Of a stretch of DNA of 64,000 nt, positions 1 through 64,000 are shown piece by piece (position 1 is the first letter of the stretch; each line of letters starts with the position of its first letter). The notes under the pieces are model-generated. The model saw nothing but the letters and a program-made list of their open reading frames with translations, did not search any database and was not told the origin of the DNA. The position numbers and the translations under genes were made by a program. Source of the DNA: an uncultured Clostridia bacterium (GTDB lineage: Bacteria > Bacillota > Clostridia > Christensenellales > Borkfalkiaceae); NCBI GenBank assembly GCA_947631465.1, contig CANRLK010000003.1:701-64700 (forward strand), in the 5' to 3' direction.

Positions 1-720
1 TTAGAATTGACACCCCCTCAGTCTCGCTTCGCTCGACAGCTCCCCCTGACAGGGGGAGCCAAGATGGGGGCGCGTTCACACTTTTGCCTTGCTGTCCCCT
101 TGGAGGGGTGGCGCAATGCGACAGGAGTGAGCGCATTGGAGGCGCGAACGGTGACCGAACACGGGGTTCTACCCGTGTGAGAAAGTGGCGCGCAAATGCG
201 CGCCAAAAGGGGTGTGGCGCAGACGAGCTTAAAAATAAGGAAACACCCCCTCAGTCTCGGCTTCGCCTCGACAGCTCCCCCTATTCCAGAGGGGGCGCCA
301 AGAAAGAGGAGAGGCGCTTCGCGTTGCCTTGCGGCGGTCGCCCCCGCCGTAAGGCCGCCTCGCCACCAGCTCGACTGGCGCATTGCAACTCACAGCCCAC
401 TGGGCTGTTGAGCAGAATTTGCAATGCTCCACCCCTATTTCAGAGGGGGAGTCAAGAAGGGGGCAGGGGATGCTTCTCCACCTTTGACAGGGGCAGCCAA
501 GTTGGGGGCGTTCACACTCTTGCCTTGCTGTCCCTTTCAGGGGAAAGTACCCGAGCAAAGCGAGGGGGAAAGGGGTACTTCGTAGACGAGCCTTGCACAT
601 AAGGAGACACCCCCTCAGTCACGCATAAATGCGTGACAGCGCCCCCTATTTCAGAGGGGGAGCCAAGTTGGGGGTGAGTACGCGCGCCACAGAAGGAATA
701 GCCAAGGACGTGCTCACCCA
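1..720. repeat. Array A of the nested-hairpin intergenic repeat family (continues off the left window edge)
   Basis: Core units lie at 9-70, 241-310 and 601-708. Each has the form AAGGAGACACCCCCTCAG / short GC hairpin / AGCTCCCCCT-N4-5-AGGGGGAGCCAAG-TGGGGG. Perfect palindromes occur at 186-205 (TGGCGCGCAaaTGCGCGCCA) and 618-637 (GTCACGCAtaaaTGCGTGAC). Degenerate 45-50 bp sub-units lie at 418-520. Every tracked ORF here (18-721) overlaps others on both strands, is G/P/R/A-rich and has no RBS. Confidence 0.8.
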
Positions 721-814
721 ATTTGCCGCTTGCGGCTTAATGCAAGAAAGGTTTTGCTTTTCTAAAAGTATAAAAGTTTCATGCAAGTTCTTTTGCTTTT
801 CATGCTTGAAAAGA

Positions 815-853
815 TGCAAAAAAGGTTCGGGATACTTGCGATGTGTTCCGAAC
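815..853 (-). terminator. Possible intrinsic terminator of the XRE gene
   Basis: On the minus strand the sequence reads GTTCGG...CCGAAC followed by CTTTTTTG. The stem is only 6 bp and the loop is large. Confidence 0.3.
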
Positions 854-923
854 TCAACAGCGATTTCTTTCGAGCGCTTGTGCCTTTATTTTTCTTCAAA
901 ATCCTCCCCATTTCGTGATCTTT

Positions 924-1139
924 TCAAGTCTCGTCTACCCCGAAGAGTTCGTTCGGCGTGATCTCATAGAGTTCGCAAAGCCGCATGATCTGCGCATAAT
1001 TCAATTCAAACACGCCGTTTTCAAACCGACTGTATTGCTGCTGCGTCATCATGAGCGTCGTCGCAACCTCTTTTTGCGTCAATTTCATTTCTTTTCTTGC
1101 ACGCTTTAAATTCTGCCCAACCACTTTTGCAAAATTCAT
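924..1139 (-). CDS. XRE-family helix-turn-helix transcriptional regulator (71 aa)
   Basis: The sequence LKRARKEMKLTQKEVATTLMMTQQQYSRFENG is a typical Cro/C1 HTH. The gene is divergent from the Cys-rich/JAB operon. TGGTATAAA lies 5 nt before the ATG, with no SD, so the mRNA is probably leaderless. Confidence 0.9.
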   Translation of the reverse strand: MNFAKVVGQNLKRARKEMKLTQKEVATTLMMTQQQYSRFENGVFELNYAQIMRLCELYEITPNELFGVDET

Positions 1140-1159
1140 AAAAAATTTATACCATAAAC

Positions 1160-1201
1160 TGATGTAAAATCGTTGACATACATCACATTATGATGTATAA
1201 T
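1160..1201. promoter_or_regulatory. Divergent promoter/operator region
   Basis: The + strand carries TTGACA (1173-1178), a 17-nt spacer and TATAAT (1196-1201). The spacer is filled by the palindrome TACATCA-cat ta-TGATGTA (1179-1197). A third half-site, TGATGTA, lies at 1160-1166 next to the xre start. Confidence 0.7.
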
Positions 1202-1248
1202 AAGATCGAATTTCGATCGAAATATAAAAAACAAAAGGAGAAACAATT

Positions 1249-1434
1249 ATGAAAAAACAAAACAACGAAAAGCAAGTAATCAAATTGCCCGAAGGGAAGT
1301 GCTGCACCTCTTATTGCGGCGACTGCTCTTATTTCAATCCCAGAAAGACATCGTATGGGAAATGCTATTGCGGATATTATAATAGTTATACGCGTACGGC
1401 GAGCGATAGCGCTTGCAGTCATTTTTCAAGGTAA
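1249..1434 (+). CDS. Small Cys/Tyr-rich protein (61 aa), unknown family
   Basis: The SD AAAAGGAGA lies 8 nt upstream of the ATG. The protein has 8 Cys, with the pattern CCTSYCGDCSYF..GKCYCGYY..ACSHF. Its stop codon abuts the start of the JAB gene directly. Confidence 0.6.
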   Translation: MKKQNNEKQVIKLPEGKCCTSYCGDCSYFNPRKTSYGKCYCGYYNSYTRTASDSACSHFSR

Positions 1435-1860
1435 GTGAAGATCTTATCGGGTGTTTATCGGGAAATGATCGACTTCTTTTCCCGCTCGCCCATTGAATCG
1501 GGCGGGATCTTCGGCGCTCAGAAAGGCGTGGTCTGTCGTTTTTGTTCCGACCGCCATGCCGTTCTTTCGGACGAGTATCGACCCAACGTCGAATTTCTCA
1601 ACCGAAAGATCGCCGAATGGGAAAAAGAAAAAATCTTGTTCATCGGAATGGCTCACAGTCATCCGAACGGGCTGCTGCGCCTGTCTTTGGAGGATATGCG
1701 TTACGCGAGAGAGATTATTTCCCGAAATCCGCACTTGAAAGAGCTGAAATTTGCGGTAGCGGCGTCCCGAAAGAACGCATTCCGACTCGCATTCTACGAC
1801 TGTATGCGGGAAGATAAGCGCGGGGAATTTCGGGCGTTGCGCCTCTATAAAATCTCTTGA
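1435..1860 (+). CDS. JAB/MPN (JAMM) metalloprotease domain protein (141 aa)
   Basis: The full JAMM signature is present: E in PIESGGIFG, then HSHPNG....SLEDM (HxH-x7-S-xx-D). The GTG start comes immediately after the TAA of the upstream ORF. Confidence 0.8.
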   Translation: MKILSGVYREMIDFFSRSPIESGGIFGAQKGVVCRFCSDRHAVLSDEYRPNVEFLNRKIAEWEKEKILFIGMAHSHPNGLLRLSLEDMRYAREIISRNPHLKELKFAVAASRKNAFRLAFYDCMREDKRGEFRALRLYKIS

Positions 1861-1887
1861 TTTCGGACTTATCAATATCACTTAATG

Positions 1888-1923
1888 GTTTGAGGCACGA
1901 TCGCTGTGTCTCAAACTTTTTTT
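1888..1923 (+). terminator. Intrinsic terminator of the Cys-rich/JAB operon
   Basis: GTTTGAGGCAC-loop-GTGTCTCAAAC forms an 11-bp stem with one G-U pair. It is followed by TTTTTTT. Confidence 0.8.
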
Positions 1924-1934
1924 GTCTATTCGCA

Positions 1935-2210
1935 TTTTAATAAGGAGACACCCCCTCAGGCGCTACGCGCCAGCTCCCCCTATTTCAGAGGGGGAGCCAA
2001 GAAGAAAGGAAGCGCTTTCGCGTTGCAATGCTCCACCCCTATTCCAGAGGGGGAGCCAAGTTGGGGGGCGCGCTGCAATGCTTCCCCTTTGAGGGGGCGC
2101 CAAGATTGGGGGCTGGGTATTTCGCTCTCCCCCAAGGGGCAGCCAAGATGGGGGGCGCGTTGCAATGCTTTACCTCTCAAAGGGGAGAGATGGGACTTCG
2201 CGCTCACTTC
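1935..2210. repeat. Array B of the hairpin repeat family
   Basis: A full core lies at 1942-2010. Four tandem degenerate units follow at 2026-2195, each of the form GCAATGCT / CCCCT-N-AGGGG / GCCAAG-TGGGGG. The overlapping ORFs 1906-2259, 1980-2207 and 2028-2213 are repeat artefacts. Confidence 0.8.
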
Positions 2211-2358
2211 TAACAGAAAAATTTCGCAATTTGCGACATTTTCAATGATTTTTGCGTAGACGCTCCCTCAAATCGCAAAAAATGTGTTATCATAAATTCG
2301 GATCAAGGGAGATCCATGGGACGCACTTCACAGATCAAACGGAGAAGGAGATTTTGCG

Positions 2359-2811
2359 TTGATGAAAGTCCGATTGCAATGTAACAAGGAAAAGCGGGAA
2401 GAGCTCGAACGCATGCTGCGCGCGGGCGGGTTCGAAGTCTCTTCCTCGGGCGAGCTCGTCCTCTATGAGGAAAACTTCGTTCTAAGCCGTATCCTTCTCA
2501 AAGACGAAAACGGCGGCTTCGAATGGGTCGATATGAACGAGATCGAAATGGTCGAAAGTTTCGATCATATCCTCCTCTTCTACGTCGGGTCGGAACGCTA
2601 TTCCCTGCGCGATCGGCTCTATGCCGTCGAGGAAAAACTCCCAAAGGATAAATTCGTCCGCATCAGCCAATCCTGTATCGTCAACCGCTTGGAGATCGTC
2701 AAGATCGTCCCCACCTTCGGCAGCCGCTATGACGTCACCATGCGCTGCGGCGTCAAAACTTGCGTCACCAAAAGCTATTTCTTGGATTTCAAAAAACGCT
2801 TCGGACTTTGA
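2359..2811 (+). CDS. LytTR-domain DNA-binding regulator (about 150 aa; ATG at 2362 is the likelier start)
   Basis: The C-terminal sequence KFVRISQSCIVNRLEIVKIVPTFGSRYDVTM is a LytTR signature. The SD GGAGAAGGAG lies at 2341-2350. The N-terminal region is short, with no obvious receiver Asp pocket. Confidence 0.8.
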   Translation: MMKVRLQCNKEKREELERMLRAGGFEVSSSGELVLYEENFVLSRILLKDENGGFEWVDMNEIEMVESFDHILLFYVGSERYSLRDRLYAVEEKLPKDKFVRISQSCIVNRLEIVKIVPTFGSRYDVTMRCGVKTCVTKSYFLDFKKRFGL

Positions 2812-2839
2812 GTCTTATCAAAAAATAGGAGGTATTTTT

Positions 2840-3820
2840 ATGGAATTGTTAATCTCTGAGATTTTATGGATCGTCTTGTCGGCATTCATCGTGGTCGGCG
2901 TCACGGTGCTCGTCTTATATCGAAAACTCCTGCCCTCGCTCTTGCTCTCGCGCGTCAAACAGAAAAAACGCCGCCTGCATCTTCCCGACTTTTCTACCGT
3001 CGTCACCGTCTTTGTCTTTCTCTTGATCGTGCTGGTGCTCCTTACCGCGCTGCAAATGAGCTACGAACGGTCGTATACCGTCGGCTGGTATGTTCCGACC
3101 GATTTCTTCCTGTTCAAGCGCAGACTTTACAGCATCGATACGCTCGCCTCACTTTTGATCATCAATTTCTTGGAAGCGGGTCTCTTTTACGTTTATGACT
3201 GTATCCTGTATAAGAGTTTCAAAAGAGTCGGATTCAGCTTTTTGCCGCTCAGTCTCTTTACGCTATTCGCCTACCTTATTTTTCAACAGATGAATGAGAT
3301 TTACATGTATTTATATGTGATCATGATCATCCTGCTTTTGCTCGCCAATATGATCGTGCCGCTTCTGAAAATCGTCACGGTCAAGCGGAGCAAGTGGGAG
3401 ACCGTGTTTCTTCTTTTCCGCGGGGTCTGGCGCACGGCGGCAATGTTCATGCTGGCATACTTTGCAGAGTCGATTTTCAATATGATCGATGATCAGCTTC
3501 TCCTGTATATGAGCTATTTCGCAGTCGTCTATATGATCGCCCTCATTTTCTCCTTGACGGACGCCGTCGTCAAGACCTTGAAGTTCTTCTCGGAGTTTGC
3601 AAGCGCGGAGCGCACGATCAAACGCCTCAATGACGTGCAAGAAGATCGAGTCGGATTGGAAGCGGTCTTTGAACTCGACGAGGAAGAGAGGATGGAACGG
3701 GCGGCGTTGGACGAGTCCATCATCGCGTTGAAGGACTATCCCCCGCGCTTCTTTATCCTGTACGATTGGATCTTGGCTTGGAGATTTCCCAAGACATTTG
3801 AGCTTTGGAAAAATCATTAA
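2840..3820 (+). CDS. Polytopic membrane protein (326 aa) with an acidic cytoplasmic tail, partner of the LytTR regulator
   Basis: AGGAGG at 2828-2833 precedes the ATG at 2840. There are about 7 hydrophobic segments, then an EDR-rich tail. The tracked ORF 2621-3820 is an upstream extension that overlaps the LytTR gene. Confidence 0.7.
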   Translation: MELLISEILWIVLSAFIVVGVTVLVLYRKLLPSLLLSRVKQKKRRLHLPDFSTVVTVFVFLLIVLVLLTALQMSYERSYTVGWYVPTDFFLFKRRLYSIDTLASLLIINFLEAGLFYVYDCILYKSFKRVGFSFLPLSLFTLFAYLIFQQMNEIYMYLYVIMIILLLLANMIVPLLKIVTVKRSKWETVFLLFRGVWRTAAMFMLAYFAESIFNMIDDQLLLYMSYFAVVYMIALIFSLTDAVVKTLKFFSEFASAERTIKRLNDVQEDRVGLEAVFELDEEERMERAALDESIIALKDYPPRFFILYDWILAWRFPKTFELWKNH

Positions 3821-3826
3821 AAAATC

Positions 3827-3855
3827 ACGGCGGACAATTCGTCCGCCGTATTTTA
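3827..3855 (+). terminator. Intrinsic terminator
   Basis: ACGGCGGAC-aattc-GTCCGCCGT is followed by ATTTTAC. Confidence 0.7.
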
Positions 3856-3894
3856 CAATATAAAAATTATGTCAAGGCTCGTTTGCGGCACACC

Positions 3895-4003
3895 CCTTGG
3901 CTATTCCTTCTGTGGCGCGCGCCGCGCCCTTACTCTTGGCTCCCCCTCTGGAATAGGGGGAGCTGGCACGCATTTATGCGTGACTGAGGGGGTGTCTCCT
4001 TTT
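3895..4003 (-). repeat. Single inverted copy of the hairpin repeat
   Basis: The reverse complement aligns with 601-708. The first 35 nt are identical and a 26-nt block (GCGCGCCACAGAAGGAATAGCCAAGG) is identical. A 14-nt centre is divergent. Confidence 0.85.
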
Positions 4004-4007
4004 GGTT

Positions 4008-4478
4008 TCAGTCGCCCGACTTCAAGGGGTTTTGGGCGGTAATCTTTTCGGCGATCTCGACAAAGTTCTTTGCGTCCGCCTCGCCGATGATGTCCACGAT
4101 CTGCCTTGCGATTTTGAGGGACTGGTCGTGCACCGTAAGGTATTCGGGCAAATTTTCTTTGACGATGCGCACAAAGGTCATGCGCTTGTCCGTGCCGCTG
4201 CAACGCTCCAAAAAGCCCTTCGCGGTGAGGGAATCGATCGTGCGGTTGACGAGAGATTTGAGCATTTTCGTCTCCCGTGTGATCTCTTTGAAGGAGATGA
4301 GCCCCTCTTCGTCCGAAAGATAGCGGCGATAGGCGAGCAGCATGACGGTCGCCTCGTTATAGTTCATGCCCTGCGTCATGCGCGTGTTTTTGAGCGTGCT
4401 CGTGAGTTTCACCCATGCCAAAATGAGTGCCTCGTCCAGCCCTTCCTTTAAGCCGCCGTTTTTGTCTTTTTCTTCCAT
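4008..4478 (-). CDS. MarR-family transcriptional regulator
   Basis: The winged-helix region is ISFKEITRETKMLKSLVNRTIDSLTAKGFLER. The SD GGGGGAGAAG lies upstream. Confidence 0.85.
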   Translation of the reverse strand: MEEKDKNGGLKEGLDEALILAWVKLTSTLKNTRMTQGMNYNEATVMLLAYRRYLSDEEGLISFKEITRETKMLKSLVNRTIDSLTAKGFLERCSGTDKRMTFVRIVKENLPEYLTVHDQSLKIARQIVDIIGEADAKNFVEIAEKITAQNPLKSGD

Positions 4479-4498
4479 GACTTCTCCCCCGATCGTGA

Positions 4499-4515
4499 TT
4501 ACAAAAGGATTGTAA
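4499..4515. promoter_or_regulatory. Candidate MarR operator palindrome
   Basis: TTACAA-aagga-TTGTAA lies in the marR upstream region. Confidence 0.35.
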
Positions 4516-4545
4516 CAAATTTTTTCCGTTCTGTCAAGAGTTCGA

Positions 4546-4574
4546 TTGCTTTTCCGCAGAAAACGCTGTATAAT
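4546..4574 (+). promoter_or_regulatory. Sigma-A-type promoter
   Basis: TTGCTT (4546-4551), a 17-nt spacer and TATAAT (4569-4574). Confidence 0.6.
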
Positions 4575-4605
4575 AGAGGAGTTCTCAACTTATCAACCTT
4601 TTTGC

Positions 4606-4624
4606 TGTGGATAACTGTGGATAA
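4606..4624. promoter_or_regulatory. Two tandem perfect DnaA boxes
   Basis: TGTGGATAA occurs at 4606-4614 and 4616-4624. It is the reverse complement of the consensus TTATCCACA. A weaker TTATCAACC lies at 4590-4598. Confidence 0.7.
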
Positions 4625-4646
4625 ACCCCCGAAGGAGTGGACAACC

Positions 4647-4853
4647 ATGTCGCAATATGACTTGATGAAGCTGTTCGAGCAGTTCGACGGCGAGATCTCG
4701 GAGTGCGATTTTACGGCAGAGGAGATGGAAGAGTATCTCCGATATTCAGACAGCCAAAAGGCGGGCGCGGAAGTTCCGCTTTCGCCCGCCCAATGGAAAA
4801 AACAATATTTCTCCTATTATGATGATGTGAAGGATAAATCCCTTAAAAACTAG
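4647..4853 (+). CDS. Small acidic hypothetical protein (68 aa)
   Basis: The SD GAAGGAG at 4631-4637 precedes the ATG at 4647. The tracked ORF 4602-4853 starts inside the DnaA boxes, so I prefer the shorter form. Confidence 0.55.
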   Translation: MSQYDLMKLFEQFDGEISECDFTAEEMEEYLRYSDSQKAGAEVPLSPAQWKKQYFSYYDDVKDKSLKN

Positions 4854-4864
4854 GATTGGTAACT

Positions 4865-5452
4865 TTACCGATCGGTTAGCAGTTGTTTCTTCCCGTCGAG
4901 GAAGGGGCTTGCGCCGCGCTTTCTCATGCGATATACGAAGAAGTAGAGGGGCGCGCCGAGCGCGTAGATCCAGATGGACTGCGAGACGAGGAGGGAGACG
5001 AAATTCCAGGTATAGGCGATGAGCGCGGTCTCGAATCCTTCCGTGAAGCCGCCGATGTAGACGATGACGACGGGGATGATGAGCGCGTTCAAAAGGACGG
5101 GAAAGAGCCCGCCGAGGGCAACGCGGAGGATATGGGCGAACTTGTTTTTCGAAGTTTCGCGGAGGAGCTTTCCGATGAGGAAGGTCAAGAAAGCGGCGAC
5201 GAGGGTGACGAGAGAGCCCAAAAAGATGTCTGCGACGCCGTACTGCGAGATGACGTTCGAGAGCATGCAGCCGACAAAAAGCGCGGGGATCGCTTCGACA
5301 TAGAACAGGGGGAGAATGCAGAGCGCTTCTGCGGGACGGAATTGGAAGAGCCCGACGAAGCTCATCATTCCGAAAGAACAAGTAAGCGCAACATACAGCG
5401 CGGCAATGATGCCCGCGCGGCAGATGCGCCTGACGGAAAACAGTTGTTTCAT
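4865..5452 (-). CDS. queT: Queuosine-precursor transporter QueT (ECF S-component-like)
   Basis: It is a 195-aa polytopic protein with a QueT-like N-terminus (AALYVALT...FQFRPAEAL..LP). A preQ1-type leader lies upstream. Confidence 0.75.
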   Translation of the reverse strand: MKQLFSVRRICRAGIIAALYVALTCSFGMMSFVGLFQFRPAEALCILPLFYVEAIPALFVGCMLSNVISQYGVADIFLGSLVTLVAAFLTFLIGKLLRETSKNKFAHILRVALGGLFPVLLNALIIPVVIVYIGGFTEGFETALIAYTWNFVSLLVSQSIWIYALGAPLYFFVYRMRKRGASPFLDGKKQLLTDR

Positions 5453-5461
5453 AAAGTTGTA

Positions 5462-5504
5462 CCTCGGTTTTTTTAATCGGAAGTGTTTGCCGAAAACCTT
5501 CCGT
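5462..5504 (-). ncRNA. Candidate preQ1-I riboswitch
   Basis: The minus strand reads CGGAAG-GUUUUCGGCAAACA-CUUCCG-AUUAAAAAAA-CCGAGG. This gives a 5-6 bp P1. Loop UCGG can pair with tail CCGA, forming an H-type pseudoknot. The tail is A-rich and the pseudoknot would occlude the SD GAGG. The promoter is TTGACG-17-TAGAAT at 5530-5512. Confidence 0.6.
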
Positions 5505-5549
5505 GCATTTTATTCTATCACGATTTTGTTGCCCCGTCAAGCGTTTTTC

Positions 5550-5759
5550 TCAGGAAAGGGGGTCGGTCGGACGAAATGCGGCGAGCCAGAAGGCGAGCCA
5601 TGCCGCCGCAACGCCCGTGAGCGACAGCAGTGCGCGATAGACCGCTTGATTATAAAAGCAGAGAAAGAGCAATAAATCGAACCCCGAAAAGGCAAAGACG
5701 GTCAAAAAAACGCCCGTCAAGATCAGATACGCCGAGCATAGGATCGTTGTGAGTTTCAT
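5550..5759 (-). CDS. Small hydrophobic membrane protein (69 aa)
   Basis: It has two or three predicted TM segments and no recognisable family. Confidence 0.4.
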   Translation of the reverse strand: MKLTTILCSAYLILTGVFLTVFAFSGFDLLLFLCFYNQAVYRALLSLTGVAAAWLAFWLAAFRPTDPLS

Positions 5760-5804
5760 GCGATTAGTATTTGATACGGGCGGGTTTTTATAAGCAGGAT
5801 AAGA

Positions 5805-6062
5805 CTAATCGATCTTTTCCAGAACGAGCTTTGAAAAGTCGATATGTTCCATAAAATCGGACGGGCGAAAGACGACGTGGCGGAATTTCGCATAGTTGAA
5901 AATATGCGTTTTCAGAAGGACGGGCGTGGGGATGTCGAGCTTTTCGCAGATCCTTGTGAGGTATGAGAAAAACTCGGCGTAGGAGAAGGTCTCCTCGCAC
6001 GCGAAGGTGAACTGTTTTGCGATGTGTTCTCCGTGATAGACTTTTGCCCAAATGCGAAACAT
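5805..6062 (-). CDS. Hypothetical protein (85 aa)
   Basis: The start MFRIWAKVYHGEH is preferred because TGCTATAAT lies 6 nt upstream of it on the minus strand, indicating a leaderless mRNA. Confidence 0.5.
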   Translation of the reverse strand: MFRIWAKVYHGEHIAKQFTFACEETFSYAEFFSYLTRICEKLDIPTPVLLKTHIFNYAKFRHVVFRPSDFMEHIDFSKLVLEKID

Positions 6063-6156
6063 ACGGAAATTATAGCACACGACCCGATTTTTTGTAAAGC
6101 GTTTTGATAAAATGACGAAAATTTTCGGGCAAGCGGAATTTCGGTTGCAAAGGTAG

Positions 6157-6185
6157 TTGACAAAACCGCGGAAAAAGCATATAAT
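6157..6185 (+). promoter_or_regulatory. greA promoter
   Basis: TTGACA (6157-6162), a 17-nt spacer and TATAAT (6180-6185). Confidence 0.7.
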
Positions 6186-6290
6186 AGAGGCAAAAGCAGA
6201 GCAAAAAACCGTGATTTCGTTGAGAGATCACGGTCGTTTGTATAAATCAAAGGCGCAAAAGGTCAAGATCCGCGCCGAAAGGGGTTTTTT

Positions 6291-6758
6291 ATGGCAGATA
6301 AATTTGAAATGACACAGGAAGGCTACGAGGCGGCAAAACAGCAACTCGAATATCTTCAAACCGTGAAACGCAAGGAGATCGTGGAGCGCATCGCGGAGGC
6401 GAGAAGCCACGGCGACCTCTCCGAAAACGCCGAGTACGACGCGGCGCGCAACGAACAGGCGGCAAACGAGGGCGAGATCGCAGAACTCGAATACAAGGTC
6501 AAAAATGCCGTCATCATCGAAAAGACCGAGGACAATTCCATCGTCCATATCGGCTCGAAGGTCACGGTCAAGGACCTCGAATTCAACGAAGAGGAGATCT
6601 ACACCATCAAGGGGACGACGGAAGTCGATCCGATGAACAACGTCATCTCCAACGAATCGCCCGTGGGCGCGGCGCTTCTCGGGCACAAAAAGGGCGACAC
6701 GGTCACGATCAAAGCGCCCAACGGGGAGTATCAGCTCAAAATTTTGAAAATCAATTGA
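6291..6758 (+). CDS. greA: Transcription elongation factor GreA
   Basis: The N-terminal coiled coil contains DLSENAEYDAAR. The C-terminal region is an FKBP-like domain. Confidence 0.95.
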   Translation: MADKFEMTQEGYEAAKQQLEYLQTVKRKEIVERIAEARSHGDLSENAEYDAARNEQAANEGEIAELEYKVKNAVIIEKTEDNSIVHIGSKVTVKDLEFNEEEIYTIKGTTEVDPMNNVISNESPVGAALLGHKKGDTVTIKAPNGEYQLKILKIN

Positions 6759-6765
6759 GGATATC

Positions 6766-8262
6766 ATGGAAGAGAACAAGCAAACTCCCGAAAGCGAGGG
6801 CGAAAGCCTCGCGGAGCAAGCGCGCATCCGCCGCGAAAAACTTGCAAAACTCACAAATGAGGGGCATAATCCCTATGAGATCACCAAATTTCCCGTCAAT
6901 GCCCGTTCCAAGGAGATCAAGGACGGCTTCGAAGCGCTCGAAGGTAAGGAAGTCTTTGTCGCGGGCAGGCTCATGTCGCGGCGCGTCATGGGCAAAGCGT
7001 CCTTTTCGCACATCTCCGACCGCGACGGACAGCTCCAGATCTATGTCACGCGGCAGGACGTCGGCGAGGACGTCTACACCGCCTATAAAAAGGACTTCGA
7101 CATTGGCGACATTGTCGGCGTAAAGGGGTTCGTGTTCAAGACGCAGACGGGCGAAGTGACCATCCATGCGACGAGCCTTGAAATGCTCTCCAAGTCCCTG
7201 CTTCCCCTGCCCGAAAAGTATAACGGGCTTCAAAATGTCGATATGAAGTACCGCCTTCGCCACGTCGATCTCATCATGAACCAAGACGTGCGCGAGACGT
7301 TTTTCCGCCGCGCGAAGATCGTCAAGGCGATCCGCGACTTCTTGGACGAGCGCGGCTTTCTCGAAGCGGAGACGCCAATCCTGCTCCCGCTCGAAATCGG
7401 CGCGGATGCGCGTCCGTTCCGCACCCATCACAATGCGCTCGATCTCGACATGTACCTTCGCATCGAGACCGAACTGTATTTGAAGCGGCTCATCGTCGGC
7501 GGCTTCGAAAAAGTGTACGAGATGGGCAGGATCTTCCGCAACGAGGGCATGGACGCCAAGCACAATCCCGAGTTCACGACGGTCGAGATCTATCAAGCCT
7601 ATAAAGATTACCGCGAAGTCATGGATTTCGTCGAGGAAATGTACCGCTATATCGCCGAAAAGGCGTGCGGCACTTTGAAAGTGACCTACCAGGGCGTGGA
7701 GCTCGACTTCGGGCATTGGGAACGGCTGACGATGGTCGAGGCGGTCAAAAAATATTCGGGCGTCGACTTCGACCTCATCAAGACCGACGAAGAGGCGCAG
7801 GCGATCGCAAGGGAAAAGGGCGTGGAGATCGAGAAGGACAAGACGACCCGCGGGCACATCCTTGCGGAGTTCTTCGACGCGTTTGTCGAGGACAAGCTCA
7901 TCCAGCCCACTTTCATCTATGATTATCCCGTGGAGATCTCTCCGCTCGCCAAGCGCAAGCCGAGCGACCCCACGATGACCGAACGCTTTGAGTACTTCAT
8001 GATGGGCATGGAGATGGGCAACGCGTTCTCCGAGCTCAACGATCCGATCGATCAAAGGAAGCGCATGGAGGCGCAGGCGGCGAAGAAGCGGGCGCAGGGC
8101 GCGCACGCCGAAGTGGACGAGGATTTCCTCGACGCATTGGAACACGGCATGCCCCCGACGGGCGGGCTCGGGCTCGGCGTCGATCGGCTCGTCATGCTCT
8201 TGACCGACAGTTCTTCCATTCGGGACGTGTTGCTCTTCCCGACCATGAAGCCCAAAAAATAA
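6766..8262 (+). CDS. lysS: Lysine--tRNA ligase, class II
   Basis: It has an OB-fold N-terminus and the class II motifs (FRNEG, ERFEYFMMGMEMGNAFSELNDP, GLGLGVDRL). Confidence 0.97.
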   Translation: MEENKQTPESEGESLAEQARIRREKLAKLTNEGHNPYEITKFPVNARSKEIKDGFEALEGKEVFVAGRLMSRRVMGKASFSHISDRDGQLQIYVTRQDVGEDVYTAYKKDFDIGDIVGVKGFVFKTQTGEVTIHATSLEMLSKSLLPLPEKYNGLQNVDMKYRLRHVDLIMNQDVRETFFRRAKIVKAIRDFLDERGFLEAETPILLPLEIGADARPFRTHHNALDLDMYLRIETELYLKRLIVGGFEKVYEMGRIFRNEGMDAKHNPEFTTVEIYQAYKDYREVMDFVEEMYRYIAEKACGTLKVTYQGVELDFGHWERLTMVEAVKKYSGVDFDLIKTDEEAQAIAREKGVEIEKDKTTRGHILAEFFDAFVEDKLIQPTFIYDYPVEISPLAKRKPSDPTMTERFEYFMMGMEMGNAFSELNDPIDQRKRMEAQAAKKRAQGAHAEVDEDFLDALEHGMPPTGGLGLGVDRLVMLLTDSSSIRDVLLFPTMKPKK

Positions 8263-8343
8263 GGAAAAAGCGGACACGGGTCGCGTTTTTTGCGCGCGAA
8301 GAGGAATTTTTTGCGGCAAAACGCGCAAAAGGGCAAGGGAGAT

Positions 8344-9387
8344 ATGGAAAACCGCATTGCCGAAATGCTGAAAGCGCAAAAGAGGAGACATATCTCCTTT
8401 CATACGCCCGGGCACAAGCGTCCGGGTGCGGACATCACCGAGCTCTCGTATTCGGACAATCTCGCCTCGCCCAAGGGGGTTCTTTCTCTCGCGGAGCGGG
8501 AGGTTGCCGAGATCTTGGGCGCGGATAAAAGCTTTCTTCTGACGGACGGGAGCACGTCGGGCGTGCTCTCCATGATCTATGCGTTCCGCCTTGCGGGCGG
8601 GAAAAAGCTCGCCCTGCCCGTCTTTTCGCACGGGAGCGCCCTGCACGCCTGCAAAGCGCTCGGCGTATCGCCCGTTTGGATCTTTTCAAAGACCTCGTTC
8701 GGCATTCCCGAACAGCCGTCGGAGAAAGAGATCGAAAAAGCCTTGCAGCAGGCGGACGGGCTCTTTTTGACTTCGCCCGACTATTACGGATTCTTAGCGC
8801 CGCTTTCCTTTGCCAAGGAGCTTTGCAAAGAAGCGGGAAAGCCGCTGCTCGTGGACGGCGCGCACGGGGGACACCTGCATTTTACAAACGATCATGCGGG
8901 GAAATTCGCCGACCTTTGGGTGGACGGCGTGCATAAGTCCCTGCCCGCGCTCACGCAGGGCGCGGTCGTCTCGGCAAAGGGGGAATGGGTGCAACGGCTT
9001 CAAACCGCCGTCAAGACCTTCCGCACGACCTCGCCGTCCTATCCCATCCTTGCAAGCGTCGAAGCCGCGGTCAAATTCCCGCGGAATTTGAAGATCGAGA
9101 CGCTGGCGAACGAGTTCAAAAAACAATACGGGTGCGTAAAAAACGACGATTGGACGAAGGTTCTCGTTCCGTTCGGCGCTTGCGCGCGCGACGCTTCCGA
9201 AATGCTCGAAAAGAAGGGCATTTATGCGGAATTTTGCGACGGGAATTATCTTCTCTTCTATTTATCCCCCTGCACGAAGCCGAAGGAGCTCAAAATTTTG
9301 GGGAGAGAACTTTGCCGCTTGCCGCGGGGGAAGGTCGAAAGGGACGCGCCCTGCGGGGAGATCCCCATGTATGACGAGGGAACATGA
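8344..9387 (+). CDS. Orn/Lys/Arg decarboxylase-family PLP enzyme (short form, major domain only)
   Basis: It carries FHTPGHK and HKSLPALTQG (the PLP lysine). It sits upstream of holB, as yaaO does in Bacillus. The ATG at 8344 follows the SD AAGGGAG. Confidence 0.8.
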   Translation: MENRIAEMLKAQKRRHISFHTPGHKRPGADITELSYSDNLASPKGVLSLAEREVAEILGADKSFLLTDGSTSGVLSMIYAFRLAGGKKLALPVFSHGSALHACKALGVSPVWIFSKTSFGIPEQPSEKEIEKALQQADGLFLTSPDYYGFLAPLSFAKELCKEAGKPLLVDGAHGGHLHFTNDHAGKFADLWVDGVHKSLPALTQGAVVSAKGEWVQRLQTAVKTFRTTSPSYPILASVEAAVKFPRNLKIETLANEFKKQYGCVKNDDWTKVLVPFGACARDASEMLEKKGIYAEFCDGNYLLFYLSPCTKPKELKILGRELCRLPRGKVERDAPCGEIPMYDEGT

Positions 9388-10334
9388 AACAGCTATTTTC
9401 CAAAACGACGCTATGCCGCGCGATCGCAGCCGACCCCGGGGGGACGTTCTCGCAGACGGTGCTCGTCCTGTTTTCGGACAAGCAAAATCTGCGCCCGCTT
9501 CTCAAAGAGTGTGCGAGGCTGTTTTTCGGCGCGAAAGAGGGTTCGCGCACGGGCGATCTCGTCGAGAAAGAGTGGTATCCCGACCTTTTGATCTTTCCCG
9601 AGCCCGAGAAAAAGCTCTCCGCGGAGCACTGCGAAAAGATCGTGGAAGAGAGCCTGCTCCATCCCGTCGAGGGGGAGAAGAAGCTGTTCGTGCTCGACAA
9701 CTTCGATGACGCGACCCCGCTCCTTCAAAATAAACTGTTAAAACTCTTGGAAGAGCCGCCCGAGAACGTGTATTTTCTCTTGGGCGCGGAGAGCGAATAT
9801 GCGGTGCTGCCCACCGTGCTTTCGCGGGTGAAGAAGTTCTCCGTCCCGCCCTTTGCGGAAGAGGAGATCGAAGGCGCGCTCAAACGAAAATATCAAGGGA
9901 CTGAATATTCGAAGGAAGAATTTTCGCTTGCGGCGTCGGCGAGCGGGGGAGTTTTCTCGATCGCGGAGAAATTGCTGCTCGGCGGCGGGGAAGAACATCG
10001 GCTCGCGCAGACGTTCCTGCTCGGGGAGAACATCGAAAGTTTTTGCCGCGGCATGGACAAATATCAAAACAAGAGCGAATTTTTCGCGGCATTGAAGTCC
10101 CTGCTCCGCGACGTGATCTTTGTGCGGGCGGGAGAGGGTAAATTTGCCGACCGAAGGGAAGCGGAGCTTTCCGCGCTTTCGCGGGAGTTCGAAGCGGGAG
10201 CTGCGATCGCTTGCATGGAGCGCGTGTTCGAAGCGGAGAAGCAGGTGCGGTTCAATGCCAATTTTTCAAGCTGCCTGTACGCGCTCGCGCTCGGCATCAA
10301 GGAGGAAAAGGAAACATGGAAAAGGTTGTCGTGA
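9384..10334 (+). CDS. holB: DNA polymerase III delta-prime subunit (degenerate P-loop)
   Basis: The clamp-loader box LLKLLEEPPENVYFLL and LSRV are present. An ATGA overlap links it to the upstream gene. Confidence 0.8.
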   Translation: MKQLFSKTTLCRAIAADPGGTFSQTVLVLFSDKQNLRPLLKECARLFFGAKEGSRTGDLVEKEWYPDLLIFPEPEKKLSAEHCEKIVEESLLHPVEGEKKLFVLDNFDDATPLLQNKLLKLLEEPPENVYFLLGAESEYAVLPTVLSRVKKFSVPPFAEEEIEGALKRKYQGTEYSKEEFSLAASASGGVFSIAEKLLLGGGEEHRLAQTFLLGENIESFCRGMDKYQNKSEFFAALKSLLRDVIFVRAGEGKFADRREAELSALSREFEAGAAIACMERVFEAEKQVRFNANFSSCLYALALGIKEEKETWKRLS

Positions 10335-11170
10335 TCAAATTCCGCAACAACTGTAAGCCCTATTATTTCAGCAAGGGAAACCTTGACTTAAAGCGCGGGC
10401 AGGGGGTGGTCGTGGAGACGTCGCGCGGGCTCGAATACGGGACGGTCTTAGATCCCGAACGCGAGGTCGAGACCCCCGCCCAGCCGCTCAAACCCGTCCT
10501 TCGCATCGCGACCGAAAAGGACGAGGAGACGGTGAAAACCAATCTTGCAAAGCGCGGGGACGCGATGAAGATCTTCAAGGAGAAGGCGGCGGCGCGCGGG
10601 CTCGAAATGAAGCTCATCGACTGCGAATTTACCTTCGACGGGAGCAAGGTCATCTTTTATTTCTCCGCAGAGGGGAGAGTGGACTTCCGCGAGCTTGTCA
10701 AGGACCTTGCGTCGGTGTTCCGCATTCGGATCGAACTGAGGCAGGTCGGTATCCGCGACGAGACGAGGATCTTGGGCGGCATCGCCCCCTGCGGCAGGGA
10801 GTGCTGCTGTTCGGGCTGTATGCCCGAGTTCAAAAAGGTCGGCATCAAAATGGCAAAGACGCAGGGGCTTTCGCTCAATCCAGGCAAGATCAGCGGACTT
10901 TGCGGAAGATTGATGTGCTGCCTCGCCTATGAGAACGACTACTACGCGCAGGTCTATAAGAAGATGCCCAAGATCGGCGGCAGCGTCACGACCCCCGAGG
11001 GGCACGGCACGGTCGTGACGACGAACATGCTCAATATGACCGTCCGCGTCAAGATCGAAAAGGACGGAAGCCTGTTCTACCGCGATTTTCCCGTGGGCGA
11101 GCTGACCTTCCGCCGCGGGCAGGACAAGCCCGAAAAGGACGACGACAGCGACAAACTCCCCGAGGAGTGA
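10316..11170 (+). CDS. ricT: PSP1-domain protein RicT/YaaT
   Basis: It contains KFRNNCKPYYF...GLEYG and the Cys cluster CGRECCCSGC/LCGRLMCCL. The SD GGAGGAAAAGG lies upstream. The tracked ORF 10211-11170 is an in-frame upstream extension. Confidence 0.9.
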   Translation: MEKVVVIKFRNNCKPYYFSKGNLDLKRGQGVVVETSRGLEYGTVLDPEREVETPAQPLKPVLRIATEKDEETVKTNLAKRGDAMKIFKEKAAARGLEMKLIDCEFTFDGSKVIFYFSAEGRVDFRELVKDLASVFRIRIELRQVGIRDETRILGGIAPCGRECCCSGCMPEFKKVGIKMAKTQGLSLNPGKISGLCGRLMCCLAYENDYYAQVYKKMPKIGGSVTTPEGHGTVVTTNMLNMTVRVKIEKDGSLFYRDFPVGELTFRRGQDKPEKDDDSDKLPEE

Positions 11171-11252
11171 AAAAACTTTTCGAAAATCCCTTTACGAAAC
11201 AATAAAGTTGTGATATAATACGGTTCAAGAAGAATTTATTGGAGGTGTCACA

Positions 11253-11423
11253 ATGGCTCACAAGATCTCGGACGCCTGCGTATCCTGCGGCGCGTGTGCG
11301 GATACTTGCCCCGTCGGTGCGATCTCTGCGGGAGATACGACGTATGTCGTAGACCCCGACGTCTGCATCGACTGCGGCGCTTGCGAGGACGGCTGCCCCA
11401 CGGGCGCGATCAAAGCGGAATAA
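11253..11423 (+). CDS. 2x[4Fe-4S] ferredoxin (56 aa; not in the ORF track)
   Basis: It translates as MAHKISDACVSCGACADTCPVGAISAGDTTYVVDPDVCIDCGACEDGCPTGAIKAE, with two CxxCxxCxxxCP motifs. The SD GGAGGTG is present. Its own promoter is TTTACG-17-TATAAT. Confidence 0.9.
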   Translation: MAHKISDACVSCGACADTCPVGAISAGDTTYVVDPDVCIDCGACEDGCPTGAIKAE

Positions 11424-11436
11424 CGGTAACAGCGAG

Positions 11437-11467
11437 AAAGGCGCGGAGTAGTTCCGCGCCTTTTTCC
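11437..11467 (+). terminator. Intrinsic terminator after the ferredoxin gene
   Basis: AAAGGCGCGGA-gtagt-TCCGCGCCTTT is followed by a T run. Confidence 0.85.
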
Positions 11468-11481
11468 GAAAGTGAGGGGTT

Positions 11482-12147
11482 ATGGAAGTCAAAGAGAGCC
11501 TGCTCATCGGCGGCTATCAAATCATACAGGACACCGAAAAATACCGCTTTACGTCCGACTCCGTTTTGCTTGCGCGCTTTCTCTCCGCAAAGAAGGGGGA
11601 GCGCGTCGCCGACTTTTGCGCGGGGAGCGGGATCGTCGGACTGCATTTCTTTGCGGAGAACAAAGGGGTCGAAAAGGTCGTCTTTTTCGAAATGCAGGAA
11701 GAGCTCGCAAGCATGAGCGCGCGCACGGTCGCGCTCAACGGGCTCGAAGGGAAGATCTTCGTCGAAAACGTCCGCCTTCAAGAGATCCCCGCATGCTATA
11801 CCGAATATTTTTCGCTCATTCTTTGCAATCCCCCCTACGAACGGGACGGATTCCAAAACGCGGATGAGGACAAGGCAGTCTGCAAGAAGGAGCTCTCGCT
11901 GACCCTCGAAGAGACGGTCGCCGCCGCAAAGCGGTGTCTTAAATACGGCGGGCGGTTCGCCCTCGTCCAGCGCGCGGACAGAACGGCGGAGACGATCTTT
12001 GCCCTGAAAAATGCGGGGCTCGAACCCAAGAAACTGCAATTTGTCGCGGGCAAGGCGGGCGCAAAGCCCTATGCCGTGCTCCTTGCCGCCGTCAAGGGCG
12101 GGAAGGTCGGGCTCGACGTGCTGCCGACGCTCGTCAATGCAAAATAA
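11482..12147 (+). CDS. Class I SAM-dependent N6-adenine methyltransferase (YabB/TrmN6-like)
   Basis: It has the motif I sequence DFCAGSGIVG and the catalytic NPPY (CNPPYE). Its position matches Bacillus yabB. Confidence 0.8.
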   Translation: MEVKESLLIGGYQIIQDTEKYRFTSDSVLLARFLSAKKGERVADFCAGSGIVGLHFFAENKGVEKVVFFEMQEELASMSARTVALNGLEGKIFVENVRLQEIPACYTEYFSLILCNPPYERDGFQNADEDKAVCKKELSLTLEETVAAAKRCLKYGGRFALVQRADRTAETIFALKNAGLEPKKLQFVAGKAGAKPYAVLLAAVKGGKVGLDVLPTLVNAK

Positions 12148-12156
12148 AGGAGAGTT

Positions 12157-12975
12157 ATGGTCTATTTCGTCGCAACGCCGATCGGGAATTTGAAGGACAT
12201 CACCCTTCGCGCCTTGGAAACGCTGAAAAACGCGGACGTCATCTTTTGCGAGGACACCCGCCATACCCTCAAACTGCTTTCCGCCTACGGGATCAAAAAG
12301 CCCCTCCGCGCCTGCCATAAGTTCAACGAACGCGAGGCGGCGGAAAAGATCGCGGCTTGTTCCAAAGAGGGCAAGACCGTCGCCGTCGTCTCGGACGCGG
12401 GCATGCCCGCGATCTCCGACCCGGGACAGCTCGTCGCAAAGTATTTGAAAGAGGCAGGCGAGCCGTTTACCGTCCTTCCAGGCGCATGCGCCTTTGTCAG
12501 CGCGCTCGTCCTCTCCGCAATGCCCTCGGACGGCTTCCTGTTCGCGGGATTTCTGCCCGACAAACAAAAGGAGCGCAAAGAGCTCCTCGAAAGTTTGAAG
12601 GGGTATCCCAAGACCCTCATCTTCTATTCCGCGCCGCAGGACGTGGACAAGGACATTGCCGATCTTTACGGGATTTTCGGGGAGCGCCGTGCCTGCGCCG
12701 TCCGCGAGATCACGAAGATCTATGAGGAGAGCATTCCGTTTTCGCTCTCCGAAGGACTCAAAGGAGAAAAGCGCGGGGAGTACGTCTTGCTCGTCGAAGG
12801 AGATGAAAAGACCAGCCCGCTCAATGCGCTTTCGCCCAAAGAACATGTACAAAAGTATTTGGATGAGGGACTGAGCAAGATGGACGCGCTTAAACGCGCC
12901 GCAAAAGACAGGGGCGTGTCAAAGAGTTCGCTCTATCATGAGCTGCTCGATACGGCAGATCCCGAGGAAAAATAG
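12157..12975 (+). CDS. rsmI: 16S rRNA (cytidine1402-2'-O)-methyltransferase
   Basis: The sequence YFVATPIGNLKDITLRALETLKNADVIFCEDTRHT is diagnostic. Confidence 0.95.
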   Translation: MVYFVATPIGNLKDITLRALETLKNADVIFCEDTRHTLKLLSAYGIKKPLRACHKFNEREAAEKIAACSKEGKTVAVVSDAGMPAISDPGQLVAKYLKEAGEPFTVLPGACAFVSALVLSAMPSDGFLFAGFLPDKQKERKELLESLKGYPKTLIFYSAPQDVDKDIADLYGIFGERRACAVREITKIYEESIPFSLSEGLKGEKRGEYVLLVEGDEKTSPLNALSPKEHVQKYLDEGLSKMDALKRAAKDRGVSKSSLYHELLDTADPEEK

Positions 12976-13069
12976 GACAAGATGTCAAAACGCGTCGTTA
13001 TTTCACAATTTTGCGAAAAATGTGCGTTGTCCCCTTGTCAACCCCAAAAATTTGTAGTATAATAGGCAT

Positions 13070-14536
13070 ATGTTATCGGAGTACAGTGAAAAGATCGGAG
13101 CGAGCCGCACGGCGATGTTGATCGGCAAGTTCCTACATTCGGTCTATTTCATCGCCCTGATCGTCGGGCTCATGGTCTGTTCCAACCTCTTCGGCTGGGA
13201 GCTGCCCGTCTTTTACCTGTACCTTTTGCTCGGCATTTTGATCGTCCTCTTCGACAACGATTTGAAGGGTCTCATTCCCATCGTCCTCTGCTGCTATATG
13301 ACGATCTCTTATGAGAACAACCCCGCCATGAACGTCGGGACGTCCCGTTTTTACGACCCCGCCTTTCTGACGCAGATCATCGTCATCGCCTCGGCGGCGG
13401 TCGTTCTGATCGTCGCGCGGCTTGTGACGGTCATAAGGCGCAGCGAAAAGAAACCTCTTCCAAAACTCGTGTTCGGGTTCGGCGCGCTCGGGCTTGCCAT
13501 GGTCCTCGGCGGGCTGTTCAGTCCCTATTACAGCTTGAAAACCGTCTGCTTCGGCTTGGTCGTGTTCGCTTCGCTTTGCGCGCTCTACTTTATCTTCTAC
13601 TACGGCGTAAACTACCGCAGTTTGGACAAGCGGTATTGGGCGATCGTGTTCACGGCGATCGGCTGCGGGCTCTTGTTCGAATTGCTCGGCATGTATATTA
13701 AGTCGGGCATGCTCTTCTCGGGCGGCGAGGTCATCGACCGCGGCGTGCTACAAACGGGTTGGGGCATGTACAACAACGTCGGATGTATCATCGCCATGAG
13801 CTTGGCGGGTGCCGTCTACCTTGCCTATACCGAAAAGTTCGGCTGGGTCTTTACCATTCTCTCGGTCGTGCTGTTTGCGGGGCTCGTCATGACCCAGAGC
13901 CGCAGCTCCATTTTGTTCGGCGCGGCGGTCTATTTGGCGGCGCTCGTCATCCTGCTCGTCAAGTGCAAAAAGTCCGAACGCTTAAAGCACGGGCTCGTGC
14001 TGTGCGTCTCGCTTTTAGTTGCGCTCATTCTCGTCATGTCGCTTTGGGAGAAGTTCTACATTCTCTTTTACAGCCTGCTTGCGCGCACCTTCGACGGAGA
14101 AGTCGTCAACGGCAGGACGGAGATCTACAAACAGGCGATCGAGCACTTCAAACTCAACCCGTTCTTCGGCGTGGGATTTTACCAATGCACCGCGTTCCGC
14201 TGGGGGGAACTGCCCAAGGACGCATTCCTGCCGCCCCGCTATCACAACACGATCTTGCAGATGCTCGCCTCGTGCGGGATCTTCGGACTCGTTTGTTATG
14301 CGTTGCACCGTTTTGAAACGGTCGTGCTGTTCTTGCGCCGCCCGTCCATGACCAAAACGTTCATTGCGCTGAGTATTCTTCCTTTCCTGCTCACGAGCCT
14401 GTTCGAATGCCACTTTTTCAGTTTCGGACCTGCGCTGTTCTATGCCGTTCTCCTCGCGCTTGCCGAGGGCTCGGAAGCGCGCATTGCCAAGCCGCCGAAA
14501 AAGACGGAAGCCGTAAAAGTGATAACGGGCGAATAA
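13070..14536 (+). CDS. O-antigen ligase/Wzy-like polytopic membrane protein
   Basis: It has about 12 TM segments and a Wzy_C-like loop (MTQSRSSILFGAAVYL). TTGTCA-17-TATAAT ends 6 nt before the ATG, with no SD. Confidence 0.7.
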   Translation: MLSEYSEKIGASRTAMLIGKFLHSVYFIALIVGLMVCSNLFGWELPVFYLYLLLGILIVLFDNDLKGLIPIVLCCYMTISYENNPAMNVGTSRFYDPAFLTQIIVIASAAVVLIVARLVTVIRRSEKKPLPKLVFGFGALGLAMVLGGLFSPYYSLKTVCFGLVVFASLCALYFIFYYGVNYRSLDKRYWAIVFTAIGCGLLFELLGMYIKSGMLFSGGEVIDRGVLQTGWGMYNNVGCIIAMSLAGAVYLAYTEKFGWVFTILSVVLFAGLVMTQSRSSILFGAAVYLAALVILLVKCKKSERLKHGLVLCVSLLVALILVMSLWEKFYILFYSLLARTFDGEVVNGRTEIYKQAIEHFKLNPFFGVGFYQCTAFRWGELPKDAFLPPRYHNTILQMLASCGIFGLVCYALHRFETVVLFLRRPSMTKTFIALSILPFLLTSLFECHFFSFGPALFYAVLLALAEGSEARIAKPPKKTEAVKVITGE

Positions 14537-14559
14537 TTACGACCTTTGATCGAAAAGCA

Positions 14560-14596
14560 GAAAGCTCCTTTGAAAGATTCAAAGGAGCTTTCTTTA
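14560..14596 (+). terminator. Intrinsic terminator
   Basis: GAAAGCTCCTTTGA-loop-TCAAAGGAGCTTTC forms a 14-bp stem. It is followed by TTT. Confidence 0.85.
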
Positions 14597-14784
14597 TGAT
14601 AAGGGGGAAAATTATGAGCACATTTCAAACCATATCTCTCGCGTTTCCGTCCCATATTATAAGAAATTTTTTCGCGATTGTAAACAACATTTTGAAATGT
14701 TTTTGAAAAAATTTTTTTCATATATATTTTTACAAAAAATGACACAAATTTTCACATTTTTTCAATCGATTGGTGAATAAAAGA

Positions 14785-15306
14785 TCAAAGCACGCGGCAA
14801 AGCAGGCAGCCGAGGACGACGGCGAGGAAGTTGGAGAGCAGGGAGATCGCGGCGGGCAGGAAGAGGCGTTTTTTCTTGGCGGACGAAAAATAGACGGCGG
14901 AAATGTAGAACACCGTCTCGCTCGAACCGTAGGCGACGCAGGCGCAGCGGGCGATGTAGCTGTCCGCGCCATAGGCGGAGAGCAGTTCGCTAAGAAGCGC
15001 GGTCGAGCCGCTGCCCGAGAAGGGCTTCAATAAGACCAGCTTGGTGATCTCCGCGGGAATGCCAAGCGCGGAAAAGACGGGCGCAAGCATGCGAGTGAGC
15101 GCGCTCGAAAGTCCGCTTTGTTCGAAGAGCTCGGAGAGCATCAAAATCGCGGCGAGATAGGGGAAGAGGGACACGGCGAGGGGGATCGCCTCTTTCACGC
15201 CCGCCGTGAAACTGTCGTAGAGTTTGACCTTTTTGCAAAGCGCATAGACAAAGACCGCGACGAAGAGCAGGGGAACGAGCAGGGCGGCGATGCGGGAGAG
15301 GGTCAT
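14785..15306 (-). CDS. spmB: Spore maturation protein B
   Basis: MTLSRIAALLVPLL... is a nucleoside-recognition/Gate-type membrane protein. It overlaps spmA by 4 nt. The tracked ORF 14785-15735 is an upstream extension through spmA. Confidence 0.85.
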   Translation of the reverse strand: MTLSRIAALLVPLLFVAVFVYALCKKVKLYDSFTAGVKEAIPLAVSLFPYLAAILMLSELFEQSGLSSALTRMLAPVFSALGIPAEITKLVLLKPFSGSGSTALLSELLSAYGADSYIARCACVAYGSSETVFYISAVYFSSAKKKRLFLPAAISLLSNFLAVVLGCLLCRVL

Positions 15307-15872
15307 CTTTTTTGCCCCGCGCGAAGTTTTTTCAGATAGCAAAGGCGAAGAAGGACCGCGCCGAGGAGGGTCGAAAAGAGGGTGCAAATCAGGGTGGGAA
15401 GGAGGATGTCCGCGGGCGAAGCAGACCCCGCCGAAAGGCGCAGGGAAAGCACAGTCGTGGGCAAAAGTTGCAGGCTTGTGGCGTTCAGGACGAAGAGCAT
15501 GTCCGCGGCGTAGTCGTTTTTCTCGGCGCAGAAGCGTTCGGCGGCGCGGATCCCGAGCGGCGTGGGCGCGCCTGGAAGCCCTAAGAGATTGGCGGAGAGG
15601 TTTTCGCTCGCATAGAGAAGCGCTTCGCGGTCGTTCGAGCGGAACAGCTTTTTGGAGAGCGGAAAGAGGCGGGAAGAGAGTTTTTTGGAAAGCCCGCTGT
15701 TCTCCATGACCTTGAAAAACCCGAGCCAAACGCAATAGACGAAGAGCAAAGAGACGGACAGGACCGCGGCTTTTTCCGCGCCCGAGAGAAGGGCGGACAG
15801 AAAGCCGTTTGCATCGAAGAAGAGAAAGAGGAGCGAGGAGAGCAGAAAGATGACGGCAAAGATGACGTTCAT
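15303..15872 (-). CDS. spmA: Spore maturation protein A
   Basis: The sequence MNVIFAVIFLL...NLLGLPGAPTPLG is SpmA-like. Confidence 0.85.
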   Translation of the reverse strand: MNVIFAVIFLLSSLLFLFFDANGFLSALLSGAEKAAVLSVSLLFVYCVWLGFFKVMENSGLSKKLSSRLFPLSKKLFRSNDREALLYASENLSANLLGLPGAPTPLGIRAAERFCAEKNDYAADMLFVLNATSLQLLPTTVLSLRLSAGSASPADILLPTLICTLFSTLLGAVLLRLCYLKKLRAGQKR

Positions 15873-16047
15873 GCCAAATTTTATGCTTGTCCGCGCGCGG
15901 TTATGCGGGAAAAGCGGGGCAAGAAGGGCGCGGCAAGACAAAAAGACGGCGCTAAGGTCTTGTTTTTTGCAAAAAACGTTTTACTTTTTAAGGAGATTGA
16001 TTTATAATGAACATAACGCTTATTCTCATGCGAAATAAGAGGTGGAT

Positions 16048-18021
16048 ATGAAACGCGAACCCTATTACATTACGACCCCGATCTATTACCCGAGCGGGAA
16101 TTGGCACATCGGGCACTGCTACACGACGGTCATATGCGACGCGCTCGCCCGGTTTCATCGGATGCTCGGCGAGGACGTGTTCTTTTTGACGGGCACGGAC
16201 GAGCACGGACAGAAGGTGGAGAAAGAGGCGAAGGAGCGCGGCGTGACCCCCCTTCAATTCATCGACCCCCTCGTCGACGAACTCAAAAGCATGTGGAGCT
16301 TGCTCGACGTCTCTTACAGCCGCTTCATCCGCACGACGGACGAGGACCATATCGCTTGCGTGCAGAAGATCTATCAAAAGCTCTATGAGAGCGGAGACAT
16401 CTATAAATCGGAGTACAGCGGATACTACTGTACCCCCTGCGAGAGCATGTGGACGGAAGCGCAGCTCAAAGACGGCAAATGCCCCGACTGCGGGAGAGAG
16501 GTGACTCTTCAAAAGGAAGAGAGCTATTTCTTCCGTCTTTCCAAGTACGCGCCGCGCATTCTGAAACTGTATGAGGACAACCCCGAATTTTTACAGCCCA
16601 AATCGCGCGTCAACGAAATGGTCAACAATTTCTTGAAGGCGGGGCTTCAAGATCTCTGCGTCTCGCGCACGACGGTCAAGTGGGGGGTGCAGCTGCCCTT
16701 CGACAAAAACCACTATTCCTATGTCTGGATCGACGCGCTCTCCAATTATCTGAGCGCGCTCGGATACCTTTCCAGCGACGATTCTCTCTTCAAAAAATAT
16801 TGGCCCGCAAATCTGCACATGGTCGGGAAGGAGATCGTGCGCTTCCATGCCGTCATCTGGCCCGCGATTTTGATGGCGCTCGGGCTCGAACCCCCCAAAC
16901 AGGTCTACGGGCACGGATGGCTGCTCATCGGCGGGGACAAGCTCTCCAAGAGCAAGCAGGACGCGATCAAATACGAACTCACCGACCCCTATGAGCTCGT
17001 CAAACGCTACGGCTCGGACGCGGTGCGGTACTTCCTGCTCCGCGAGATCCCCTTCGGCAGCGACGGGGAATACACCAACGAGCGGCTGCTCCTCCGAATC
17101 AACGCCGATCTTGCAAACGACCTCGGCAACCTCGTTTCAAGGACGTGCGCGATGATCGGGCAGAGCTTTTCGGGCACGCTTCCCGCATGCGGAAAGAGCG
17201 AAGAGGTCGATCTCGCGCTCGAAGAGGCGGCAAACGGACTGTTTGAAAAGGTCAAGGGGGCGATGGACCGTCTCAACGCGCCCGACGCGCTCGGCGAGAT
17301 CTTTTCGGTCGTCTCCAAGGCGAATAAATATATCGACGAGACCGCGCCTTGGCTGCTTGCCAAGGACGAGTCCAAGCGCGATCGGCTTGCGACCGTCCTC
17401 TATCATCTTGCCGAAGTTTGCAGGATCTGCGCCGTCATGTTAAAGCCGTTTTTGACCAAGGCGTCCTGCCTTATTCTCAGAAGCTTTTCATGCGACGAAA
17501 ATGAGGGCTTCGAACACGTCTCTTTCGGCGCGCTCAAAGCGGGCGCGAAGGTCGAGAAACTTCCGCCCATCTTCCCGCGCATCGACGTCAAAAAGGAGCT
17601 TGCGGAAGTGGAAAAGCTCGTCAAAGAGCGCAAGGCGAAGGAGAAAAAACAGGCAACGCCCGCAAAACAAGCGCCTGCGCAAGCGGAGGCGAAGGGGGAG
17701 ATCTCGATCGACGATTTTGCAAAGATCGAACTCAAAGTCGGGACGGTCATTGCCTGCGAAAAGGTCGCAAAGTCCGAAAAACTGCTGCATGAGACGGTGA
17801 AGATCGGGGACGAGACCCGCTCGGTCGTCTCGGGCATTGCAAAATACTATACGCCCGAAGAGATGGTGGGAAAGAACGTCGTGCTCGTGACAAACTTAAA
17901 GCCCGTCAAGCTCTGCGGGGTGCTCTCCGAGGGCATGATCTTGTGCGCCGAGGACGAAAACGGCGTTTTGAGCCTGCTCACCCCCGAAAAGGAGATGGGG
18001 AGCGGGGCAAACATCCGATGA
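16048..18021 (+). CDS. metG: Methionine--tRNA ligase with a C-terminal tRNA-binding (EMAP/Trbp111) domain
   Basis: It has a HIGH-type motif (WHIGH), KLSKS, a Zn knuckle (CTPCE..CPDCG) and a C-terminal LKVGTV...VVSGI sequence. Confidence 0.97.
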   Translation: MKREPYYITTPIYYPSGNWHIGHCYTTVICDALARFHRMLGEDVFFLTGTDEHGQKVEKEAKERGVTPLQFIDPLVDELKSMWSLLDVSYSRFIRTTDEDHIACVQKIYQKLYESGDIYKSEYSGYYCTPCESMWTEAQLKDGKCPDCGREVTLQKEESYFFRLSKYAPRILKLYEDNPEFLQPKSRVNEMVNNFLKAGLQDLCVSRTTVKWGVQLPFDKNHYSYVWIDALSNYLSALGYLSSDDSLFKKYWPANLHMVGKEIVRFHAVIWPAILMALGLEPPKQVYGHGWLLIGGDKLSKSKQDAIKYELTDPYELVKRYGSDAVRYFLLREIPFGSDGEYTNERLLLRINADLANDLGNLVSRTCAMIGQSFSGTLPACGKSEEVDLALEEAANGLFEKVKGAMDRLNAPDALGEIFSVVSKANKYIDETAPWLLAKDESKRDRLATVLYHLAEVCRICAVMLKPFLTKASCLILRSFSCDENEGFEHVSFGALKAGAKVEKLPPIFPRIDVKKELAEVEKLVKERKAKEKKQATPAKQAPAQAEAKGEISIDDFAKIELKVGTVIACEKVAKSEKLLHETVKIGDETRSVVSGIAKYYTPEEMVGKNVVLVTNLKPVKLCGVLSEGMILCAEDENGVLSLLTPEKEMGSGANIR

Positions 18022-18779
18022 TCGACGTCCACGCCCACTTTGCGGACGAGGGCTACTCGTTCCCCGAAGAATGGGAGAAGATCCAAGAGGCGGGCGTTTC
18101 GAGGGTCATTCTCGCAAGCGATACCATAGCCCATGCAAAGTGGCACGAAAATTTCGCAAGGACGCACGAGGGCTGTTATTTTACGGTCGGGGTGCATCCC
18201 GAGTTCGCGGAAACGCCGCTTTCGGAAGGCGACATCGAAGAGATCAAGGCGCTCGCCGCGTCGGAAAAATGCGTTGCGATCGGAGAGATCGGGCTCGACT
18301 ATCACTATGAGGGCTGCCAAGCGGAAAGACAGCGGGAATTGTTCGTGACCCAGCTTCGCATCGCAAATGAGCTTGGGCTTCCCGTGGAGATCCATTCTCG
18401 CGACGCGCTTTGCGATACGCTTGCGATCTTGAATGAGTGCAGGGAATTTTTGAAGCACGGCTTTCTCATGCACTGCTACGGGTACGGAAAAGAGGAACTC
18501 GGCAAATTTTTATCGCTCGGCGGGTACTTTTCGTTCGGCGGGGTCACCTGCTTCAAGAATGCGCGAAGGGTGCAGGAGAGCGTCATCGCCTGCCCCATGG
18601 ATAAGATCTTGTCCGAGACGGACAGCCCCTACCTTTCTCCCTTCCGCGGGGAGAAAAACAGTCCCGCGAACATCCCCGTCATCGTCGAAAAGATCGCGAT
18701 GCTGAAAGGGATGGATGTGCGCGAGGCGGAATCGGCGATTTGGAAGAACGCCCAAAAACTCTTCCCCAAGTTATCATGA
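18018..18779 (+). CDS. tatD: TatD-family metal-dependent hydrolase/DNase
   Basis: It starts MIDVHAHF and contains EIGLDYHY and EIHSRDA. An ATGA overlap links it to metG. Confidence 0.93.
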   Translation: MIDVHAHFADEGYSFPEEWEKIQEAGVSRVILASDTIAHAKWHENFARTHEGCYFTVGVHPEFAETPLSEGDIEEIKALAASEKCVAIGEIGLDYHYEGCQAERQRELFVTQLRIANELGLPVEIHSRDALCDTLAILNECREFLKHGFLMHCYGYGKEELGKFLSLGGYFSFGGVTCFKNARRVQESVIACPMDKILSETDSPYLSPFRGEKNSPANIPVIVEKIAMLKGMDVREAESAIWKNAQKLFPKLS

Positions 18780-19369
18780 AGGATACTTACGTCTATCAGA
18801 TCGGAGACAATCTCTATCTCAACCTCACCAACCGCTGTTCGAATTTCTGCACATTCTGCGTGCGGAACGATAAGGAGAGCTATGAAGGCTATCCGCTCTG
18901 GCTCAAAAACGGCGAGCCGACCATAGAGCAGGTCATTGAAGAGATCGGCGACCCCAAGCGGTACAAGGAGGTCGTCTTTTGCGGGTTCGGCGAGCCGACC
19001 TTTCGCATCGACGCGATCGTCGAGATCGCGGAATACGTCCACCGCAAGGGCGGAAAGACCCGTCTCAACACCAACGGGCTCGGAAGCTATCTCAACGGGA
19101 CGGACATCGTGCCGCTCTTGAAAGGGCGGATCGACGCCGTGAACGTCTCCCTCAACGCGCCGACCAAGAAGGAATACGACAAAGTTTGCCGCCCGCGTAT
19201 CGACGAGAGCTTCGGCTGCATGGTCTCCTTTGCGCAGCATTGCCATGAGGCGGGACTGAACACCTGGTTCTCGGTCGTGGATTGTATCGGCGAAGAGGCG
19301 ATCGCAGGTTGCCGCAGGATCGCCGAAGCGATTGGTATCCCGTTAAGAGTTAGAAAGACGATAAAATAA
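18776..19369 (+). CDS. Radical SAM protein of the TatD-associated type
   Basis: The CxxxCxxC motif is NRCSNFCTFC, close to the N-terminus. An ATGA overlap links it to tatD. Confidence 0.8.
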   Translation: MKDTYVYQIGDNLYLNLTNRCSNFCTFCVRNDKESYEGYPLWLKNGEPTIEQVIEEIGDPKRYKEVVFCGFGEPTFRIDAIVEIAEYVHRKGGKTRLNTNGLGSYLNGTDIVPLLKGRIDAVNVSLNAPTKKEYDKVCRPRIDESFGCMVSFAQHCHEAGLNTWFSVVDCIGEEAIAGCRRIAEAIGIPLRVRKTIK

Positions 19370-19408
19370 ATCAAAGAGCCGTGCTTTTCTGGCGCGGCTC
19401 TCATCATC

Positions 19409-20305
19409 ATGAGTGAGGAGAGAGTTCTCTCTGAAAAACAGTATGGGCGCGATTTTGCGGGGTTTGCAAGGGAAGTTATGGAAAAAGATCTTTTGAGCCG
19501 AAACGGGTTCAAATTCAAAAAGCAATACGGGCAGAATTTTCTCTCGGACAAAAACCTGCTGGGCGCGATCGCGCGCGATTCGGGGGCGGCGGGCGAGACG
19601 GTGCTCGAAATCGGCGCGGGGGCGGGCGCGCTCACCCTTGCGCTTTGCGAGATCGCGGCGCGCGTTGTCTCCTTCGAGATCGACCGCTCCCTTCAAGACG
19701 TGCTCAAAGAGACCTTGAACGGGCGGGAAAACGTTCAAATCGTCTTTCGTGATTTCATGAAGGAAGATCTCTCGTCCCTCGAAGAAAAACTCGGTAAGTA
19801 TCTCGTCTGCGCCAATCTTCCCTATTATGTGACGACGCCCGTCGTCATGAAGTTCGTCGAAGAGAGCAAAAACTGCCGTTCGCTGACGCTCATGGTGCAG
19901 GAAGAGGTCGCGCGGCGTTTTTGCGCGAAGGCGGGCACGCCCGACTACGGCGCGGTCACGGCGGCGATCGCTCGGCGGGGCGAGGCGAAGCTGCTCCGCA
20001 AGGTCTCGAAGGACATGTTCACCCCCCGTCCGAAGGTGGATTCGGCTGTCGTCAGGCTCGATTTTCAAAGGGGCGGCTTTGAGGTCAAGAGCGCGGAGTG
20101 CTTCAAAAAGACCCTTCGCATCGCCTTTTCAAGCCGCAGAAAGACCCTCGAAAACAACCTGATGGCGGGGCTCTCCCTCTCGCGCGGCGAGGCAAAGGAG
20201 CTTTTGGGAGAGGCGGGGATCGAAGAAGGGGTTCGGGGCGAGACGCTCCCGCCCGAGGAACTCGGCGCGCTCTCCGACCATATTTTCGACGCTTTCGGAG
20301 AATAA
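19409..20305 (+). CDS. rsmA: 16S rRNA (adenine1518/1519-N6)-dimethyltransferase
   Basis: It carries KKQYGQNFL, EIGAGAGALT and NLPYY. Confidence 0.95.
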   Translation: MSEERVLSEKQYGRDFAGFAREVMEKDLLSRNGFKFKKQYGQNFLSDKNLLGAIARDSGAAGETVLEIGAGAGALTLALCEIAARVVSFEIDRSLQDVLKETLNGRENVQIVFRDFMKEDLSSLEEKLGKYLVCANLPYYVTTPVVMKFVEESKNCRSLTLMVQEEVARRFCAKAGTPDYGAVTAAIARRGEAKLLRKVSKDMFTPRPKVDSAVVRLDFQRGGFEVKSAECFKKTLRIAFSSRRKTLENNLMAGLSLSRGEAKELLGEAGIEEGVRGETLPPEELGALSDHIFDAFGE

Positions 20306-20434
20306 ATGCGAAAAAAGGGCGTCATTTCACGAAAAATTTGCTTTTGTCACAATAAAATATGATACATGCACGCTTGAAAATCGCATTCAAGCGTGTTATA
20401 CTATATTCCGAAAAAAAGTGCGAGGAAAGAGAAG

Positions 20435-21130
20435 ATGGGTGGGATCGCCGTAAGCAATTTGACCAAGATCTACGGGAGCGGGCAGCGCGAAGTGCGCGCG
20501 CTCGACCATGCGAGCTTTACCATTTCGGAAGGGGAGTTCACGGTAATTTTAGGACCGAGCGGCTCGGGCAAAAGCACCCTTTTGAACATTCTCGGCGGCA
20601 TGGACAAGGCGAGCGAGGGCTCGGTCGAAGTATTCGGCAAGGAGATCACCCGCTTTTCCGCCAAAGAGCTCGTGAGCTATCGCAGGCGGGACATCGGGTT
20701 TGTCTTTCAGTTTTACAATCTCATGCCCAATCTGACGGCGCGGGAGAACGTCGCGATCGCGCGCTGCGAGGGCAGCATGGACGAGAAGGACGCGCTCGAA
20801 AAGGTGGGGCTCAAAGATCGCGGCAACAACTTTCCGTCCCAGCTCTCGGGCGGGGAACAGCAGCGGGTGAGCATTGCCCGTGCGATCGTCAAAAAGCCGC
20901 CCTTGCTCCTTTGCGACGAGCCGACGGGCGCGCTCGATTCCAAGACGGGACGCATGATCCTCGTCCTTTTGAAACAGCTCAAAGAGGAGTACGGCACGAC
21001 GGTCGTGCTCGTCACCCACAATGCGAAACTTGCGGACGTTGCGGACCGCGTCATTCGGCTCTCGGACGGAAAGATCGCCGAGAACGTCTGCAACCTCTCG
21101 CCCAAAGAGGCAGGTGAGGTCGAGTGGTAA
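20435..21130 (+). CDS. ABC transporter ATP-binding protein (MacB/LolD type)
   Basis: It has Walker A GPSGSGKST, the signature LSGGEQQR and Walker B LLLCDEPT. The SD GAGGAAAGAG is present. Confidence 0.95.
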   Translation: MGGIAVSNLTKIYGSGQREVRALDHASFTISEGEFTVILGPSGSGKSTLLNILGGMDKASEGSVEVFGKEITRFSAKELVSYRRRDIGFVFQFYNLMPNLTARENVAIARCEGSMDEKDALEKVGLKDRGNNFPSQLSGGEQQRVSIARAIVKKPPLLLCDEPTGALDSKTGRMILVLLKQLKEEYGTTVVLVTHNAKLADVADRVIRLSDGKIAENVCNLSPKEAGEVEW

Positions 21131-23466
21131 ACAAATTCCTCTTCAAACTCACGGCACGGGAATTATTTCGCAATTGGTTTCAATACCTTTCGATGTTCGT
21201 CATCACCGCGCTCTCCGCGACCCTGTTTTTGGGCTTCATCTCAAATACAATTACGTTAAGAAAGCGCGCGGATCTCTACCTCGACGCTTCGGAGCTGTCC
21301 GATCTCATCGTGCAGGTCAGCTCTTTCGAGACCGCCGACAAGGACTTTTTGTCCCGTTTTTCCCCCGAATACCGCATTTACTCGGACGGCGAGTTCAAAA
21401 AGGCGGGTGAAGCGGGACAGTCCAATATCGCGAAGATCTTCGTCTCGGATACCGAGCGCAACAAGCCGTACATCGTCGAGGGCGAGGCGGGGGTCTTGAT
21501 CGACAAGACCGTCGCGGGCTTGGGCAGAAACGGCAGCGAATATAAGGTCGGCGATGAGATCGAGATCGAATTTACGGCGTTCAAGCCTCTTTTCGAGCAA
21601 TTCAACGTCCCTTCGAGCTATACCTTTACGATCACGGGACTCATGCACTCGGTCGAGGGCGTGAACATCTATTCCAATTCCCCCGTCTTTTTGAGCGAGG
21701 AAGTCGTCCTCGAAGCCATCAAAAGCGCCTTGCCCATGCCGTCGCTTGCAAACGGCGTGATCGGATACCTCTATAACCAGGCGCTCATCGAAAGCGACAA
21801 CTATGCCGAAGAAAAAGAGGAGATCAGAGAGTATTTCTCAGAGAAAGCGGAGAGCAATCTGCTCTTTGTGTACGACCGCGACACGATGGAGTCGGTCGTC
21901 ATCCTCGACAACGAGGTGGAGCAGTCCAAGAACATGCTCTACATCTTTCCCGTCATCTTCTTTCTTGTCTCCGTGCTGGTCATTATGACGAGCATCTCCC
22001 GCCTCATCTTGCGCGAGCGCATCAACATCGGCACGTTCAAGGCGCTCGGGATGGGGAACGGAAGGATCATGTTCCACTATGCGTTTATGGGGGCTGCGGT
22101 CACCTTTTTGGGTTGTCTTGCGGGCGCGGTGTTGGGACCGCTCATCGTCCCCGCCGTCATGACGGTCAAATACGGCTTGATCTTCTCGATGCCCAAGATG
22201 ACGGCGACCGTCTTTTCCGTCCCTTGGACGGCGGGCTTTACCCTCGCCTTTTCGCTCCTGTCCCTTGCGATCGGCTTTTGGGCGGCGCGCTCGGTGATCA
22301 AGGAAAACCCTGCGGAGTGCATGCGTCCCAAACAGATCGCCTATACCCCCAAGGTCATGCGCGGCACGGGTCGGAGCAAAAACAGCAGGCATTTGCTGTT
22401 ATCCTGCCGCATGGCGCTCCGCAACATCCGCATCAACAGCGGGCGATCGCTCATGACGGTCATCGGCGTGGCGGGCTGCGCCGCACTGCTTTTAACGAGC
22501 TTCGGCATCGGCGACACCATGCAGGCGTCCGTCGAAAACGATTACGGCTATTTGAGCGATTTCGACGTCACAAGCCCCTATGCCGCCGCGCAGGAAGAGA
22601 GCTTCTTTGAAACACTCGAACAGCTCAAAGCGGACGGCAAGATCGAGTTTTACGAGCGCGTGAGAACGTATGTCGCGACCGCCCATACCGCAAAGCAGAG
22701 CAAGGACATCTCCGTCTATGTGTTCGAAAAGGGGTCGAAAATGAACCGCGTCACCGAGGGCGGGAATACCCTTTCGCGCATCACGGCGGACGTTTTGGGG
22801 GTCAAAAAGGGGGAACGGTTTACCTTCACGCTCGGGGCGTGCTCCGCTGAGTATGAGATCGAGGACGTCGTCCCCACGTCCACCTGGAATGGATTCTTCA
22901 CGAGCGAGAACTATTTCTCGGACGATTGCTATTTTCAGGAGAACGTCTGGGTGCGCACGGCATATCAGGACGAGGTGCGCGACGCACTCAATGAAGTGAA
23001 CGGCACGGGCACTGCCAAGACCATGGCGGACCGCCGCGGCGAGATCGAGTCCCTCATCTCCTCGACGAACGCCATGAAGTATACCCTCATGGTCTTTGCC
23101 GTTCTTCTTTCCGTCGTCGTGTTGTATAATCTCTCCCTTCTCAATGTCAAGGAGAGAACGCGCGACATGGCGACGATGAAGGTCCTGGGCTTTGACAACT
23201 TTCAAGTCTCCTTTGCGCTCATCATGGAGATCTTGATCCTGACCCTCGTCGGGACGTTGATCGGGAGCTGTTTCGGCTATCCGCTCATGTACCTCGTGAT
23301 GAAGCTCAACGAGATGGCGACGATGGCGTTCATCTATGCCTTGAAGCCGCTCTCCTATCTATTGACGGTCTTTGGGTCTCTTCTCACCGCCGCCGCGATC
23401 AACGGCGTGTTCGGTCTGCTCATCTCGAAGATCAGCATGACCGAATCGCTCAAAAGCGTGGAATGA
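21124..23466 (+). CDS. FtsX-family ABC permease (780 aa, two FtsX modules)
   Basis: Two blocks of 4 TM segments are separated by large extracytoplasmic domains. The start overlaps the end of the ATPase gene. Confidence 0.9.
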   Translation: MVNKFLFKLTARELFRNWFQYLSMFVITALSATLFLGFISNTITLRKRADLYLDASELSDLIVQVSSFETADKDFLSRFSPEYRIYSDGEFKKAGEAGQSNIAKIFVSDTERNKPYIVEGEAGVLIDKTVAGLGRNGSEYKVGDEIEIEFTAFKPLFEQFNVPSSYTFTITGLMHSVEGVNIYSNSPVFLSEEVVLEAIKSALPMPSLANGVIGYLYNQALIESDNYAEEKEEIREYFSEKAESNLLFVYDRDTMESVVILDNEVEQSKNMLYIFPVIFFLVSVLVIMTSISRLILRERINIGTFKALGMGNGRIMFHYAFMGAAVTFLGCLAGAVLGPLIVPAVMTVKYGLIFSMPKMTATVFSVPWTAGFTLAFSLLSLAIGFWAARSVIKENPAECMRPKQIAYTPKVMRGTGRSKNSRHLLLSCRMALRNIRINSGRSLMTVIGVAGCAALLLTSFGIGDTMQASVENDYGYLSDFDVTSPYAAAQEESFFETLEQLKADGKIEFYERVRTYVATAHTAKQSKDISVYVFEKGSKMNRVTEGGNTLSRITADVLGVKKGERFTFTLGACSAEYEIEDVVPTSTWNGFFTSENYFSDDCYFQENVWVRTAYQDEVRDALNEVNGTGTAKTMADRRGEIESLISSTNAMKYTLMVFAVLLSVVVLYNLSLLNVKERTRDMATMKVLGFDNFQVSFALIMEILILTLVGTLIGSCFGYPLMYLVMKLNEMATMAFIYALKPLSYLLTVFGSLLTAAAINGVFGLLISKISMTESLKSVE

Positions 23467-23545
23467 CCTTAAAGATAAATGAAATTTTTCGTTCATTGTC
23501 GGAAAACGCTTTTCAAAAGCGCAAAATATATGGTATAATTCGGTT

Positions 23546-23812
23546 ATGAAGAAGAAAACGACGGTCTATGAGGACGAAGAAGCCAAACGGCAAAAATATG
23601 CCGAAGAGCACATCGTGGAATGCCCCCACTGCGGAGAGGGGGTGTTCGATCACATGAAAACCTGCCCCCACTGCGGGGGAAAGCTCGACCCGAAAGGGTA
23701 TAACCCGCTGACGGACAAACAGATCAAAAAGATCAAGACCGTCACTTGGATCGTCGGCATGGTGATCGCCGTGACCGTCGTCATCCTGTATTTTGCCCTA
23801 TGGAAGAAATAA
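23546..23812 (+). CDS. Zinc-ribbon protein with a C-terminal TM anchor (88 aa)
   Basis: It contains CPHCGEG...CPHCGG and then a TM helix. TGGTATAAT ends 6 nt before the ATG, with no SD. Confidence 0.7.
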   Translation: MKKKTTVYEDEEAKRQKYAEEHIVECPHCGEGVFDHMKTCPHCGGKLDPKGYNPLTDKQIKKIKTVTWIVGMVIAVTVVILYFALWKK

Positions 23813-24009
23813 TTTATTGAGCCTATCGCCGCTCTACCCGTGGTAGAGTGGTATTTTTATGCCGTAGAGCGGGGAAATTCTGCGGTAGAAGGGCGAAAAA
23901 AAAGAGGAGAGCGCAAAATACGCGCTTTCGCCCGAAAAGGACGAAGAAATGCTTTCTTCTTTTCGGAAAATTGCTTATACTGCAAAGGAACAGCGAAAGG
24001 AGGACAAGG

Positions 24010-24762
24010 ATGGAACGGTCTGCGGAGATCATGTTACGGGACGAGGAAAAGCCGAAGGAGACGCGCGCAGAGCGGCGGCGGAGACGGCGCGAGGAGATCT
24101 TATCGGGCAAGCGGCGGGGATTTTGCTCGTTTTACACGCACGGCGAGGAGATCTTCAACGCCGTCTCGCACATCGCGGGCGGGGGGATCGGGCTTATCTT
24201 TACGATCGTCTGCCTCGTGTTCGCCTATCCGTCGGCGGCGGCGATGGTTTCGGTCGCGGTGTTCGGCGGCTGCGCCGTCATTTTATACACGATGAGCGCG
24301 CTCTACCACTTTTTGCCCGACGGCAGGGCGAAGGGCGTGTTCCGCATCTTCGACCACTGCACGATCTTTCTGCTCATCGCGGGGACTTATACGCCGTTTT
24401 GCGTGATCATGCTCGGAAATACCCCGCTCTCGATCTCGGTCTTGGTGCTCGAATGGGCTTGCGCCGTGCTCGGCGTGACGGGCAACGCCATCGCAATGAA
24501 CAGCAAGACGATCAAAATTTTGTCGATGGTGTTCTATCTTTGCATGGGCTGGGCGGCGGCGCTCGTCTTGCCGCGGCTCATCGGGAGCGCGCCCGCCGTC
24601 TCGCTGCTTCTGCTCCTTGCGGGCGGCATTGCCTACACGGGCGGGATCTTGTTCTTTGCCCTCGGGAAGAAAGTGCGCTACTTCCACTCCGTCTGGCATC
24701 TTTTCGACATTGCGGGCACGGTATTGCAGTTTTTGAGCATTTTATTCCTGTTGATAAGTTGA
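24010..24762 (+). CDS. Hemolysin III/PAQR-family membrane protein
   Basis: EEIFNAVSHIAGGGIG is followed by 7 TM segments and HLFDIAG. AGGAGG lies 7 nt upstream of the ATG at 24010. Confidence 0.9.
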   Translation: MERSAEIMLRDEEKPKETRAERRRRRREEILSGKRRGFCSFYTHGEEIFNAVSHIAGGGIGLIFTIVCLVFAYPSAAAMVSVAVFGGCAVILYTMSALYHFLPDGRAKGVFRIFDHCTIFLLIAGTYTPFCVIMLGNTPLSISVLVLEWACAVLGVTGNAIAMNSKTIKILSMVFYLCMGWAAALVLPRLIGSAPAVSLLLLLAGGIAYTGGILFFALGKKVRYFHSVWHLFDIAGTVLQFLSILFLLIS

Positions 24763-24798
24763 TAACTATTGTGGATAACGTTCTTGATAAGTGGATAG
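24750..24798. promoter_or_regulatory. DnaA-box cluster
   Basis: One perfect TGTGGATAA lies at 24770-24778. Three 2-mismatch boxes (GTTGATAAG, GTTGATAAC, AGTGGATAG) lie within 50 bp. The cluster straddles the hlyIII stop codon in a convergent gap. Confidence 0.5.
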
Positions 24799-24867
24799 AG
24801 GTGGAAAATCAAAAGGCGCGCCGCCCGTTTGTCGGGCGGCGCGCCGTATTTTCTCTTGGGAGAATGC

Positions 24868-25803
24868 TCATGCCTTGTTTGCCGAGCCGAGCACATCGCA
24901 GATCTTGTGCTTGACCATTTCCTTCATCGAGGCGCGGGCGTCGGTCAGGTATTGGCGCGGGTCGAAGTGGGAGGGATTTTCCGCGAGGTGCTTGCGGACG
25001 GCTGCGGTGAAGGCGACGCGGAGGTCGGAGTCGATGTTGACCTTGCAGACGGCGAGCTTCACGGCTTTTTTGAGTTCGCTCTCGGGAATGCCGATTGCGT
25101 TGGGCATATCGCCGCCGAATTGGTTGACGATGGCGACTTTGTCCTGCGGCACCGAGGACGCGCCGTGCAAGACGATGGGAAAGCCGGGAAGGCGGCGACC
25201 GATCTCTTCGAGAATGTCGATGCGGAGTTTGGGGTCCTGTCCCGGCTTGAACTTATAGGCGCCGTGCGACGTGCCGATCGCGATCGCGAGGGAGTCGATC
25301 CCCGTGCGCTCGGTAAATTCCTGAACTTCGTCGGGCGAGGTGAAGAGCGCGTCTTTCGAGGCGACCTTGACGTCGTCCTCAATGCCTGCGAGCTTTCCGA
25401 GTTCCGCTTCGACGACGACCCCGCGCGCGTGCGCGTACTCGACGACTTCGCGCGTCGTCTTGATATTTTCTTCCCAAGGCTTGGACGAGGCGTCGATCAT
25501 GACGGACGTGAAGCCGTTTTCGATGGAATCCTTGCAGATCTCGAAATCCGCGCCGTGGTCGAGGTGCATGGCGACGGGGATATGGGTGGTTTCGACGGCA
25601 GCCGCCACGAGGTGGCGAAGATAGACGGGGTTCGCGTATTTGCGCGCGCCCGCGGAGACCTGTAAGATGACGGGCGAGCTGCATTCTTCCGCCGCTTCGA
25701 CGATCGCCTGGATCGTCTCCATGTTGTTGACGTTGAATGCGCCGATCGCATATCCGCCTTCATAGGCTTTTTTGAACATTTCCGTGGTTGTGACTAAGGG
25801 CAT
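24868..25803 (-). CDS. fba: Class II fructose-1,6-bisphosphate aldolase
   Basis: It starts MPLVTTTEMFKKAYEGGYAIGAFNVNN and contains HLDHG. The tracked ORF runs 18 codons further upstream. Confidence 0.97.
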   Translation of the reverse strand: MPLVTTTEMFKKAYEGGYAIGAFNVNNMETIQAIVEAAEECSSPVILQVSAGARKYANPVYLRHLVAAAVETTHIPVAMHLDHGADFEICKDSIENGFTSVMIDASSKPWEENIKTTREVVEYAHARGVVVEAELGKLAGIEDDVKVASKDALFTSPDEVQEFTERTGIDSLAIAIGTSHGAYKFKPGQDPKLRIDILEEIGRRLPGFPIVLHGASSVPQDKVAIVNQFGGDMPNAIGIPESELKKAVKLAVCKVNIDSDLRVAFTAAVRKHLAENPSHFDPRQYLTDARASMKEMVKHKICDVLGSANKA

Positions 25804-26039
25804 GGTATCCTCCGATGGGTTTTTCTTCATTATAGCGCATTTCGAGAAAAAATACAAGAAAAGCGCGATAGATTTTTCAAAAGAACAAATCGGGAAAGAA
25901 AGCGAAAATTCGCCGCAAACATCGTTGTTTCGCGGGGCGGAGATGATAAAATACAGGATACTTTCCCCGCGGCACGCAAATAAAAAACGCTATTGGACAG
26001 GCGTGCCGCAAACGGGGGAGAGGAAAGGAGATCAATTTT

Positions 26040-29000
26040 ATGAAAGTCATCAAAAGAACATTTTTGACGGCGGCTGTCACCCTGCTTGCGGCGGTATTGT
26101 GCCTGTTCGTGACGGGCATCGTGCTTGCGGCGTGCAGCGACAAGGTGACGCTGCGCTTCGTGACCAACGGCGGCACGGAGCTCGAATCGGTGGAGGGCGC
26201 GGTCGGCACTGCCTATCGCGTGCCGCAAGACCCCGAAAAAGAGGGCTACTTCTTCGACGGGTGGTACTTGCAGAGCGATTTCTCGGGTGAGCGGCAGGAA
26301 CTCCCCGACAAAATGCCAGACAAAAGCATTACATACTATGCAAAATATGTGCCTTATGCCTATCTCACCCTCGACCCTTCGGGCGGGACGCTGAGCGTCA
26401 CAGAGCATAAGATCAAGCCCGACACCTGCCTTTCGGAATACCTTCAAGATTTTGTTCCCCAAAAAGAGGGGCTCATCTTCGGCGGCTGGCTCAAAGACGG
26501 GACGCTGCTATCAAGCGATGCGCGCATGCCCGAGGGAAGCCTCACTTTGAAGGCAAAATACAAGGCGAACTTCGAGGTCAACGTCTATGTGCAAGACCCC
26601 GACAGCCCCGAAGAATTCCGAAAGAGCGAGAAATGGAGCAAGGCGGGCGAAGAATGGGAGGGGACGACCCTTCAAGCGGAGCTTCCGACGGACGAACATC
26701 TCTTCCTCGACCCCGAAAAGCAGGCGGTCTATCAAAAGACCCTTTCGGCGGGCGAGAATGTGTTGGAGTTCTATTATCTGCGCGAAGCGGCGAGCATCGG
26801 CTTTTCCGTCCGCATGCGGGACGGGACGGTCAAGACTAAACAGGTGCAGACGCTCTTCGGCGCGCATGTCGATCTTTGGGAAGGACCTGAGGCGGACGCG
26901 GGGTATCTTCTCTACGGCTGGGCGGAAAGCGAGGACGGGAGCGCGAAGTTTTTGCCGCTCGAACAGCTCACGGTCGGGCAAAAGGAGATCAGTCTCTTCG
27001 GAACTTGGGCGAGAAAGTACGAAGACCCCAAGCGCGGCGGGTATTTTGCCGTCGAGGAACTGAAAAAGGACGGAAAGCAAAGTGCGAGATATGTCTCAAA
27101 AGACGGCGGGTATGAAGCGGGCGTGTTCGATGAGACGAGCGGCGTGTTCTCCGCGAAAGAGCATGGGGGCAAGCTCGACGGGCACGGATATTTCTTGGCG
27201 GACGATTCGGGCGTTTACCGCGGATTCGACCTTGCCGCCAACGAGGCGAGCGCGGAAAAGTACGGCGAGCTTTCGCTTGATTTTGCAAACGGCACGGCGG
27301 TCCTTTCCCAAAACGGGGAAAAGACCGAGGGCAGTTATGACTTCTTGTGGGACGATTCCTTAAATCGCTATCTCGGGGTGTATCGGTTTGCGTCGCCAAG
27401 CGGCGAGAGATTCGACTTCGCCCTCAATGAGGAAAAGACGACCTTCTGCCGCGAGGGGAAGGAAAAGGGAGAATATTTCCGCTATGAAAACGGCGGGCGT
27501 TCGGCGTTTGATTCCCTCATGCTCGACGGCTACGGAAACGCGGTGTTCGCCGATCGGGGCGAGAGAATCGAGGGCAGTTATTTCGGCGCGGGAAAGGAGA
27601 GCGAGTGGCAGTTCGTCTCCGAACAGACGTCGTTCCGCTTCCTTGCGGGCACAAGGACGTATGCGGCAGGCGGCGAGATCGTCGCAAGCGAAAAAGGATA
27701 CCTTGTGTACAGCGGAGAACTTGCGGGGACGTATTCGGGCGCGGGAACGCTTTCCCTCGACGGCTATGGGCTTTGCGGCGAGTATACCGATCAAAACGGG
27801 CAAAAAACCGTCGGCAGTTTTTCCCGCGAGGGCGCGGTCATTTGCTTCGAAGAGAGCGGGCTGTGCTTCACGTTGAAGGGCAACGCGTTCTTTGTCACGG
27901 GAAAAGAGGCGGGAAGCTATGTCGGCGAGCGCGGGATGCTCACCCTCGACGGCTGCGGACAGGCGAGCTTGAAGAGCGGGGACAAGCTCCTCTCGGGCGA
28001 GTATTTGCGCGGCGCAGAGGGCGGCTTCACCCTGCGCATCTTCCAAGGGGAAGAGCTCAGATTCAAGCTCTTCGGGGATACATATCGGGTTTTCAACGCG
28101 GCGATCTTCGGAACTTTCGAGGGACGGTACAGCGAACGGCTCAGTCTCGACGGCTTCGGCGAGGGTGTGTATACGACGGCGGAAGAGATGACGCTGCCCG
28201 TCACGGTCGGGTATTTCGCCGACGGATTCTTGGAACTCACTTCGCCCAATTGGAACATGCCGCACTATTTCAAGCTGCTCTCGGTCAATAAGATGAAACA
28301 GCCCTCCGACTTCTATGTCGGCGTATACCGCGTCCTGGGCGAGGACGGCGGGGAAACGGCGGTGCTCGTCCTCGACGAGGGCAAGACCGCGCGCCGCTAT
28401 GATGGCGTTTCTTCCAAGACGGGGTCATATCTCGAAGGAACGGACGGCACGGTCAAGTGCTTCTTCGAGGGCGAGGAGACGGGGTATCTCCTCACCCAAA
28501 AGAACGGCAGGGCGGTCGCGATCGAGTCCAAGGGCACGGGAACTTACCAGAGCGGCGCAAACACCCTCACCCTCGACGGCTATGAGCGGGCAACCTATCG
28601 CTTTTCAAATCAAAAGATCGAGGGAAATTATCTGTTCGTCGGCGGGGCGTTGGAGCTGTATACGGAAAGCGGACTTTGGCGGTTTGTGTTAAGCGGAAAT
28701 TCGATCGAGCGCGTCTCGTACTTCGAAGGATATGACGGCGAGCGCGGGAAATTATATCTCGAACAAAACGGGACAACGGCTCTTTTCAAGGGCGAAAAAC
28801 AAGAGACGGGGAGCTATCAAGCGGTCGAGAACGGCGGGAAGAGCTACTTCGTCTATGCGGGCGGGGAGGAGTTCCCCTTCAAGGTCAAGGACGGGAAGTT
28901 CCGCGTCTATGATGAGAGCAAGGAAGCGGTGTTAAAGACCGCGGAAGGGGGGACGCTCACCCTCGACGGCTGCGGCGGCGCGGTGTTTGCGTACAGCGGC

Positions 29001-29543
29001 ATCCGCGCGGAGGGAGAAGTCTCCTTCGGCGACGACGGGCTCATCCTCTTCGAGTCGGAGAACCTCGAATCGCTCAGCGGCGTTCGGGCGTTCCGCGTCC
29101 TTTCGAGCGGCATGATCGCCCTTCTCGGGTCGGAGTACGGGACATATCATGCGGGCAGAGAGACCCTCTTTTTGGACGGAGAGGGCGGCGCGGTCTTTGA
29201 AGGCGTTCACGGCAGCTACCGATCGGCGGGCGAACGGGAGTTCGTATTCACGGGCGGCGGCAAGGACATTCGTATTCGTGTCAATGCGGGGACGTTTGAA
29301 AAATATTCGGAAGCGCTCGAACGGTTCTCGGGCAGCTATGAGACGGACTTGGGACAGATCGCGATCGACGGCTTTGGCGTAAAACTTCAAAGAGAGGGCA
29401 AGACGGTGCGCCTCGAAACCGTCTGCGTTTGTGACGGGCTGGTCGTCATAAGAGACGATCTCGGCGCGCTTTGGGGGATCGAGATCGGAGCGCGCGCGGA
29501 GGCGTTCCGCGTCGAAAGCGGATTTTTCAGGAGCGCGAAGTAA
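26040..29543 (+). CDS. Large lipoprotein (1167 aa): flg_new repeats plus about 11 copies of an uncharacterised module
   Basis: It has a signal peptide and the lipobox VLAAC. Listeria-Bacteroides-type repeats are present (VTLRFVTNGG...GYFFDGWY). The motif L-x-LDG-x-G...G-x-Y then recurs. Confidence 0.9.
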   Translation: MKVIKRTFLTAAVTLLAAVLCLFVTGIVLAACSDKVTLRFVTNGGTELESVEGAVGTAYRVPQDPEKEGYFFDGWYLQSDFSGERQELPDKMPDKSITYYAKYVPYAYLTLDPSGGTLSVTEHKIKPDTCLSEYLQDFVPQKEGLIFGGWLKDGTLLSSDARMPEGSLTLKAKYKANFEVNVYVQDPDSPEEFRKSEKWSKAGEEWEGTTLQAELPTDEHLFLDPEKQAVYQKTLSAGENVLEFYYLREAASIGFSVRMRDGTVKTKQVQTLFGAHVDLWEGPEADAGYLLYGWAESEDGSAKFLPLEQLTVGQKEISLFGTWARKYEDPKRGGYFAVEELKKDGKQSARYVSKDGGYEAGVFDETSGVFSAKEHGGKLDGHGYFLADDSGVYRGFDLAANEASAEKYGELSLDFANGTAVLSQNGEKTEGSYDFLWDDSLNRYLGVYRFASPSGERFDFALNEEKTTFCREGKEKGEYFRYENGGRSAFDSLMLDGYGNAVFADRGERIEGSYFGAGKESEWQFVSEQTSFRFLAGTRTYAAGGEIVASEKGYLVYSGELAGTYSGAGTLSLDGYGLCGEYTDQNGQKTVGSFSREGAVICFEESGLCFTLKGNAFFVTGKEAGSYVGERGMLTLDGCGQASLKSGDKLLSGEYLRGAEGGFTLRIFQGEELRFKLFGDTYRVFNAAIFGTFEGRYSERLSLDGFGEGVYTTAEEMTLPVTVGYFADGFLELTSPNWNMPHYFKLLSVNKMKQPSDFYVGVYRVLGEDGGETAVLVLDEGKTARRYDGVSSKTGSYLEGTDGTVKCFFEGEETGYLLTQKNGRAVAIESKGTGTYQSGANTLTLDGYERATYRFSNQKIEGNYLFVGGALELYTESGLWRFVLSGNSIERVSYFEGYDGERGKLYLEQNGTTALFKGEKQETGSYQAVENGGKSYFVYAGGEEFPFKVKDGKFRVYDESKEAVLKTAEGGTLTLDGCGGAVFAYSGIRAEGEVSFGDDGLILFESENLESLSGVRAFRVLSSGMIALLGSEYGTYHAGRETLFLDGEGGAVFEGVHGSYRSAGEREFVFTGGGKDIRIRVNAGTFEKYSEALERFSGSYETDLGQIAIDGFGVKLQREGKTVRLETVCVCDGLVVIRDDLGALWGIEIGARAEAFRVESGFFRSAK

Positions 29544-29568
29544 GGGGAGATCGCCCGAAAAGGTTTTT

Positions 29569-29609
29569 GCGCCGCCGCCCGAAGCGGGCGGCGGCGCATG
29601 ATTTTTTCC
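29569..29609 (+). terminator. Intrinsic terminator
   Basis: GCGCCGCCGCCC-gaagc-GGGCGGCGGCGC is followed by ATGATTTTTTCC. Confidence 0.85.
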
Positions 29610-29721
29610 ATCTTTTGCGATCGGACGCAAATTTTCACCGTGGAAAGCGTAATCTCTCTTGCTTTTTTTCGCAGATTGGTTTATAATGGAAACGATTTCA
29701 CCCAAAGAGTTGGAAAGAGAA

Positions 29722-30717
29722 ATGGAACGAAACGTCGTCTACTCGGCGGTACAGCCGAGCGGCATCCCGACGATCGGGAATTATATCGGGTCGGTGCGCA
29801 ATTGGCTCGCTTTGCAGGAGGAATACGCCTGCTATTTTGCGATGGCGAACATGCACGCGATCACCGTCCGCCACGACCCCGCCCTGCTTCGCCGCCGCAC
29901 GTTGGAGCTTTGCGCGCTCTACATCGCCTGCGGCATCGACCCCGAAAAATGCACCCTCTATGTGCAGTCGCAAGTCCCCCAGCATGCGGAACTTTGCTGG
30001 ACGCTCAATTCCGTCGCCTATGTCGGCGAGATGGAGCGCATGACGCAGTTCAAGGACAAGTCGAGAAAGCACGAGGACAACATCAACATGGGGCTTATGG
30101 ACTATCCCGTACTCATGGCGGCGGACATTCTGCTCTATCAGACCGATCTCGTCCCCGTGGGACAGGACCAGACCCAGCACGTCGAGATCGCGCGGGACAT
30201 CGCGATCCGCTTCAATAACCGCTACGGGGAGACTTTTCGCGTTCCGAAAACGCTCGTTTATAAGCAGGGCGCGAAGATCTGTTCCCTGCAAGACCCGACA
30301 AAAAAGATGAGCAAGTCCGACGAAAACCCCAACGCCTGCGTGTTCATGACGGACGACCGCGATACGATCATCCGAAAATTCAAGCGCGCCGTCACCGACA
30401 GCGGCAGTGAGATCAACTTTTCGGAGGACAAGCCCGGGATTTCCAATCTTCTTTCGATTTACTGCGCGTTCAAAAACCGCACGGCGGAGGAAGCGGAGCG
30501 GGAATTTGAAGGCATGGGGTATGGAGATTTCAAGCTCTGCGTCGGCGAAACGGTCGCGGACGCGCTTGCCCCCGTGCAGGCGGAGCAAACGCGCATCCTT
30601 GCGGACAAGGAATATTTGAGCGGGGTCTTGGCCCGCGGGGCGGAACAGGCATTCCGCGCCGCGAGAAAGACGCTCGACAAGGTCTACCGCAAGATCGGCT
30701 TTTATCGGGGAGAATAA
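29722..30717 (+). CDS. trpS: Tryptophan--tRNA ligase
   Basis: It carries QPSGIPTIGNYIG and KMSKSD. I prefer the start at 29722 because TATAAT (29682-29687) overlaps the alternative ATG at 29686. Confidence 0.93.
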   Translation: MERNVVYSAVQPSGIPTIGNYIGSVRNWLALQEEYACYFAMANMHAITVRHDPALLRRRTLELCALYIACGIDPEKCTLYVQSQVPQHAELCWTLNSVAYVGEMERMTQFKDKSRKHEDNINMGLMDYPVLMAADILLYQTDLVPVGQDQTQHVEIARDIAIRFNNRYGETFRVPKTLVYKQGAKICSLQDPTKKMSKSDENPNACVFMTDDRDTIIRKFKRAVTDSGSEINFSEDKPGISNLLSIYCAFKNRTAEEAEREFEGMGYGDFKLCVGETVADALAPVQAEQTRILADKEYLSGVLARGAEQAFRAARKTLDKVYRKIGFYRGE

Positions 30718-31583
30718 TGTTCGGCTACGTTCGCTATGACATCCCCAATCTCTTTGTGAAGGACCTCATGCTCTACAAAGCGCTCTACTGCGGACTTTGC
30801 AAGGGCATCGGAAAGAGCTGCGGACAGGTGGCGCGCATCGGGCTTTCCTATGACGTCACCTTTCTCTCCGCGCTCCTTCACAACATGACGGGCACGGACG
30901 TCGTCATTGAAAAGCAGAACTGTTTCGAGCATGCGATCAGAAAGCGTCCGATTGCGAAGGCGGACGAGCTGACGATGGAGCTCGGCGCGCTCAATACCCT
31001 GCTTGTGTATTTCAAGCTCACGGACGATCTTCTCGACGGCGAGAGAAAGCGGGGCAAGCGGCTGTGGTTCAAGACGGGGTTCAAGCGGGTCAAGAAGAAG
31101 TATCCGAAGCTTTTGGAGCTCGTCGAAGGGTATATGAAGGAGCAGGCGGCGGTCGAAAAGAGCGCGCCCCCCTCGCCCGACAGGGCGGCAGAGCCGAGCG
31201 CGTGCATGATGCAAGCGCTGTCCCGTCATTTTTTGAAGGAAAAGGCGTGCGAAGGAAGCGACAAGCTGTTCTATTCCGTGGGAAAGTGGGTATATTTGAT
31301 TGACGCCCTCGACGACTTCGACAAGGACAAAAAGAAGGGAAATTATAACCCGTTTGTCGCATCCTATCGGGAGGAGAGCCGCGAGGCGCTCATGAAGGCG
31401 CACGGGGAAGAGATCGCGTTTTTGTTCGATACCCTGTTCTTTGCGATGAGAGAGGGACTTTCGGACGTGAAGTTTTATTTCAACCGCGACCTTACGGACA
31501 ACGTCATCTTGCGGGGGATCCCGATCGAGACGCGGCGGGTCATGCGGGGCGACCCGCCCGAGAAGATGACCGTCCGCATATAG
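30717..31583 (+). CDS. DUF5685-like protein (family recalled from memory, unverified) with two Asp-rich motifs
   Basis: It starts MFGYVRYD...YCGLCK. It contains LTDDLLDGERKRG and IDALDDFDKD. The start shares one nucleotide with the trpS stop (TAATG). Confidence 0.75.
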   Translation: MFGYVRYDIPNLFVKDLMLYKALYCGLCKGIGKSCGQVARIGLSYDVTFLSALLHNMTGTDVVIEKQNCFEHAIRKRPIAKADELTMELGALNTLLVYFKLTDDLLDGERKRGKRLWFKTGFKRVKKKYPKLLELVEGYMKEQAAVEKSAPPSPDRAAEPSACMMQALSRHFLKEKACEGSDKLFYSVGKWVYLIDALDDFDKDKKKGNYNPFVASYREESREALMKAHGEEIAFLFDTLFFAMREGLSDVKFYFNRDLTDNVILRGIPIETRRVMRGDPPEKMTVRI

Positions 31584-31605
31584 AAAGCGAAAAAAAGAGG
31601 AAGAT

Positions 31606-32214
31606 ATGAATCACGAAAACTATGAAATTCTGAATTTGCCCGAGAGCGCGACGGACGAAGAGATCAAGACGCGCTACGAGGAGCTCAAAAAGAAGTACGG
31701 GGAAGAGCGCTGGCTGGAAGGCGAAGCGGGCAACAAGGCGGCGCGGATGCTCGAAAAGCTCGACGCGGCGTACGAGGAGATCATGCGCGAGCGCAAGGAG
31801 TCCCGCCGCAACACCGAGGGCGCGAATGCGTTCGAGGAAGTGTCCGAGCTCATCAAGAAGGGGGACATTTCGGGCGCGCAGGAAAAGCTCGATTCCTTCA
31901 ACGAGCGCAGTGCGGAATGGCATTATTTGCAGTCCGTCGTCTTTTTCCGCAAGAATTGGATCAGCGAGAGCAAGAAGCAGCTCGAAATCGCCATGCAGAT
32001 GGACGGCGGCAACGCCAAATACCGCGAGGCATATGAAAAGCTCAGATCCCGCGCCGAATATACGCAGCAGACGGGCGGCGCGCCCAACACCAATCCCAAC
32101 CCCGCTTCGAGCGACGAGCAGATGGGCGGCAATTTCTGTGCCAATTGCGCAAGTTTTTGCTATACCTTCCTTTGCGTGAATTGCCTCTTCAATCTCTGCT
32201 GCAATTGTAGGTAA
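31606..32214 (+). CDS. J-domain-like protein lacking HPD, with a C-terminal cysteine string
   Basis: NYEILNLPESATDEEIKTRYEELKKKY is J-helix-like, but GEE replaces HPD. The last 26 residues, FCANCASFCYTFLCVNCLFNLCCNCR, hold 8 Cys. Confidence 0.8.
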   Translation: MNHENYEILNLPESATDEEIKTRYEELKKKYGEERWLEGEAGNKAARMLEKLDAAYEEIMRERKESRRNTEGANAFEEVSELIKKGDISGAQEKLDSFNERSAEWHYLQSVVFFRKNWISESKKQLEIAMQMDGGNAKYREAYEKLRSRAEYTQQTGGAPNTNPNPASSDEQMGGNFCANCASFCYTFLCVNCLFNLCCNCR

Positions 32215-32215
32215 G

Positions 32216-32746
32216 ATGAAAAAGCCGACAAAATCATTTGAGATCGCGCTCTCTGCGATCGCCTGCGCCTTTGCGGCGGGATTTTTGATGCTCGGCACCG
32301 TCAATCCGTTTTTACTTGCGACGGGGTATCTTGTGGCGTCCTTTTCGGTCATGATCCCCCTCTCGCAGGGTTTTTTGTTCGGGAGTCTGCTCTGCTATGC
32401 GGCGGCGGGGCTCTTGGCGCTTCCGTTGGGACTTTGGAAGATCGTCCCTTACGCGGTCTTTTTCGGACTGCACCCGATCGTCAACTATTTGCAGAAAAAA
32501 CACGTCAAAAAACTCATCTGGAACGGCGCGGTCGAGGTCTTTAAGACGGTCTGGTTCGTGCTTGCGATGTGGCTTTCCTACTTTATTTTGAAGTCGTTCG
32601 CGGGCTTTACGTTTCCCGAGCGCTTGGAGCAGTACCTCTATCTCGTCCTCTTTCTCGGCGGGACGGTGTTCTTTGCCGCATACGACTTTATGATCTTCCG
32701 CTGCCAGCGTTCCGCGGACATTGTCATCAAACGCATCAGGAGATAG
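32216..32746 (+). CDS. Polytopic membrane protein (176 aa), unknown family
   Basis: It has 5-6 hydrophobic segments. It starts 1 nt after the upstream stop codon. Confidence 0.65.
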   Translation: MKKPTKSFEIALSAIACAFAAGFLMLGTVNPFLLATGYLVASFSVMIPLSQGFLFGSLLCYAAAGLLALPLGLWKIVPYAVFFGLHPIVNYLQKKHVKKLIWNGAVEVFKTVWFVLAMWLSYFILKSFAGFTFPERLEQYLYLVLFLGGTVFFAAYDFMIFRCQRSADIVIKRIRR

Positions 32747-32749
32747 AGC

Positions 32750-34165
32750 ATGGACAAAAACGAGATCATCATCGGCTGTGCCGAGGCGCTCGGCACGAGC
32801 GGAGAGGGGATCGTGAAACAGGACGGCATGACCGTGTTCGTCCCCTATCTTCTTCCGGGGGAGCGCGCCAAGATCAAGATCCTTCAAGTGAAGGGCAGCA
32901 TCGCCTACGGACGGGCATTGGAGATCTTCACGCCTGCCGAGGAGCGCGTCCGTCCCGTCTGTCCCGTGTTCGGACGGTGCGGGGGATGCCAATTGCAGCA
33001 TTTGCGCTATGTCGACCAGCTCCGCTTCAAGACGGCGGTCGTCCGCGAAGCGCTCAGAAAGATCGGCGGGATCGTGACGGACGTCAGCCCTTGCGAAAAG
33101 AGCGAGAAGGAATTTTCTTACCGCAATAAATTGCAGCTTCCCATCGGCAAGGTCGGCGGGGAGAACGTGCTCGGCTTTTATGCCGCGCGCTCGCACAGGA
33201 TCGTCCCCGTCAAAAACTGTCCCATCCACCCGAAATGGACGGAAAAACTCATTGCGGCGGTCGAGGCGTTCATGAAGAATAACCGCGTCGACGGCTTCGA
33301 CGAAATGACGCTCGAAGGGACGCTTCGGCATATCGTCGTTCGGGAGATCAAGAAAAAATACATCGTCACCCTCGTTTCGGCGAAGAAAACCGTTCCGCAC
33401 ATCGAAGAGTTCGCCAAACTGCTCGACAAGGTCTTTCCCGAGTACAGCCTGTATGTGAATTTTCATCCCGAGAACAACAACGTCATCTTCGGCGAGGAAT
33501 TTACGCTCGTCAAGGGCGCGGGCAGCTATGAGGGCGAGGAATGCGGCATACGCTACGAGGCGGGCGCGAACACCTTCTTGCAGGTCAACGAATGGGTGCG
33601 GAAAAAACTGTATGAAGAGGCAGTCTCGCTCACCTCGGAAGAGGATACCGTCATCGACTGCTATGCGGGCGGCGGACTCTTGACTGCCATGTTCGCAAAA
33701 AAATGCAAAAAGGCATACGGGATCGAGATCGTCCCCGAGGCAAGCGCCTGCGCCGACGCGCTCAAAGAGAAGAACGGCTTGGACGGGAAGATGGAGAATC
33801 TTTGCGGCGCGGTGGAAGAATTGTTGCCGCCGCTTTTGGAACGGGAGAAGGACGCCGTCGTCCTGCTCGACCCGCCGCGCGCGGGGCTCGGAAAGGGGGT
33901 CGTCGAGGCGGTCAAGGCGGCAAACGCCGAGCGGGTGATCCTCATTTCTTGCAATCCCGCGACCCTCGCGCGCGATCTCGGGCTGTTTACGGGAAGCCTC
34001 AAAAAGAACGAAAAGGGGGAACTTCTCAAAGCCGAAGGGGGAGATTACGAGATCGAGCTCGTCCGCCCCTTCGATATGTTCCCGCAGACTAAGCACGTCG
34101 AAACGCTCGTCGCATTGAAAAAACGGCGCGCGGGCGGCGATGATCAAATTGACAAAAATTTTTAA
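32750..34165 (+). CDS. rlmD: 23S rRNA (uracil-5)-methyltransferase, RlmD/RumA family
   Basis: It has a TRAM domain, the Fe-S cluster motif CPVFGRCGGCQLQH and a SAM fold (DCYAGGG, LDPPRAG). Confidence 0.92.
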   Translation: MDKNEIIIGCAEALGTSGEGIVKQDGMTVFVPYLLPGERAKIKILQVKGSIAYGRALEIFTPAEERVRPVCPVFGRCGGCQLQHLRYVDQLRFKTAVVREALRKIGGIVTDVSPCEKSEKEFSYRNKLQLPIGKVGGENVLGFYAARSHRIVPVKNCPIHPKWTEKLIAAVEAFMKNNRVDGFDEMTLEGTLRHIVVREIKKKYIVTLVSAKKTVPHIEEFAKLLDKVFPEYSLYVNFHPENNNVIFGEEFTLVKGAGSYEGEECGIRYEAGANTFLQVNEWVRKKLYEEAVSLTSEEDTVIDCYAGGGLLTAMFAKKCKKAYGIEIVPEASACADALKEKNGLDGKMENLCGAVEELLPPLLEREKDAVVLLDPPRAGLGKGVVEAVKAANAERVILISCNPATLARDLGLFTGSLKKNEKGELLKAEGGDYEIELVRPFDMFPQTKHVETLVALKKRRAGGDDQIDKNF

Positions 34166-34182
34166 CATAAGGAGATAAAAAT

Positions 34183-34701
34183 ATGTTGGACAAAAAAATT
34201 GCGGAAATGCTCAACGAGCAGATCAACAAAGAGCTGTACTCTGCGTACCTCTACCTCGACTTCGCGAACTACTACGCGGACGAGGGATTGGACGGTTTTG
34301 CGCATTGGTACGAAGTTCAGGCGCAGGAAGAGCGCGACCATGCGCTCATGTTCCGCCGTTATCTCTTGAATAACGGGCACAGGGTCACGTTCGGCGCGAT
34401 CGACCGTCCCGACAAGGTCTTTAAGGTTCATCTCGACCCCTTAAAGGCGGGCGCGGAGCACGAACGGTATGTGACGAAGCTCATCACCGAGATCTATCAC
34501 GAAGCCGCGGGACAGAAGGACTATCGCACCATGCAGTTCCTCGATTGGTTTATCAAGGAACAGGGCGAAGAGGAGACAAACGCCGACGACATGATCAAGA
34601 AATACACCCTCTTTGCGGGCGACGCGAAGGGGCTCTATGCGTTGAACCAAGAGTTGCTTGGGCGAGTTTACGCGCCTTCTACGACAGGACCGTCTGTATA
34701 A
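34183..34701 (+). CDS. ftnA: Non-haem ferritin
   Basis: It contains NEQINKELYSAYLYLDFANYY and the ferroxidase residues EERDHA. Confidence 0.92.
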   Translation: MLDKKIAEMLNEQINKELYSAYLYLDFANYYADEGLDGFAHWYEVQAQEERDHALMFRRYLLNNGHRVTFGAIDRPDKVFKVHLDPLKAGAEHERYVTKLITEIYHEAAGQKDYRTMQFLDWFIKEQGEEETNADDMIKKYTLFAGDAKGLYALNQELLGRVYAPSTTGPSV

Positions 34702-34784
34702 GCGAATCCATCTTGTAATAAAACTTTTTTGATGGCTTTGATGGCGACGCAGCAGATTGCTACGTCGCCTCATAATAATGAAAT

Positions 34785-35894
34785 ATGAAAAAGGAAACGG
34801 GACAATTTCATCGCGGCATTTTAGTCTCGCTTGCGGGGCTTTGCTGCAATGCCTTGCTTGCGGGGGCGAAGCTGTGCGCGGGGTTTTTGTCGGGGCTCGT
34901 CTCGGTCGTTGCCGACGGCTTCAACAACCTCTCCGACTGCGGCAGTTGTCTCATTTCTTTGGTCTCTTTCCGCATAGCGGAAAAGCCCGCCGATGAAAAG
35001 CATCCGTTCGGGCATCAGCGCGCGGAGTATATCGCCGCGCTCCTCATCGCCTTTCTCGTACTCGCGCTGTCCTTGGCGCTGCTGCGCGAATCGATTTCCC
35101 GTATTGCGTTAAAGAGCGAGGCGGTCGCGGAGCTGTATCTCTTTCCCGTGCTCGGCGTATCGCTCTTTGTCAAGGCGGGCATGGGCGGATTTTATGCGTA
35201 TCATGCGAAGAAAATGAAGTCGGAAGCCCTTCGTGCGGCGGCGATCGATTCCGCCTGCGACTGTCTTTCGACGGGGGCAGCGCTTCTCGGCGCGCTTTTG
35301 TCCCGCTTTTCCCTGCCCTATGCGGACGCAATCATCGGACTTTTGGTCGCGCTCTTCATTTTGTACCAAGGGGGGAAGATCTTGGCGGACGCAAGTTCCA
35401 AACTGCTCGGGCAAGCGCCCGACCGGGAGCTTGTGTCGGAGATCAAGGCGCGCATTTTGCAAGAGGACGGGGTTTTGGGGCTGCACGATCTCAAAATCTA
35501 TCCCCTGGGCGCGTACAAGAAGGTCGGGACGGTGCACATCGAATGCGATGCGAAAGAGGACGCGCTGGTCTCGCATGAGCGGCTCGACAAGATCGAGCGG
35601 GCGGTCAAGGAGGAGTTCGGCGTGGAGCTCACGGCGCATTTAGACCCCGTCGCGCTCGACGACGAGGAGAAGAGCGAACTCGAACAGCGCGTCCGAGCGG
35701 CGGTGGAGGGCATGGCGGACGATATGGACATCCATGATTTCCGCATTGTGCGGGGCGCGCGGGTCAAGCTCGTGTTCGAAGTGGGCATTCCGTTTTCGAG
35801 CAAGCTCGACGAGGGGGAGCTCAAAAGCGACATTTGCCGCGTCGTGAAGGTTTTGGGCGATTTTGAGCCCGTCGTCACGGTGGAAAGGGAATAA
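34785..35894 (+). CDS. Cation diffusion facilitator family transporter
   Basis: It has 6 TM segments, the sequence ADGFNNLSDC and a C-terminal dimerisation domain. No SD is present. CATAAT lies 8 nt upstream of the ATG. Confidence 0.88.
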   Translation: MKKETGQFHRGILVSLAGLCCNALLAGAKLCAGFLSGLVSVVADGFNNLSDCGSCLISLVSFRIAEKPADEKHPFGHQRAEYIAALLIAFLVLALSLALLRESISRIALKSEAVAELYLFPVLGVSLFVKAGMGGFYAYHAKKMKSEALRAAAIDSACDCLSTGAALLGALLSRFSLPYADAIIGLLVALFILYQGGKILADASSKLLGQAPDRELVSEIKARILQEDGVLGLHDLKIYPLGAYKKVGTVHIECDAKEDALVSHERLDKIERAVKEEFGVELTAHLDPVALDDEEKSELEQRVRAAVEGMADDMDIHDFRIVRGARVKLVFEVGIPFSSKLDEGELKSDICRVVKVLGDFEPVVTVERE

Positions 35895-35955
35895 ACGGAC
35901 AACTTTTTTCGCGCAAGAGTTTGCTTTTCTTGCGCGTTTATGCTATAATTTGACC

Positions 35956-36651
35956 ATGAAAGTGTTTGCCGTCAGCGATCTTCATCTTTCGGGCAAGGCG
36001 GATAAGCCGATGAACGTGTTCGGGCCCGATTGGGAAGGACATTTCGAGAAAATCAAGGCCGATTGGCGCAAAAAAGTGACGGACGACGACGTCGTACTGC
36101 TTTCGGGCGACACCTCTTGGGGAATGTATCTCGACGAGGGCATGTACGATGTTCAAAGCCTTGCCCCGCTTCCCGGGAAAAAGGTATTCATCCGCGGCAA
36201 CCACGACTTTTGGTGGAACGGCATCACGCGGGTCCGCGCCGCCGCGCCCGATCCCTCGTTCGTGTTTTTGCAGAACGACTGCGTCAAGATCGAAAATCTC
36301 GTCATTGTGGGTTCGCGCGGCTGGTCCTGCCCTGGGTCAACGGGCTTTACCGAGCACGATATGACGCTGTATCTTCGCGAGGGCGAGCGCTTTCGGCTGT
36401 GTTTCCGCGAAGTGCAGAAGGTCAAAAAAGAGGGAGATCTTTTGATCGCGCTCATTCACTTCCCGCCCTTTTCCGTCAAGCTCGAAGACACCGTGTTTAC
36501 CGAACTGTTCGAGGAAAACGGCGTCAACAAGGTCGTGTTCGGGCATTTGCACGGCGCGGGGTATTTCCCGCTCAAAAGCGAGAAAGGGGGCATTGAATAC
36601 TATCTCACATCCTGCGACAAGACCAACTTTTCGCTCGTCAGGATCGTTTAG
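35956..36651 (+). CDS. Metallophosphoesterase
   Basis: It carries VSDLHL, GDTSW and GNHDFWW. TTGCTT-17-TATAAT ends 6 nt before the ATG, with no SD. Confidence 0.88.
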   Translation: MKVFAVSDLHLSGKADKPMNVFGPDWEGHFEKIKADWRKKVTDDDVVLLSGDTSWGMYLDEGMYDVQSLAPLPGKKVFIRGNHDFWWNGITRVRAAAPDPSFVFLQNDCVKIENLVIVGSRGWSCPGSTGFTEHDMTLYLREGERFRLCFREVQKVKKEGDLLIALIHFPPFSVKLEDTVFTELFEENGVNKVVFGHLHGAGYFPLKSEKGGIEYYLTSCDKTNFSLVRIV

Positions 36652-36668
36652 ATACCAAAGGAGAAACC

Positions 36669-37592
36669 ATGAAAGAAAAAGACTTGTTGGGACTTTTGGA
36701 GCTGCCCGCGGAGGAGATCGACGAACTTCTCACCCTCGGCATGAAGATGAAAGAGCGATTGCGGCGGGGGGACAAGTCCTTGACGACGCTTGCGGGGAAG
36801 TCGGTCGTGACCCTCTTTTACGAGAACAGCACCCGCACCCGCACGTCGTTTGAACTCGCCGCCAAATTCATGGGGGCGCAGGTCGTCAACATCTCGGCCT
36901 CGTCCTCGTCCGTGCAAAAGGGGGAGACCCTCGTCGATACGGGCAAGACCCTCGACGCGATGAAAAACGACGTCATCGTCATCCGTCATCCGATGGGCGG
37001 CGCACCGCATTTGCTCGCAAAGACGGTCAAGGCGCACGTCGTCAACGCGGGCGACGGCATGAACGAGCACCCCTCGCAGGCGCTGCTCGATATGCTCACC
37101 ATGCGCGAAAACTTCGGAAAGATCGAGGGCTTGAAGGTCGCGATCTTGGGCGACATCCGCCATTCGCGCGTTGCAAAGAGCAATTTATTCGGGCTGAAAA
37201 AGCTCGGCGCGGAAGTTTCGATGTACGCGCCAAAGACCTTGATCCCCGAAGGACTCGACAAGATGGGCGCAAAGATTTGCTCGTCGCGGGAAGAGGCGGT
37301 CGAGGGCGCGGACGTCGTGATGGGGCTGAGGATCCAGCTCGAACGGCAAAAGGGCGGCAATTTCCCCTCGCTCGGGGAGTACGCCAAATATTACGGCGCA
37401 AACGAAGAACTCATGAAATACGCAAAGAAGGGCGCGCTCGTCATGCACCCGGGACCTGTCAACCGCGGCGTGGAGCTCACCTGCGGGCTCATCGACGGCG
37501 AAACCAGCCGCATCGAGGATCAAGTTCTCTCGGGCGTTGCCGTCCGCATGGCGATCTTGACTCTTCTCACGGAGGAAAAGAGAGTATGCTGA
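36669..37592 (+). CDS. pyrB: Aspartate carbamoyltransferase catalytic subunit
   Basis: It carries FYENSTRTR, HPSQ and HPGP. Confidence 0.97.
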   Translation: MKEKDLLGLLELPAEEIDELLTLGMKMKERLRRGDKSLTTLAGKSVVTLFYENSTRTRTSFELAAKFMGAQVVNISASSSSVQKGETLVDTGKTLDAMKNDVIVIRHPMGGAPHLLAKTVKAHVVNAGDGMNEHPSQALLDMLTMRENFGKIEGLKVAILGDIRHSRVAKSNLFGLKKLGAEVSMYAPKTLIPEGLDKMGAKICSSREEAVEGADVVMGLRIQLERQKGGNFPSLGEYAKYYGANEELMKYAKKGALVMHPGPVNRGVELTCGLIDGETSRIEDQVLSGVAVRMAILTLLTEEKRVC

Positions 37593-38857
37593 TCAAAAAC
37601 GCGCAAGTTGTCTTGAAAAATACCGTAAAAGTCACCGATCTTCGCATCGAGGCGGGCAAGATCCAAAGGATCAAAAAGGACCTCATCCCGAAAAAGGGCG
37701 AGACGGTTCTAAACTGTGAAGGTTTCACGGTCTTTCCCGGGCTCGTCGATATGCACGTCCATCTCCGCGAACCGGGATTTGAGCGCAAAGAGGACATTGC
37801 AAGCGGCTGCCGCGCCGCCGTCAAGGGGGGATTTACCCAGATCTGCTGCATGCCCAATACCGAGCCCGTCGCGGACAACAAGGTCGTTGTCTCCTACATC
37901 AAACATCGCGGCGAAGAGGTGGGACTTTGCAAAGTTCGCCCGATCGGCGCGATCACCAAGGGGCAAAAGGGCGAAGATCTCGCGCCCATCGGCGGTATGA
38001 AGGCGGCGGGGGCGGTCGCGATCTCCGAGGACGGAAAGAGCGTTGCAAACTCCAAGCTCATGGCAAACGCCATGCAGTATGCCTCGGATTTCGGCATCAA
38101 ATGCCTCTGCCACTGCGAGGACGCAACGCTCTCGGACGGCGGGGTCGTCAACGAAGGGTTTTATTCGACCCTCACGGGCTTGAAGGGCATTCTCCGCGCC
38201 GCCGAGGACGTGATGATCGCCCGTGACATTTGTCTTGCGGAAAATTTGTCTTTGCCCGTCCATATTTGTCATGTTTCGACGAAGAGCGGCGTACAGCTCA
38301 TCCGCGAGGCGAAGGCGCGCGGCGTCCAGGTGACGGCGGAGACCTGTCCGCACTATTTCGCGCTCAACGATTCCGTCATCGCCTCGTATGATACGAACAC
38401 CAAGGTCAATCCGCCTCTCCGCGCGGAAGAGGACAGGCTCGCGGTCATCGAAGGGCTGAGGGACGGCACGCTCGATGCGATCGTGACCGACCATGCGCCC
38501 CACCACGAGGACGACAAAAACGTCGAGTACAACCTGGCGGCGTTCGGGATCAGCGGGCTCGAAACGAGTTTTGCGCTCGCCTATACCCTGCTTGTAAGGT
38601 CTGGCGTGCTCGGGCTGAACGCGCTTGCGAAAAAGATGAGCGAAAATCCCTGCAAGATCTTGTCGATCGAGGGCGGCGCGATCGAAGAGGGCGCGCCCGC
38701 CGATCTTACGATCGCGGACTTGAACGAGGAATGGAAGGTGGACAAAAATAAATTCGTCTCGAAGGGCAAGAACACCCCGTTCGACGGGTGGAAGCTGTTC
38801 GGGAAGATCAAATATACGCTCGTGGACGGCACGATCAAATACGAGGAGCAAAAATGA
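37586..38857 (+). CDS. pyrC: Dihydroorotase
   Basis: It carries DMHVHLREPG and DHAPH. The start overlaps the pyrB stop. The tracked ORF 37277-38857 is an upstream extension. Confidence 0.95.
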   Translation: MLIKNAQVVLKNTVKVTDLRIEAGKIQRIKKDLIPKKGETVLNCEGFTVFPGLVDMHVHLREPGFERKEDIASGCRAAVKGGFTQICCMPNTEPVADNKVVVSYIKHRGEEVGLCKVRPIGAITKGQKGEDLAPIGGMKAAGAVAISEDGKSVANSKLMANAMQYASDFGIKCLCHCEDATLSDGGVVNEGFYSTLTGLKGILRAAEDVMIARDICLAENLSLPVHICHVSTKSGVQLIREAKARGVQVTAETCPHYFALNDSVIASYDTNTKVNPPLRAEEDRLAVIEGLRDGTLDAIVTDHAPHHEDDKNVEYNLAAFGISGLETSFALAYTLLVRSGVLGLNALAKKMSENPCKILSIEGGAIEEGAPADLTIADLNEEWKVDKNKFVSKGKNTPFDGWKLFGKIKYTLVDGTIKYEEQK

Positions 38858-39753
38858 TATTCGACAAATTGATCGATAAGATCGTATCGATGCAAAACCC
38901 GACCTGTGTGGGACTTGACACGTCCTTCGACTACTTGCCCGAATCGATGCGGGCAGGGGTCAAGGACTTTGAAAGCGCGTCCAAGGCGGTATTTGCCTTC
39001 AACAAGGGCATTGTGGACTGCGTGTGCGACATCGTGCCCGCGGTCAAGGTCCAGATCGCCTATTATGAGGCGCTCGGCGCAAGCGGCATGGACTGTTTTG
39101 AAAAGACTTGCGCGTATGCAAAGGAGAAGGGGTTATTCGTCATTGCGGACGCCAAGCGGAACGACATCGGCGCGACGGCTTCCCGCTATGCCGAGGCATT
39201 CCTGGGCGAAGGAGGATTCGGACGGGCGTTTGCGGCGGACATGCTCACCGTCAACGCCTATTTGGGTTCGGACGGCGTCCTGCCCTTCCTCGAAGAGTGC
39301 AAGGCGCGCGACAAGGGCATTTTCGTGCTTGTCAAGACGAGCAATCCCTCGTCGGGGGAACTGCAAAACCTGAAACTTTCGGACGGACGCACCGTCTATG
39401 AATGTATGGGCGACATGACAAAGACCTGGGGGGAAGGAACGCAAGGGGAATACGGGTTCACCCGCGTCGGCGCGGTCGTCGGGGCGACCTATCCCGAAGA
39501 GGCAAAAATTTTGCGCGAGCGGCTTCCCGATACCTTTTTCTTAATTCCGGGTTATGGAGCGCAGGGAGCGGGCGCGGACATGCTCAAAAATTGTTTCAAA
39601 AAAGGCGGGCGCGGCGGCATCGTCAACAATTCGCGCGGCATTCTCTGCGCCTATAAAAAGCGCGGGGGAGATCATTTCGAAGCGGCGCGCGCGGCGGCGA
39701 TCGACATGCAAAAAGACCTTTTGTCGACCTTGGGGGAACTATGCGCGAGGTAA
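38854..39753 (+). CDS. pyrF: Orotidine-5'-phosphate decarboxylase (type 2)
   Basis: It contains VGLD and DAKRNDIGAT. An ATGA overlap links it to pyrC. Confidence 0.92.
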   Translation: MIFDKLIDKIVSMQNPTCVGLDTSFDYLPESMRAGVKDFESASKAVFAFNKGIVDCVCDIVPAVKVQIAYYEALGASGMDCFEKTCAYAKEKGLFVIADAKRNDIGATASRYAEAFLGEGGFGRAFAADMLTVNAYLGSDGVLPFLEECKARDKGIFVLVKTSNPSSGELQNLKLSDGRTVYECMGDMTKTWGEGTQGEYGFTRVGAVVGATYPEEAKILRERLPDTFFLIPGYGAQGAGADMLKNCFKKGGRGGIVNNSRGILCAYKKRGGDHFEAARAAAIDMQKDLLSTLGELCAR

Positions 39754-40493
39754 TTGCAAGCGTCCTCGAAAATGTCCGTCTCACGAGGGATGTGTATTCG
39801 CTCACCTTCGCCTGTGACGAAAAGATCAAGGCGCGCCCCGGGCAGTTCGCAATGATCGGCGTGTCGGGATTCCCGCTTCGAAGGCCTCTTGCGATCTGCA
39901 AGTCGGAAGGGGAGCGGTTCACCGTCTGCTACCGCTTAAAGGGCGAGGGGACGAGACGGCTCGCTTTTGACTATAAAATCGGCGAAAAGCTCTCGGTGCT
40001 TCTTCCGCTCGGGAACGGATTTTTCGTCGGGGAAGAGGAGAAAAAGGTCGCCGTGGTCGGCGGGGGCGCGGGCGTCTTTCCGCTCATCTCCGCCATCCGT
40101 GAGTACGCGCAGAGCAAGGAAATCTACGCCTATATGGGCTTTGCGTCCGCGGACGCCGTCTGCATGGAGTACGAAATGCGGCGGGCGAAGTCGCTCTCGG
40201 TCGCGACGGACGACGGCTCGATGGGCTTTCACGGCACGGCGGTGCAGGCGCTGCTCTCGGAGATCGGCGAGGTAAAACCCGACGTGATTTTGAGCTGCGG
40301 ACCGCTTCCGATGCTCCGCGCGCTGAAAGAAGCCGTTGCGGGAAAGAACATTCCGACTTATGTTTCTTTGGAAGAGCGGATGGGCTGCGGCATCGGGGCT
40401 TGTCTTGTGTGCGTCTGCGACAAGACGGACGGCAAACATGCGCGGGTCTGCAAGGACGGACCTGTATTCGAGATCTCGGAGATCTCGTTATAA
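39741..40493 (+). CDS. pyrK: Dihydroorotate dehydrogenase electron-transfer subunit
   Basis: It has an FAD/NAD-binding fold and the C-terminal [2Fe-2S] motif CGIGACLVCVC. Confidence 0.9.
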   Translation: MREVIASVLENVRLTRDVYSLTFACDEKIKARPGQFAMIGVSGFPLRRPLAICKSEGERFTVCYRLKGEGTRRLAFDYKIGEKLSVLLPLGNGFFVGEEEKKVAVVGGGAGVFPLISAIREYAQSKEIYAYMGFASADAVCMEYEMRRAKSLSVATDDGSMGFHGTAVQALLSEIGEVKPDVILSCGPLPMLRALKEAVAGKNIPTYVSLEERMGCGIGACLVCVCDKTDGKHARVCKDGPVFEISEISL

Positions 40494-41417
40494 TTGAAAA
40501 AAGAAGTTATGGTCGATTTAAGCGTAAAAATTTGCGGCGTGGAATTCAAAAATCCCGTCATTCCCGCGTCGGGGACGTTTGGATTCGGCAGGGAATTTGC
40601 CGAGATCTACGACATCTCCTGTTTGGGCGCGGTGGCGACGAAGGGGCTCACCCTCGAAGAGCGGCTGGGCAATCCCGTCCCCCGTATTGCGGAGAGCCGC
40701 GGCGTGATCCTCAACGCCGTGGGACTGCAAAACCCCGGGGTCGAGCACTTTATCAAAGAGGACCTCGCCTTTTTGAAGGCGCGGACGCGCGTCATCGCCA
40801 ATGTCGCGGGCAGCAGTTTGAGCGACTATGAGAAGATCTGCGCGCGGCTCGACGGGCTCGTCGATTTCATCGAGCTCAACATCTCCTGTCCCAACGTCAA
40901 ATGCGGCGGCATGGCGTTCGGGATCAAGCCCGAGAGCGTCAAAGAGGTCACCCGTATCGCAAAAAGCGCGCTCAAAACGACGCCGCTCATCGTCAAACTC
41001 TCGCCCAACGTCGAGAGCATTTCCAAAAACGCGCAGGCGGCGGAAGAAGGCGGCGCGGATTGTCTGTCCCTCATCAATACTTTGACGGGCATGGCGATCG
41101 ACGTGGAGACGCGGCGGCCCGTCCTCTTCAACAACACGGGCGGGGTCTCGGGCGCGGGGGTCAAGCCCATCGCCCTCCGCATGGTCTATGAGGCGAGCCA
41201 TGCGACGAGCCTTCCCGTCATCGGCATGGGCGGGATCTGCTGCGGCAGAGACGTCGTCGAGTTCCTGCTCGCGGGCGCGGCCGCCGTCCAGGTCGGAACG
41301 CACAACTTTTCGGATACCCTCGCCTGCCCCAAGATCATCGAGCAGCTCCGCCGATTCATGGAGACGCACGGCGTGGAGCATGTCACGGAGCTCACGGGCG
41401 CGCTCAAACTCAATTAA
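40494..41417 (+). CDS. pyrD: Dihydroorotate dehydrogenase B catalytic subunit (start is TTG at 40494 or ATG at 40509)
   Basis: It carries NPVIPASGTFGFG, ELNISCPN and GGVSG. Confidence 0.95.
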   Translation: MKKEVMVDLSVKICGVEFKNPVIPASGTFGFGREFAEIYDISCLGAVATKGLTLEERLGNPVPRIAESRGVILNAVGLQNPGVEHFIKEDLAFLKARTRVIANVAGSSLSDYEKICARLDGLVDFIELNISCPNVKCGGMAFGIKPESVKEVTRIAKSALKTTPLIVKLSPNVESISKNAQAAEEGGADCLSLINTLTGMAIDVETRRPVLFNNTGGVSGAGVKPIALRMVYEASHATSLPVIGMGGICCGRDVVEFLLAGAAAVQVGTHNFSDTLACPKIIEQLRRFMETHGVEHVTELTGALKLN

Positions 41418-41441
41418 AAACCTTTTTCGAAGGAGAGACCA

Positions 41442-42095
41442 ATGCAGGAATACAAGAGAAGTTTTATCAAATTCATGGTGGAAAACGAAGTGCTGCTCTT
41501 CGGGGATTTTACCCTCAAAAGCGGCAGGAAAGCGCCCTATTTCATCAATGCGGGCAAATATCGCACGGGCGCGCAGATCGCAAGGCTCGGCGAGTACTAC
41601 GCCAATTGCTATCTCGATCACGGCGTGAAGGCAAAGACCCTCGTAGGCCCTGCCTATAAGGGCATTCCGCTCGCCGTCGCGACCGCCTACGCCCTCTCCC
41701 AAAACCACGGCGTGGACGTCGGGTTCTGCTTCGACCGCAAGGAGGTCAAGGACCACGGCGAAGGCGGCATGTTCGTGGGACAGACCCTTCAAGAGGGGGA
41801 CGAAGTCTGTATCATCGAGGACGTGATGACCTCGGGCAAGGCGCTCCGCGAGATCTTGCCCAAGATCAGACAGGAGGCAAACGTCCATGTCGGGTCGATG
41901 ATCATCTCGGTCGACCGCCAGGAAAAGGGCACGGGCGAAAAGTCCGCGGTCAAAGAGGCGTTCGACGAGTTCGGCGTCTCGGTCTATCCCATCGTCACGA
42001 TGGAAGAGATCCTGGAAGCCATCGAAAACGGCGACATCGGCGGCGCGGAATACCTCGGCGCGCTCAAAGAGTACAGAAAACAATACGGCGCATAA
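41442..42095 (+). CDS. pyrE: Orotate phosphoribosyltransferase
   Basis: The PRPP-binding loop is VCIIEDVMTSG. Confidence 0.95.
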   Translation: MQEYKRSFIKFMVENEVLLFGDFTLKSGRKAPYFINAGKYRTGAQIARLGEYYANCYLDHGVKAKTLVGPAYKGIPLAVATAYALSQNHGVDVGFCFDRKEVKDHGEGGMFVGQTLQEGDEVCIIEDVMTSGKALREILPKIRQEANVHVGSMIISVDRQEKGTGEKSAVKEAFDEFGVSVYPIVTMEEILEAIENGDIGGAEYLGALKEYRKQYGA

Positions 42096-42111
42096 ACGGC
42101 GCATTGAAAAG

Positions 42112-42140
42112 AAAGGGCTTGCAAGGCAAGCCCTTTTTCG
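42112..42140. terminator. Intrinsic terminator in a convergent gap
   Basis: AAAGGGCTTGC-aag-GCAAGCCCTTT is followed by TTCGCGTTTC. Confidence 0.85.
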
Positions 42141-42179
42141 CGTTTCGGAATTTGTTGCGGTCGTACGGCTGCGCTGTTT

Positions 42180-42836
42180 TTAAGCCTCGGTCAAGACGGC
42201 GGAGGCGAGTTCCAAGAGACGGTTGTTCTCATGAGCGCGGCGAAGGGTTTCCGCGGTGACGCGCTCTCCCGCGGACAAGAGCCCGCCGATCTCCCGCTGC
42301 GCCTGCTTGCCGAGAAGGTCGGTTCGGTATTTGACCGTGTTTTGGGGGCGGTCGTCCTGCAAAGAGGGAAGGGGCGCGGGGGCGCGGTCGTCCTTGGAGA
42401 CGGGACGGGGCTTTGAGGGGGATTTTTTGACCTTTTGGGGGCGGCTTCCGCGGACGATGACGCACTCGCCCGCGGAGATCTTCTTTGCGGGGTACTGTTT
42501 TTCGCCGAATGCGCCGACGACGGTCAAAACGCCGCAAGGACCGTCGGTCAAGGCGCTTGCCGCGCCGAGAAATGCGCCGTCTTCGTCATAGACCGCCTTT
42601 CCGACGGGACAGGGCACGCCCGAGGGGGATTGCTTTTTGAAGGCTTCGACGACGATCGCGTCGCCGATGCGTTTGATTGCGGTCGCGGGCAGATAAAATT
42701 CCTCTTCTTCCGCGTCCGCGCAGGCGAGAAAGAGCAGAGAGGAGAGGTCCTCGCTCAAAAGCAGTCCCCTCACATAGCCTTGCACCGCGCCGCTCTCGCT
42801 TAAAAGCGGCTTTGAAATGAGCATTGAATATTCCAT
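42180..42836 (-). CDS. PRC-barrel-like protein (YlmC/YmxH-related) with a Pro/Lys-rich linker
   Basis: It has two PRC-barrel-like segments and the SD AGAGG. The tracked ORF extends 78 codons upstream, through the gap promoter. Confidence 0.6.
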   Translation of the reverse strand: MEYSMLISKPLLSESGAVQGYVRGLLLSEDLSSLLFLACADAEEEEFYLPATAIKRIGDAIVVEAFKKQSPSGVPCPVGKAVYDEDGAFLGAASALTDGPCGVLTVVGAFGEKQYPAKKISAGECVIVRGSRPQKVKKSPSKPRPVSKDDRAPAPLPSLQDDRPQNTVKYRTDLLGKQAQREIGGLLSAGERVTAETLRRAHENNRLLELASAVLTEA

Positions 42837-43063
42837 GATCGTTACCTCTTGCCCTACTTTACGCGCCGAGGCGTAAAAACTTTTTTGGGAAAAACGGGGA
42901 ACGGCGGCGCATTTTGTCGGAGAAAAAATTTCATCGAAGGAAAACGGTCGGAAACGAAGAAAAGGAAGGCAAAAACATTGACTTGTTTTCCGAAATGTGC
43001 TAAAATGGCAAAAGACAGAAAAGGCGCAAAGAGAATGCACCAAAATCGGAGGTTTATGGAAAC

Positions 43064-44086
43064 ATGGCAAACGTAAGAGTAGCGATCAACGGCTTCGGCA
43101 GGATCGGACGGCTCGCCTTCCGCCAGATGTTCGGCGCAGAGGGGTATGAGATCGTCGCGATCAACGACTTGACAAGTCCGAGTATGCTCGCCCATCTACT
43201 CAAATACGATTCGGCGCAGGGAAGATACGAACACGCCGACAGCGTCACGAGCGACGATGAGGCGGGAACGATCACCGTCCTCAACAAGACCATCACGATC
43301 TACAAGGAAAAGGAAGCGCAGAATCTTCCTTGGGGAGAGATCGGGGTGGACGTCGTACTCGAATGCACGGGATTCTACTGCTCCAAGGAAAAAGCGCAGG
43401 CGCACATTGCGGCGGGCGCGAAGAAAGTCGTCATCTCCGCTCCCGCGGGGAAAGATCTCCCCACGATCGTGTTCGGGGTCAACGAAAACACGCTCAAAAA
43501 GACGGATACGGTCATCTCGGCAGCCTCTTGCACGACCAACTGCCTTGCGCCGATGGCGAACGCCCTTCATAAGACCTTCCCCATCCAATCGGGCATCATG
43601 ACGACCGTTCACGCCTACACGGGCGATCAAATGATCCTCGACGGACCTCACCGCAAGGCAGACCTTCGCAGGGCGCGCGCCGCTGCGATCAACATCGTTC
43701 CCAACTCGACGGGCGCGGCAAAGGCGATCGGGCTCGTCATTCCCGAGCTCGACGGCAAGCTCATCGGCTCTGCGCAGCGCGTTCCCGTCGCGACGGGCTC
43801 GACGACCATTCTCGTCGCCGTCGTCAAGGGCAAGGACGTCACCGTCGCCGCCGTCAATGACGCGATGAAAAACGCCGCTTCCGCTTCCTTCGGCTATACC
43901 GAGGAACTGCTCGTCTCTTCGGACGTGATCGGCATGAGGTACGGCTCGCTCTTCGACGCCACCCAGACGATGGTCGCCAAGATCGACGAGGAGACCTATC
44001 AAGTTCAGGTCGTCGCTTGGTACGACAACGAAAATTCTTACACCAGCCAAATGGTCCGCACGATCAAATACTTCGCGGAACTTTAA
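43064..44086 (+). CDS. gap: Glyceraldehyde-3-phosphate dehydrogenase
   Basis: It carries INGFGRIGR and SCTTNCLAP. The promoter TTGACT...TGCTAAAAT lies upstream. Confidence 0.97.
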
Positions 44087-44103
44087 GCGCAAAGAGAAAA
44101 TTT

Positions 44104-44140
44104 CGCCGCTCCCGAAAAACGGGAGCGGCGTTTTGCGTTT
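44104..44140 (+). terminator. Intrinsic terminator
   Basis: CGCCGCTCCCG-aaaaa-CGGGAGCGGCG is followed by TTTTGCGTTT. Confidence 0.9.
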
Positions 44141-44188
44141 GCCGAACTTTTTTATTTTTTCCCGCGCCCGCGCATACAATAGAGGGAT

Positions 44189-44437
44189 ATGGAACTTTTC
44201 AAAGAAATTTCGAGATCGCTCAAAGCGGAGACGGGCGCGGGCGTCTCTTTTACCGTCCTCGAAGGGGGCGGATATTTTCAAAACGTCAAGCGCATCGAGG
44301 AGTTTTCGAGCGAAACCATCCTGCTGCGCGGGAAAAAGGGGAAGGTGCGGCTCATCGGCAGAGATCTGTCCCTTTCCAAATATTATGCGGGCGACGTTGC
44401 GGTGCTCGGCGAGATCTTGAAAGTGGAGAGGGAATGA
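44189..44437 (+). CDS. yqfC: Sporulation protein YqfC (YabP/YqfC family)
   Basis: It is 82 aa and its sequence (..FTVLEGGGYFQNVKRIEEFSSETILL..) is YabP-like. It lies directly upstream of yqfD. Confidence 0.85.
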   Translation: MELFKEISRSLKAETGAGVSFTVLEGGGYFQNVKRIEEFSSETILLRGKKGKVRLIGRDLSLSKYYAGDVAVLGEILKVERE

Positions 44438-45303
44438 AGATGAATTTTGGAAAAGTTGCCTTCACCGTGACGTCTTTGAGCTGCGGACGGGTGATGGATA
44501 AGCTCGCAAAAGAGGGAATTGCGGTATTTTCCGTCCGAAAACGCGGAAAAAATACAATAAGTTTTTGCGTTGCCGCAAAAGACCGTGAAAAAGTTTTTGC
44601 AATTTTGCGCGGTTCATGCTATAATATCGATAAGGTGCGCGGGCGCGGGCTTAATTTGTTCTATGAAAAATGCAAAAACGCTATGGGGCTTTTGCTCGGC
44701 GCACTGCTCTTTTGCCTGATCGTCTTATATAGCGAGACGCGGGTCCTTAAAATCGACGTTGTCGGCAGCGGCGCGTATTTCGAGCCGCGCATTTTGGAGC
44801 TTTTGGAAGAGAGCGGGGTGAAGCGGTTCTCGCGCGTTCCCGCGGACTGTGCCGCGATCTCTTCGAGCATCCTCGCGCTCCCGCGGGTGAGCTATTGCTC
44901 GATCGGCGCAAAGGGCGGGGTCCTCACCGTGGAAGTAAGGGTGAGCGAAGAGTCGGAAACGGCGCTGAGCGGTCCGCTGCGTTCGCCCGCGACGGGAACG
45001 GTCGAGGAGATCTTCGTCCTTCGCGGCACGGCGGCAGTTAAGGTCGGCGACGAAGTGGAAGAGGGACAGGTCCTCGTCGAAAACTTTTCTCTGTTCGGGG
45101 AAGAAAAGCGGGAAGTGCTCGTCATTGCGCGGGTGACGGTCTCGTTCCCCGTCAGCGAGACGTTCGAGGGGAGCGAAGAACAGGCAAAACTTTCCGCATA
45201 TCTCAAATACGGAACGATCGAAGGGATCAAAACGGAGGCGGCGGAAGGGGGATTTCTCGTAACGGGGAAAGCCTATCAAAGGGCAGCCGTCAATTTAAGC
45301 TGA
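44434..45303 (+). CDS. yqfD: Sporulation protein YqfD
   Basis: It has a single TM segment (LLLGALLFCLIVLY) and the YqfD architecture. An ATGA overlap links it to yqfC. Confidence 0.85.
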   Translation: MKMNFGKVAFTVTSLSCGRVMDKLAKEGIAVFSVRKRGKNTISFCVAAKDREKVFAILRGSCYNIDKVRGRGLNLFYEKCKNAMGLLLGALLFCLIVLYSETRVLKIDVVGSGAYFEPRILELLEESGVKRFSRVPADCAAISSSILALPRVSYCSIGAKGGVLTVEVRVSEESETALSGPLRSPATGTVEEIFVLRGTAAVKVGDEVEEGQVLVENFSLFGEEKREVLVIARVTVSFPVSETFEGSEEQAKLSAYLKYGTIEGIKTEAAEGGFLVTGKAYQRAAVNLS

Positions 45304-45318
45304 AAAACGGAGGGAAAC

Positions 45319-46308
45319 ATGGTCAAAACGGTCGCGGCGGAGACGGGAAGCGCGGACAGCTTACAGCGCGTTCTCGGGATCTTCGACGAAAATCTCAGCG
45401 TCATCTCGCGCGAGCTGGCGCTCACCGCGCGGGTCGACGGCACGAAGATCGTCTTTGAGGGGGAAAACGCCGAGCTCGGCGCGGAGACCGTCAAGGGACT
45501 TCTGTCCATCGTCGAGGCGGGGGAGACGATCGACCGAGGAAATTTGCTCTACTGTATCGAACTTGCAAGAGAGGGCAGGGCGGAGGACGTGAAGGACATG
45601 CTGTCGAACGTCATCGCGGTCACTTCGCGCGGAAAGCCCGTCAAATGCAAGACGGTCGGGCAAAAGGACTATGTCAACGGCATCAAAAAGAATACGATCA
45701 CCTTCGGCGTCGGACCTGCGGGCACGGGAAAGACCTACCTTGCGGTCTGTCTCGCCGTGGCGGCCTATAAGAATAAGGAGACGGAGAAGATCATTTTGAC
45801 CCGTCCCGCGGTGGAGGCGGGCGAAAAGCTCGGGTTTCTTCCGGGGGACTTGCAGACCAAGGTCGATCCCTATCTCCGCCCCCTGTACGACGCTTTGCAG
45901 GAGATGTTCGGTTTGGAGACGTATGCAAAGCTCATGGAGAAGGGGGCGATCGAAGTCGCGCCGCTTGCGTATATGCGGGGCAGGACGCTTTCGAACGCGT
46001 TCGTCATCTTAGACGAGGCGCAGAACGCGACCCGCGAGCAAATGAAGATGTTTTTGACCCGTCTCGGCGACGGCAGCAAGATGGTCGTCACGGGCGATCT
46101 CACTCAGACCGATCTCCCCGACGGAAAGACGAGCGGGCTCAAACATGCCGTCACCGTTTTGAGAGGAGTCGAGGACATTGCGATCTGCACGCTCACCGAA
46201 AAGGACGTCGTGCGCCATCCGCTCGTCATGCGCATCGTGCGCGCGTATGAGCGGAGCGAACGCGAGGCAATGTCGAACGCCAGAAAAAGCAGAGGAGAAA
46301 GAAAATGA
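45319..46308 (+). CDS. phoH: PhoH-family ATPase
   Basis: It has Walker A GPAGTGKTYLA and the sequence ILDEAQN. Confidence 0.95.
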   Translation: MVKTVAAETGSADSLQRVLGIFDENLSVISRELALTARVDGTKIVFEGENAELGAETVKGLLSIVEAGETIDRGNLLYCIELAREGRAEDVKDMLSNVIAVTSRGKPVKCKTVGQKDYVNGIKKNTITFGVGPAGTGKTYLAVCLAVAAYKNKETEKIILTRPAVEAGEKLGFLPGDLQTKVDPYLRPLYDALQEMFGLETYAKLMEKGAIEVAPLAYMRGRTLSNAFVILDEAQNATREQMKMFLTRLGDGSKMVVTGDLTQTDLPDGKTSGLKHAVTVLRGVEDIAICTLTEKDVVRHPLVMRIVRAYERSEREAMSNARKSRGERK

Positions 46309-47852
46309 AATACAGCGAAGAAGTGAAGAATAAGCGGATGAAACTCTTGAAGAGTGCGCTCTATTTTGCTCTCTGTTATGTCATCTTTTTGATCTTTATC
46401 TGCTTCATGATCTTCATCAACGATCCGCACAGTTGGGTGGGGTATTTCAAAAACGACTACACCCGCTTTTTGTCGCTCTGCATTTGCGTGCTGCTACTCT
46501 TTGCGGTGGTCTATTTTTACTTCTATTTCGAGAGCCGAGACTTCCTCACGAGCCCCAAGAACATCTTTCTCATCTTTTCGCTCATGATGCTCTCGCTGCT
46601 CATCTGCTATCTTTTCGGCAGATTCATCAGCGTCTTTTCCCGCCCCATGGCGCTTTTGGCGCTGCTTGCGCTCTTTCTCTTCAACCGCAGACAGGCGATC
46701 CTGCTCAATTTTGTCTTTTCGCTTTTGATCTTCGTCACCGACACCTATACGGGGAATTTTACGGCGACGGACGGGGGCTTTGCGACCCTTCCCGCAATGG
46801 CGGACGTCGTGGGCGCGAGCGACGTGTATTTTTCGCTCATGCTCGGCTTTGTCAGCGGCACGTTTGCGGTCCTCACGGCGGGGAACACCAAGACGCGCGG
46901 CTCGCTGCTTCTGCTCGGGACGTTCTTATCCGTCCCGACCATTCTCATCATTTTGCTCTTGGAACTGCCCGTTTTGAGTTCGACGGGCAATTGGATCGCA
47001 TACAGCGCGTCCGCGGGCTTCGGCGTGATGGGGTGCTTTTTGTCGACGGCGCTCGCGCTCTGCTTCATGCCGCTCTTCGAGACGGTATTCGGACGGCTCA
47101 CCGTCTTTCGTTTGAGAGAGCTCACGAGCCCGAACATGCCGCTCATCCAGCAGCTTCGCACCGAAGCGCCCGGGACGTTCAACCATTCCCTGATCGTGGC
47201 GCAGCTTGCGGAGACCTGCGCGATCGCGATCGGCGAAAATGCCGAACTCGCCCGTGCGGCGGCGTATTATCACGACGTCGGGAAGTTGAAAGAGCCCGAC
47301 TGCTTCACCGAAAACCAGCAGGGATACAACTTGCACGACGAGCTCACGCCTGAGCTCTCCGCGGACATCATCCGTTCGCATGCCAAGGACGGCTATGAGC
47401 TCTTGATGAACGCGCGGCTTCCCAAGGAGATCGCGGACGTTGCGCTCGAACACCACGGGACGCTGCCCATCAAGTATTTCTATGACAAGGCGATGCGCCT
47501 TTCGGGCGGCGACTCGCGCATCGAGGACTATTCGTATTTAGGACCTACCCCGCGGAGCAAGATCTCTGCGATCATCATGATCGCGGACGCTTCCGAGGCG
47601 GCGGCGCGGAGCTTGAAAGACCGTTCGCCCGAGAACGTCGAGCGGGTCGTCCGCACCATCATCGAGGAGAGAATGGACCTCGACCAATTCTCCGACTGCG
47701 ACGTGACCATGCGCGATCTTTCGGTCATCAAGGGCAGTCTTGTGGACGCGCTTTCGGGCGTGCACCATCACAGGGTGAAATATCCGTCCATCCGCTTCAA
47801 CCGCGCGCGGCAGGCGGTCAAGGACGAGGAGGAGAGCCATGCCGAAAGCTGA
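46305..47852 (+). CDS. 7TM-HD (YqfF/PgpH-type) membrane phosphohydrolase, short N-terminus
   Basis: It has 7 TM segments and an HD domain (HSLIVAQL, YYHDVGK, EHHGT). Confidence 0.9.
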   Translation: MKYSEEVKNKRMKLLKSALYFALCYVIFLIFICFMIFINDPHSWVGYFKNDYTRFLSLCICVLLLFAVVYFYFYFESRDFLTSPKNIFLIFSLMMLSLLICYLFGRFISVFSRPMALLALLALFLFNRRQAILLNFVFSLLIFVTDTYTGNFTATDGGFATLPAMADVVGASDVYFSLMLGFVSGTFAVLTAGNTKTRGSLLLLGTFLSVPTILIILLLELPVLSSTGNWIAYSASAGFGVMGCFLSTALALCFMPLFETVFGRLTVFRLRELTSPNMPLIQQLRTEAPGTFNHSLIVAQLAETCAIAIGENAELARAAAYYHDVGKLKEPDCFTENQQGYNLHDELTPELSADIIRSHAKDGYELLMNARLPKEIADVALEHHGTLPIKYFYDKAMRLSGGDSRIEDYSYLGPTPRSKISAIIMIADASEAAARSLKDRSPENVERVVRTIIEERMDLDQFSDCDVTMRDLSVIKGSLVDALSGVHHHRVKYPSIRFNRARQAVKDEEESHAES

Positions 47853-48330
47853 GTTTTTCGCCGACTGCGAGGGGCTCTCGGAAGAGGAGACGGGGCGGCT
47901 TTGCGGCGCGCTGTCGGGCATTTGCGAGGCGGACGCCCCCCTTTTGTTCGAGCTCGTCTTTGTCGGGGGCGAGGAGATCCGCGCCCTCAATCAAGCGCAG
48001 CGCGGCGTCGATCAAGTGACGGACGTATTGAGTTTTCCCACCATGGACGGGATCTTCAATCAGCCGATCAAGGCAGCCGAGCACGGCGAAGAGATCGACG
48101 AAGAGGGCAGAATTTTGATCGGCAGTATCGTCATCAACAAGGAGCGCGCAAGGGAGCAGGCGGAACTTTTCGGGCACTCCTTTGAACGGGAGCTTTACTA
48201 TCTCGCCGTGCACGGGGTCTTGCACTGTTTGGGGTACGACCACGAGACGGACGCGGACAAGAAGGTCATGCGCGAAAAAGAGGAAGAGGTCATGGCAAAA
48301 CTGCACCTTTCAAGGGGGGAAGAGGCATGA
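47839..48330 (+). CDS. ybeY: rRNA maturation endoribonuclease YbeY
   Basis: The zinc motif HGVLHCLGYDHE is present. Confidence 0.95.
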   Translation: MPKAEFFADCEGLSEEETGRLCGALSGICEADAPLLFELVFVGGEEIRALNQAQRGVDQVTDVLSFPTMDGIFNQPIKAAEHGEEIDEEGRILIGSIVINKERAREQAELFGHSFERELYYLAVHGVLHCLGYDHETDADKKVMREKEEEVMAKLHLSRGEEA

Positions 48331-49217
48331 AGAGCGGAACGGTCGCCGTCATCGGCAAGGCGAACGCGGGCAAGAGCACCCTCGTCAACGTGCTTGTCGG
48401 GGAGAAGGTCGCCATCGTCTCGCCCAAGCCGCAGACGACGCGGGACAGGATCCTCGGGATCGTCAACAAAGAGGCGGGGCAGATCGTCTTTGCCGACACC
48501 CCGGGCATTTATCTGAGCCGCAACGAGCTCACGAGCCGCATGATGAAAACCACCGAGAACACGGGCAAAGAGGCGGACGCCATTTTATATGTTCTCGACG
48601 GGCACAACCCCTTGGACGAGAGCGATATAAAGCTCATCAAAAAATACCGTTCGATCGGGCTGCCCATGCTCATCGCCTATACCAAGATCGACATTTTGCC
48701 CGTCGAAAAGATCCCCGCGGACGTCAAGACGCTGTATGAGGCGGGGATCGACGCGGACGTCTGTCCCGTATCGGCGAGGAAGGGGAAGAATCTGAAAAAG
48801 CTCGAAGAGGCGATCTTCGACATGCTGCCCGAGGGCGAGCCGCTCTTTCCCGAGGACGTCGTGTCCGACAAGAGCGAAAAATTCATGATCGGCGAGATCA
48901 TGCGAGAAAAGATCCTCTTAAAATACGAAAAGGAGATCCCGCACGGGGCGGCGATCGTCGTCAACACGTTTGAAACGCAGGAGAATGGGGTCGTCAAGAT
49001 CGATCTCGACATTGTGTGCGAAAAGCGCAACCATAAGGCGATCCTGATCGGAAAACAGGGCGCGGCGCTCAAAGAGACCGCCTCGCTCGCAAGGCGGGAC
49101 ATGGAAAAATTCTTGGGAAAGAAGGTTTTTTTGACGGTCTATGTCAAAGTGCGCGAGGATTGGCGCGACCAAGGTCGGCTTCTGAGCGAACTCGGCTATT
49201 CCTTCGAGGGCGAATAA
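48327..49217 (+). CDS. era: GTPase Era
   Basis: It carries GKANAGKSTL, DTPG and TKID, and has a KH domain. Confidence 0.97.
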   Translation: MKSGTVAVIGKANAGKSTLVNVLVGEKVAIVSPKPQTTRDRILGIVNKEAGQIVFADTPGIYLSRNELTSRMMKTTENTGKEADAILYVLDGHNPLDESDIKLIKKYRSIGLPMLIAYTKIDILPVEKIPADVKTLYEAGIDADVCPVSARKGKNLKKLEEAIFDMLPEGEPLFPEDVVSDKSEKFMIGEIMREKILLKYEKEIPHGAAIVVNTFETQENGVVKIDLDIVCEKRNHKAILIGKQGAALKETASLARRDMEKFLGKKVFLTVYVKVREDWRDQGRLLSELGYSFEGE

Positions 49218-49288
49218 GGGAAGGAGCTCTCATAAAAAGCCCGCATAGAACGGGGCGGCTTCCTCATAATATAGAGTGAGGGGGGAAC

Positions 49289-49396
49289 ATGCGCGAGGAG
49301 ATCAAGGAGAAAAAGGCGAAAGAAATCGCTTGGGAGATGTTCGAAAAGACGGGAAACGTCACCTATTACATGTTATACAATAAGTTAAAGGATTGA
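49289..49396 (+). CDS. yqzL: YqzL-like small protein (35 aa; not in the ORF track)
   Basis: It translates as MREEIKEKKAKEIAWEMFEKTGNVTYYMLYNKLKD. It sits between era and recO, as in Bacillus. The SD GAGGGGGG is present. Confidence 0.7.
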   Translation: MREEIKEKKAKEIAWEMFEKTGNVTYYMLYNKLKD

Positions 49397-49397
49397 G

Positions 49398-50105
49398 ATG
49401 GAGATCAAGACGGACGCGCTCGTTTTGCGGTGCGCGGACAGCGGCGAAAACGACAAAATGGTGACCCTTCTTACAGCGGAGCTTGGCAAGGTCGGCGCGA
49501 TGATGAAGGGCGTGAAAAAGGTTGGGGCGAAACTGCGCGTTTTTGCCCAGCCTTTTTGTTTTGCCGAAGTCGTTCTCTTCGAAAAGGAAGGGCGGCGCAG
49601 GGTGATCTCCGCGTCCCTCCATGACGGGTTCTTTTCGCTCCTCGAAGATCTCGCCTCGTTCTATGGCGCGGCGGTCGTTGCAAGGGTGTGCGATACCCTC
49701 TCGTTCGAGGGCATGGAGAGCCGCCCGCTCCTCGTTTCCGCGGTCAAGGCATTGGAAGGGCTTTGCGCGGACAAAGAGCCGCTCTTTTCGCTCGTGCCGT
49801 TTTTTGTGGACGCGCTCGCCTTTGCGGGCTATCAAGTCTCGGCGGGGGCTTGCCCCTTCTGCGGGAAGGAACTGAAAGGGCGCATGCGCTTTGATTTGTC
49901 GTTTGGGGCGTTTGCCTGCCGAGATTGCGGGCAGGGCGTCGAAGCGAGCGAGACGACCTATCGGGCGGTGAAAGCGGCGGTCGCGGGGGAAAAGATCGGG
50001 GACAGAGACGGCGCGCTCCGCGCGTTTCGCCTGCTTTGCGCTTACTTTTTTGAAAAGACGGGCACGCAGCTTCGCGAAGCCGAGGAATTTCTCCGCGTCA
50101 TTTGA
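49398..50105 (+). CDS. recO: DNA repair protein RecO
   Basis: It has an OB-fold N-terminus and the Zn motif CPFCG...CRDCG. Confidence 0.92.
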   Translation: MEIKTDALVLRCADSGENDKMVTLLTAELGKVGAMMKGVKKVGAKLRVFAQPFCFAEVVLFEKEGRRRVISASLHDGFFSLLEDLASFYGAAVVARVCDTLSFEGMESRPLLVSAVKALEGLCADKEPLFSLVPFFVDALAFAGYQVSAGACPFCGKELKGRMRFDLSFGAFACRDCGQGVEASETTYRAVKAAVAGEKIGDRDGALRAFRLLCAYFFEKTGTQLREAEEFLRVI

Positions 50106-50284
50106 ACCGTTTTTCCAAATTTTGTGCATTCCCCGCAAAATTTCACACAGCTTCCGCACTTTTTCCGAAAAAAACACTTGCAAAATTTTTATCGATATGA
50201 TATGATAAATATATATCATAGTCTGCACCTTTATAAAGCCCAAAGAAAAGGTGCGGAAATAGACGATAACAGGAGGAAACAGCA

Positions 50285-52078
50285 ATGAAAGCGAAAAGAT
50301 TCTGGCTTGTTCTGCTTGCGATTCTTTCCGTGCTTTGCATGTCGCTTGCGATCGCAGGCTGCGGAGAAGAAGCGGAAGTTACGCCCAATCTCGACGATTT
50401 TACGAGACCCAAGCATGAGCATACCTTCTCCGAATGGGAGATCGTAACGCCCGTTCAACAGTGCAGCGAGGAAGACGGCCTGAGAAGACGTCGTTGCACC
50501 GACCCCGAGTGCACCACCGAGGGCGGTTTTGTCGAAGAGGAAGTGATTCCCGCGATCGGACACGACAAGGAGATCGTTAACAGAAAAGAGCCCACTTGCA
50601 TCGATGGCGGTTGGAACGAATATTGGAAATGCAAAAAGTGCGGCGCGTCCGACTATGAGGACCAGAAGATCGGTCCGCTCGGTCACGATTGGAGAACGAT
50701 CGAGGCGCAAGAGGCGACCTGCTATCAAGAGGGCTGGGAGGAGCACGAAGAGTGCTACCGTTGCCATAAGACGCAGGGCAACTTCACCATTCATCCCATC
50801 ACAGCTCATGATTATTCGATCGAGAGAGACGGTTTCCACTACTGCTCGATGTGCGGTCAGCCTCAACTCGACGAGACCCCGAACCTCACTTATCGTGTCG
50901 CGGAGGACGGAAAGTCTTACATCGTCACGGGTTATCAGAAGAAGGACGGAAAGATCCTCGACGAGACTGGCAAAGTCTATGAATATCAAGATGCCACGCT
51001 CGAAGCGGACGAGAATTGCAATCTCTATGTGGTAAACGGCGATCAAAGGGAGCAGATCGATTATCACAGGATGATGTCGCTCGTCATTCCCGACAAGCAT
51101 AAAGAAGGCAATTTGGAGCTTCCCGTCTCGGCGATCGATGGGGAAGCATTCAAGGAATGCAAATTCATCACCCGCGTTGTGACGGGCACCAATGTCACGA
51201 CGATCGGCAGAGAGGCGTTCACGCAGTGCAACAACCTCACCGAGATCACGCTCGGACCGAACACCACGACGATCGATTCGTCCGCATTCAGCTATTCGAA
51301 TGTGGAATCGATTAACTTCCCGAGAAAAGTCAACTCGATCGGGATGATGCCGTTTGCATACTGCCCGAGGTTTACGAAGATCACGGTCGATTCCAAGAAC
51401 AACACCTACATCTGCGAAGGCAACTGCGTCATCAGCAGAGCATCCGATACGATCGTCCTCGGCTGCGGCGGAAGCGTCATTCCCGAGAGTGCGAAATACA
51501 TCGGTACTTGGGCGTTCGGCATGTGCCCGAGCCTGAAAAAGATCGATACAAAGAACGTCGAGCAAATTTATCCTCAGGCATTCATGCTCGATTCGAATCT
51601 TGAAGAGGTCGTCATCTCCGACAAATGCGAATTTATCGACGCGAATGCATTCTACGGTTGTGCAAGTCTTTTCAATCTCGAACTCGGGGCCGGGCTTACG
51701 AGAATCGGCAACGCCGCATTTGCAAACTGCAAAAAGCTGAAAGTGGTCAAATACAACGGCACGCAAACGCAGTTCCTCGACGGAACGCATTTCATGCGCG
51801 GCGAGCACTGGGACTTCGACGACGGACTTGTCGATGAGGACGGCAATTACAATGAAGACGGGCAGGCGAAGTGGACGCGCCGTACCTATCTCGTCCAATT
51901 GAAAAACGCGCAGTACTTGATGGCGAGCGCAGACGGATACGAGTCTTGCACCAAGGAACAGGCGGAAGCGTTCCTGGCGCAGATCGAGAGCAAAGATCCC
52001 GAGCAGTCTGAGGATACGGGTTCTGAAAACGAAGGCGGCGGGGAACAAGGATCGGAAGATACGGGTTCCGAGGCATAA
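50285..52078 (+). CDS. Lipoprotein with Cys-rich GH..W/..TC..G..C..C repeats and BspA-type LRRs (597 aa)
   Basis: It has the lipobox LAIAGC. About 3 Cys-rich repeats follow, then LRR_5-like units (IGREAFTQCNNLTEITL, IGNAAFANCKKLKVV). The tail is acidic. Confidence 0.9.
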   Translation: MKAKRFWLVLLAILSVLCMSLAIAGCGEEAEVTPNLDDFTRPKHEHTFSEWEIVTPVQQCSEEDGLRRRRCTDPECTTEGGFVEEEVIPAIGHDKEIVNRKEPTCIDGGWNEYWKCKKCGASDYEDQKIGPLGHDWRTIEAQEATCYQEGWEEHEECYRCHKTQGNFTIHPITAHDYSIERDGFHYCSMCGQPQLDETPNLTYRVAEDGKSYIVTGYQKKDGKILDETGKVYEYQDATLEADENCNLYVVNGDQREQIDYHRMMSLVIPDKHKEGNLELPVSAIDGEAFKECKFITRVVTGTNVTTIGREAFTQCNNLTEITLGPNTTTIDSSAFSYSNVESINFPRKVNSIGMMPFAYCPRFTKITVDSKNNTYICEGNCVISRASDTIVLGCGGSVIPESAKYIGTWAFGMCPSLKKIDTKNVEQIYPQAFMLDSNLEEVVISDKCEFIDANAFYGCASLFNLELGAGLTRIGNAAFANCKKLKVVKYNGTQTQFLDGTHFMRGEHWDFDDGLVDEDGNYNEDGQAKWTRRTYLVQLKNAQYLMASADGYESCTKEQAEAFLAQIESKDPEQSEDTGSENEGGGEQGSEDTGSEA

Positions 52079-52110
52079 AAGATTGCCGCTGAAAGGATAG
52101 CGGTGGATTC

Positions 52111-52146
52111 GCCGCCGACGGCTGAGCCGTCGGCGGCGTTGTTTCA
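52111..52146 (+). terminator. Intrinsic terminator
   Basis: GCCGCCGACGGC-tga-GCCGTCGGCGGC is followed by GTTGTTTC. Confidence 0.85.
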
Positions 52147-52170
52147 AATATAAAAAACGGAGAGGAAAAG

Positions 52171-53289
52171 ATGGTTTTTGAAAAAGTAAAGAAAAATTTC
52201 GGGTTCGGCTGCATGCGGCTGCCGATGAAGGACGGCGAGGTGGACAAAGCGGAGTTCTGCCGCATGACGGACGCCTTTTTGGAAGCGGGGTTCAACTATT
52301 TTGACACGGCGCACGGGTATCTCGACGGCAAGAGCGAGAAAGCGATCCGAAAGTGCGTGACTTCCCGCTACCCGCGCGAGAGCTACACGCTCACGAACAA
52401 GCTCACGTCCATGTTCTTCCATACGCAAGAGGACATCCGTCCGCTCTTTTTCGATCAACTCAAAATTTGCGGCGTGGAGTATTTCGATTTCTATCTCATG
52501 CACGCGCAAAATTCTGTGTTCTTCGAAAAATACAAGTGCCAAAAGGCATACGAGACGGCGTTCCGTCTCAAAGAAGAGGGCTATATCGGACACGTCGGCA
52601 TTTCCTTCCACGACAAAGCGGAAGTGCTCGACAAGATCTTGACCGAATACCCCGAGATCGAGCTCGTCCAGATTCAATTCAACTACATCGACCTTGAAAA
52701 CCCGAGCGTCGAATCGCGGCTTTGCTATGAAGTATGCCGAAAGCACCAAAAGCCCATTGTCGTGATGGAGCCCGTCAAAGGCGGCATGCTCGTGGGGCTT
52801 CCCCCCGCCGCGGACAAGATCTTGAAGGATTTGGGCGGCGGCTCGAACGCGAGCTATGCGCTCCGTTTCGGCGCGGGCTTCGAAGGCGTGTTCATGACCC
52901 TCTCGGGCATGAGCAATTTGGCGCAAATGCAGGATAATTTGCAGACCATGTCCAATTTTACCCCGCTTTCAAGCGCGGAACGCGAAGCGATCGAGCAGGT
53001 GCGAAGGATACTTCTCAGCGGCGACGAGATCGCCTGCACGGGCTGCCGCTATTGCGTGAGCGGATGCCCCAAGCACATCCCGATCCCCGAGCTCTTCTCG
53101 TGCATGAACCAAAATAAACGGTATTTTGGTCGCGATTGGAACAGCACGGTCTATTATAATACCTATACCAAGACGCGCGGCAAGGCGGGGGATTGCGTTG
53201 AATGCGGCAAGTGCGAGTCGGTTTGCCCGCAGCATTTGCCCATCCGAAAGCTCCTCAAAGACGTCGCCGCCCACTTCGAGACCAAATAA
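52171..53289 (+). CDS. Aldo/keto reductase fused to a C-terminal 4Fe-4S ferredoxin domain
   Basis: The N-terminal region is AKR-like (GFGCMRLP, DTAHGY). The C-terminal region carries CTGCRYCVSGCP and CVECGKCESVCP. Confidence 0.88.
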   Translation: MVFEKVKKNFGFGCMRLPMKDGEVDKAEFCRMTDAFLEAGFNYFDTAHGYLDGKSEKAIRKCVTSRYPRESYTLTNKLTSMFFHTQEDIRPLFFDQLKICGVEYFDFYLMHAQNSVFFEKYKCQKAYETAFRLKEEGYIGHVGISFHDKAEVLDKILTEYPEIELVQIQFNYIDLENPSVESRLCYEVCRKHQKPIVVMEPVKGGMLVGLPPAADKILKDLGGGSNASYALRFGAGFEGVFMTLSGMSNLAQMQDNLQTMSNFTPLSSAEREAIEQVRRILLSGDEIACTGCRYCVSGCPKHIPIPELFSCMNQNKRYFGRDWNSTVYYNTYTKTRGKAGDCVECGKCESVCPQHLPIRKLLKDVAAHFETK

Positions 53290-53310
53290 TATTATTTAAA
53301 GGAGAACATT

Positions 53311-53898
53311 ATGGAAAAAACCATTCAAAAGACGATCGTCTGCAAGACTTGGAAAACCAAGACCGTGGCGGGATTGATCGCGCTGTGTGCCGCGGTCGCT
53401 CTGCCGCAGGTCTTTCACCTGTTGGGCATGGCGTTTCATGCGGGCTCGGCGCTCGGCGAGATGTTTTTGCCCATGCACCTTGCGATCTTTTTCGTCGGGT
53501 ATCTCGCGGGCGCGTTCGCAGGCGGGTTTGCGGGGGTATTCGCGCCGCTTGTCAGTTACCTTTTGACGGGACTTTGGGGCTCGCCCATGCCCGCCCTGCC
53601 CATGTTGCCGTACATGATGATCGAGCTGTGCGTCTACGGGCTCGTCACGGGACTGTTCGCGCAAAAGGCGAGCAAAGTGCCCGTCATTTTGAGCCTGCTC
53701 ATCGCCCAGATCGCGGGCAGAGCCGTCCGCGCGCTTGCGATCGTCATCGGTTTTTACGCCTTTTCGTCGGCAGTGCCCGTCTCGGCGATCTGGACGAGCA
53801 TTTCCGCGGGGATTGCGGGACTTGTTTTGCAATGGGTCTTGATCCCCTTGACGATGTTCCTCATCGGAAGAAAACAACGCCGTGACGAAAATGAATGA
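53311..53898 (+). CDS. ECF-transporter S-component-like membrane protein
   Basis: It is 195 aa with about 6 TM segments. The substrate is unknown. Confidence 0.55.
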   Translation: MEKTIQKTIVCKTWKTKTVAGLIALCAAVALPQVFHLLGMAFHAGSALGEMFLPMHLAIFFVGYLAGAFAGGFAGVFAPLVSYLLTGLWGSPMPALPMLPYMMIELCVYGLVTGLFAQKASKVPVILSLLIAQIAGRAVRALAIVIGFYAFSSAVPVSAIWTSISAGIAGLVLQWVLIPLTMFLIGRKQRRDENE

Positions 53899-54304
53899 CT
53901 TGGACCGCGCGAAAGCGCTTTTGAAGGCAGACCAAACGCGCACCTGCGCTTTTGTCTGCGGGAAGGAAGAACTGACGGATACCCGCCGCGGGGTCGCTCC
54001 GCTTCTCGATCTGATCGACTCGGGCAAGGATTTTTCCGCCTTTTCCGCTGCCGATAAGGTCGTCGGACGCGGCGCTGCGCTCCTGTACGCCTATCTCAAA
54101 ATCAAGTGCCTTTACGCGTCGGTTTTGAGCAAGAGCGCCCTCGAAGTTCTCAGTTATCACAAGATTTCTTGTGAATATGATACTTTGGCGGAGGGGATCA
54201 TGAATCGGGCGCATGACGGGCCTTGTCCGATGGAGCGGGCTACTGAGGGGGTGTTTGACCCCCGCGAGGCTTTGAAGTTGATACGACGGGCGCTCTTTTC
54301 ATAA
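53882..54304 (+). CDS. DUF1893 (TM1506-like) protein
   Basis: The pattern TCAFV...RGVAPLLDL...ADKVVGRGAALL...GPCPME was recognised from memory. Confidence 0.7.
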   Translation: MTKMNDLDRAKALLKADQTRTCAFVCGKEELTDTRRGVAPLLDLIDSGKDFSAFSAADKVVGRGAALLYAYLKIKCLYASVLSKSALEVLSYHKISCEYDTLAEGIMNRAHDGPCPMERATEGVFDPREALKLIRRALFS

Positions 54305-54529
54305 ACTTCGCAGGTGGTCGGTCTTATAGCCGTCGAAATACTGTGTCGCGTTGCGGCAACCCTCAGTCATTTACGTCTTTGTAAACTCCCTCGGGTTTTC
54401 CTCACGCTCCTTGTCTTTCTCGGCTCTAAAACGACCACCTTCGGGGAATTCTTCTTGATTGTATTCCCTTCAAGTTTTCCGCGCGCTCCTCGATCTGCTC
54501 GTTTCTGAAAAGAGTAACGGTTGCGAGCT

Positions 54530-54830
54530 TGAAATAAGGTGGGCGCAATGCGCTTTTTATGCCACCCCTTTCGGCGCAAAGCAACGCGCCACTTTCCCCT
54601 CAAAGGGGACAGCAAGGAGAGCCGTAATGCTCATCCCACCCCCCTTGGCTCCCCCTTTGAGGGGGAGCTGGCGCGAAGCGCCTGAGGGGGTGTCATTACA
54701 AATCAACGGCGCGAAGCAGAATCGCCATTCTGCATTGCGCTTGCAGCGGGGGCGACCGCCGCAAGGCTAAGCGAAACGCCTGAGGAGGTGTTGCCTTATC
54801 ATCTTGGCTTCCCCTCGGACGCTGTGGAAG
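54530..54830. repeat. Array D of the hairpin repeat family (inverted orientation)
   Basis: At 54639-54694 the reverse complement matches the core, including the hairpin GGCGCgaaGCGCC. At 54540-54620 the reverse complement matches the CCTTGCTGTCCCCT..AGGGG..TGGCGCG module seen at 87-205. A degenerate core lies at 54770-54800. Confidence 0.8.
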
Positions 54831-54926
54831 GCGTGTTCAGTCACAACAATAACCGCATTTTTGCACTCATTTTCAATAAAATAAACAAAATCTCAAATCT
54901 TTCCATTTAAGGAAAAATATTTCTCA

Positions 54927-54958
54927 CGATCGAAATTTCACAATTTCGGTCGTTTTTT
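54927..54958 (+). terminator. Intrinsic terminator 620 nt downstream of the nearest + strand stop codon
   Basis: CGATCGAAAT-ttcaca-ATTTCGGTCG pairs at 9 of 10 positions. It is followed by TTTTTT. Confidence 0.7.
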
Positions 54959-55098
54959 GTCTTTTCTGCCACGAAATATGGGGTCGAATTATGATAAATA
55001 CCCCAATATTATGAGTTTCGTGACGATTTTGTGAAAAGTATAAGGATTTTTTATGAAGCGTTTAAGAAAAAGTTATGATATTTTCTTTTGAAGAAGTA

Positions 55099-55128
55099 TT
55101 GACAGAAAGGCCCGAAATGACTTATAAT
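55099..55128 (+). promoter_or_regulatory. Promoter of the giant lipoprotein gene
   Basis: TTGACA (55099-55104), an 18-nt spacer and TATAAT (55123-55128). The surrounding sequence is AT-rich. Confidence 0.65.
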
Positions 55129-55158
55129 AAAGAAAATATTAAAGTGAAGGAGTGTAAT

Positions 55159-58100
55159 ATGAAACGGAAAGTATGGATTACATTGCTACTTGTCCTTACA
55201 GCCGCTCTCGGCTTGGTAGCATTTACTTCATGCAAACCCAAAGACAACCCCGTCAATGTCACTGACATTGAAGGTGCAGAGTCCGGGACTTATTACTTCG
55301 ATGTTTCGAGCGAAGAAGAGTATGATCTATCGCTCAGCAACGGGAATAAGTTCACTTTGCTCATGCGGGATGTCACCCGAGCTGGCGAATACACGCTGGA
55401 CGGGGAAAAGCTCACGCTCAATTTCAGCGAGCCGTACACCCAAACGGTGGAAGCGACTTACCGAAATGGCGAGATCACGCTTACATATAACAATCTCACG
55501 ATGAGATTCATCAAGAAGATCTACTTCACCGTCAGCTTCGATACGCATGGCGGCAGTAGCGTCTCTTCGATAAGTGTGGTCAACGGCAGATCGATCGGCA
55601 AGGTCACCGATCCCGAAAGAGAAGGATACACGTTCCTCGGCTGGTACACGGACGAGGCTTATTCGACGTCTTTCGCATTCGATTCGCAGCCTGTCACGGG
55701 GGACATCACCCTGCATGCGCGTTGGCAGGCAGCGGCTGCGGGCGCGGGCTTCAAGGTCAGCTTCGACTTGAACTACGACAATGCTCCCACCCTTGACCCT
55801 GTCACGACGGTCGGCGGCAAGATCCTCGATCTTCAAGACCCGAGACGCGAGGGCTTCCTCTTCGCGGGCTGGTATGTCAGCCAATACGGCAGCAAGGATC
55901 AGCTCTCCTATGCGGTCGATTCGAACACGGTGATCAAGGAAAACGTCACGCTCTATGCGACATGGGAAGAGCCCGGCAACAGCGGCAAGCTTCAAATGCC
56001 GCGCGTCGGCGTGACCGAGCAGGGACTTTCCTGGAACGCGGTCGGTGCGAACACCTACGTTATCACGGTGAAAGGTCCTGCGGGCTTTGTTGAAGTCAAC
56101 GAATCGACGACTTCGACGAGCTTCCCGATCGAGTTTGCGACCGCACCCGCGGGCGAGTATACCATTACCGTCCAAGGCACGGCGTCGAACACGGCGAACA
56201 ATTCGAACGTTGTCACGCTCCGCTACAAGAACAAGGCGCTTGCGCGCGTTTCCCTCTTCGAGGTCGTTTCGCCCGCAACCTTGCTCTTCAATGCCGTCGA
56301 TCATGCACGGGAATATCTCATTTCCATCGATTGCGGCAACAAGAAGCATGTACATACCGCAGTCAGCAACGGCAATTCCACCTATTATAACTTTGCGAAT
56401 TGCTCCATGCAGAAGGGCGGCATCAAGTTCCGCGTCACGGCGCGGGCAAACGGCTATGTCGAATCCGTCTCCGAGGAATTTGCCTATGAGCGGAATCTTG
56501 ACGCCGTAACGAACGTTCGCGTTGACGACAACCAGCTCCTTTCGTGGGATGCGGTCCAAGGCGCGACAAACTACATCTTGTCCATTACCTGCTCGAACGG
56601 CGCGCACGAACACAGCCGCGTCGACGTCGGCAATGCGACGAGTTACAGCCTCAAAGAATGCGGCAAGGGCGAAGTCAAAGTCACCATCACGGCGACGACG
56701 AAGGGCTACAATGCCGCAGATCCCGTCGAGTACAGCTACAATAAGGCGACGATCGCGTCTCCTTCGCACTTCCTTTTGAAGGGCACGACCCTTTCTTGGG
56801 ACGCCGTCGAGGGTGCATCGACCTATACGCTCCGCATTGCGGGCAAGACCTACACGACCGATAAGAATAGCTTTGATTTTGCTACGATTAAGGACATCTC
56901 GTGGTCGAGCGAGGAGGATTATCAAGCGAGCGTACAGGCGCTCACGGGCAACGATCCTTCGTCCAACTCGCTGTTCAGCGAGGGCGTTGACATGCGCTAT
57001 TACGCATTGTATTCGTCCCTTGACTACAACCGCAGCACGCTTTCTTGGCGGCACGTTATCGGCGTGACGAAATACGAAGTCAGCCTCAACGGCACTACGC
57101 TCGGCACTGTCGAAAACGGCGAAAACTTCTACAACATCAAGTTCACCAAAGCGGGCGAGAACACCCTTTCCGTTCGTTTCTTCGACGATGAATCGAACCT
57201 CGAAGGCTCCGATTGGGTCTCGATCGACGTGTTCGCCTACACCATCGAATTCGATACGCGCGGCGGCGGGGAAGTCGATTCGATCTATGTCGCATACGGC
57301 GACAAGCTCGAACTTCCGACGACCGAACGCCTCGGCTATGTGTTCGACGCTTGGTACAATGTTCCAGGCGGCGCAGAGAAGAACGGCGCGCCGTTTGACA
57401 GCGAGTACTATCTCGAAGCGACGGACATCCGTCTCTATGCAAGCTACGATTCCAAGGAATACACCGTCAAATACGTCTACGGCGACAGCCGCGACGAGGA
57501 ATCGAACCCTGCGAAGAAAGAGGGCAAGGTGCTCTACGGCAAGCAGTACACGCTCGATGTTCCCGCTGCACCCGACCAGACCGTCGTGTTCCTCGGCTGG
57601 TTCAGCAAGGCAGACGGCCGCGGCGTCCGTTATACGGATGAAAAGGGCAACAGCCTCCGCACGTGGGCGATCGCAGACAACGGCACGGAAGTCTTTGCTT
57701 ACTTTGCGAAGACTTTGAGCTACACGCTCGTGAATAACGAGTATTACAGTGTTTCGGCAGGTCCCGGTCTTGTTCTTTTGGACGAGGTCACGATCCCCAA
57801 GGAATATAATGACCTTCCCGTCAAGGCGATCCCCGGTTTTGCATTCCTCAATGCGACGACGTTGAAGAGGATTCACATCCCCGATTGCATCAACAATCTC
57901 AACCTTGACGCATTCAAGGGCTGCACGAAGATCGAAGAATTTGATATTTACGATGCAGGCACGGCGGCCTCGGACGTCATGTTCAGGTCGAACAGCGGCG
58001 TCATTTCCATCAAGGAAAACAATACTTGGACGCTTTACCTCTATCCCGTTGCGAGATCGGGCGATTTCATCATTCCCGATGACATCACCGCAATCGCGCC

Positions 58101-61100
58101 CGGGTTCTTCTCGGGCTCGCGGATCACGAAGCTCACCGTCCCCGCAGGGGTCAACGACGTTTCGTTGGAAACCTTCAAGGATTGCCTCTATTTGAGAGAA
58201 GTCGTCTTTGAAGATTCGTCGGAAGAAGGCGCAGAGCTTTCGATCTACACGGGTGCATTCACAAACTGCCCTGCGCTTCGCACGGTCACGTTCCCGAAGC
58301 AGCTCAAAACGTTCGGCGCAGTCAGCGGCGACGATCAGACGGGCGTCAACACAGGGAAAGCGGGCGTATTTGTCAACTGCAACCGTTTGGAGAATGTCTT
58401 GATGAGCGGCGCGGGCAACTACGGATTCACCGTTGTAGACGGCATGCTCATATATGAGCGCAACCTGATCTTCATCCCTGCGACGAAGGTCAGCGAGACC
58501 TTCACCGTTCCCTCGGGCATTACGGGGCTCGGCGACTACTTGTTCGAAAGAGCAGCGTATCCTTACAATGTAGAGATCCCCGCATGGGTCACCTACATCG
58601 GCAAGGACGCATTCCATGGCAACACAGGGCTTCAAACGGTCATCTTCAAGGCATCGTCGAGCGGTCTTGCGGCAAAGCTTGAAATCGGTGAAGAGGCATT
58701 CTTCAACTGCGCAGCTTTGACGGAGATGACGTTCGAAGACGGCTGCGGCGTTCAGACGCTTGGAAAGCGCGCGCTCTATCAGTGCGACGCGCTCACGGCG
58801 CTCGAACTTCCGAACTCGCTCGAAGTCGTTGAAGACGAGGCATTCGGCTCTTGCAACGCGCTTGCAAGCATTAAGTTCAGAGAAGGCAGCGCGAAGCTCG
58901 AAATCGGCATGAGCATTTTCACCGACTGCACGTCTCTTGCGAAGATCGAACTTCCTTCGAGCATTTCCAAGATCGAATACGGCTCGTTCGAAGGCGCAAA
59001 CACGAATGAGATCGAAATCGCGCCTGGCGGCAAGTACTACGTAAGTGAGAAAAACGTCGTCTACGGCTTGAAAGACGGCGATGGCCACACGAAATACGAC
59101 CTCGTTTACTATCCGAAGAACCTCGATATGAAGGGCATCGATCTTCCCGAGACGCTTGAAAAGATCGGCGCGTTCGTATTCAGAGGCAACACGCAATTGA
59201 CGGAGATCAAGATCCCCAAGAATGTCAATTGGATCGGTTGGGAGGCATTCAGCGGCGCGACCAACCTCAAGAAGGTCACCTTCGATGGCAAGGAAACGGT
59301 CGCAAAGATCGAGTTTGCGGTCGCGGAATATACGGATCGGTCAGGAAATGCCATCGAGATGAGCTATGCGTTCCGCAACTGCACGTCGCTCAGCGAACTT
59401 GCACTTCCCAATAGCTTGGAAGTGATCCCGGGCGGCTTCCTGTACATGGATGTAAAGGGCGCATCGTCGCTCAGCGAGTTCACGATTCCCGAATCGGTGA
59501 AGACGATCGGCAACCAGGCGTTCTATCACTCGAACATCGAGGCCGTTGATATTACGGCGAAGGTTGAAACGATCGGCGATGAGGCGTTCTATGACGGCAA
59601 CATCACGTCGTTGGTGTTCGCAGGCGAGTCCTCGAACGCACCCGGCAGCGGGGAGGAATTTGTTCCCGTGGGCGATGACGGTGTTGCAGGCGCGCTTCAA
59701 AGCATCGGCGACCGCGCATTCTATGCTGCAAAGATCACGGCTTTGGATCTTCCCGACAGCTTGACGAAGATCGGCAGCAGCGCATTCCAGAATACGAGAA
59801 TCAACCGCCTTACCCTCGGCAAGGGCGTTGAAGAGATCGGCGACAGCGCATTCCAGGGCTGCACGGCGCTCTACGCTGTGACGATCAGCTCCGACATCGA
59901 AAAGATGGGTAGCAACGTATTCGGAAGCTGCTCTTCGCTCATTCAAATGAACTTCGGTGACGGCGTGAAAGTCATCCCGTCAGGGCTTATCAGCTATGAA
60001 ATGGCAATCAGCAGAGTCCACATTGCGGCGTCCGTTGAGAGGATCGCGAGGGGCGCTTTGAGTTCGTATCGGATCACGCAGGTTGACATTGACGATAACA
60101 GCAGCTTAACAACGATCGAGGACGGCGCGTTTGGAAGCAAAAGCGAAATGGGTGGTGGTAGCGGCGCTGGCATCAGTACATTGAAAGTACCTGAAAAAGT
60201 CACGACCATCGGCAATTACGCATTCTCGAATTGTTCGAGTCTTAGAACCGTCACGCTCCCGCTGTCCTTGACGAGTATCGGCGACAGCGCATTCGAGAGT
60301 TGCTGGCAGCTTACAACTGTCAACTTCACGGGCGGCACGGAAGCGGCGGATGGTCTTACCCTCGGTTCGTATGTGTTCAAGAGCTGCAGTAGCCTTACTA
60401 CGATCACCCTTCCCAAGACGGTAAATGAGATCGGCGATAACCTTTTCGAGGAATCGGGCGTCACGAGTCTCACGTTCGCGGAAGGCAGCGACGGTCGTTT
60501 CCAAGTGGATAGCGGCATCGTTTATGACAAAGACAAGAAGACGCTCTACTTCGCGCTTCCTCAAACGTCGGGCAGCGTGCAGATCCCTGCCAGCGTCGAG
60601 TACATCAACGACCATGCCTTCACGGGTACGCAGGTCTCGACTGTCACGTTCGACAGCAATGGAAGCAATAGCGTCCTTCACATCGGCAGCAAGGCGACGA
60701 TCGAAGATAACGGTTCGTTCAAGGGCGACAGCGAGCACGGCGCGTTCCAGCAAGCATATAGCCTCAGCTCGGTCACTTTCCCGACGGGCCGCGAAGTTTG
60801 GATCGGCGGCTACGCATTCAGCAACAGCGGCCTTTCGACCGTAACACTTGGCGGGACCAAGCACATCGGTAATAACGCATTCCAGAGCTCGAGTTTGACG
60901 AAAATCGAGCTTCCCGAAGGGTTGGAAGATCTCGGCGACTATGCGCTTGCAAACCTCTCTTCTCTCAGCAGCGACGATGGCAAGCTTGAATTCCCTGCAA
61001 GCCTGAAAAAGCTTGGTAAGAATGTATTCGAATCCGCTAATTTTAAGAGTGTCAAGTTCGCCGAGAATGGCCAGTTGACTGTGATCAACGAGGGGGCATT

Positions 61101-64000
61101 CGCTACCGCATTCGGCAACTTGGGGTCTTCAACTCCAAAGGTCGACGAGATTGTGATCCCCGATTATGTCACGAGAATCGAAAAGGATGCATTCCATGGG
61201 GCAGCAGTCAAAAAGTTCGTGATCGGCAAGAATGTAGATGAGATCGGAGAAAGTGCATTCAATTACTGCCTTGCAACGGAAGAGATCGAGTTCGAGAAAG
61301 ATAACACCGCACTGAAAACGATCGGCGTGAGCGCATTCCGTGAGGCAAAGGGCATCAAGACGATTTCGAATGTTCCCAAGAGCGTGACGAAGATCGGCGA
61401 CAATGCATTCAGAGGCTGCTCTAAACTCGTAACGCTCGAGTTTGAAAAAGACGGCACGGATGCGCTTATCATCGGCGATCCGAATAGCACTGCGCAGAGC
61501 AAGTGGAATGTGTTTGAAGGCTGTACGTCCTTGACGGAAGTCGAGCTTCCTTCGCGCGTTACCACCATCACGCCGTACCTCTTCTCGGGCTGCACAAAGC
61601 TTCAAAAGGTGACTTTGCCCAATGCGCTCACCTTGATCCCCGAGTACACGTTCCTGAATTGCACTTCGCTTAAAGAAGTGGACTTCCCCGAAAACAGCGT
61701 GTTGACCGAGATCGGCGAACAGGCATTCATGAACAACAAGCTCACGAGCTTCAAACTTCCCAAGACCGTTACGAAGATCGGGTATCAGGCGTTCTACGGC
61801 TTCGGCGGTGATGGGCTCGAGTTCGAGATCGAAGTGGACGAAAAGACCAACAAGAGCGACCTTGAGACGATCGAAAAAGAGGCGTTTGCGAGTTCGAAGA
61901 TCCAGGAGTTTGACTTCTCCAAGACGAAGGTCAAGACTTTCGAATCGGGAACGTTTGCGGATTGCGCGCAGTTGAAGACGATCAATCTCGAAGGGCTCAA
62001 CTTTGTCCCGCAACAGGCATTCAGAAACTGCCAGCAGCTTTCCGAAATCACTTGGGGTACGACCATTACCTCCATTGAAAACGGTGCGTTCTGGAACTGC
62101 AAGGCGATCACGGAATTGGATCTTCCCGCACAGATCGAAGCCGTCGGCTCTTTCAGCAGCAGCGCACAGATGGAGAGCTACTACGGCGAGGGAAAGGAGC
62201 ACTATGTCGGCGCGTTCGAAATGACGGGCATCACGAGCGTTGACTTCTCGCATGCCGACGCACTCAAAACCATCGGCAGCGGCGCGTTCTACGGAACGCA
62301 GCTCGAAGGCGAAATCGAACTTTCCGATCACTTGGAGCGTCTTTGCCCCTTCGCGTTCGGGAACACGAAGATCACCAAGCTCGATCTTCCGTCCACGTTG
62401 CAAGCCGTAAGCTATCAGGTGACGAGCGGAACCGCTTATGTCTATATCTCAAACAGCACGTTGAGTATCCCGACCCTTGAAGAGATCAATATCAGAGAAG
62501 GGGAAGGCAGTTACTCCTCGATCGACGGCGTGCTCTATTATAGCAGCGCGAATAGCGATAGCAAAGTCCTTATGGTATGGCCTGTTGCAAAGGATGCGAC
62601 CCTCGACGAGACGGAAGTTAAGAAGTACTTCGATGGCGTCACGCAGGTCTACGACTACGCGTTCTATAAGAATGCGGGCCTTGAAGACAAGGAAGTCGAC
62701 CTTTCGGGTACGGAAGTCACGCGGTTCGGCACGAACTCCATTGCAGAAACGGGCGTGAAGAGCCTCAAGCTTCCCGGGGCGACCCTTAGCGAATATGCGT
62801 TTGCCAATAACACGAAGCTCGAAAAGGTTGAATTTGTCGACGGCGACGGAACGGAGACCTTCGCACAGAGTCCCTTCTCTGCGGACAACAGGAACATCGG
62901 CGGAGCGAGAAATAGCGGCTGCCCTGCATTGACGGAGATCAAACTTCCCGAAGATCTTACGGCGATCCCCGCTTCCTTCCTGAGCGGCACGAAGGTCGAG
63001 TCCATCGACGTTCCCGCAAATGTCACCTCGATCGGCAATTACGCATTTGCGATCGCATCGCTTACAAAAGTCAACTTTGCGAATGAAGAAGACAGACAGG
63101 AAGGCGCGCAGCTCGTATTGGGCAATTACGTCTTCCAGAACTCCTCGATCACGGAGATCACGCTTCCCGAGCGCACGACCTTCGCGATCAACAGCAGCAG
63201 CACCTACCCCTATGAAGGGAACGGCGTGTTCCAGGGCTGCAAGTCACTTACAAAAGTAACGCTCCCTGAGAGCATCCCTTACCTCAACGGCAACTTCTTT
63301 AAGGATTGCGAAAAGCTCACGACGATCGTTGGGCTTGAAAAGTTGGATCTCGATTGGATCGAGAACGGTGTGTTCGAGGGCTGCACTATGCTCGTAACGG
63401 GCAAGGAAAAGGCAGAAGGCGGAGAGAGCACAGAGGACGACGATTGGATGGTCCTCAACGTTGCAGAGTTGAAAGACGGCATTATAATCAGTAAGAACTC
63501 CATGTTCGCGAACTCGGGCATCAAGAAGTTGAAGTTCACTTCGAAGCTCACATTGATCGATTCTTACCAGCTCAGCGTGAATACCGCGCTCGAAGAAGTC
63601 GATATGAGCGCAGCGACCAATGTCCATATCAGCTGTGATATCTTCAACGGCGACTCGAATCTGAAATCCGTCAAATTCCCGAAGGGCGACGTCGAATGGG
63701 TAACGTTCCCGAGTCAGTCGACGATCGGCAGCGCGGCGAACCTCGAAACCGTCGAAATCGGCGCAAACGTCACGACCCTTCCCGACTACTTCACGGACGA
63801 AAACGGCACGCCGAAACTCAAAGAAGTAAAGATTCAAACGGGAGAAGGCGAGACTTCGCAGCTTCGTACCATCGGCGCGTATGCGCTCCAAGGCATGAGA
63901 GCGGAGGAGGGTATCGAAAGCTTCACCCTTCCCGCAACCGTTGAAACGCTCGGCGAAGGCGCGTTCAGCGGAAGCGCTATCAAGAAGATCGAGTTCGAAG
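55159..64000 (+). CDS. Giant surface lipoprotein, at least 2947 aa, 3'-truncated by the window: flg_new repeats, Fn3-like modules and a very long BspA-type LRR (LRR_5) region
   Basis: This ORF is not in the supplied track. The SD GAAGGAG at 55146-55152 precedes the ATG at 55159. I read every frame-1 codon from 55159 to 63999 and found no stop. It has a signal peptide with Cys (LVAFTSC). It contains GYTFLGWYTDEAY and GFLFAGWY, four LSW(D/N)AV.GA..Y modules, and dozens of units of the type IG..AF..C..L..(I/V). Confidence 0.93.
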   Translation, partial: MKRKVWITLLLVLTAALGLVAFTSCKPKDNPVNVTDIEGAESGTYYFDVSSEEEYDLSLSNGNKFTLLMRDVTRAGEYTLDGEKLTLNFSEPYTQTVEATYRNGEITLTYNNLTMRFIKKIYFTVSFDTHGGSSVSSISVVNGRSIGKVTDPEREGYTFLGWYTDEAYSTSFAFDSQPVTGDITLHARWQAAAAGAGFKVSFDLNYDNAPTLDPVTTVGGKILDLQDPRREGFLFAGWYVSQYGSKDQLSYAVDSNTVIKENVTLYATWEEPGNSGKLQMPRVGVTEQGLSWNAVGANTYVITVKGPAGFVEVNESTTSTSFPIEFATAPAGEYTITVQGTASNTANNSNVVTLRYKNKALARVSLFEVVSPATLLFNAVDHAREYLISIDCGNKKHVHTAVSNGNSTYYNFANCSMQKGGIKFRVTARANGYVESVSEEFAYERNLDAVTNVRVDDNQLLSWDAVQGATNYILSITCSNGAHEHSRVDVGNATSYSLKECGKGEVKVTITATTKGYNAADPVEYSYNKATIASPSHFLLKGTTLSWDAVEGASTYTLRIAGKTYTTDKNSFDFATIKDISWSSEEDYQASVQALTGNDPSSNSLFSEGVDMRYYALYSSLDYNRSTLSWRHVIGVTKYEVSLNGTTLGTVENGENFYNIKFTKAGENTLSVRFFDDESNLEGSDWVSIDVFAYTIEFDTRGGGEVDSIYVAYGDKLELPTTERLGYVFDAWYNVPGGAEKNGAPFDSEYYLEATDIRLYASYDSKEYTVKYVYGDSRDEESNPAKKEGKVLYGKQYTLDVPAAPDQTVVFLGWFSKADGRGVRYTDEKGNSLRTWAIADNGTEVFAYFAKTLSYTLVNNEYYSVSAGPGLVLLDEVTIPKEYNDLPVKAIPGFAFLNATTLKRIHIPDCINNLNLDAFKGCTKIEEFDIYDAGTAASDVMFRSNSGVISIKENNTWTLYLYPVARSGDFIIPDDITAIAPGFFSGSRITKLTVPAGVNDVSLETFKDCLYLREVVFEDSSEEGAELSIYTGAFTNCPALRTVTFPKQLKTFGAVSGDDQTGVNTGKAGVFVNCNRLENVLMSGAGNYGFTVVDGMLIYERNLIFIPATKVSETFTVPSGITGLGDYLFERAAYPYNVEIPAWVTYIGKDAFHGNTGLQTVIFKASSSGLAAKLEIGEEAFFNCAALTEMTFEDGCGVQTLGKRALYQCDALTALELPNSLEVVEDEAFGSCNALASIKFREGSAKLEIGMSIFTDCTSLAKIELPSSISKIEYGSFEGANTNEIEIAPGGKYYVSEKNVVYGLKDGDGHTKYDLVYYPKNLDMKGIDLPETLEKIGAFVFRGNTQLTEIKIPKNVNWIGWEAFSGATNLKKVTFDGKETVAKIEFAVAEYTDRSGNAIEMSYAFRNCTSLSELALPNSLEVIPGGFLYMDVKGASSLSEFTIPESVKTIGNQAFYHSNIEAVDITAKVETIGDEAFYDGNITSLVFAGESSNAPGSGEEFVPVGDDGVAGALQSIGDRAFYAAKITALDLPDSLTKIGSSAFQNTRINRLTLGKGVEEIGDSAFQGCTALYAVTISSDIEKMGSNVFGSCSSLIQMNFGDGVKVIPSGLISYEMAISRVHIAASVERIARGALSSYRITQVDIDDNSSLTTIEDGAFGSKSEMGGGSGAGISTLKVPEKVTTIGNYAFSNCSSLRTVTLPLSLTSIGDSAFESCWQLTTVNFTGGTEAADGLTLGSYVFKSCSSLTTITLPKTVNEIGDNLFEESGVTSLTFAEGSDGRFQVDSGIVYDKDKKTLYFALPQTSGSVQIPASVEYINDHAFTGTQVSTVTFDSNGSNSVLHIGSKATIEDNGSFKGDSEHGAFQQAYSLSSVTFPTGREVWIGGYAFSNSGLSTVTLGGTKHIGNNAFQSSSLTKIELPEGLEDLGDYALANLSSLSSDDGKLEFPASLKKLGKNVFESANFKSVKFAENGQLTVINEGAFATAFGNLGSSTPKVDEIVIPDYVTRIEKDAFHGAAVKKFVIGKNVDEIGESAFNYCLATEEIEFEKDNTALKTIGVSAFREAKGIKTISNVPKSVTKIGDNAFRGCSKLVTLEFEKDGTDALIIGDPNSTAQSKWNVFEGCTSLTEVELPSRVTTITPYLFSGCTKLQKVTLPNALTLIPEYTFLNCTSLKEVDFPENSVLTEIGEQAFMNNKLTSFKLPKTVTKIGYQAFYGFGGDGLEFEIEVDEKTNKSDLETIEKEAFASSKIQEFDFSKTKVKTFESGTFADCAQLKTINLEGLNFVPQQAFRNCQQLSEITWGTTITSIENGAFWNCKAITELDLPAQIEAVGSFSSSAQMESYYGEGKEHYVGAFEMTGITSVDFSHADALKTIGSGAFYGTQLEGEIELSDHLERLCPFAFGNTKITKLDLPSTLQAVSYQVTSGTAYVYISNSTLSIPTLEEINIREGEGSYSSIDGVLYYSSANSDSKVLMVWPVAKDATLDETEVKKYFDGVTQVYDYAFYKNAGLEDKEVDLSGTEVTRFGTNSIAETGVKSLKLPGATLSEYAFANNTKLEKVEFVDGDGTETFAQSPFSADNRNIGGARNSGCPALTEIKLPEDLTAIPASFLSGTKVESIDVPANVTSIGNYAFAIASLTKVNFANEEDRQEGAQLVLGNYVFQNSSITEITLPERTTFAINSSSTYPYEGNGVFQGCKSLTKVTLPESIPYLNGNFFKDCEKLTTIVGLEKLDLDWIENGVFEGCTMLVTGKEKAEGGESTEDDDWMVLNVAELKDGIIISKNSMFANSGIKKLKFTSKLTLIDSYQLSVNTALEEVDMSAATNVHISCDIFNGDSNLKSVKFPKGDVEWVTFPSQSTIGSAANLETVEIGANVTTLPDYFTDENGTPKLKEVKIQTGEGETSQLRTIGAYALQGMRAEEGIESFTLPATVETLGEGAFSGSAIKKIEFE

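Follow-up and report, generated by a model that had tools for sequence, protein, structure and literature searches.

An unnamed family of short hairpin repeats in non-coding DNA of a Clostridia bacterium and in other bacterial phyla

The analysed window is a 64-kb stretch of a contig from an uncultured Clostridia bacterium. Near its start, an XRE/Cys-rich/JAB gene unit, a LytTR/membrane protein gene unit and a MarR gene are separated by repeat arrays (Table 1). An earlier note, made from the sequence alone, had proposed the same gene calls; XRE, LytTR and MarR were confirmed, as was Prok-JAB with a weak match. The placement of the arrays exactly between transcription units also holds in the window. 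The repeats comprise six full copies of a composite unit, designated unit U (nhmmer profile scores, 42-57 bits), and about eight degenerate half-units, all of which fall in four intergenic blocks (1-745, 1942-2195, 3867-4004, and 54540-54840). The repeat family is real: all coordinates given earlier for its copies were recovered, and its motifs are enriched far above chance expectation. CCCCCT-N3-9-AGGGGG has six matches in the window versus 0.01 expected, and with up to three mismatches AGGGGGAGCCAAGNTGGGGG occurs eight times (0.02 expected) and AAGGAGACACCCCCTCAG five times (0.04 expected). The copies at 598-707 and 3895-4004 form a 110-nt inverted pair that is 94-100% complementary (70 nt at 94% and 27 nt at 100%).

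Table 1 Repeat elements and neighbouring genes in the window (positions in nucleotides).
Feature	Position	Strand	Parts and remarks	Evidence
Full units U	5-70, 237-310, 601-707, 1942-2010	+		sequence, nhmmer profile
Full units U	3895-4004, 54637-54699	-		sequence, nhmmer profile
Degenerate half-units, stacked	418-520, 2023-2195		44-59 nt	sequence repeat comparison
E1, inverted doublet	1-236	+	unit U 5-70; diverged inverted partner with extra inserted hairpins 84-217; tail GGCGCAGACGAGCTTAAAAAT; ACACCCC 10-16 pairs with GGGGTGT 209-215; left edge possibly truncated by the window start	sequence; nhmmer 5-63, 56.5 bits; minimum-free-energy fold, z = -4.8
E2	237-600	+	unit U 237-310; GC hairpins 311-417; degenerate half-units 418-463, 464-508; ACACCCC closing structure; subfamily also in MAG locus L040	sequence; nhmmer 240-302, 45 bits; fold z = -4.0
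E2 diverged inverted partner and tail (..AAAGGGGTACTTCGTAGACGAGCCTTGCACAT)	509-600
E3	598-745	+	unit U 601-674 and tail 675-707 (left arm of the 110-nt inverted pair)	nhmmer 604-667
Different shared module GCTCACCCAATTTGCCGCTTGCGGCTTAATGCAA in E3	about 712-745		also in L061, L008, L024	blastn coverage at 725-745
E4 array	1942-2195	+	full unit U 1942-2010, then four degenerate half-units of 40-46 nt; between JAB terminator and LytTR gene	fold z = -3.5
E4 half-units	about 2023-2068, 2073-2112, 2113-2155, 2156-2195
E5	3867-4004	-	right arm of the 110-nt inverted pair (3895-4004); begins 4 nt past the MarR stop codon, co-oriented with MarR	nhmmer 3935-3998, 49 bits; fold z = -3.9
E5 canonical right end GGGGTGTGCCGCAAACGAGCCTTGACATAA	3896-3867	-
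E6	54540-54840	-	full unit U 54637-54699; neighbours are a DUF1893 gene and a giant BspA-type LRR gene	nhmmer 54644-54698, 54 bits
E6 degenerate U-like head TAAGGCAACACCTCCTCAG	54780-54797
E6 diverged inverted partner	54540-54620
XRE	924-1139	-	context gene, outside repeat
Cys-rich 61-aa protein	1249-1434	+	context gene
JAB/MPN-like gene	1435-1860	+	terminator 1887-1917	weak Prok-JAB match
LytTR-domain protein	2359-2811	+	context gene
326-aa membrane protein	2840-3820	+	bidirectional terminator 3826-3850

Unit U is 55-65 nt long and reads (G)ACACCCCCTCAG-[variable hairpin]-CAGCTCCCCCT-loop-AGGGGGAGCCAAG, with stems of 4-8 bp, loops of 3-9 nt, and the flanks CTCAG and CAGCT. The first hairpin (for example, GTCACGCAtaaaTGCGTGAC at 618-637) is free in sequence and keeps its pairing. 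Both sides have changed in five of its seven pairs (covariation), and 92% of its cells are paired, compared with 47-54% when the partner columns were slid. The TGTC and CAGTC beside this hairpin are also base-paired (GTC with GAC). The regions of E1, E2, E4 and E5 fold with z-scores from -3.5 to -4.8 and have closing stems. Together with the covariation and the lack of a credible ORF, where only overlapping ORFs without a family are found in all frames, these folds bear out the nested-hairpin, non-coding nature described earlier. The arrays have no constant period, as had been stated, and Tandem Repeats Finder reports nothing there.

The complete element consists of unit U and a diverged inverted U, with the outer ends ACACCCC and GGGGTGT paired. 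The earlier note had taken the sequence at 87-205, recurring inverted at 54540-54620, for a second module; its coordinates are correct, but it is the diverged inverted U rather than a separate module, and the full element is therefore an inverted doublet. The outer-end pairing encloses three to six local hairpins in a cloverleaf-like nested fold. An exact GGGGTGT partner lies within 330 nt in only 11 of 72 units, so the doublet is not universal; all 11 elements with such a partner fold closed. Further short hairpin modules can be spliced in, and the elements are therefore mosaics.

A search of other genomes, suggested in the earlier note, revealed the family in both related and unrelated bacteria. 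At least 82 matching stretches were found in genome contigs, and the profile search gave 175 copies in 84 sources. Among the matches listed, unit U is present in at least 14 species-level rabbit-gut Clostridia MAGs, as well as in a Rhodothermus MAG, two Bifidobacterium isolates, and a Phenylobacterium MAG, which places the core unit in four bacterial phyla. A single Clostridia MAG contains at least 31 match stretches. Unit U had no phage or plasmid match.

The strong copies are almost all intergenic (83 of 85, 98%) and lie in ordinary spacers. Occupied spacers number 16 of 48 among convergent, 5 of 48 among divergent, and 29 of 152 among co-directional gene pairs; the difference between convergent and divergent spacers (p = 0.012) indicates that gene 3' ends are favoured. 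The gene upstream of a copy shares its strand in 40 cases and has the opposite strand in 30, and co-directional spacers are split 17 to 19, with no strand bias. Mismatched pairs (12 G:T and 18 A:C) likewise show no strand preference.

The arrays vary between strains, as the strain comparison proposed earlier makes clear. Contig L086 is 99.8% identical to the window from position 2205 onward and has different half-units at E4. Contigs L084 and L087 end inside E4, and same-species contigs break within arrays. Identical copies occur kilobases apart in L047 and L030. One U doublet lies in frame, and is read through, in the pseudouridine synthase (RluA-type) gene of B. stellenboschense; about 111 nt are absent at this position in the B. 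parmae ortholog. The exact junction in Bifidobacterium is ambiguous, and the comparisons yielded no insertion footprint in the form of a clean empty site or a target-site duplication.

The family probably belongs with the REP/BIME/REPIN or MITE elements, which are small, palindromic, GC-rich dispersed repeats that code for no protein, are non-autonomous and accumulate between genes. The units would spread as DNA, probably via hairpins forming in single-stranded DNA, and an enzyme encoded elsewhere would act on them in trans. The first candidate would be an HUH/Y1-type transposase, as for REPs; none was found. Pfam annotation of the 47 window proteins gave no recombinase, transposase or other mobilising enzyme, no ORF family recurs near the copies in about 600 kb of loci, and neither an IS200 TnpA probe nor an E. 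coli RayT probe had a match. Slippage, or unequal recombination between units, may then make the arrays expand or contract locally. Any effects on flanking genes, such as a block to read-through or protection of mRNA ends, would be by-products.

The strong, covarying structure, the preference for gene 3' ends and the conservation of the core across phyla could also be expected of a structured non-coding or cis-acting RNA kept for host function, such as small RNA genes, mRNA 3'-end stabilisers or insulators, or SD/anti-SD-like sequestering hairpins. Two sequence features point the same way: the window subfamily has the head AAGGAG (one copy reads CACCTCCT), and in Rhodothermus a T-rich tail follows hairpin 2. 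We regard this explanation as unlikely, however, because the copies have no orientation bias relative to flanking genes and no excess of G:U over A:C, and because the arrays lack promoter-like sites and are positioned after canonical terminators. Truncated, mosaic and tandem copies are numerous, near-identical strains differ in their arrays, and one copy lies within a coding region. The Rfam scan, which gave no match in the window or in 13 loci, also speaks against a known RNA family, in line with the earlier description of the repeats as unclassified.

The gene units between the arrays raise the question of whether the repeats delimit or serve gene cassettes, as the earlier note had implied. 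The XRE/Cys/JAB and LytTR/membrane units are compositionally foreign, with 42.8% and 47.7% GC, respectively, against 55.6 +/- 2.5% in the remaining window (1.2-kb windows) and 60-61% in the repeats themselves; they are thus more AT-rich, as had been claimed, and the earlier hand counts of 40% and 65% GC were exact. As to the claim that each unit has its own promoter and terminator, the Cys-rich/JAB genes and MarR are preceded by strong promoter-like sites, and both JAB and the membrane gene have a terminator-like hairpin behind them; the promoter scan gave no strong match for the LytTR unit. The arrays might be attC-like or pdif-like recombinase sites, or the 110-nt inverted copies might be the ends of a MITE-flanked composite transposon carrying XRE to the membrane gene. 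Besides the foreign GC content, the nearly identical inverted pair brackets a 3.2-kb segment with its heads outward, and XRE/Cys/JAB behaves as a discrete module: its L103 counterpart shows 93% identity, and the similarity breaks off no more than about 15 nt from the XRE stop codon. Nevertheless, this module adjoins a 5S rRNA gene directly in L103 with no array on that side, it is also without arrays in L099, and a version at 54% identity has no repeats at all. Like integron attC sites, the U arrays are imperfect palindromes between discrete gene units, but they have neither R'/R'' core sites nor an integrase; no attC-like (GTTRRRY/RYYYAAC) or 28-bp dif-like core was seen in units read by eye, and the 64-kb window encodes no integrase, recombinase or transposase. 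In contrast to integron cassettes, the gene units come with promoters of their own and in mixed orientation. In related genomes, inverted pairs of unit U flank housekeeping genes (glutamine synthetase, pyruvate kinase, UDG, LuxS, and GyrB). The LytTR/membrane arrangement is conserved in same-species contigs, and in four of them E5 is unchanged and the MarR-E5-membrane junction is identical, with no inversion or excision variants. Cassette recombination is likewise unlikely, slightly more so than an RNA function, and the cassette description is only descriptively true in the window. The placement of arrays around the two low-GC units may instead reflect insertion tolerance and possibly recombination at repeats.

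The least probable reading, a classical DDE-type MITE (an internally deleted IS with terminal inverted repeats, target-site duplications and the transposase of a parent IS), would suit the compact size of 106-220 nt and the long outer inverted ends of many rabbit-gut MAG elements, which have (AATTAAAAATT)n-GTGGTGGGGCATATTTAGAATG before ACACCCC and CATTC..CCACCACAATTTTTAATT after GGGGTGT, but these outer modules are optional and often on one side only, composition is mosaic and length highly variable, a duplication is definable at no junction, head-to-tail tandem arrays and half-units are atypical for MITEs, and neither the window nor the loci covered, about 600 kb, showed a parent IS or transposase.

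Small intergenic hairpin repeats with a modular build or inverted ends are known from other bacteria. BOX elements of Streptococcus pneumoniae are modular intergenic repeats with a fixed A-B-C module order and stable hairpins, and Correia/NEMIS elements of Neisseria are small intergenic repeats with inverted 26-bp ends, a TA duplication and stable hairpins; neither is known to have a dedicated transposase. The U family resembles both in build, but it has no evident similarity to them and, compared by description, the fixed order, the 26-bp ends and the TA duplication are not seen in it. Rickettsia palindromic elements (RPE) resemble the B. stellenboschense copy as in-frame palindromic repeats annotated as protein, whereas copies from the window and the Clostridia MAGs are intergenic in 83 of 85 cases; no sequence relation was found, and the host biology is different.

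The dispersed palindromic repeat reading draws on the REP/BIME/REPIN elements of enterobacteria and pseudomonads, whose REPIN doublets are mobilised by RAYT. Both families are short GC-rich imperfect palindromes whose copies number from tens to hundreds, lie almost exclusively between genes with enrichment at gene 3' ends, and vary between strains, and both form inverted doublets and mosaic clusters with other short motifs. Unit U differs in having two hairpins and a conserved 5' C-run, where a REP has one hairpin; it carries no GTAG tag, and the searches did not turn up a RAYT gene. U copies often form direct tandem arrays, whereas BIMEs alternate in orientation. REP superfamilies occur in eight phyla, some without any transposase, and some REPs sit inside genes, including pseudouridine synthase genes; Bacillota and Actinomycetota, which host the U family, are not listed for tagged REPs in the 2013 survey (PMC3733652). 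The CGTC-tagged superfamily (Di Nocera et al. 2013, PMC3733652) is similar in being one sequence class in distant phyla with no dedicated transposase, with head-to-head dimers and occasional in-frame copies, again including pseudouridine synthase genes. Its members carry a CGTC tag that stays unpaired and a CCA tail, and their stems of 8-9 bp begin with A/T pairs and enclose loops of 4-5 nt (PMC3733652); unit U is distinct in its paired TGTC/CAGTC, its stem and loop lengths, and its CTCAG/CAGCT flanks.

The repeats thus form a family of short, non-coding hairpin elements that has not yet been named. Its main interest lies in a core unit that four bacterial phyla share and for which no spreading enzyme is apparent. 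The near-identity of this unit of about 45 nt over such distances exceeds what is usual for selfish repeats and hints at constraint.

The two-hairpin repeat unit claimed in the earlier note, here called U, is present in the window everywhere it had been read (direct reading of 1–4300 and 54300–55000). A search profile built from 88 copies detects six full units with scores of 42–57 bits, and three U motifs occur six, eight, and five times where shuffled sequences give 0.01, 0.02, and 0.04. Degenerate half-units are stacked in two further stretches. When the window was compared with related loci by blastn, repeat DNA was confined to the stretches listed in the table, so the 64-kb window contains four repeat blocks, located at two loci. 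The arrays have a GC content of 60–61%. The two gene units between them (XRE/Cys-rich/JAB and LytTR/membrane) have 42.8% and 47.7% against 55.6 ± 2.5% in the remaining window, which bears out the remark that these gene units are more AT-rich than the backbone. The gene calls also hold, with Pfam matches to XRE, a weak Prok-JAB, LytTR, and MarR. The window subfamily opens with AAGGAG, a perfect Shine-Dalgarno-like sequence, 2 nt ahead of the C-run and with no start codon after it. In the degenerate copy at 54780 the sequence is CACCTCCT, an exact match to the 16S rRNA anti-SD core.

Coordinates of U copies, arrays, and associated features (window positions unless a locus of another assembly is named)
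Feature	Coordinates	Strand	Remark
Full U	5-63	+	profile match
Full U	240-302	+	profile match
Full U	604-667	+	profile match
Full U	1945-2001	+	profile match
Full U	3935-3998	-	profile match
Full U	54644-54698	-	profile match
AAGGAG-headed copy	601-618	+	
AAGGAG-headed copy	1942-1959	+	
AAGGAG-headed copy	3984-4001	-	
AAGGAG-headed copy	54780-54797 (degenerate)	-	
Stacked degenerate half-units	418-520; 2023-2195		
Repeat DNA	8-745; 1946-2060 onward; 3934-3995; 54641-54697		blastn, window vs related loci
Near-identical copies	598-707 vs 3895-4004		separate sites
E4 replacement	L086:3106-3222 vs 2088-2204		different half-units, type as in window
U arrays, Rhodothermus MAG JALSJJ01	L053:1840-2760; L014:4095-4781; L028; L076; L060		at contig ends
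U doublet, B. stellenboschense	L038:2125-2239		NZ_JGZP01000015
XRE/Cys-rich/JAB module	924-1860; L103:196-1131; L099:120-1090		
Small ORF between MarR and QueT	4602-4853		called as 68 aa in same-species contigs
Large ORF	55075-63999		at least 2975 aa, runs off window

U is built as (G)ACACCCCCTCAG, hairpin 1, and then CAGCTCCCCCT-loop-AGGGGGAGCCAAG. Across the 88 aligned copies, hairpin 1 varies in sequence and keeps its pairing: both sides change in five of its seven pairs, and 92% of its cells are paired, compared with 47–54% when the partner is slid. Its flanks are an invariant CTCAG and CAGCT, and the GTC beside it pairs with GAC (pairs 18-41, 19-40, and 20-39 are standard in 88, 82, and 86 of the 88 units). 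The sequence that the earlier note had set apart as a second module, CTTGCTGTCCCCT..AGGGG ... GCGCGC..GCGCGC ... AAAGGGGTGT, does exist, but it is not separate from U; on the opposite strand its parts follow the order of U, and it is therefore a diverged inverted U. The complete element is thus an inverted doublet, closed by pairing between its two ends, ACACCCC and GGGGTGT. In the fold of 1–236, positions 10–16 pair with 209–215 (z = −4.8), and the other window blocks give z values of −3.5 to −4.0. Related genomes contain compact doublets of 106–111 nt, and doublets are also found in Bifidobacterium and Phenylobacterium. The doublet is not universal, since only 11 of 72 units are followed by an exact GGGGTGT partner at a distance of up to 330 nt; upstream, 2 of 72 have one. 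Other short modules are spliced into the elements, which are accordingly mosaics. Three companions of U were seen in loci of the rabbit-gut MAG CANRDK01 (L004, L007, L031, L037, L078, and others): GCGCTCATCCTGAGCGTAGCGAAGGATCCCATTAAACCAACGGAGCACATTTGGAATG, AT-rich runs of the form (AATTAAAAATT)n-GTGGTGGGGCATATTTAGAATG, which often make up the inverted outer ends, and CATGCCCCCTCCnnnnGGAGGGGGTAGGGGGGTGGGCAAC.

The pattern ACACCCCCTCAG-N12-40-CCCCCT-N3-9-AGGGGG, scanned over one genome per species, matched at least 82 stretches. The majority of the matches listed belong to rabbit-gut MAGs labelled 'uncultured Clostridia', of which there are 14 at species level, and CANRDK01 alone holds at least 31 stretches. 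Among the matches listed there are also 13 contigs of a Rhodothermus MAG and one stretch each from Bifidobacterium stellenboschense, B. catulorum, and a Phenylobacterium MAG. Features that the pattern does not specify (hairpin 1, CAGCT before hairpin 2, and AGC after it) recur in all four groups, and beside the matches the U profile detects additional inexact copies, so the likeness across genomes is not an artefact of the pattern. Single matches in Chloroherpeton, Flavipsychrobacter, and Microcoleus do not have the architecture of U. In Rhodothermus, U forms direct arrays with a period of ~210–225 nt, alternating with a hairpin and G-run module, GTCCCCCCTCCCC-n4-GGGGAGGGGGAC-AGGGGGAGGGGC, with variable stretches of 50–80 nt between the two; with its four G-tracts, this module could in principle form a quadruplex. 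The pattern had no match in 2.9 million viral contigs, nor had the 115-nt element in 72,556 plasmids (blastn), and the window-specific head AAGGAGACACCCCCTCAG, scanned against metagenomes, gave seven matches, all by chance in coding DNA. A peptide profile of the spurious ORFs across U (GSPxEGELS..TEGV), intended for mapping hosts, gave 14 matches only. The earlier note had considered that the core might occur nowhere else in the genome and be conserved as coding sequence in relatives; in related MAGs, U is many-copy and almost always intergenic.

With gene positions taken from a crude GC3-based gene caller, so that location figures are approximate, 83 of 85 strong U copies in the Clostridia loci are intergenic. 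U is present in 33% of the spacers between convergent genes, 19% of those between co-directional genes, and 10% of those between divergent genes (convergent versus divergent, p = 0.012). Its orientation is random, both relative to the upstream gene (40 versus 30) and in co-directional spacers (17 versus 19), and its non-Watson-Crick pairs show no G:T excess (12 G:T versus 18 A:C). An intergenic, unoriented unit that favors gene 3′ ends and has no G:T excess fits a DNA-level palindrome tolerated at gene ends; for an oriented RNA element, these four results are a poor match.

Near-identical copies lie at separate sites in the window and also within the loci L047 and L030. Same-species metagenome contigs are 99.8–100% identical to the window, and most of them terminate within the array at 1942–2195 (E4) or that at 3867–4004 (E5). 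One of them, L086, is 99.8% identical over 3.1 kb and has different half-units at the LytTR-proximal end of E4, so the arrays turn over faster than their flanks. Another, L085, equals window 1617–5005 without indels. Its terminal 16 nt (3390–3405; the reverse complement is the contig start) mismatch window 1601–1616 within the JAB gene, at an GAAAAAGAAAAAA run, either as an assembly artefact or as a different junction.

No transposase, integrase, or recombinase domain is present among the 47 window proteins (Pfam), and no RAYT (Y1/HUH) gene flanked by U was seen in the window or in the ~600 kb sampled near 175 copies. When the ORFs of 82 loci (~600 kb) were clustered, no family recurred near U copies; the clusters comprise only surface proteins, spurious ORFs of the repeats, and scattered orthologs. 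Phmmer searches with approximate IS200 TnpA and RayT probes gave no matches, and no parent insertion sequence with U-element ends was found in the window or sampled loci. An RluA-type pseudouridine synthase of B. stellenboschense, which NCBI annotates as 289 aa with the repeat-encoded 'GHPLSRPTDDSSPSKGERQGGRACSPCEGELAAEPTEGV' included, contains a symmetric U doublet in frame. At the doublet site, the 252-aa ortholog of B. parmae is ~111 nt shorter, and RluA-type orthologs range from 232 to 346 aa, differing exactly at this hypervariable loop. The junction is ambiguous, with GAGCTGG on both sides and an end-like remnant in B. parmae, and this single filled-versus-unfilled comparison yields no readable target duplication. 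The route by which U units move is one that we infer.

Among known families, U resembles the RAYT-associated REP/REPIN elements, with which it shares many-copy, extragenic, imperfect palindromes that often form inverted doublets. Di Nocera et al. surveyed the GTAG- and CGTC-tagged REP superfamilies across eight phyla, in a list that does not include Firmicutes or Actinobacteria, and described head-to-head dimers, clusters, and copies lying in frame within genes, some of them in pseudouridine synthase genes (PMC3733652). The CGTC superfamily, for which no dedicated transposase was found, has an unpaired CGTC/TGTC tag, an 8–9 bp stem from A/T pairs, a 4–5 nt loop, and a CCA tail (PMC3733652). 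In U, by contrast, the GTC is base-paired, the loops span 3–9 nt, and the CCA tail is absent; the unpaired GTAG (CTAC) at the palindrome foot of GTAG-tagged elements is likewise absent from the 88 aligned units. Since U has neither tag, we file it as an element that would work like a REP or BIME and stand outside both the GTAG and CGTC superfamilies. MITEs have fixed terminal inverted repeats with a target-site duplication; U elements do have inverted ends, and these are modular and optional. An Rfam 15 scan, as the earlier note had suggested, gave 0 matches at the gathering threshold in the window and 13 related loci, where E values up to 10 added chance-level matches only. Literature searches with U sequence strings returned unrelated primers only, and text queries on RAYT or REPIN for Firmicutes and Bifidobacterium returned nothing pertinent.

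The earlier claim that the arrays separate gene cassettes is not supported as a mechanism. In relatives, inverted U pairs bracket housekeeping genes (glutamine synthetase III, pyruvate kinase, UDG, LuxS, a nucleoside phosphorylase, and GyrB), and the window has no recombinase. Integron attC arrays have an adjacent IntI and promoterless, co-oriented cassettes, whereas the window units each come with promoter-like sites and terminators of their own, and XRE lies on the strand opposite to the other unit genes. The XRE/Cys-rich/JAB module itself is a real, conserved, and rare three-gene unit, with five homologs found. It has a GC content of 43% and encodes, besides XRE, a Cys-rich protein of 61–64 aa (CC..C..C..C.C..C) and a JAB/MPN-like third protein. 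PADLOC and NCBIfam searches of the cassette proteins gave XRE, a weak JAB, LytTR, and nothing further. The three-gene module fits no known family or defence system. The L103 copy is 93% identical, its similarity beginning at about window position 911; immediately left of XRE come a 5S rRNA gene and a terminator, and the array is absent. The L099 copy is 54% identical and also has no repeats, so the link between module and array is not conserved. The gene unit is probably mobile or acquired. The junction of MarR, E5, and the membrane gene is alike in four contigs. The small ORF between MarR and QueT is kept in all same-species contigs and has no family match. The large ORF, starting ~240 nt from the array at 54540–54840, contains 14 BspA-type LRR stretches and Listeria-Bacteroides repeats.

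The remaining candidates were rejected. CRISPR arrays have constant spacing, identical repeats, and unique spacers, whereas U arrays are degenerate, lack spacers, and are irregularly spaced (44–1341 nt, with nothing reported by Tandem Repeats Finder), as had been noted. For attC or dif sites, a recombinase and core sites are absent; as intrinsic terminators, the Clostridia copies have no U-tract, occur in both orientations, and form arrays behind real terminators; tRNA, rRNA, and tmRNA fragments show no likeness and no Rfam match; and as coding sequence, U shows every frame open or closed at random.

This is a genuine repeat family, to which our searches attach no name. It is ordinary in kind and notable for its strict two-hairpin core in four phyla with no visible mover. 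A tentative and rather doubtful joint reading is that U represents a third cross-phylum palindromic superfamily, 'CTCAG-tagged' and two-hairpin, spanning Bacillota, Actinomycetota, Rhodothermota, and Alphaproteobacteria, with its core kept by recognition and its arrays acting as hot spots that lodge foreign gene units. Under this CTCAG-tagged reading, recognition would be by putative horizontally shared machinery, which could be a trans-acting mobilising enzyme or a conserved host nucleic-acid-binding factor.

U repeats break short-read assemblies, in which same-species contigs end within arrays, and give rise to spurious ORFs; where a copy lands in a gene, annotation may treat it as protein, the Bifidobacterium pseudouridine synthase being an example. 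Because arrays differ between 99.8%-identical strains, they could be typing markers for this uncultured gut lineage. With a core of ~45 nt common to four phyla and a transposase not seen, U is a Gram-positive example for the question of how palindromic repeats spread and are maintained when no transposase accompanies them.

Follow-up and report, generated by a model that had tools for sequence, protein, structure and literature searches.

The current understanding of prokaryotic JAB/JAMM metalloproteases rests almost wholly on their ubiquitin-like partners (sulfur carriers, the partners in CBASS and Bil, SAMPs, and the tail protein gpI). JAMM1 of Pyrococcus furiosus (PfJAMM1; PDB: 5LD9, 5LDA) and DSY2949 of Desulfitobacterium (PDB: 2KKS) are single domains of about 140 residues with an MPN fold and the motif E...HxH-x7-S-x2-D, and the targets of PfJAMM1 are beta-grasp SAMPs with a Gly-Gly terminus, attached through an E1. 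Cap3 of CBASS and BilC of Bil have the JAB fold and a patchy, mobile distribution, and are accompanied by CD-NTase, Cap2 (E1-E2), and Ubl genes. In ImmR/ImmA of ICEBs1, CapH/CapP, and DdrO/IrrE, which lie on mobile DNA or close to it, a small XRE regulator is encoded beside a Zn-metalloprotease and has its operator in the promoter; their proteases are of the HEXXH type (M78/COG2856) and are co-transcribed with the repressor. Type II toxin-antitoxin systems of the three-component or repressor-controlled kind have two short genes that are coupled in translation and follow a strong, tightly repressed promoter; they vary in location, are low in GC, occur on plasmid- or ICE-like contigs, and often show decay of one of the partners.

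The window analysed here is a stretch of 64,000 nucleotides from an uncultured Clostridia bacterium of the Borkfalkiaceae (contig CANRLK010000003.1), and contains at positions 924–1923 a cassette that resembles each of these systems in part. Its protease shares the size, motif, and fold of PfJAMM1 and DSY2949, but the invariable partner is a mini-protein with five conserved cysteines and without Gly-Gly, and there is no E1. The cassette shares the JAB fold and the patchy, mobile distribution with Cap3 and BilC, but the CD-NTase, Cap2, and Ubl genes of CBASS and Bil are absent from all cassette loci. Unlike in the ImmR/ImmA-type switches, the protease is a JAMM enzyme without a match to HEXXH families and is encoded in the repressed operon, the XRE protein is exchangeable and often absent, and the mini-protein is an obligatory third component. 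The cassette shares with type II toxin-antitoxin systems the gene arrangement and genomic traits listed above, but neither of its proteins can be assigned to a known family of toxins or antitoxins, the JAB protein giving generic matches only. The link of this JAMM subfamily to an unannotated, unrelated mini-protein of apparent metal-binding type is strict, and nothing ubiquitin-like is linked to it; the protease appears to have a new kind of partner.

Organization of the cassette

The cassette is composed of a divergent XRE gene, a promoter with a palindrome in its spacer, an ORF for a 61-residue mini-protein, a directly abutting ORF for a 141-residue JAB protein, and a terminator (Table 1). 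An initial annotation of the same DNA had listed these parts, together with the Shine-Dalgarno sequence, the TAA/GTG junction, and the JAMM motif, and all of them were located where it had placed them. Its description of the surroundings as more AT-rich has to be reversed: the cassette is the AT-rich part, with a GC content of 44% (24% in its intergenic region), whereas the flanking repeats are GC-rich (59–60%) and the whole window has 55%. The repeats were rejected as ends of the cassette, because their motif is missing from all 116 related loci; they belong to the host genome and are not a trait of the cassette family. With repressor, mini-protein, and protease within 1 kb, the version in the window is the simplest form of the cassette and offers a handy experimental entry point.

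Table 1. Features of the cassette, in window coordinates
Feature	Position	Strand	Description
XRE-family repressor, 71 aa	924..1139	-	HTH_19 2.5e-13, HTH_3 8.5e-13
Putative extended -10, TGGTATAAA on the minus strand	1146..1154	-	6 nt upstream of the XRE ATG; read from the sequence
Third operator half-site, TGATGTA	1160..1166		Upstream of the -35 box; in the putative XRE promoter region
Sigma-70 promoter of the small-JAB operon	1173..1201	+	TTGACA 1173-1178, 17-nt spacer, TATAAT 1196-1201; 12/12
Operator palindrome, ATACATCA-cattA-TGATGTAT (N5 between arms)	1178..1198		Fills the promoter spacer; 8-nt arms, 100% complementary
Second palindrome, GATCGAATTTCGATC	1204..1218		5' UTR
Shine-Dalgarno sequence, AAGGAG	1235..1240	+	8 nt ahead of the small-ORF ATG
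Cys/Tyr-rich mini-protein, 61 aa	1249..1434	+	Family signature and purifying selection
Minimal JAMM/MPN+ metalloprotease, 141 aa	1435..1860	+	GTG start directly after the small-ORF TAA
Intrinsic terminator	1887..1923	+	13-bp stem (1887-1917), 5-nt loop, T7 run

Linkage of the mini-protein and JAB genes

As judged from the comparison of loci, the two genes are a conserved pair of uncultured gut Clostridia that had not been annotated before. Wherever a locus is long enough, the mini-protein gene is accompanied within 2 kb by a same-strand gene for a JAB protein of one subfamily. Among 80 fetched metagenome loci, which contain 13 distinct small-protein cores, all those with room carry the same-strand JAB gene at a distance of less than 2 kb. 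The initial annotation had asked whether homologues of the mini-protein always have a JAB neighbour, and the answer is affirmative for all loci with room, with the order of the genes varying. The mini-protein gene precedes the JAB gene in 14/14 distinct close-clade loci and in L032–L034 of the distant subfamilies, and follows it in L011 and L022–L029. The JAB gene comes first in most of the family, and cargo genes are at times inserted. Since the order is not fixed, an argument of the type "antitoxin first" is confined to the clade of the window. The two proteins are fused in one three-member cluster (P0018, P0136, P0137). The most divergent match, P0027 (L035/L036), has a gene for a DUF8412 protein downstream instead of a JAB gene, which makes its membership in the family doubtful.

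The junctions in close relatives read TAA directly followed by GTG, GTGA, TTGA, or a stop codon, one nucleotide, and TTG or GTG, and most of the JAB genes have coupled or overlapping non-ATG starts. The immediate TAA-GTG junction in the window, which the initial annotation had pointed out, implies translational coupling. The conserved linkage supports a functional tie between the small ORF and the JAB gene.

The usual partners of JAB proteins (Ubl, E1/E2, CBASS, tail, or RadC context) were found neither in the window nor in its relatives, in agreement with the initial annotation, and the homologues of the JAB protein in this subfamily lie outside tail and Ub-like operons, contrary to the second outcome that the initial annotation had named as refuting its reading. 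Full-text literature searches and Iyer et al. 2006 (PMC1779556) yielded no account of a pair of a JAB protein and a Cys-rich mini-protein.

Predicted structure of the JAB protein

The JAB protein has the complete JAMM signature that had been claimed for it, formed by E21 and H74-x-H76-x7-S84-x2-D87. The ExGG and HxH..SxxD motifs are retained in 47 of the 53 distinct JAB ORFs of the family. The score of the protein against the Pfam model Prok-JAB (PF14464) is 22.4 bits, below the gathering cut-off of 25, which indicates a divergent subfamily. The AF2 model has a pLDDT of 80 and a pTM of 0.72. A Foldseek search with the model ranks PfJAMM1 (PDB: 5LD9) first with an E-value of 3.8e-7, followed by BRCC36, Rpn11, DSY2949, and Cap3 (PDB: 9ILD, 5e-5); PfJAMM1, Rpn11, BRCC36, and Cap3 are matched with a probability of 1.00 and TM-scores of 0.6–0.7. 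A profile search of the PDB identifies JAMM1 with E = 0.004. The predicted structure confirms the MPN fold and the JAMM motif despite the Pfam score below the cut-off, and the protein is predicted to be an enzyme of the active type. Public gene callers place its start at an internal ATG, which yields 131 residues (P0003, P0142); the GTG start is favoured because the N-terminal block KILSxVYxE is conserved in relatives.

Properties of the mini-protein

The mini-protein contains seven cysteines (18, 19, 23, 26, 39, 41, and 56) and seven tyrosines; the initial annotation was correct about the tyrosines and wrong in counting eight cysteines. The family signature consists of [LI]-P-x-G followed by C19, C23-x2-C26, [YW]-C41, and C56-x2-[FY]. 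Five cysteines and an aromatic shell are conserved, and the Lys/Glu-rich N-terminus is the variable part. Comparison of 14 close-clade sequences gives pN lower than pS in 91/91 pairs, with a median pN of 0.22 and a median pS of 0.83. By this measure, purifying selection acts on the small ORF, which is a real gene and not a chance ORF; that it would prove not conserved or not translated, the first outcome named by the initial annotation as speaking against its reading, is not borne out. The family comprises 115 clusters and 204 metagenome loci in one scan, and has 21 representatives among 1.84e9 proteins.

The mini-protein has no match in Pfam, NCBIfam, or PADLOC. The search against PHROGs yields only the non-significant phrog_29972 (E = 0.32), a family of unknown function, and that against PDB sequence profiles only weak, non-significant matches to LUC7 and CBP20 (E > 0.1). 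The AF2 model, with a mean pLDDT of 67, contains three short strands, and Foldseek assigns it to no known fold (best E-value 4.1). The mini-protein contains no hydrophobic or signal segment and is predicted to be cytoplasmic; a recognizable DNA-binding domain is also not found in it. Because the model is moderately confident and matches no fold, it is the cysteine pattern that leads us to infer the binding of a metal, as Zn or an Fe-S cluster, through Cys ligands. A Zn-thiolate or Fe-S protein of this kind would be sensitive to redox conditions or oxygen.

In HiPIPs, the site of the cluster is characterized by the spacing of the cysteines and by aromatic residues beside the ligands. The pattern C-x2-C-x14-C-x14-C of the mini-protein, with aromatic residues two or three positions from the Cys ligands (+2/+3), is similar to this HiPIP pattern, and the HiPIP structure 3HIP appears at Foldseek rank 12 with E = 9.7. 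Unlike HiPIPs, the family has a fifth conserved cysteine, is predicted to be cytoplasmic, and occurs in anaerobic Firmicutes. The mini-protein has no match to the Pfam HIPIP or zinc-ribbon models, and its hhalign probability against a HiPIP sequence of C. vinosum is 0.9%. Profile homology to HiPIPs was rejected on this basis, and the resemblance is kept as a lead at the level of the pattern.

Promoter, operator, and exchange of the repressor

The XRE protein is composed of a single HTH domain and has no sensor, peptidase, or self-cleaving domain. L012 and L014 have orthologues (1e-32) that are likewise divergent and equally placed, whereas L002/L016, L005/L017/L019, L009, and L020 have non-orthologous XRE types there. 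Promoters scoring 11–12/12 are present at the equivalent position in L002, L005, L009, L012, L014, L019, and L020. The operator, including the half-site upstream of the -35 box, shows no change among L012, L014, and the window, at a divergence that has saturated the synonymous sites (alignment A7); the half-site is a direct repeat of positions 1191–1201. The second palindrome is not conserved in L012 or L014. In the related loci, the promoter spacer contains a perfect palindrome that is particular to the XRE type; six different pairs of XRE protein and palindrome share one architecture. This recurrence supports the claim of the initial annotation that the operon is controlled by the XRE protein through an operator inside a consensus promoter. 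The putative extended -10 box in front of the XRE gene could possibly give rise to a leaderless mRNA; a promoter scan lists another, weaker minus-strand promoter at 1216..1187 (9/12).

Genomic context of related cassettes

The genes flanking the cassette vary between genomes. An integrase gene is located near L013, and distant members have beside them a serine recombinase, an IS110 element, a T4SS coupling protein, or a Rep_1 plasmid-like contig. In the commonest human-gut variant, a gene for a HerA-like ATPase that matches the PADLOC mad8/HerA models lies directly downstream. The partners joined to the pair in other clades comprise HerA-like ATPases, HD and AAA-CYTH proteins, membrane proteins, and a STAND kinase. 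The low GC content of the cassette, its changing flanks, and these neighbours speak for mobility and for a role in conflict. Searches of PLSDB with tblastn give no match for the window JAB protein or for P0074, the representative small protein of the main subfamily.

Proposed function of the gene pair

We propose that the cassette is a horizontally mobile and self-contained, repressor-gated module in which the mini-protein is the cognate inhibitor or the substrate of the protease, with the logic of a toxin-antitoxin, addiction, or conflict system, and give this reading a probability of about 45%. In the resting state, a dimer of the XRE protein, bound to the palindrome between the -35 box and the -10 box, would silence the very strong promoter; by way of the third half-site, it would probably repress its own divergent promoter too. 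Upon derepression, or upon entry into a naive cell, the mini-protein would be translated and ribosomes would re-initiate at the JAB start; such coupling by re-initiation would mean that the protease is never made without at least an equal amount of its partner. The mini-protein, holding a metal by its Cys ligands, would form a complex with the JAMM protease, and would either restrain it as a cognate inhibitor or pseudo-substrate or be its substrate, with the protease as the effector. The most plausible class of function appears to be a defence switch or one resembling a toxin/antitoxin pair, with the protease acting on, or being governed by, a metal-binding mini-protein. The unfixed gene order, the lack of an adjacent XRE gene in some loci, and PADLOC, which detects nothing past generic JAB (4e-6) and HTH similarity, speak against the proposal.

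The same pair is wired to variable partners in other clades and may therefore be a control or sensor core. A more far-reaching reading, which we put forward tentatively and consider doubtful, is that the mini-proteins are a new class of JAMM partners without a beta-grasp fold, acting as metal-dependent inhibitors or pseudo-substrates, and that the pair is the sensor/effector core of an unrecognized family of toxin-antitoxin or anti-MGE systems of gut Clostridia. The proteins to which this core would be connected differ by clade: XRE repressors, HerA-like ATPases, HD/CYTH NTPases, or membrane proteins. A complex of the two proteins, if it forms, would constitute a Ubl-independent way of controlling or targeting a JAMM enzyme, and a family of small proteins that is frequent in the gut metagenomes of humans and animals, and that no Pfam or NCBIfam model covers, would gain a name and a testable partner.

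The divergent XRE gene and operator are present in most close-clade loci, and the XRE protein, being an HTH domain without sensor or self-cleavage, must have its repression relieved by some partner. The protease could be that partner, as in ImmR/ImmA, CapH/CapP, and DdrO/IrrE, by cleaving the 71-residue XRE protein, with the mini-protein as a redox or metal sensor; for example, oxidation would free Zn from the mini-protein, the protease would be turned on, and induction would proceed by positive feedback. A precedent for a trigger of this kind is DdrO/IrrE, which is reported to be activated by zinc released in oxidative stress (PMC7907104). A weak PADLOC similarity to capH (E = 0.02) points the same way. 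We nevertheless regard cleavage of the repressor as unlikely. The pair occurs without an adjacent XRE gene in L013, L015, and L021 and in all distant subfamilies, and the XRE protein cannot therefore be the general substrate. The XRE types are non-orthologous between loci and the JAB and mini-proteins are orthologous, which is more readily explained by a regulator that can be exchanged than by a co-evolving substrate. Finally, the enzyme is a JAMM protease, in contrast to the HEXXH-type M78 enzymes of ImmA, IrrE, and CapP, and is encoded inside the repressed operon.

Alternative roles of the mini-protein

The variable charged N-terminus of the mini-protein, the conserved [LI]-P-x-G motif, and the Cys-rich core could be read as a RiPP precursor, from which the JAB protein would cut the Lys/Glu-rich leader at P-x-G to free a Cys-rich peptide, possibly under LytTR control. 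A radical-SAM/methyltransferase cluster is located directly downstream of the pair in the distant loci L022, L040, L043, and L050, and is accompanied by a 40-residue Cys-rich ORF in L022. The conservation is, however, the reverse of that expected, since the leader is variable and the core is nearly invariant; the mini-protein lacks a hydrophobic or signal segment; and genes for modification enzymes, transporters, or immunity are absent from the window, its close clade, and most of the other loci. JAMM enzymes are not known to serve as leader peptidases. The LytTR and membrane proteins of the window have no homologues at E <= 1e-3 in L001–L029 and L032–L036, and the only nearby LytTR gene in these loci, annotated by Pfam in L032, is unrelated to that of the window. 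The linkage to LytTR is thus not conserved and leaves the bacteriocin reading unsupported. The proposal in the initial annotation of a secreted Cys-rich precursor with LytTR-type regulation lacks support on the same four points: the missing hydrophobic segment, the conserved Cys core, the missing modification and export genes in the window clade, and the unlinked LytTR gene. We consider the RiPP reading quite improbable.

The structures nearest to the JAB model are the deconjugases PfJAMM1, Rpn11, BRCC36, and Cap3, and the partner, like a Ubl, is a small protein encoded beside the JAB gene. The pair could for these reasons be a disguised system of Ubl deconjugation or sulfur transfer, modelled on Mec+/CysO, QbsD/QbsE, Cap3, BilC, or JAMM1/SAMP, in which the mini-protein would replace the beta-grasp modifier and the JAB protein would trim or deconjugate its C-terminus. 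This is very improbable, given that in none of the loci does the operon encode an E1, an E2, a ThiF-like protein, or a rhodanese. L002–L004 have a ThiF gene 3.5 kb away, behind unrelated genes. The extra genes adjoining the JAB gene in distant loci, which encode proteins of 151–200 and 477–490 residues, have no UBC, ThiF, or PADLOC matches, and the idea that they hide an E1, E2, or Ubl was rejected. The C-termini of the mini-proteins are short and variable (SHFSR, SHYSH, LSYKG, and others) with no conserved terminal Gly-Gly, a single C-terminal Gly occurring in a minority of the family, and the predicted mini-fold is Cys-rich and three-stranded, not a beta-grasp.

An origin as a phage tail-tip remnant, suggested by the order of a Cys-cluster protein and a JAB protein in phage lambda (gpL, which carries an Fe-S cluster, then gpK, a JAB and NlpC/P60 protein), by weak PHROG tail matches of the JAB protein (E = 0.06–0.44), and by its 72% hhalign probability against gpK, which is confined to the HxH..S..D motif, is scarcely credible and was rejected, as the mini-protein family has a 0.3% hhalign probability against gpL, the JAB protein has no NlpC/P60 domain, phage genes were not found nearby, and neither IMG/VR (both subfamilies) nor INPHARED (tblastn with P0074) contains a match.

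Apparent decay of one partner

Decayed JAB copies are found beside an intact small ORF in L001, L041, L085, L102, and L109, some or all of which may be errors of metagenome assembly. They constitute the sole indirect hint of toxicity. The converse is observed in the fusion protein P0018, which has lost the last Cys region of the mini-protein.

Structure of the cassette

The elements that the initial annotation listed for the cassette were all found in the sequence: the consensus promoter with an operator palindrome in its spacer, the divergent XRE gene, the strong Shine-Dalgarno sequence in front of the 61-aa open reading frame (ORF), the TAA of this small ORF directly abutting the GTG of the 141-aa JAB metalloprotease (JAMM/MPN+), the complete JAMM signature, and the terminator. 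The small protein, here called the mini-protein, has the seven tyrosines reported, but seven rather than eight cysteines. Furthermore, the cassette had been described as flanked by repeat arrays in more AT-rich DNA, whereas it is the cassette that is AT-rich (44% GC, with 24% in its intergenic region, and 55% in the window), and the flanking repeats contain 59-60% GC.

Features of the XRE/mini-protein/JAB cassette in the window
Feature	Position	Strand	Description
XRE ORF	924-1139	-	71 aa, one-domain XRE/HTH_3; HTH_19 match 2.5e-13
Third half-site	1160-1166		TGATGTA
Sigma-70 promoter	TTGACA 1173-1178; TATAAT 1196-1201	+	17-nt spacer; consensus score 12/12
Operator	1178-1198		perfect palindrome ATACATCA-N5-TGATGTAT, fills promoter spacer
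Shine-Dalgarno	1235-1240	+	AAGGAG, 8 nt 5' of small-ORF ATG
Small ORF	1249-1434	+	61 aa
JAB ORF	1435-1860	+	141 aa, GTG start; E21...H74-S-H76-x7-S84-x2-D87
Terminator	1887-1917		13-bp stem and T-run

The small ORF and the JAB ORF share a reading frame, with one TAA codon between them (1432-1437), read-through of which would yield a 203-residue fusion of the mini-protein and JAB. Since the frames differ at other loci, the common frame in the window is probably coincidental.

Linkage of the mini-protein and JAB

Related loci were fetched from other genomes and metagenomes (L001, L002, and so on). In the close clade of window-like loci, the small ORF precedes JAB at every locus (window, L001, L002-4, L005-8, L009-10, and the ten GTDB species genomes L012-L021). 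The two ORFs are joined by TAA followed directly by GTG (window), by GTGA (L001), by TTGA (L002/L016), or by a stop codon, one nucleotide, and TTG or GTG (L005, L009, L012, L014, and L019). The close-clade JAB starts are non-ATG codons that touch or overlap the stop codon, and there is no room in between for a separate ribosome-binding site; at the sequence level, such junctions are a textbook pattern of coupling by termination and reinitiation.

JAB precedes the small ORF in L011, L022-L026, L027-L029, and most metagenome loci, and the small ORF is again first in the distant L032, L033, and L034. The metagenome scan identified 204 loci, and the 80 that were fetched hold 13 distinct mini-protein cores. 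Every fetched metagenome locus with enough sequence has a JAB gene on the same strand within 2 kb of the mini-protein gene. The pair is sometimes separated by one or two cargo genes, such as HD_4 and AAA_28-CYTH (L040/L043), those of unknown proteins of 226 and 257 aa (L047 and L090), or a radical-SAM gene (L050). One cluster of three protein records (P0018, P0136, and P0137) consists of fusions in which JAB comes before the mini-protein, opposite to the window order. The only exception to the linkage is P0027, the most divergent match, which is followed by DUF8412 instead and is doubtful as a family member. That the linkage has survived order changes, insertions, and fusion argues strongly for a joint function of the two proteins, which probably form a physical complex; that they work together we consider very likely.

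The mini-protein family

A word-indexed search with the small protein returned only two close relatives. When 1.84 billion cluster representatives were searched exhaustively with a HMMER profile, 21 relatives emerged at E<=1e-3, and a profile built from diverse members raised the number to 115 clusters (55-95 aa). Only one of these has a Pfam match, located on a fused N-terminal part, and the sole name given by any source is 'hypothetical protein'; 20 family members had no match in Pfam and NCBIfam. The sequence evolution of the small ORF marks it as a genuine gene. Among 14 close-clade genes (that of the window and those of MAGs assigned to uncultured Clostridia and Christensenellaceae), pN is lower than pS in 91/91 pairs (medians 0.22 and 0.83), with synonymous sites saturated and non-synonymous divergence low.

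The family signature was derived from 103 sequences. A variable N-terminus rich in Lys, Glu, and Asn is followed by an [LI]-P-x-G block (P in 99 and G in 98 sequences), C19 (91), C23 and C26 (103 each), with D25 also in the signature, and aromatic residues at +2 and +3 after C26. The second half contains G37, [YW]40-C41-x-x-Y44 (C41 in 102 sequences), an aromatic run, and G-C56-x-x-[FY]59 (C56 in 103) before a short variable tail. The five conserved cysteines, with the aromatic residues around them, point to a metal site, which may hold Zn or an Fe-S cluster. The mini-protein has no hydrophobic segment (maximum KD(15) of 0.23), and is therefore predicted to be cytoplasmic. Its AF2 model, calculated from the 103-sequence alignment, is modest (pLDDT 67, three short strands), and Foldseek found no fold match for it (best E-value 4.1). 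The C-x2-C-x14-C-x14-C spacing is similar in HiPIP, but the hhalign probability is 0.9%, and the similarity is only a lead.

The JAB protease

The window JAB scores below the Pfam Prok-JAB threshold (22.4 vs 25 bits), and matches PADLOC JAB models at 4e-6 and P. furiosus JAMM1 in a PDB profile search (E=0.004). Its AF2 model (pLDDT 80) resembles PfJAMM1 (3.8e-7), BRCC36, Rpn11, Desulfitobacterium DSY2949, and Cap3, all with a probability of 1.00. The ExGG and HxH...SxxD motifs are intact in 47 of the 53 distinct JAB ORFs gathered, and the subfamily thus looks catalytically active. The JAB of L001 is truncated after HSHPN and carries E21K, next to an intact mini-protein gene; inactivated JAB genes also lie beside intact mini-protein genes in L041, L085, L102, and L109. 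The inactivated copies of metagenome loci may be assembly errors.

The N-terminal block KILSxVYxE(M) is kept in relatives, which supports the GTG at 1435 over the ATG start of a 131-aa protein. Public gene calls (P0003, P0004, and P0142) begin at this internal ATG (1465), and the 131-aa products are missing the helix KILSxVYxEM, which is conserved at the N-terminus. Public annotation leaves the small ORFs of L005-L008 and L011 uncalled, and in L011 a 124-aa ORF is called over the small ORF on the opposite strand.

Proposed regulation by XRE

An orthologous XRE protein (1e-32) is common to the window, L012, and L014, in which the promoter/operator block is almost invariant and the synonymous sites of flanking genes are saturated. 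Different XRE proteins hold the same divergent position at other loci. The promoters of L002, L005/L019, L009, and L020 score 11-12/12, have 17-nt spacers, and each contain their own perfect palindrome (L002, CTAAT-tatt-ATTAG; L005/L019, TACGAGAA-a-TTCTCGTA; L009, ACAAGTC-gtataa-GACTTGT; L020, TATTATAC-caaatag-GTATAATA). That repressor type and operator vary together while the layout stays fixed supports putative repression by promoter occlusion. An extended -10-like element (TGGTATAAA) 6 nt upstream of the XRE ATG suggests that the XRE mRNA is leaderless.

No XRE gene adjoins the pair in L013, L015, L021, and the distant clades. On comparative grounds, XRE is an exchangeable gate outside the core. 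JAB might instead cleave XRE as part of a switch that is triggered by redox changes or Zn and comparable to ImmA, CapP, and IrrE; however, the occurrence of the pair without XRE and the exchangeability of XRE types make this unlikely.

Genomic neighbours and mobility

The housekeeping genes on either side of the cassette differ by genome. In L012/L014 it adjoins a ClpC-like ATPase gene; L013 has an integrase and a Sel1 protein there, L015 has EF-G and rubrerythrin, and L002/L005/L016 have iPGM. Its neighbours in the window are MarR, QueT, class II aaRS, HolB, and PSP1. Distant members adjoin a serine recombinase, an IS110 element, a T4SS coupling protein, a Rep_1 replicon, or a Phd antitoxin. 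In the commonest human-gut variant (L086, 2485-5819, and about 60 similar loci), JAB is followed by the mini-protein and then directly by an 868-aa HerA/FtsK-like ATPase, which matches several HerA models and PADLOC mad8 (5e-16), with a serine recombinase next to them. This arrangement points to a system of three genes carried on a mobile element.

A STAND-like Pkinase-NB-ARC-TPR giant of roughly 1470 aa is encoded upstream of JAB in L022/L024. It belongs to a conserved trio with proteins of 453-490 and 147-159 aa that is found upstream of JAB in L022, L024, L037, and L042, which appear to be related elements; the two smaller proteins had no Pfam match above threshold and no PADLOC match. Directly after the distant pair, downstream of the mini-protein gene, several human-gut contigs contain a putative RiPP-type cluster (L022/L023, 5253-9710; also L037, L040, L043, and L050), composed of a 40-aa ORF with an SSCLCRCSDG end, two radical-SAM/Fer4_12 enzymes, and two methyltransferases.

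Proposed mechanism and alternatives

We tentatively favour, with a probability of about 0.45, a layered mechanism that combines the XRE gate, coupling, a metal-binding partner of JAB, and a conflict-type role. The anatomy of the cassette, the coding status of the small ORF, the strict linkage, the catalytic motif and fold of JAB, the coupling-type junctions, and the operator architecture are shown, and the steps that follow are inferred. XRE would occlude a very strong promoter. Upon derepression, or once the cassette enters a cell without the repressor, the mini-protein would be translated first, and because JAB would be made by re-initiation only, the protease would never be in excess of its partner. 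The mini-protein would bind metal and JAB, and would either restrain JAB, as an antitoxin-like inhibitor or pseudo-substrate, or be its substrate. The distribution and neighbours of the pair point to a role that may be selfish, addictive, or conflict-related rather than housekeeping. JAMM proteases and XRE-gated cassettes are already known kinds; the obligate pairing of this JAMM subfamily with a Cys5 mini-protein has no entry in Pfam, NCBIfam, PADLOC, and PHROGs, and no description of it was found in the literature searched.

Alternatively, the mini-protein could be a RiPP precursor and JAB its leader peptidase under LytTR control. Window 2359-3820 encodes a 150-aa stand-alone LytTR DNA-binding protein without a receiver domain and then a 326-aa polytopic membrane protein, which we take to resemble the regulator and membrane-inhibitor pair of an HdrRM/BrsRM-type 'LytTR regulatory system'. 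However, the JAB cassette occurs without this pair in other genomes (no homologue of either protein at E<=1e-3 in L001-L029 and L032-L036), export and modification genes are absent from the window, the close clade, and most other loci, and the conservation pattern is inverted, which renders the RiPP explanation improbable. The initial annotation was right that the usual JAB partners are missing: Ubl, E1, E2, CD-NTase, tail, and RadC-type genes were found neither in the window nor in related loci, and neither a poorly conserved small ORF nor JAB homologues embedded in a known system were encountered. A disguised Ubl or sulfur-carrier system, which lacks E1/E2, a terminal Gly-Gly, and a beta-grasp fold here, is very improbable. 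A tail-tip remnant is hardly credible given the lack of viral context and of homology between the mini-protein family and lambda gpL (hhalign 0.3%). Neither subfamily had a match in IMG/VR, and tblastn found none for the window JAB in PLSDB or for P0074, the main-subfamily representative of the mini-protein, in PLSDB and INPHARED.

Probable host repeats around the cassette

GC-rich two-hairpin repeats cluster at window positions 1-720, 1933-2210, and 3923-4004. The repeat unit is formed by a conserved flank (AAGGAGACACCCCCTCAG), a first hairpin that varies in sequence between copies yet stays palindromic, a conserved hairpin (CUCCCCCU-AUUUCAG-AGGGGGAG), and CCAAG. The core occurs six times within the first 4 kb and nowhere else in the 64 kb (chance expectation 0.00). 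Folding z-scores of single units range from -1.3 to -5.0, with three of four below -2.9. The repeat had no Rfam match, its motif occurs in none of 116 related loci, and the repeats look like REP/MITE-like elements of the host genome, outside the cassette family. Two 70-nt copies (598-667 and 3935-4004) are inverted, 94% complementary, and enclose 3.4 kb with the XRE/mini-protein/JAB cassette and the LytTR/membrane operon, between which lies a direct copy (1942-2001). This arrangement may reflect a composite insertion or a hot spot of recombination.

Follow-up and report, generated by a model that had tools for sequence, protein, structure and literature searches.

A conserved gene module of Clostridia-type anaerobes pairs a DUF5685 protein of predicted isoprenoid-synthase fold with a J-like cysteine-string protein

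What do three tightly packed genes of no recognised function, lodged between a tRNA ligase gene and an rRNA methyltransferase gene, do together? The case arises in 64,000 nucleotides of DNA from an uncultured Clostridia bacterium (GCA_947631465.1 CANRLK010000003.1:701-64700), the whole of which we call the window. A preliminary description, made from the sequence alone, had singled out the three genes, here P1, P2 and P3, and held that no function was described for their combination; our literature searches agree, having found no published function for the trio. All three open reading frames are present on the plus strand, laid out as follows.

29659..30717, plus strand: trpS, tryptophan-tRNA ligase (TIGR00233, E 1.3e-104)
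30717..31583, plus strand: P1, DUF5685 protein of 288 aa (PF18937, E 2.7e-62)
31584..31605, plus strand: P1-P2 spacer of 22 nt with the ribosome-binding site AAAGAGGAAGAT for P2 (read from the sequence)
31606..32214, plus strand: P2, J-like Cys-string protein of 202 aa (sub-threshold DnaJ Pfam match, 24.3 bits)
32137..32214, plus strand: region coding for the P2 Cys-string tail, FCANCASFCYTFLCVNCLFNLCCNCR (Cys conservation and tail statistics)
32216..32746, plus strand: P3, six-helix membrane protein of 176 aa (AF2 model and Foldseek)
32750..34165, plus strand: rlmD, 23S rRNA m5U1939 methyltransferase (TIGR00479, E 2e-98)

Re-reading of the sequence reproduces the packing described earlier exactly. 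The stop codon of trpS overlaps the start codon of P1 by a single base (TAATG at 30715-30719), and gaps of 22, 1 and 3 nt follow P1, P2 and P3, respectively, the first containing a GAGGA ribosome-binding site. Upstream of trpS, at 29568-29598, is a strong hairpin resembling a terminator, and only weak terminator-like matches with 5-bp stems occur within the trio. The first gene of the transcription unit is probably trpS, and rlmD is probably co-transcribed with the trio; both are flanking genes outside the core of the module. Further downstream, the window also encodes a ferritin and a CDF transporter.

Database relatives number 2137 for P1, 2330 for P2 and 255 for P3, and with their order kept the three are genuine genes, not chance reading frames. 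In 80 species-level genomes the gene order is retained wherever the contig is long enough, although these genomes alone cannot separate function from ancestry because the whole block from trpS to rlmD is syntenic in them. Distant loci, in which P1 is about 27-42% identical to that of the window, extend the comparison: P2 directly follows P1 in 69 of 73 distant metagenome loci, as it does in 77 of 77 close genomes, usually with the two genes overlapping or nearly abutting, and the flanks vary by locus. P3 is the third gene in its own clade, in Thermoanaerobacterium and in 29 of 65 distant loci, a homologue occupying this place in L088-L090, for example. It is a frequent member, not a universal one, and its presence follows the type of P2 tail (15 of 17 loci with acidic CEC.GGD tails, 0 of 12 with CCPGG tails). 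Among cultured species, Thermoanaerobacterium thermosaccharolyticum carries DUF5685, DnaJ and a 168-aa membrane gene in the same order; a rubrerythrin-VIT1 gene adjoins this trio. A small DUF5685 subfamily (4 of 73 loci) has no adjacent J gene and adjoins a MATE-type transporter. The family appears limited to anaerobic Firmicutes. Co-conservation of the trio thus holds very broadly for P1 and P2 and, for P3, in a large subset only, and the comparison shows the genes to form a functional module that is conserved among Clostridia-type anaerobes and has P1 and P2 as its core.

P1 was correctly recognised as DUF5685-like. It scores 211.1 bits against PF18937 (cutoff 26.7) over residues 1-271 of 288, and the profile is matched as well by all 91 diverse relatives used to assess conservation (mean column identity about 36%). 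The two Asp-rich motifs noticed before, LTDDLLDGERKRG at residues 101-113 and IDALDDFDKD at 195-204, are present and invariant family-wide; the former is of the DDxxD type (TDDLLD), and the second acidic motif (DALDDFDKD) follows about 95 residues on, within YLIDALDD in P1 and KWIYLxDAxDD, without Gln, in the family consensus. Invariant in the 91 members are D103, D107, D196, D200, D204, N211 and E147, which together with Y193 we group with the Asp-rich motifs, and C25, C28 and C69, which with H72 form an N-terminal metal-type Cys3(+His) site. Sites of the Cys3His kind mostly hold structural zinc, an Fe-S cluster being possible.

An AF2 model of P1 (pLDDT 95.8, pTM 0.92) is all-helical, and essentially all of its top 50 Foldseek matches in the PDB have the class I isoprenoid-synthase fold, among them MoeN5, PcIDS1, polyprenyl synthases, FPPS, Ord1, HpnC and terpene cyclases. 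The alignments span the whole chain with a probability of up to 1.0, and TM-scores are 0.45-0.57 across the top 50 (0.5-0.57 for the best). These fold matches are modest, none in the PDB reaching E <= 1e-3. At the level of sequence, the 91 members gave zero Pfam matches to the polyprenyl_synt, SQS_PSY or terpene synthase families at E <= 1, no profile link to PF00348, PF00494 or isoprenoid enzymes in the PDB was found, and the P1 profile retrieved only designed helical repeats from PDB sequences. In the model, long helices carry the Asp motifs at their C-terminal ends; that the motifs face one cavity, like FARM and SARM, is assumed, since their spatial arrangement has not been shown. With these reservations, the confident model shows P1 to have a predicted class I isoprenoid-synthase (trans-IDS-like) fold, and what had been a guess is borne out.

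P2 divides into four parts.

Residues about 4-64: J-like domain, with GEE instead of HPD
Residues about 75-150: conserved, helical, TPR-like middle (AEWHYLQ...ESKKQLEIA...N.KY)
Between the middle and the Cys string: low-complexity linker
Residues 178-202: C-terminal Cys string with 8 Cys

The J-like part stays under the gathering threshold of PF00226 (24.3 against 27.8 bits), matches J domains in the PDB at E 1e-3, and reads KKYGEE where J domains read KKYHPD, HPD being the tripeptide between helices II and III on which Hsp70 stimulation depends; most close homologues carry the PF00226 tag. Absence of HPD, one of the earlier claims, stands for the clade of the window (0 of 77) but not for most orthologues, as 63 of 69 distant ones retain it, including L088 (DnaJ 57.5 bits, with a sub-threshold TPR_2 match). 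By alignment, HPD was lost in the window's clade, and a true J domain with HPD is kept by most orthologues of other lineages. NCBIfam DnaJ models cover only the first 60-90 residues or so, at 9-22 bits with cutoffs above 300. A canonical type I/II DnaJ/CbpA protein was considered and rejected, as P2 has neither a G/F region nor CxxCxGxG zinc fingers nor the C-terminal substrate-binding domains; what lies beyond the J-like part is a family-specific helical region and the Cys tail. Alignments and profile scores are in line with the original view of a J-like, HPD-less Cys-string protein that is no canonical DnaJ/CbpA paralogue. The helical middle proposed there is conserved, but its TPR-like label rests only on sub-threshold matches in orthologues.

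The final 26 residues of P2 do hold 8 Cys, as first counted, 7 of them invariant within the clade. Across the family, the median is 8 Cys in the final 35 residues and 0 in the remainder, nearly all members have a Cys at or beside the extreme C-terminus, and 67 of 69 distant orthologues have at least five in the tail. The ending is -CC in 25 of 40 non-redundant distant tails; -CC and -CxC at the C-terminus are reminiscent of the prenylation motifs of Rab proteins. Tails of the window clade are hydrophobic and free of acidic residues. Trp is not conserved, the window having F where relatives have W, and Cys is the conserved feature. Pfam searches with 10 diverse tails gave zero matches at E <= 10, CYSTM (PF12734) included. 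We propose that the Cys string is an acceptor or anchor segment.

P3 shows the polytopic character ascribed to it, with 5-6 hydrophobic segments in its sequence and six long helices in an AF2 model (pLDDT 90.4). Its near-invariant residues are L67, F83, G84, K110 and D157. The window protein matches nothing in Pfam or NCBIfam; among 32 diverse relatives, DUF2232, presumably of the same clan as S components, is found in 4 (best E 1.5e-7), and ECF-ribofla_trS (0.001) and ECF_trnsprt (0.029) in one each. RibU chains occupy Foldseek ranks 1-4 and 6 (TM 0.53-0.60, probability 0.93-0.99), with weak E-values of 0.25-1, and other matches reach a TM of only about 0.2-0.4. By its model, P3 has a fold like that of ECF S components, and no ecf genes adjoin the trio at any locus examined.

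These observations lead us to a tentative and unproven reading, to which we give rather less than even confidence: P1 would be a trans-IDS-like prenyltransferase that lipidates the C-terminal Cys of P2 in the manner of ComQ and ComX, making P2 a membrane-anchored chaperone adaptor with P3 as its partner. P1 would bind an allylic prenyl diphosphate (e.g. GPP, FPP or GGPP) via Mg2+ on its Asp-rich motifs and move the prenyl group onto Cys thiols of the extreme C-terminal string of P2, the product of the gene immediately downstream, just as ComQ and PalQ prenylate the product of a neighbouring peptide gene. The metal site of the Cys3(+His/Asn) type might either stabilise the fold or assist in thiolate binding and activation. 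Lipidation of its tail would keep P2 at the membrane, where the S-component-like P3 may receive or hold it. DnaK would, in most lineages, be recruited and activated by the J domain of the tethered P2, which contains HPD, and clients or partners would bind to the TPR-like domain; the window's clade has lost HPD and therefore P2 should no longer be able to stimulate DnaK there, where it is presumably a DnaK-independent adaptor.

Support for this lipidation is inferential and comes from the P1-P2 linkage, the fold and residues of P1, the P2 tail, the covariation of P3 with tail type and the precedent of known peptide prenyltransferases. Against it, there is no direct evidence for catalysis, the prenyl donor or contact between P1 and P2, the fold matches are modest and without a sequence-profile link, and some DUF5685 loci lack an adjacent J gene. 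In eukaryotes, farnesylation is known for type I J proteins and S-acylation for the cysteine-string protein; we know of no protein S-prenylation in bacteria. If the reading is true, the module may be a means by which bacteria tag a protein with lipid, which has not been shown.

An unlikely alternative is that P1 acts on small molecules, whether as a synthase of prenyl chains, as a coupling enzyme (head-to-middle or head-to-head) or as a terpene cyclase yielding a free lipid, with P2 as membrane co-chaperone or scaffold and P3 binding or moving substrate or product. Every fold match of P1 acts on small isoprenoid diphosphates, its Asp-rich motifs are invariant, P3 matches RibU and S components bind small molecules, and the J-less subfamily sits beside a transporter. 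Such an enzyme leaves unexplained why a translationally coupled Cys-string J/TPR neighbour is near-obligate (69/73, 77/77) and why P3 tracks the tail type of P2, and no isoprenoid-pathway genes other than P1 are linked at the loci examined. We also find it rather improbable that the module serves metal or redox chemistry. Here Zn, Fe-S or some other thiophilic metal would be bound by P1 at its Cys3(+His) site and by P2 at its Cys string, P2 would deliver or sense metal or redox state like HscB or Dph4-type J proteins, the fold of P1 would be a repurposed non-prenyl scaffold, and P3 would supply metal or cofactor. The CxxC...CxxH of P1 is indeed invariant or nearly so, P2 tails rich in Cys, Asp and Glu look like metal-binding sequences and resemble metallothionein-like CC/CxC clusters with acidic residues, some S components carry metals, the family is apparently restricted to anaerobic Firmicutes, and iron or metal genes occur nearby in the window and in Thermoanaerobacterium. 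Yet these neighbours are no conserved feature of the loci (only in the nearest relative do ferritin and CDF recur), the tail of the window clade has no acidic residues, and the invariant acidic motifs of P1, judged from sequence, are the signature of Mg2+-diphosphate chemistry and not of thiolate-metal binding.

Because trpS and rlmD enclose the trio, and tyrS or prmC/prfA adjoin it elsewhere, P1 could be imagined to modify an RNA or a translation factor with P2 and P3 as accessories, which we regard as very improbable. The gene trpS is directly upstream in many loci (L001-L053 and the distant L081, L086, L089, L090 and L133), tyrS is divergently upstream in L082, and rlmD is downstream in more than 70 genomes. 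The trpS linkage is limited, however, to the HPD-less clade and is missing from Scatosoma-like loci, Thermoanaerobacterium and most metagenome loci (79/80); that of rlmD is limited to one family, following P3 in Gallimonas/Scatosoma-like genomes and not in Thermoanaerobacterium, L089 or L090. Neither a T-box nor any other RNA element was detected, and to our knowledge the class I fold has no RNA-modifying members. We give almost no credence to the idea that the trio is no functional unit at all, P2 being an ordinary degenerate DnaJ/CbpA paralogue and the genes neighbours by inherited synteny, as the block shared by the 80 genomes of the first scan would allow. The genes overlap, pair or trio stays intact at 27-40% P1 identity while all flanks change, and P2, besides lacking canonical DnaJ features, has its own TPR-like core and Cys tail. 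Synteny alone is already contradicted by linkage at distant loci and by the covariation of P3 with tail type.

For lipidation of P2 by P1, precedent comes from ComQ, PalQ and ChrPC, trans-IDS-like peptide prenyltransferases of the isoprenoid-synthase superfamily (PMC13290415; PMC10853753). For PalQ, the residue that accepts the prenyl group has to be terminal in the peptide (PMC13290415; PMC10853753), much as P2 has a conserved Cys at its extreme C-terminus. All characterised enzymes of this type modify Trp, not Cys, and recognise it through a conserved Gln immediately upstream of SARM (PMC13290415), a residue absent from P1. They share with P1 the class I fold (the related Ord1 and MoeN5 are among the P1 Foldseek matches) and two Asp-rich motifs, and in ComQ-ComX and PalQ-PalX the enzyme gene is likewise followed, often with overlap, by that of the presumed substrate. 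Sequence similarity is undetectable, however, and P1 has the additional N-terminal Cys3(+His) site. ComX and PalX are short pheromone or RiPP precursors with a Trp acceptor, whereas P2 is a 200-aa J/TPR protein without a conserved tail Trp, its presumed acceptor being Cys; the trio also lacks a ComP/ComA-type signalling partner.

More broadly, trans-isoprenyl diphosphate synthases, MoeN5 and squalene/phytoene synthases (IPR008949) match P1 as all-helical proteins over the whole chain (TM 0.5-0.57) and have a first motif of the DDxxD type and, about 95 residues further on, another acidic motif. P1 differs in falling under every Pfam and PDB sequence threshold, in being shorter (288 aa), in its second motif (DxxxDxxxD, then an invariant N) and in its metal-type Cys site, which these enzymes lack. 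P2 resembles DNAJC5, with its S-acylated Cys string, and the farnesylated Ydj1/DNAJA in starting with a J domain and running through a linker to a Cys-rich C-terminal segment like a lipid anchor; CSP partners with a TPR protein, and P2 has a TPR-like region in its own chain. The likeness is almost certainly convergent, homology being confined to the J domain: the window P2 lacks HPD, its lipidation is merely hypothesised, and the eukaryotic modifiers (DHHC acyltransferases and alpha-alpha-barrel FTase/GGTase) have folds unrelated to P1.

P3 shares about 170 aa and a six-helix fold with ECF S components (RibU; DUF2232/YybS-like), RibU being the sole meaningful Foldseek match and sequence matches being weak and confined to some relatives. 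The window P3 falls into no family, EcfA/EcfT genes are unlinked, and its occurrence goes with the type of tail on a cytoplasmic protein, a link that we know of for no S component. Finally, the idea of a J domain that localises DnaK activity at the inner membrane face is familiar from E. coli DjlA, in which a TM anchor at the N-terminus precedes a J domain at the C-terminus; in P2 this order is reversed, and in place of a TM helix there is a Cys string, together with a dedicated enzyme-like partner.

The window encodes three closely packed proteins between trpS (TIGR00233, 1e-104) and rlmD (TIGR00479, 2e-98; both NCBIfam), at exactly the positions given for them in the preliminary description:

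30717-31583, forward strand: P1, a DUF5685 (PF18937) protein of 288 aa
31606-32214, forward strand: P2, a J-like protein with a cysteine-string tail, 202 aa
32216-32746, forward strand: P3, a small six-helix membrane protein, 176 aa

The tight packing described there was found as well. The stop codon of trpS and the start codon of P1 overlap by one base (TAATG), the 22-nt gap between P1 and P2 contains a GAGGA ribosome-binding site, and only 1 nt separates P2 from P3 and 3 nt separate P3 from rlmD. A strong terminator-like hairpin (29568-29598, forward strand; 14-bp stem with 13 GC pairs, followed by a T run) is placed directly 3' of a gene for a 1167-aa protein and just 5' of trpS, terminator-like matches inside the trio are weak with stems of only 5 bp, and an Rfam scan of 25000-37000 revealed no T-box or other element. 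A single transcription unit running from trpS through P1, P2 and P3 to rlmD is therefore plausible, though not proven. T-box leaders are frequent in Firmicute trpS genes; in the leader region of this one (29599-29725) neither a T-box nor another Rfam leader was detected.

Several features around the trio deserve mention. The trpS reading frame is listed with a TTG start at 29659, and since its Pfam match begins at residue 23 the real start is probably located downstream. The 1167-aa protein (26040-29543, forward strand) combines an N-terminal signal- or anchor-like segment with a Listeria-Bacteroides repeat (Flg_new) domain; 56% identical in the nearest relative, 29-39% identical in others and missing from many loci, it looks like a fast-evolving surface protein. 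Long antisense reading frames over the trio and rlmD (30702-31403, 31540-32352 and 32312-34168, all reverse strand; 233, 270 and 618 aa) run opposite well-supported genes and appear to be a side effect of codon bias at 55% GC, and there is no evidence for them as genes.

Conservation of the arrangement was analyzed in roughly 170 loci, a sample biased by the search patterns. The genome scan covers close relatives only, namely 80 loci from species-representative genomes, all of them Gallimonas/Scatosoma-like Christensenellales-type MAGs whose P1 shows 55-79% identity, while distant contexts derive from contigs encoding divergent members and from a metagenome scan. Among these 80 loci, every one of sufficient length retains the order P1-P2-P3-rlmD, and trpS lies upstream only in the closer 53 of the 80. 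At larger distances, the order trpS-DUF5685-J-like gene recurs in L081, L086, L089 and L090 (P1 31-39% identical), with a membrane protein of 168-172 aa as third gene product in the latter two. The Thermoanaerobacterium locus (P1 29% identity) carries DUF5685, DnaJ and a 168-aa membrane gene between entirely different flanks, QueT upstream and rubrerythrin-VIT1 downstream. Iterated HMM searches identified these distant third genes as P3 homologues (E 3e-30 to 1e-41). In the window, a ferritin gene and a CDF cation-efflux gene directly follow rlmD (34183-35894, forward strand), a placement found again only in L001, the nearest relative; together with the rubrerythrin-VIT1 gene in Thermoanaerobacterium, an iron or metal theme near the module is possible but unconserved.

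The metagenome scan, seeded with the most divergent DUF5685 members, contributed 80 further loci. Where there was room, a J gene immediately follows P1 in 69 of 73 loci, commonly overlapping it; HPD is present in 63 of these 69 genes, and 67 of the 69 proteins have at least five cysteines in their last 35 residues. A P3 homologue comes next in 29 of 65 loci, and its occurrence goes along with the type of P2 tail (15/17 for 'acidic' tails, C.DCCCEC.GGD...CC, and 0/12 for 'CCPGG' tails). The trio is a conserved, translationally coupled module whose core unit is P1 plus P2; P3 joins them as a third member depending on the lineage, in step with the P2 tail. The four metagenome loci without a J gene, L097, L105, L123 and L139 (P1 at about 5001-5850), represent a single, distinct DUF5685 subfamily (MFGYVRINKMDLTFREYEHYKAYYCGLCK...); DAHP-synthase or shikimate-type genes are found upstream, and a 450-aa MATE-like multi-TM protein is encoded downstream in place of the J protein. 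A polyprenyl synthase as the gene after P2 in the human-gut ('CCPGG') class was ruled out; it encodes meso-diaminopimelate dehydrogenase, a housekeeping enzyme.

P1 matches the Pfam family DUF5685 over its full length (211 bits) and no NCBIfam model; the family comprises 3756 clusters at 50% identity with E <= 0.001. Sequence and profile searches with P1 against PDB sequences yielded nothing beyond designed helical repeats and one chance hit of 11 bits. Across 91 aligned, diverse members (26-66% identity to P1), G3, C25, C28, C69, D103, D107, E147, Y193, D196, D200, D204 and N211 are invariant. Both Asp-rich motifs pointed out in the preliminary description were found, with their key aspartates invariant across the 91 members and beside a CxxC...C site. 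We no longer regard the fourth metal ligand as generally undefined: among 114 non-redundant members/pairs, position C69+3 is occupied by His in 105, by Asn in 7, and by Ala and Cys in one each.

The AlphaFold2 model built on the 91-member alignment is of very high confidence (pLDDT 95.8, pTM 0.92) and all-helical except for a small hairpin bearing C69 and H72. A Foldseek search of the PDB returned essentially only class I isoprenoid-synthase-fold enzymes, among them the prenyltransferase MoeN5, PcIDS1, many polyprenyl, FPP, GGPP and octaprenyl synthases, the Trp-farnesylating Ord1, the squalene synthase HpnC and bacterial terpene cyclases. The alignments span the whole chain (TM 0.45-0.57, probability up to 1.0), with a best E-value of only 5e-3, and the isoprenoid-synthase-like fold that had been guessed is supported at fold level only. 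None of the 91 members matched an isoprenoid model or any second family in a per-member Pfam scan, and a screen of longer DUF5685 proteins for informative domain fusions gave only miscalled starts or insertions. Judged by the model and the alignment, P1 has a class I isoprenoid-synthase-like fold in which the acidic motifs and a site of three cysteines do not vary, and we read it as lying within this fold class, hallmark motifs included, yet as a separate, highly divergent family. That its two Asp-rich motifs, the second being IDALDDFDKD, may face one cavity is inferred from the predicted helix ends and not shown.

P2 scores 24.3 bits against Pfam DnaJ, under the threshold of 27.8, and matches PDB J domains at an E-value of about 1e-3. 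Its KKYGEE stands opposite KKYHPD, so that the replacement of HPD by GEE noted earlier is seen directly in the alignment; the eight cysteines ascribed to the final 26 residues are likewise present. Within the clade, the J-like helices and a central block (AEWHYLQSVVFYKKNW..ESKKQLEIA.Q.D..N.KY) are invariant, as are seven of the eight tail cysteines. The origin of P2 is apparent from orthologues in other lineages: the gene after DUF5685 in T. thermosaccharolyticum encodes a 203-aa protein with a true J domain (57.5 bits, KKYHPDQ) and a Cys-rich tail; its central block gives TPR matches below threshold, and the TPR assignment of this block in P2 rests on such hits only. P2 orthologues have a median of 8 cysteines in their last 35 residues and of 0 in the remainder, -CC terminates 25 of the 40 distant tails that are non-redundant, and ten diverse tails matched no Pfam family, CYSTM included. 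P2 is J/TPR-like with its sole cysteines in a string at the extreme C-terminus, and it is no canonical DnaJ/CbpA, having failed the defining tests.

HPD is absent from P2 in 77/77 genomes of the window's clade and also in other trpS-linked loci, which places the window in a derived HPD-less branch. HPD-less proteins have a conserved ..EE(R/K)(W/F).(E/D)GE.G.. stretch in its place, and the loss coincides with trpS immediately upstream of DUF5685 (L081, L086/L087, L089, L090, L133, L001-L053); L082 has a divergently oriented tyrS instead. This suggests a single HPD-less subclade embedded in an aminoacyl-tRNA synthetase operon. In the 128-191-aa orthologues of L096, L121, L136 and L104 the J domain is truncated or strongly degenerate, the helical core is kept and the tails are very Cys-rich, reaching 15 cysteines among the final 35 residues; the J domain of P2 seems dispensable, the Cys tail not. 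In L108, a radical SAM/SPASM enzyme gene (4533-5657, forward strand) directly follows the Cys-string J gene. Enzymes of this type crosslink Cys-rich peptides in Clostridia; this is one case and may be coincidence.

The hydrophobic segments claimed for P3 are present, and the protein itself matched no Pfam or NCBIfam family. Among 32 diverse homologues, four hit DUF2232 (best 1.5e-7), one ECF-ribofla_trS and one ECF_trnsprt; DUF2232 belongs to the same clan as S components. The AF2 model (pLDDT 90.4, pTM 0.84) has six long helices and resembles RibU, the riboflavin S component, of T. maritima and S. aureus (Foldseek TM 0.53-0.60, probability 0.93-0.99), at weak E-values of 0.25-1 and with non-RibU matches at TM about 0.2-0.4. 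Comparing the P3 family by hhalign with one ECF_trnsprt protein from the T. thermosaccharolyticum locus (L088) gave no signal. P3, a membrane partner co-varying with the P2 tail, is best described from its predicted structure as ECF S-component-like, ligand unknown. In L088, S-component genes are grouped (701-1186 and 5171-5662): the cobalamin-salvage cluster immediately upstream of the trio contains S components of both the ECF_trnsprt and the QueT type.

We propose that P1 would take a prenyl diphosphate and move the prenyl group to the C-terminal cysteines of P2, which would thereby be tethered to the membrane, where P3 may receive or hold the tail. Versions of P2 with HPD might recruit DnaK at the membrane; as HPD is needed for Hsp70 stimulation, the HPD-less P2 of the window could not, and would have to serve as an adaptor without direct DnaK activation. 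Prenylation of P2 by P1 remains a tentative proposal, our confidence being held down by the lack of demonstrated catalysis or P1-P2 contact. Somewhat more doubtful is the full scheme, with DUF5685 as the founding family of bacterial protein S-prenyltransferases of trans-IDS (trans-isoprenyl diphosphate synthase) fold, lipidating the Cys string of a dedicated J/TPR co-chaperone that is then held by an S-component-like membrane receptor.

Other explanations appear weaker. P1 might synthesise a free isoprenoid and be assisted in this by P2 and P3, which we consider unlikely, and slightly less probable again is a metal- or redox-based module built on the Cys sites. A role linked to translation can be drawn from the trpS and rlmD neighbours; these links are limited to clades, which weakens the idea to the point of being very improbable. 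A lack of co-conservation would have refuted the preliminary description, and this is clearly not what was found, P1 and P2 staying together even in distant loci and P3 in some lineages; mere synteny is hardly credible. PADLOC gave no meaningful match to defence systems.

Neither a function nor a fold is assigned to DUF5685 anywhere in the searchable literature, in agreement with the earlier remark that no function is described for the trio; on the family and on prenylated or Cys-rich J proteins of Clostridia, the sole item that came up was an in-silico survey of C. difficile in which the domain name is listed. The family is common in gut and environmental Clostridia, its members nearly always come with a Cys-string J protein and in many cases also with a membrane protein of S-component-like type, and its fold placement offers a concrete, cheaply testable hypothesis. 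Were P2 indeed prenylated by P1, eukaryotes would not be alone in having protein S-prenylation and lipid-anchored Hsp70 co-chaperones, and to the trans-IDS-like peptide prenyltransferases a branch specific for Cys would be added, of use in protein lipidation. Within the ComQ/PalQ enzyme class no earlier member would be directed at Cys, and the module would be the convergent equivalent, in prokaryotes, of farnesylated DnaJ and cysteine-string protein. Should prenylation prove wrong, the module would still represent unknown, widely conserved membrane-associated proteostasis, or metal/lipid handling, of anaerobic Firmicutes.

The closest working precedent for the P1-P2 mechanism is provided by ComQ, PalQ and ChrPC, trans-IDS-like peptide prenyltransferases that a 2026 review places, as Ord1-like, in the isoprenoid-synthase superfamily (PMC13290415). 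For PalQ the acceptor must be peptide-terminal (PMC13290415; PalQ in PMC10853753), and in comQ-comX and palQ-palX, as is also generally known, the enzyme acts on the product of the adjacent gene (PMC4008528). These enzymes target 'to date' only tryptophan, via a conserved Gln before the second Asp-rich motif, SARM (PMC13290415). In contrast, P1 is missing this Gln and the P2 tail has no conserved Trp, which would point to a Cys-directed branch if the analogy holds. The module fails the defining membership tests of the Trp-prenyltransferase families, of canonical DnaJ/CbpA and of CYSTM, and meets those for isoprenoid synthases and S components at fold level only. It would work most like a ComQ/ComX-type enzyme-substrate pair, and its outcome would resemble a eukaryotic farnesylated DnaJ or cysteine-string protein.
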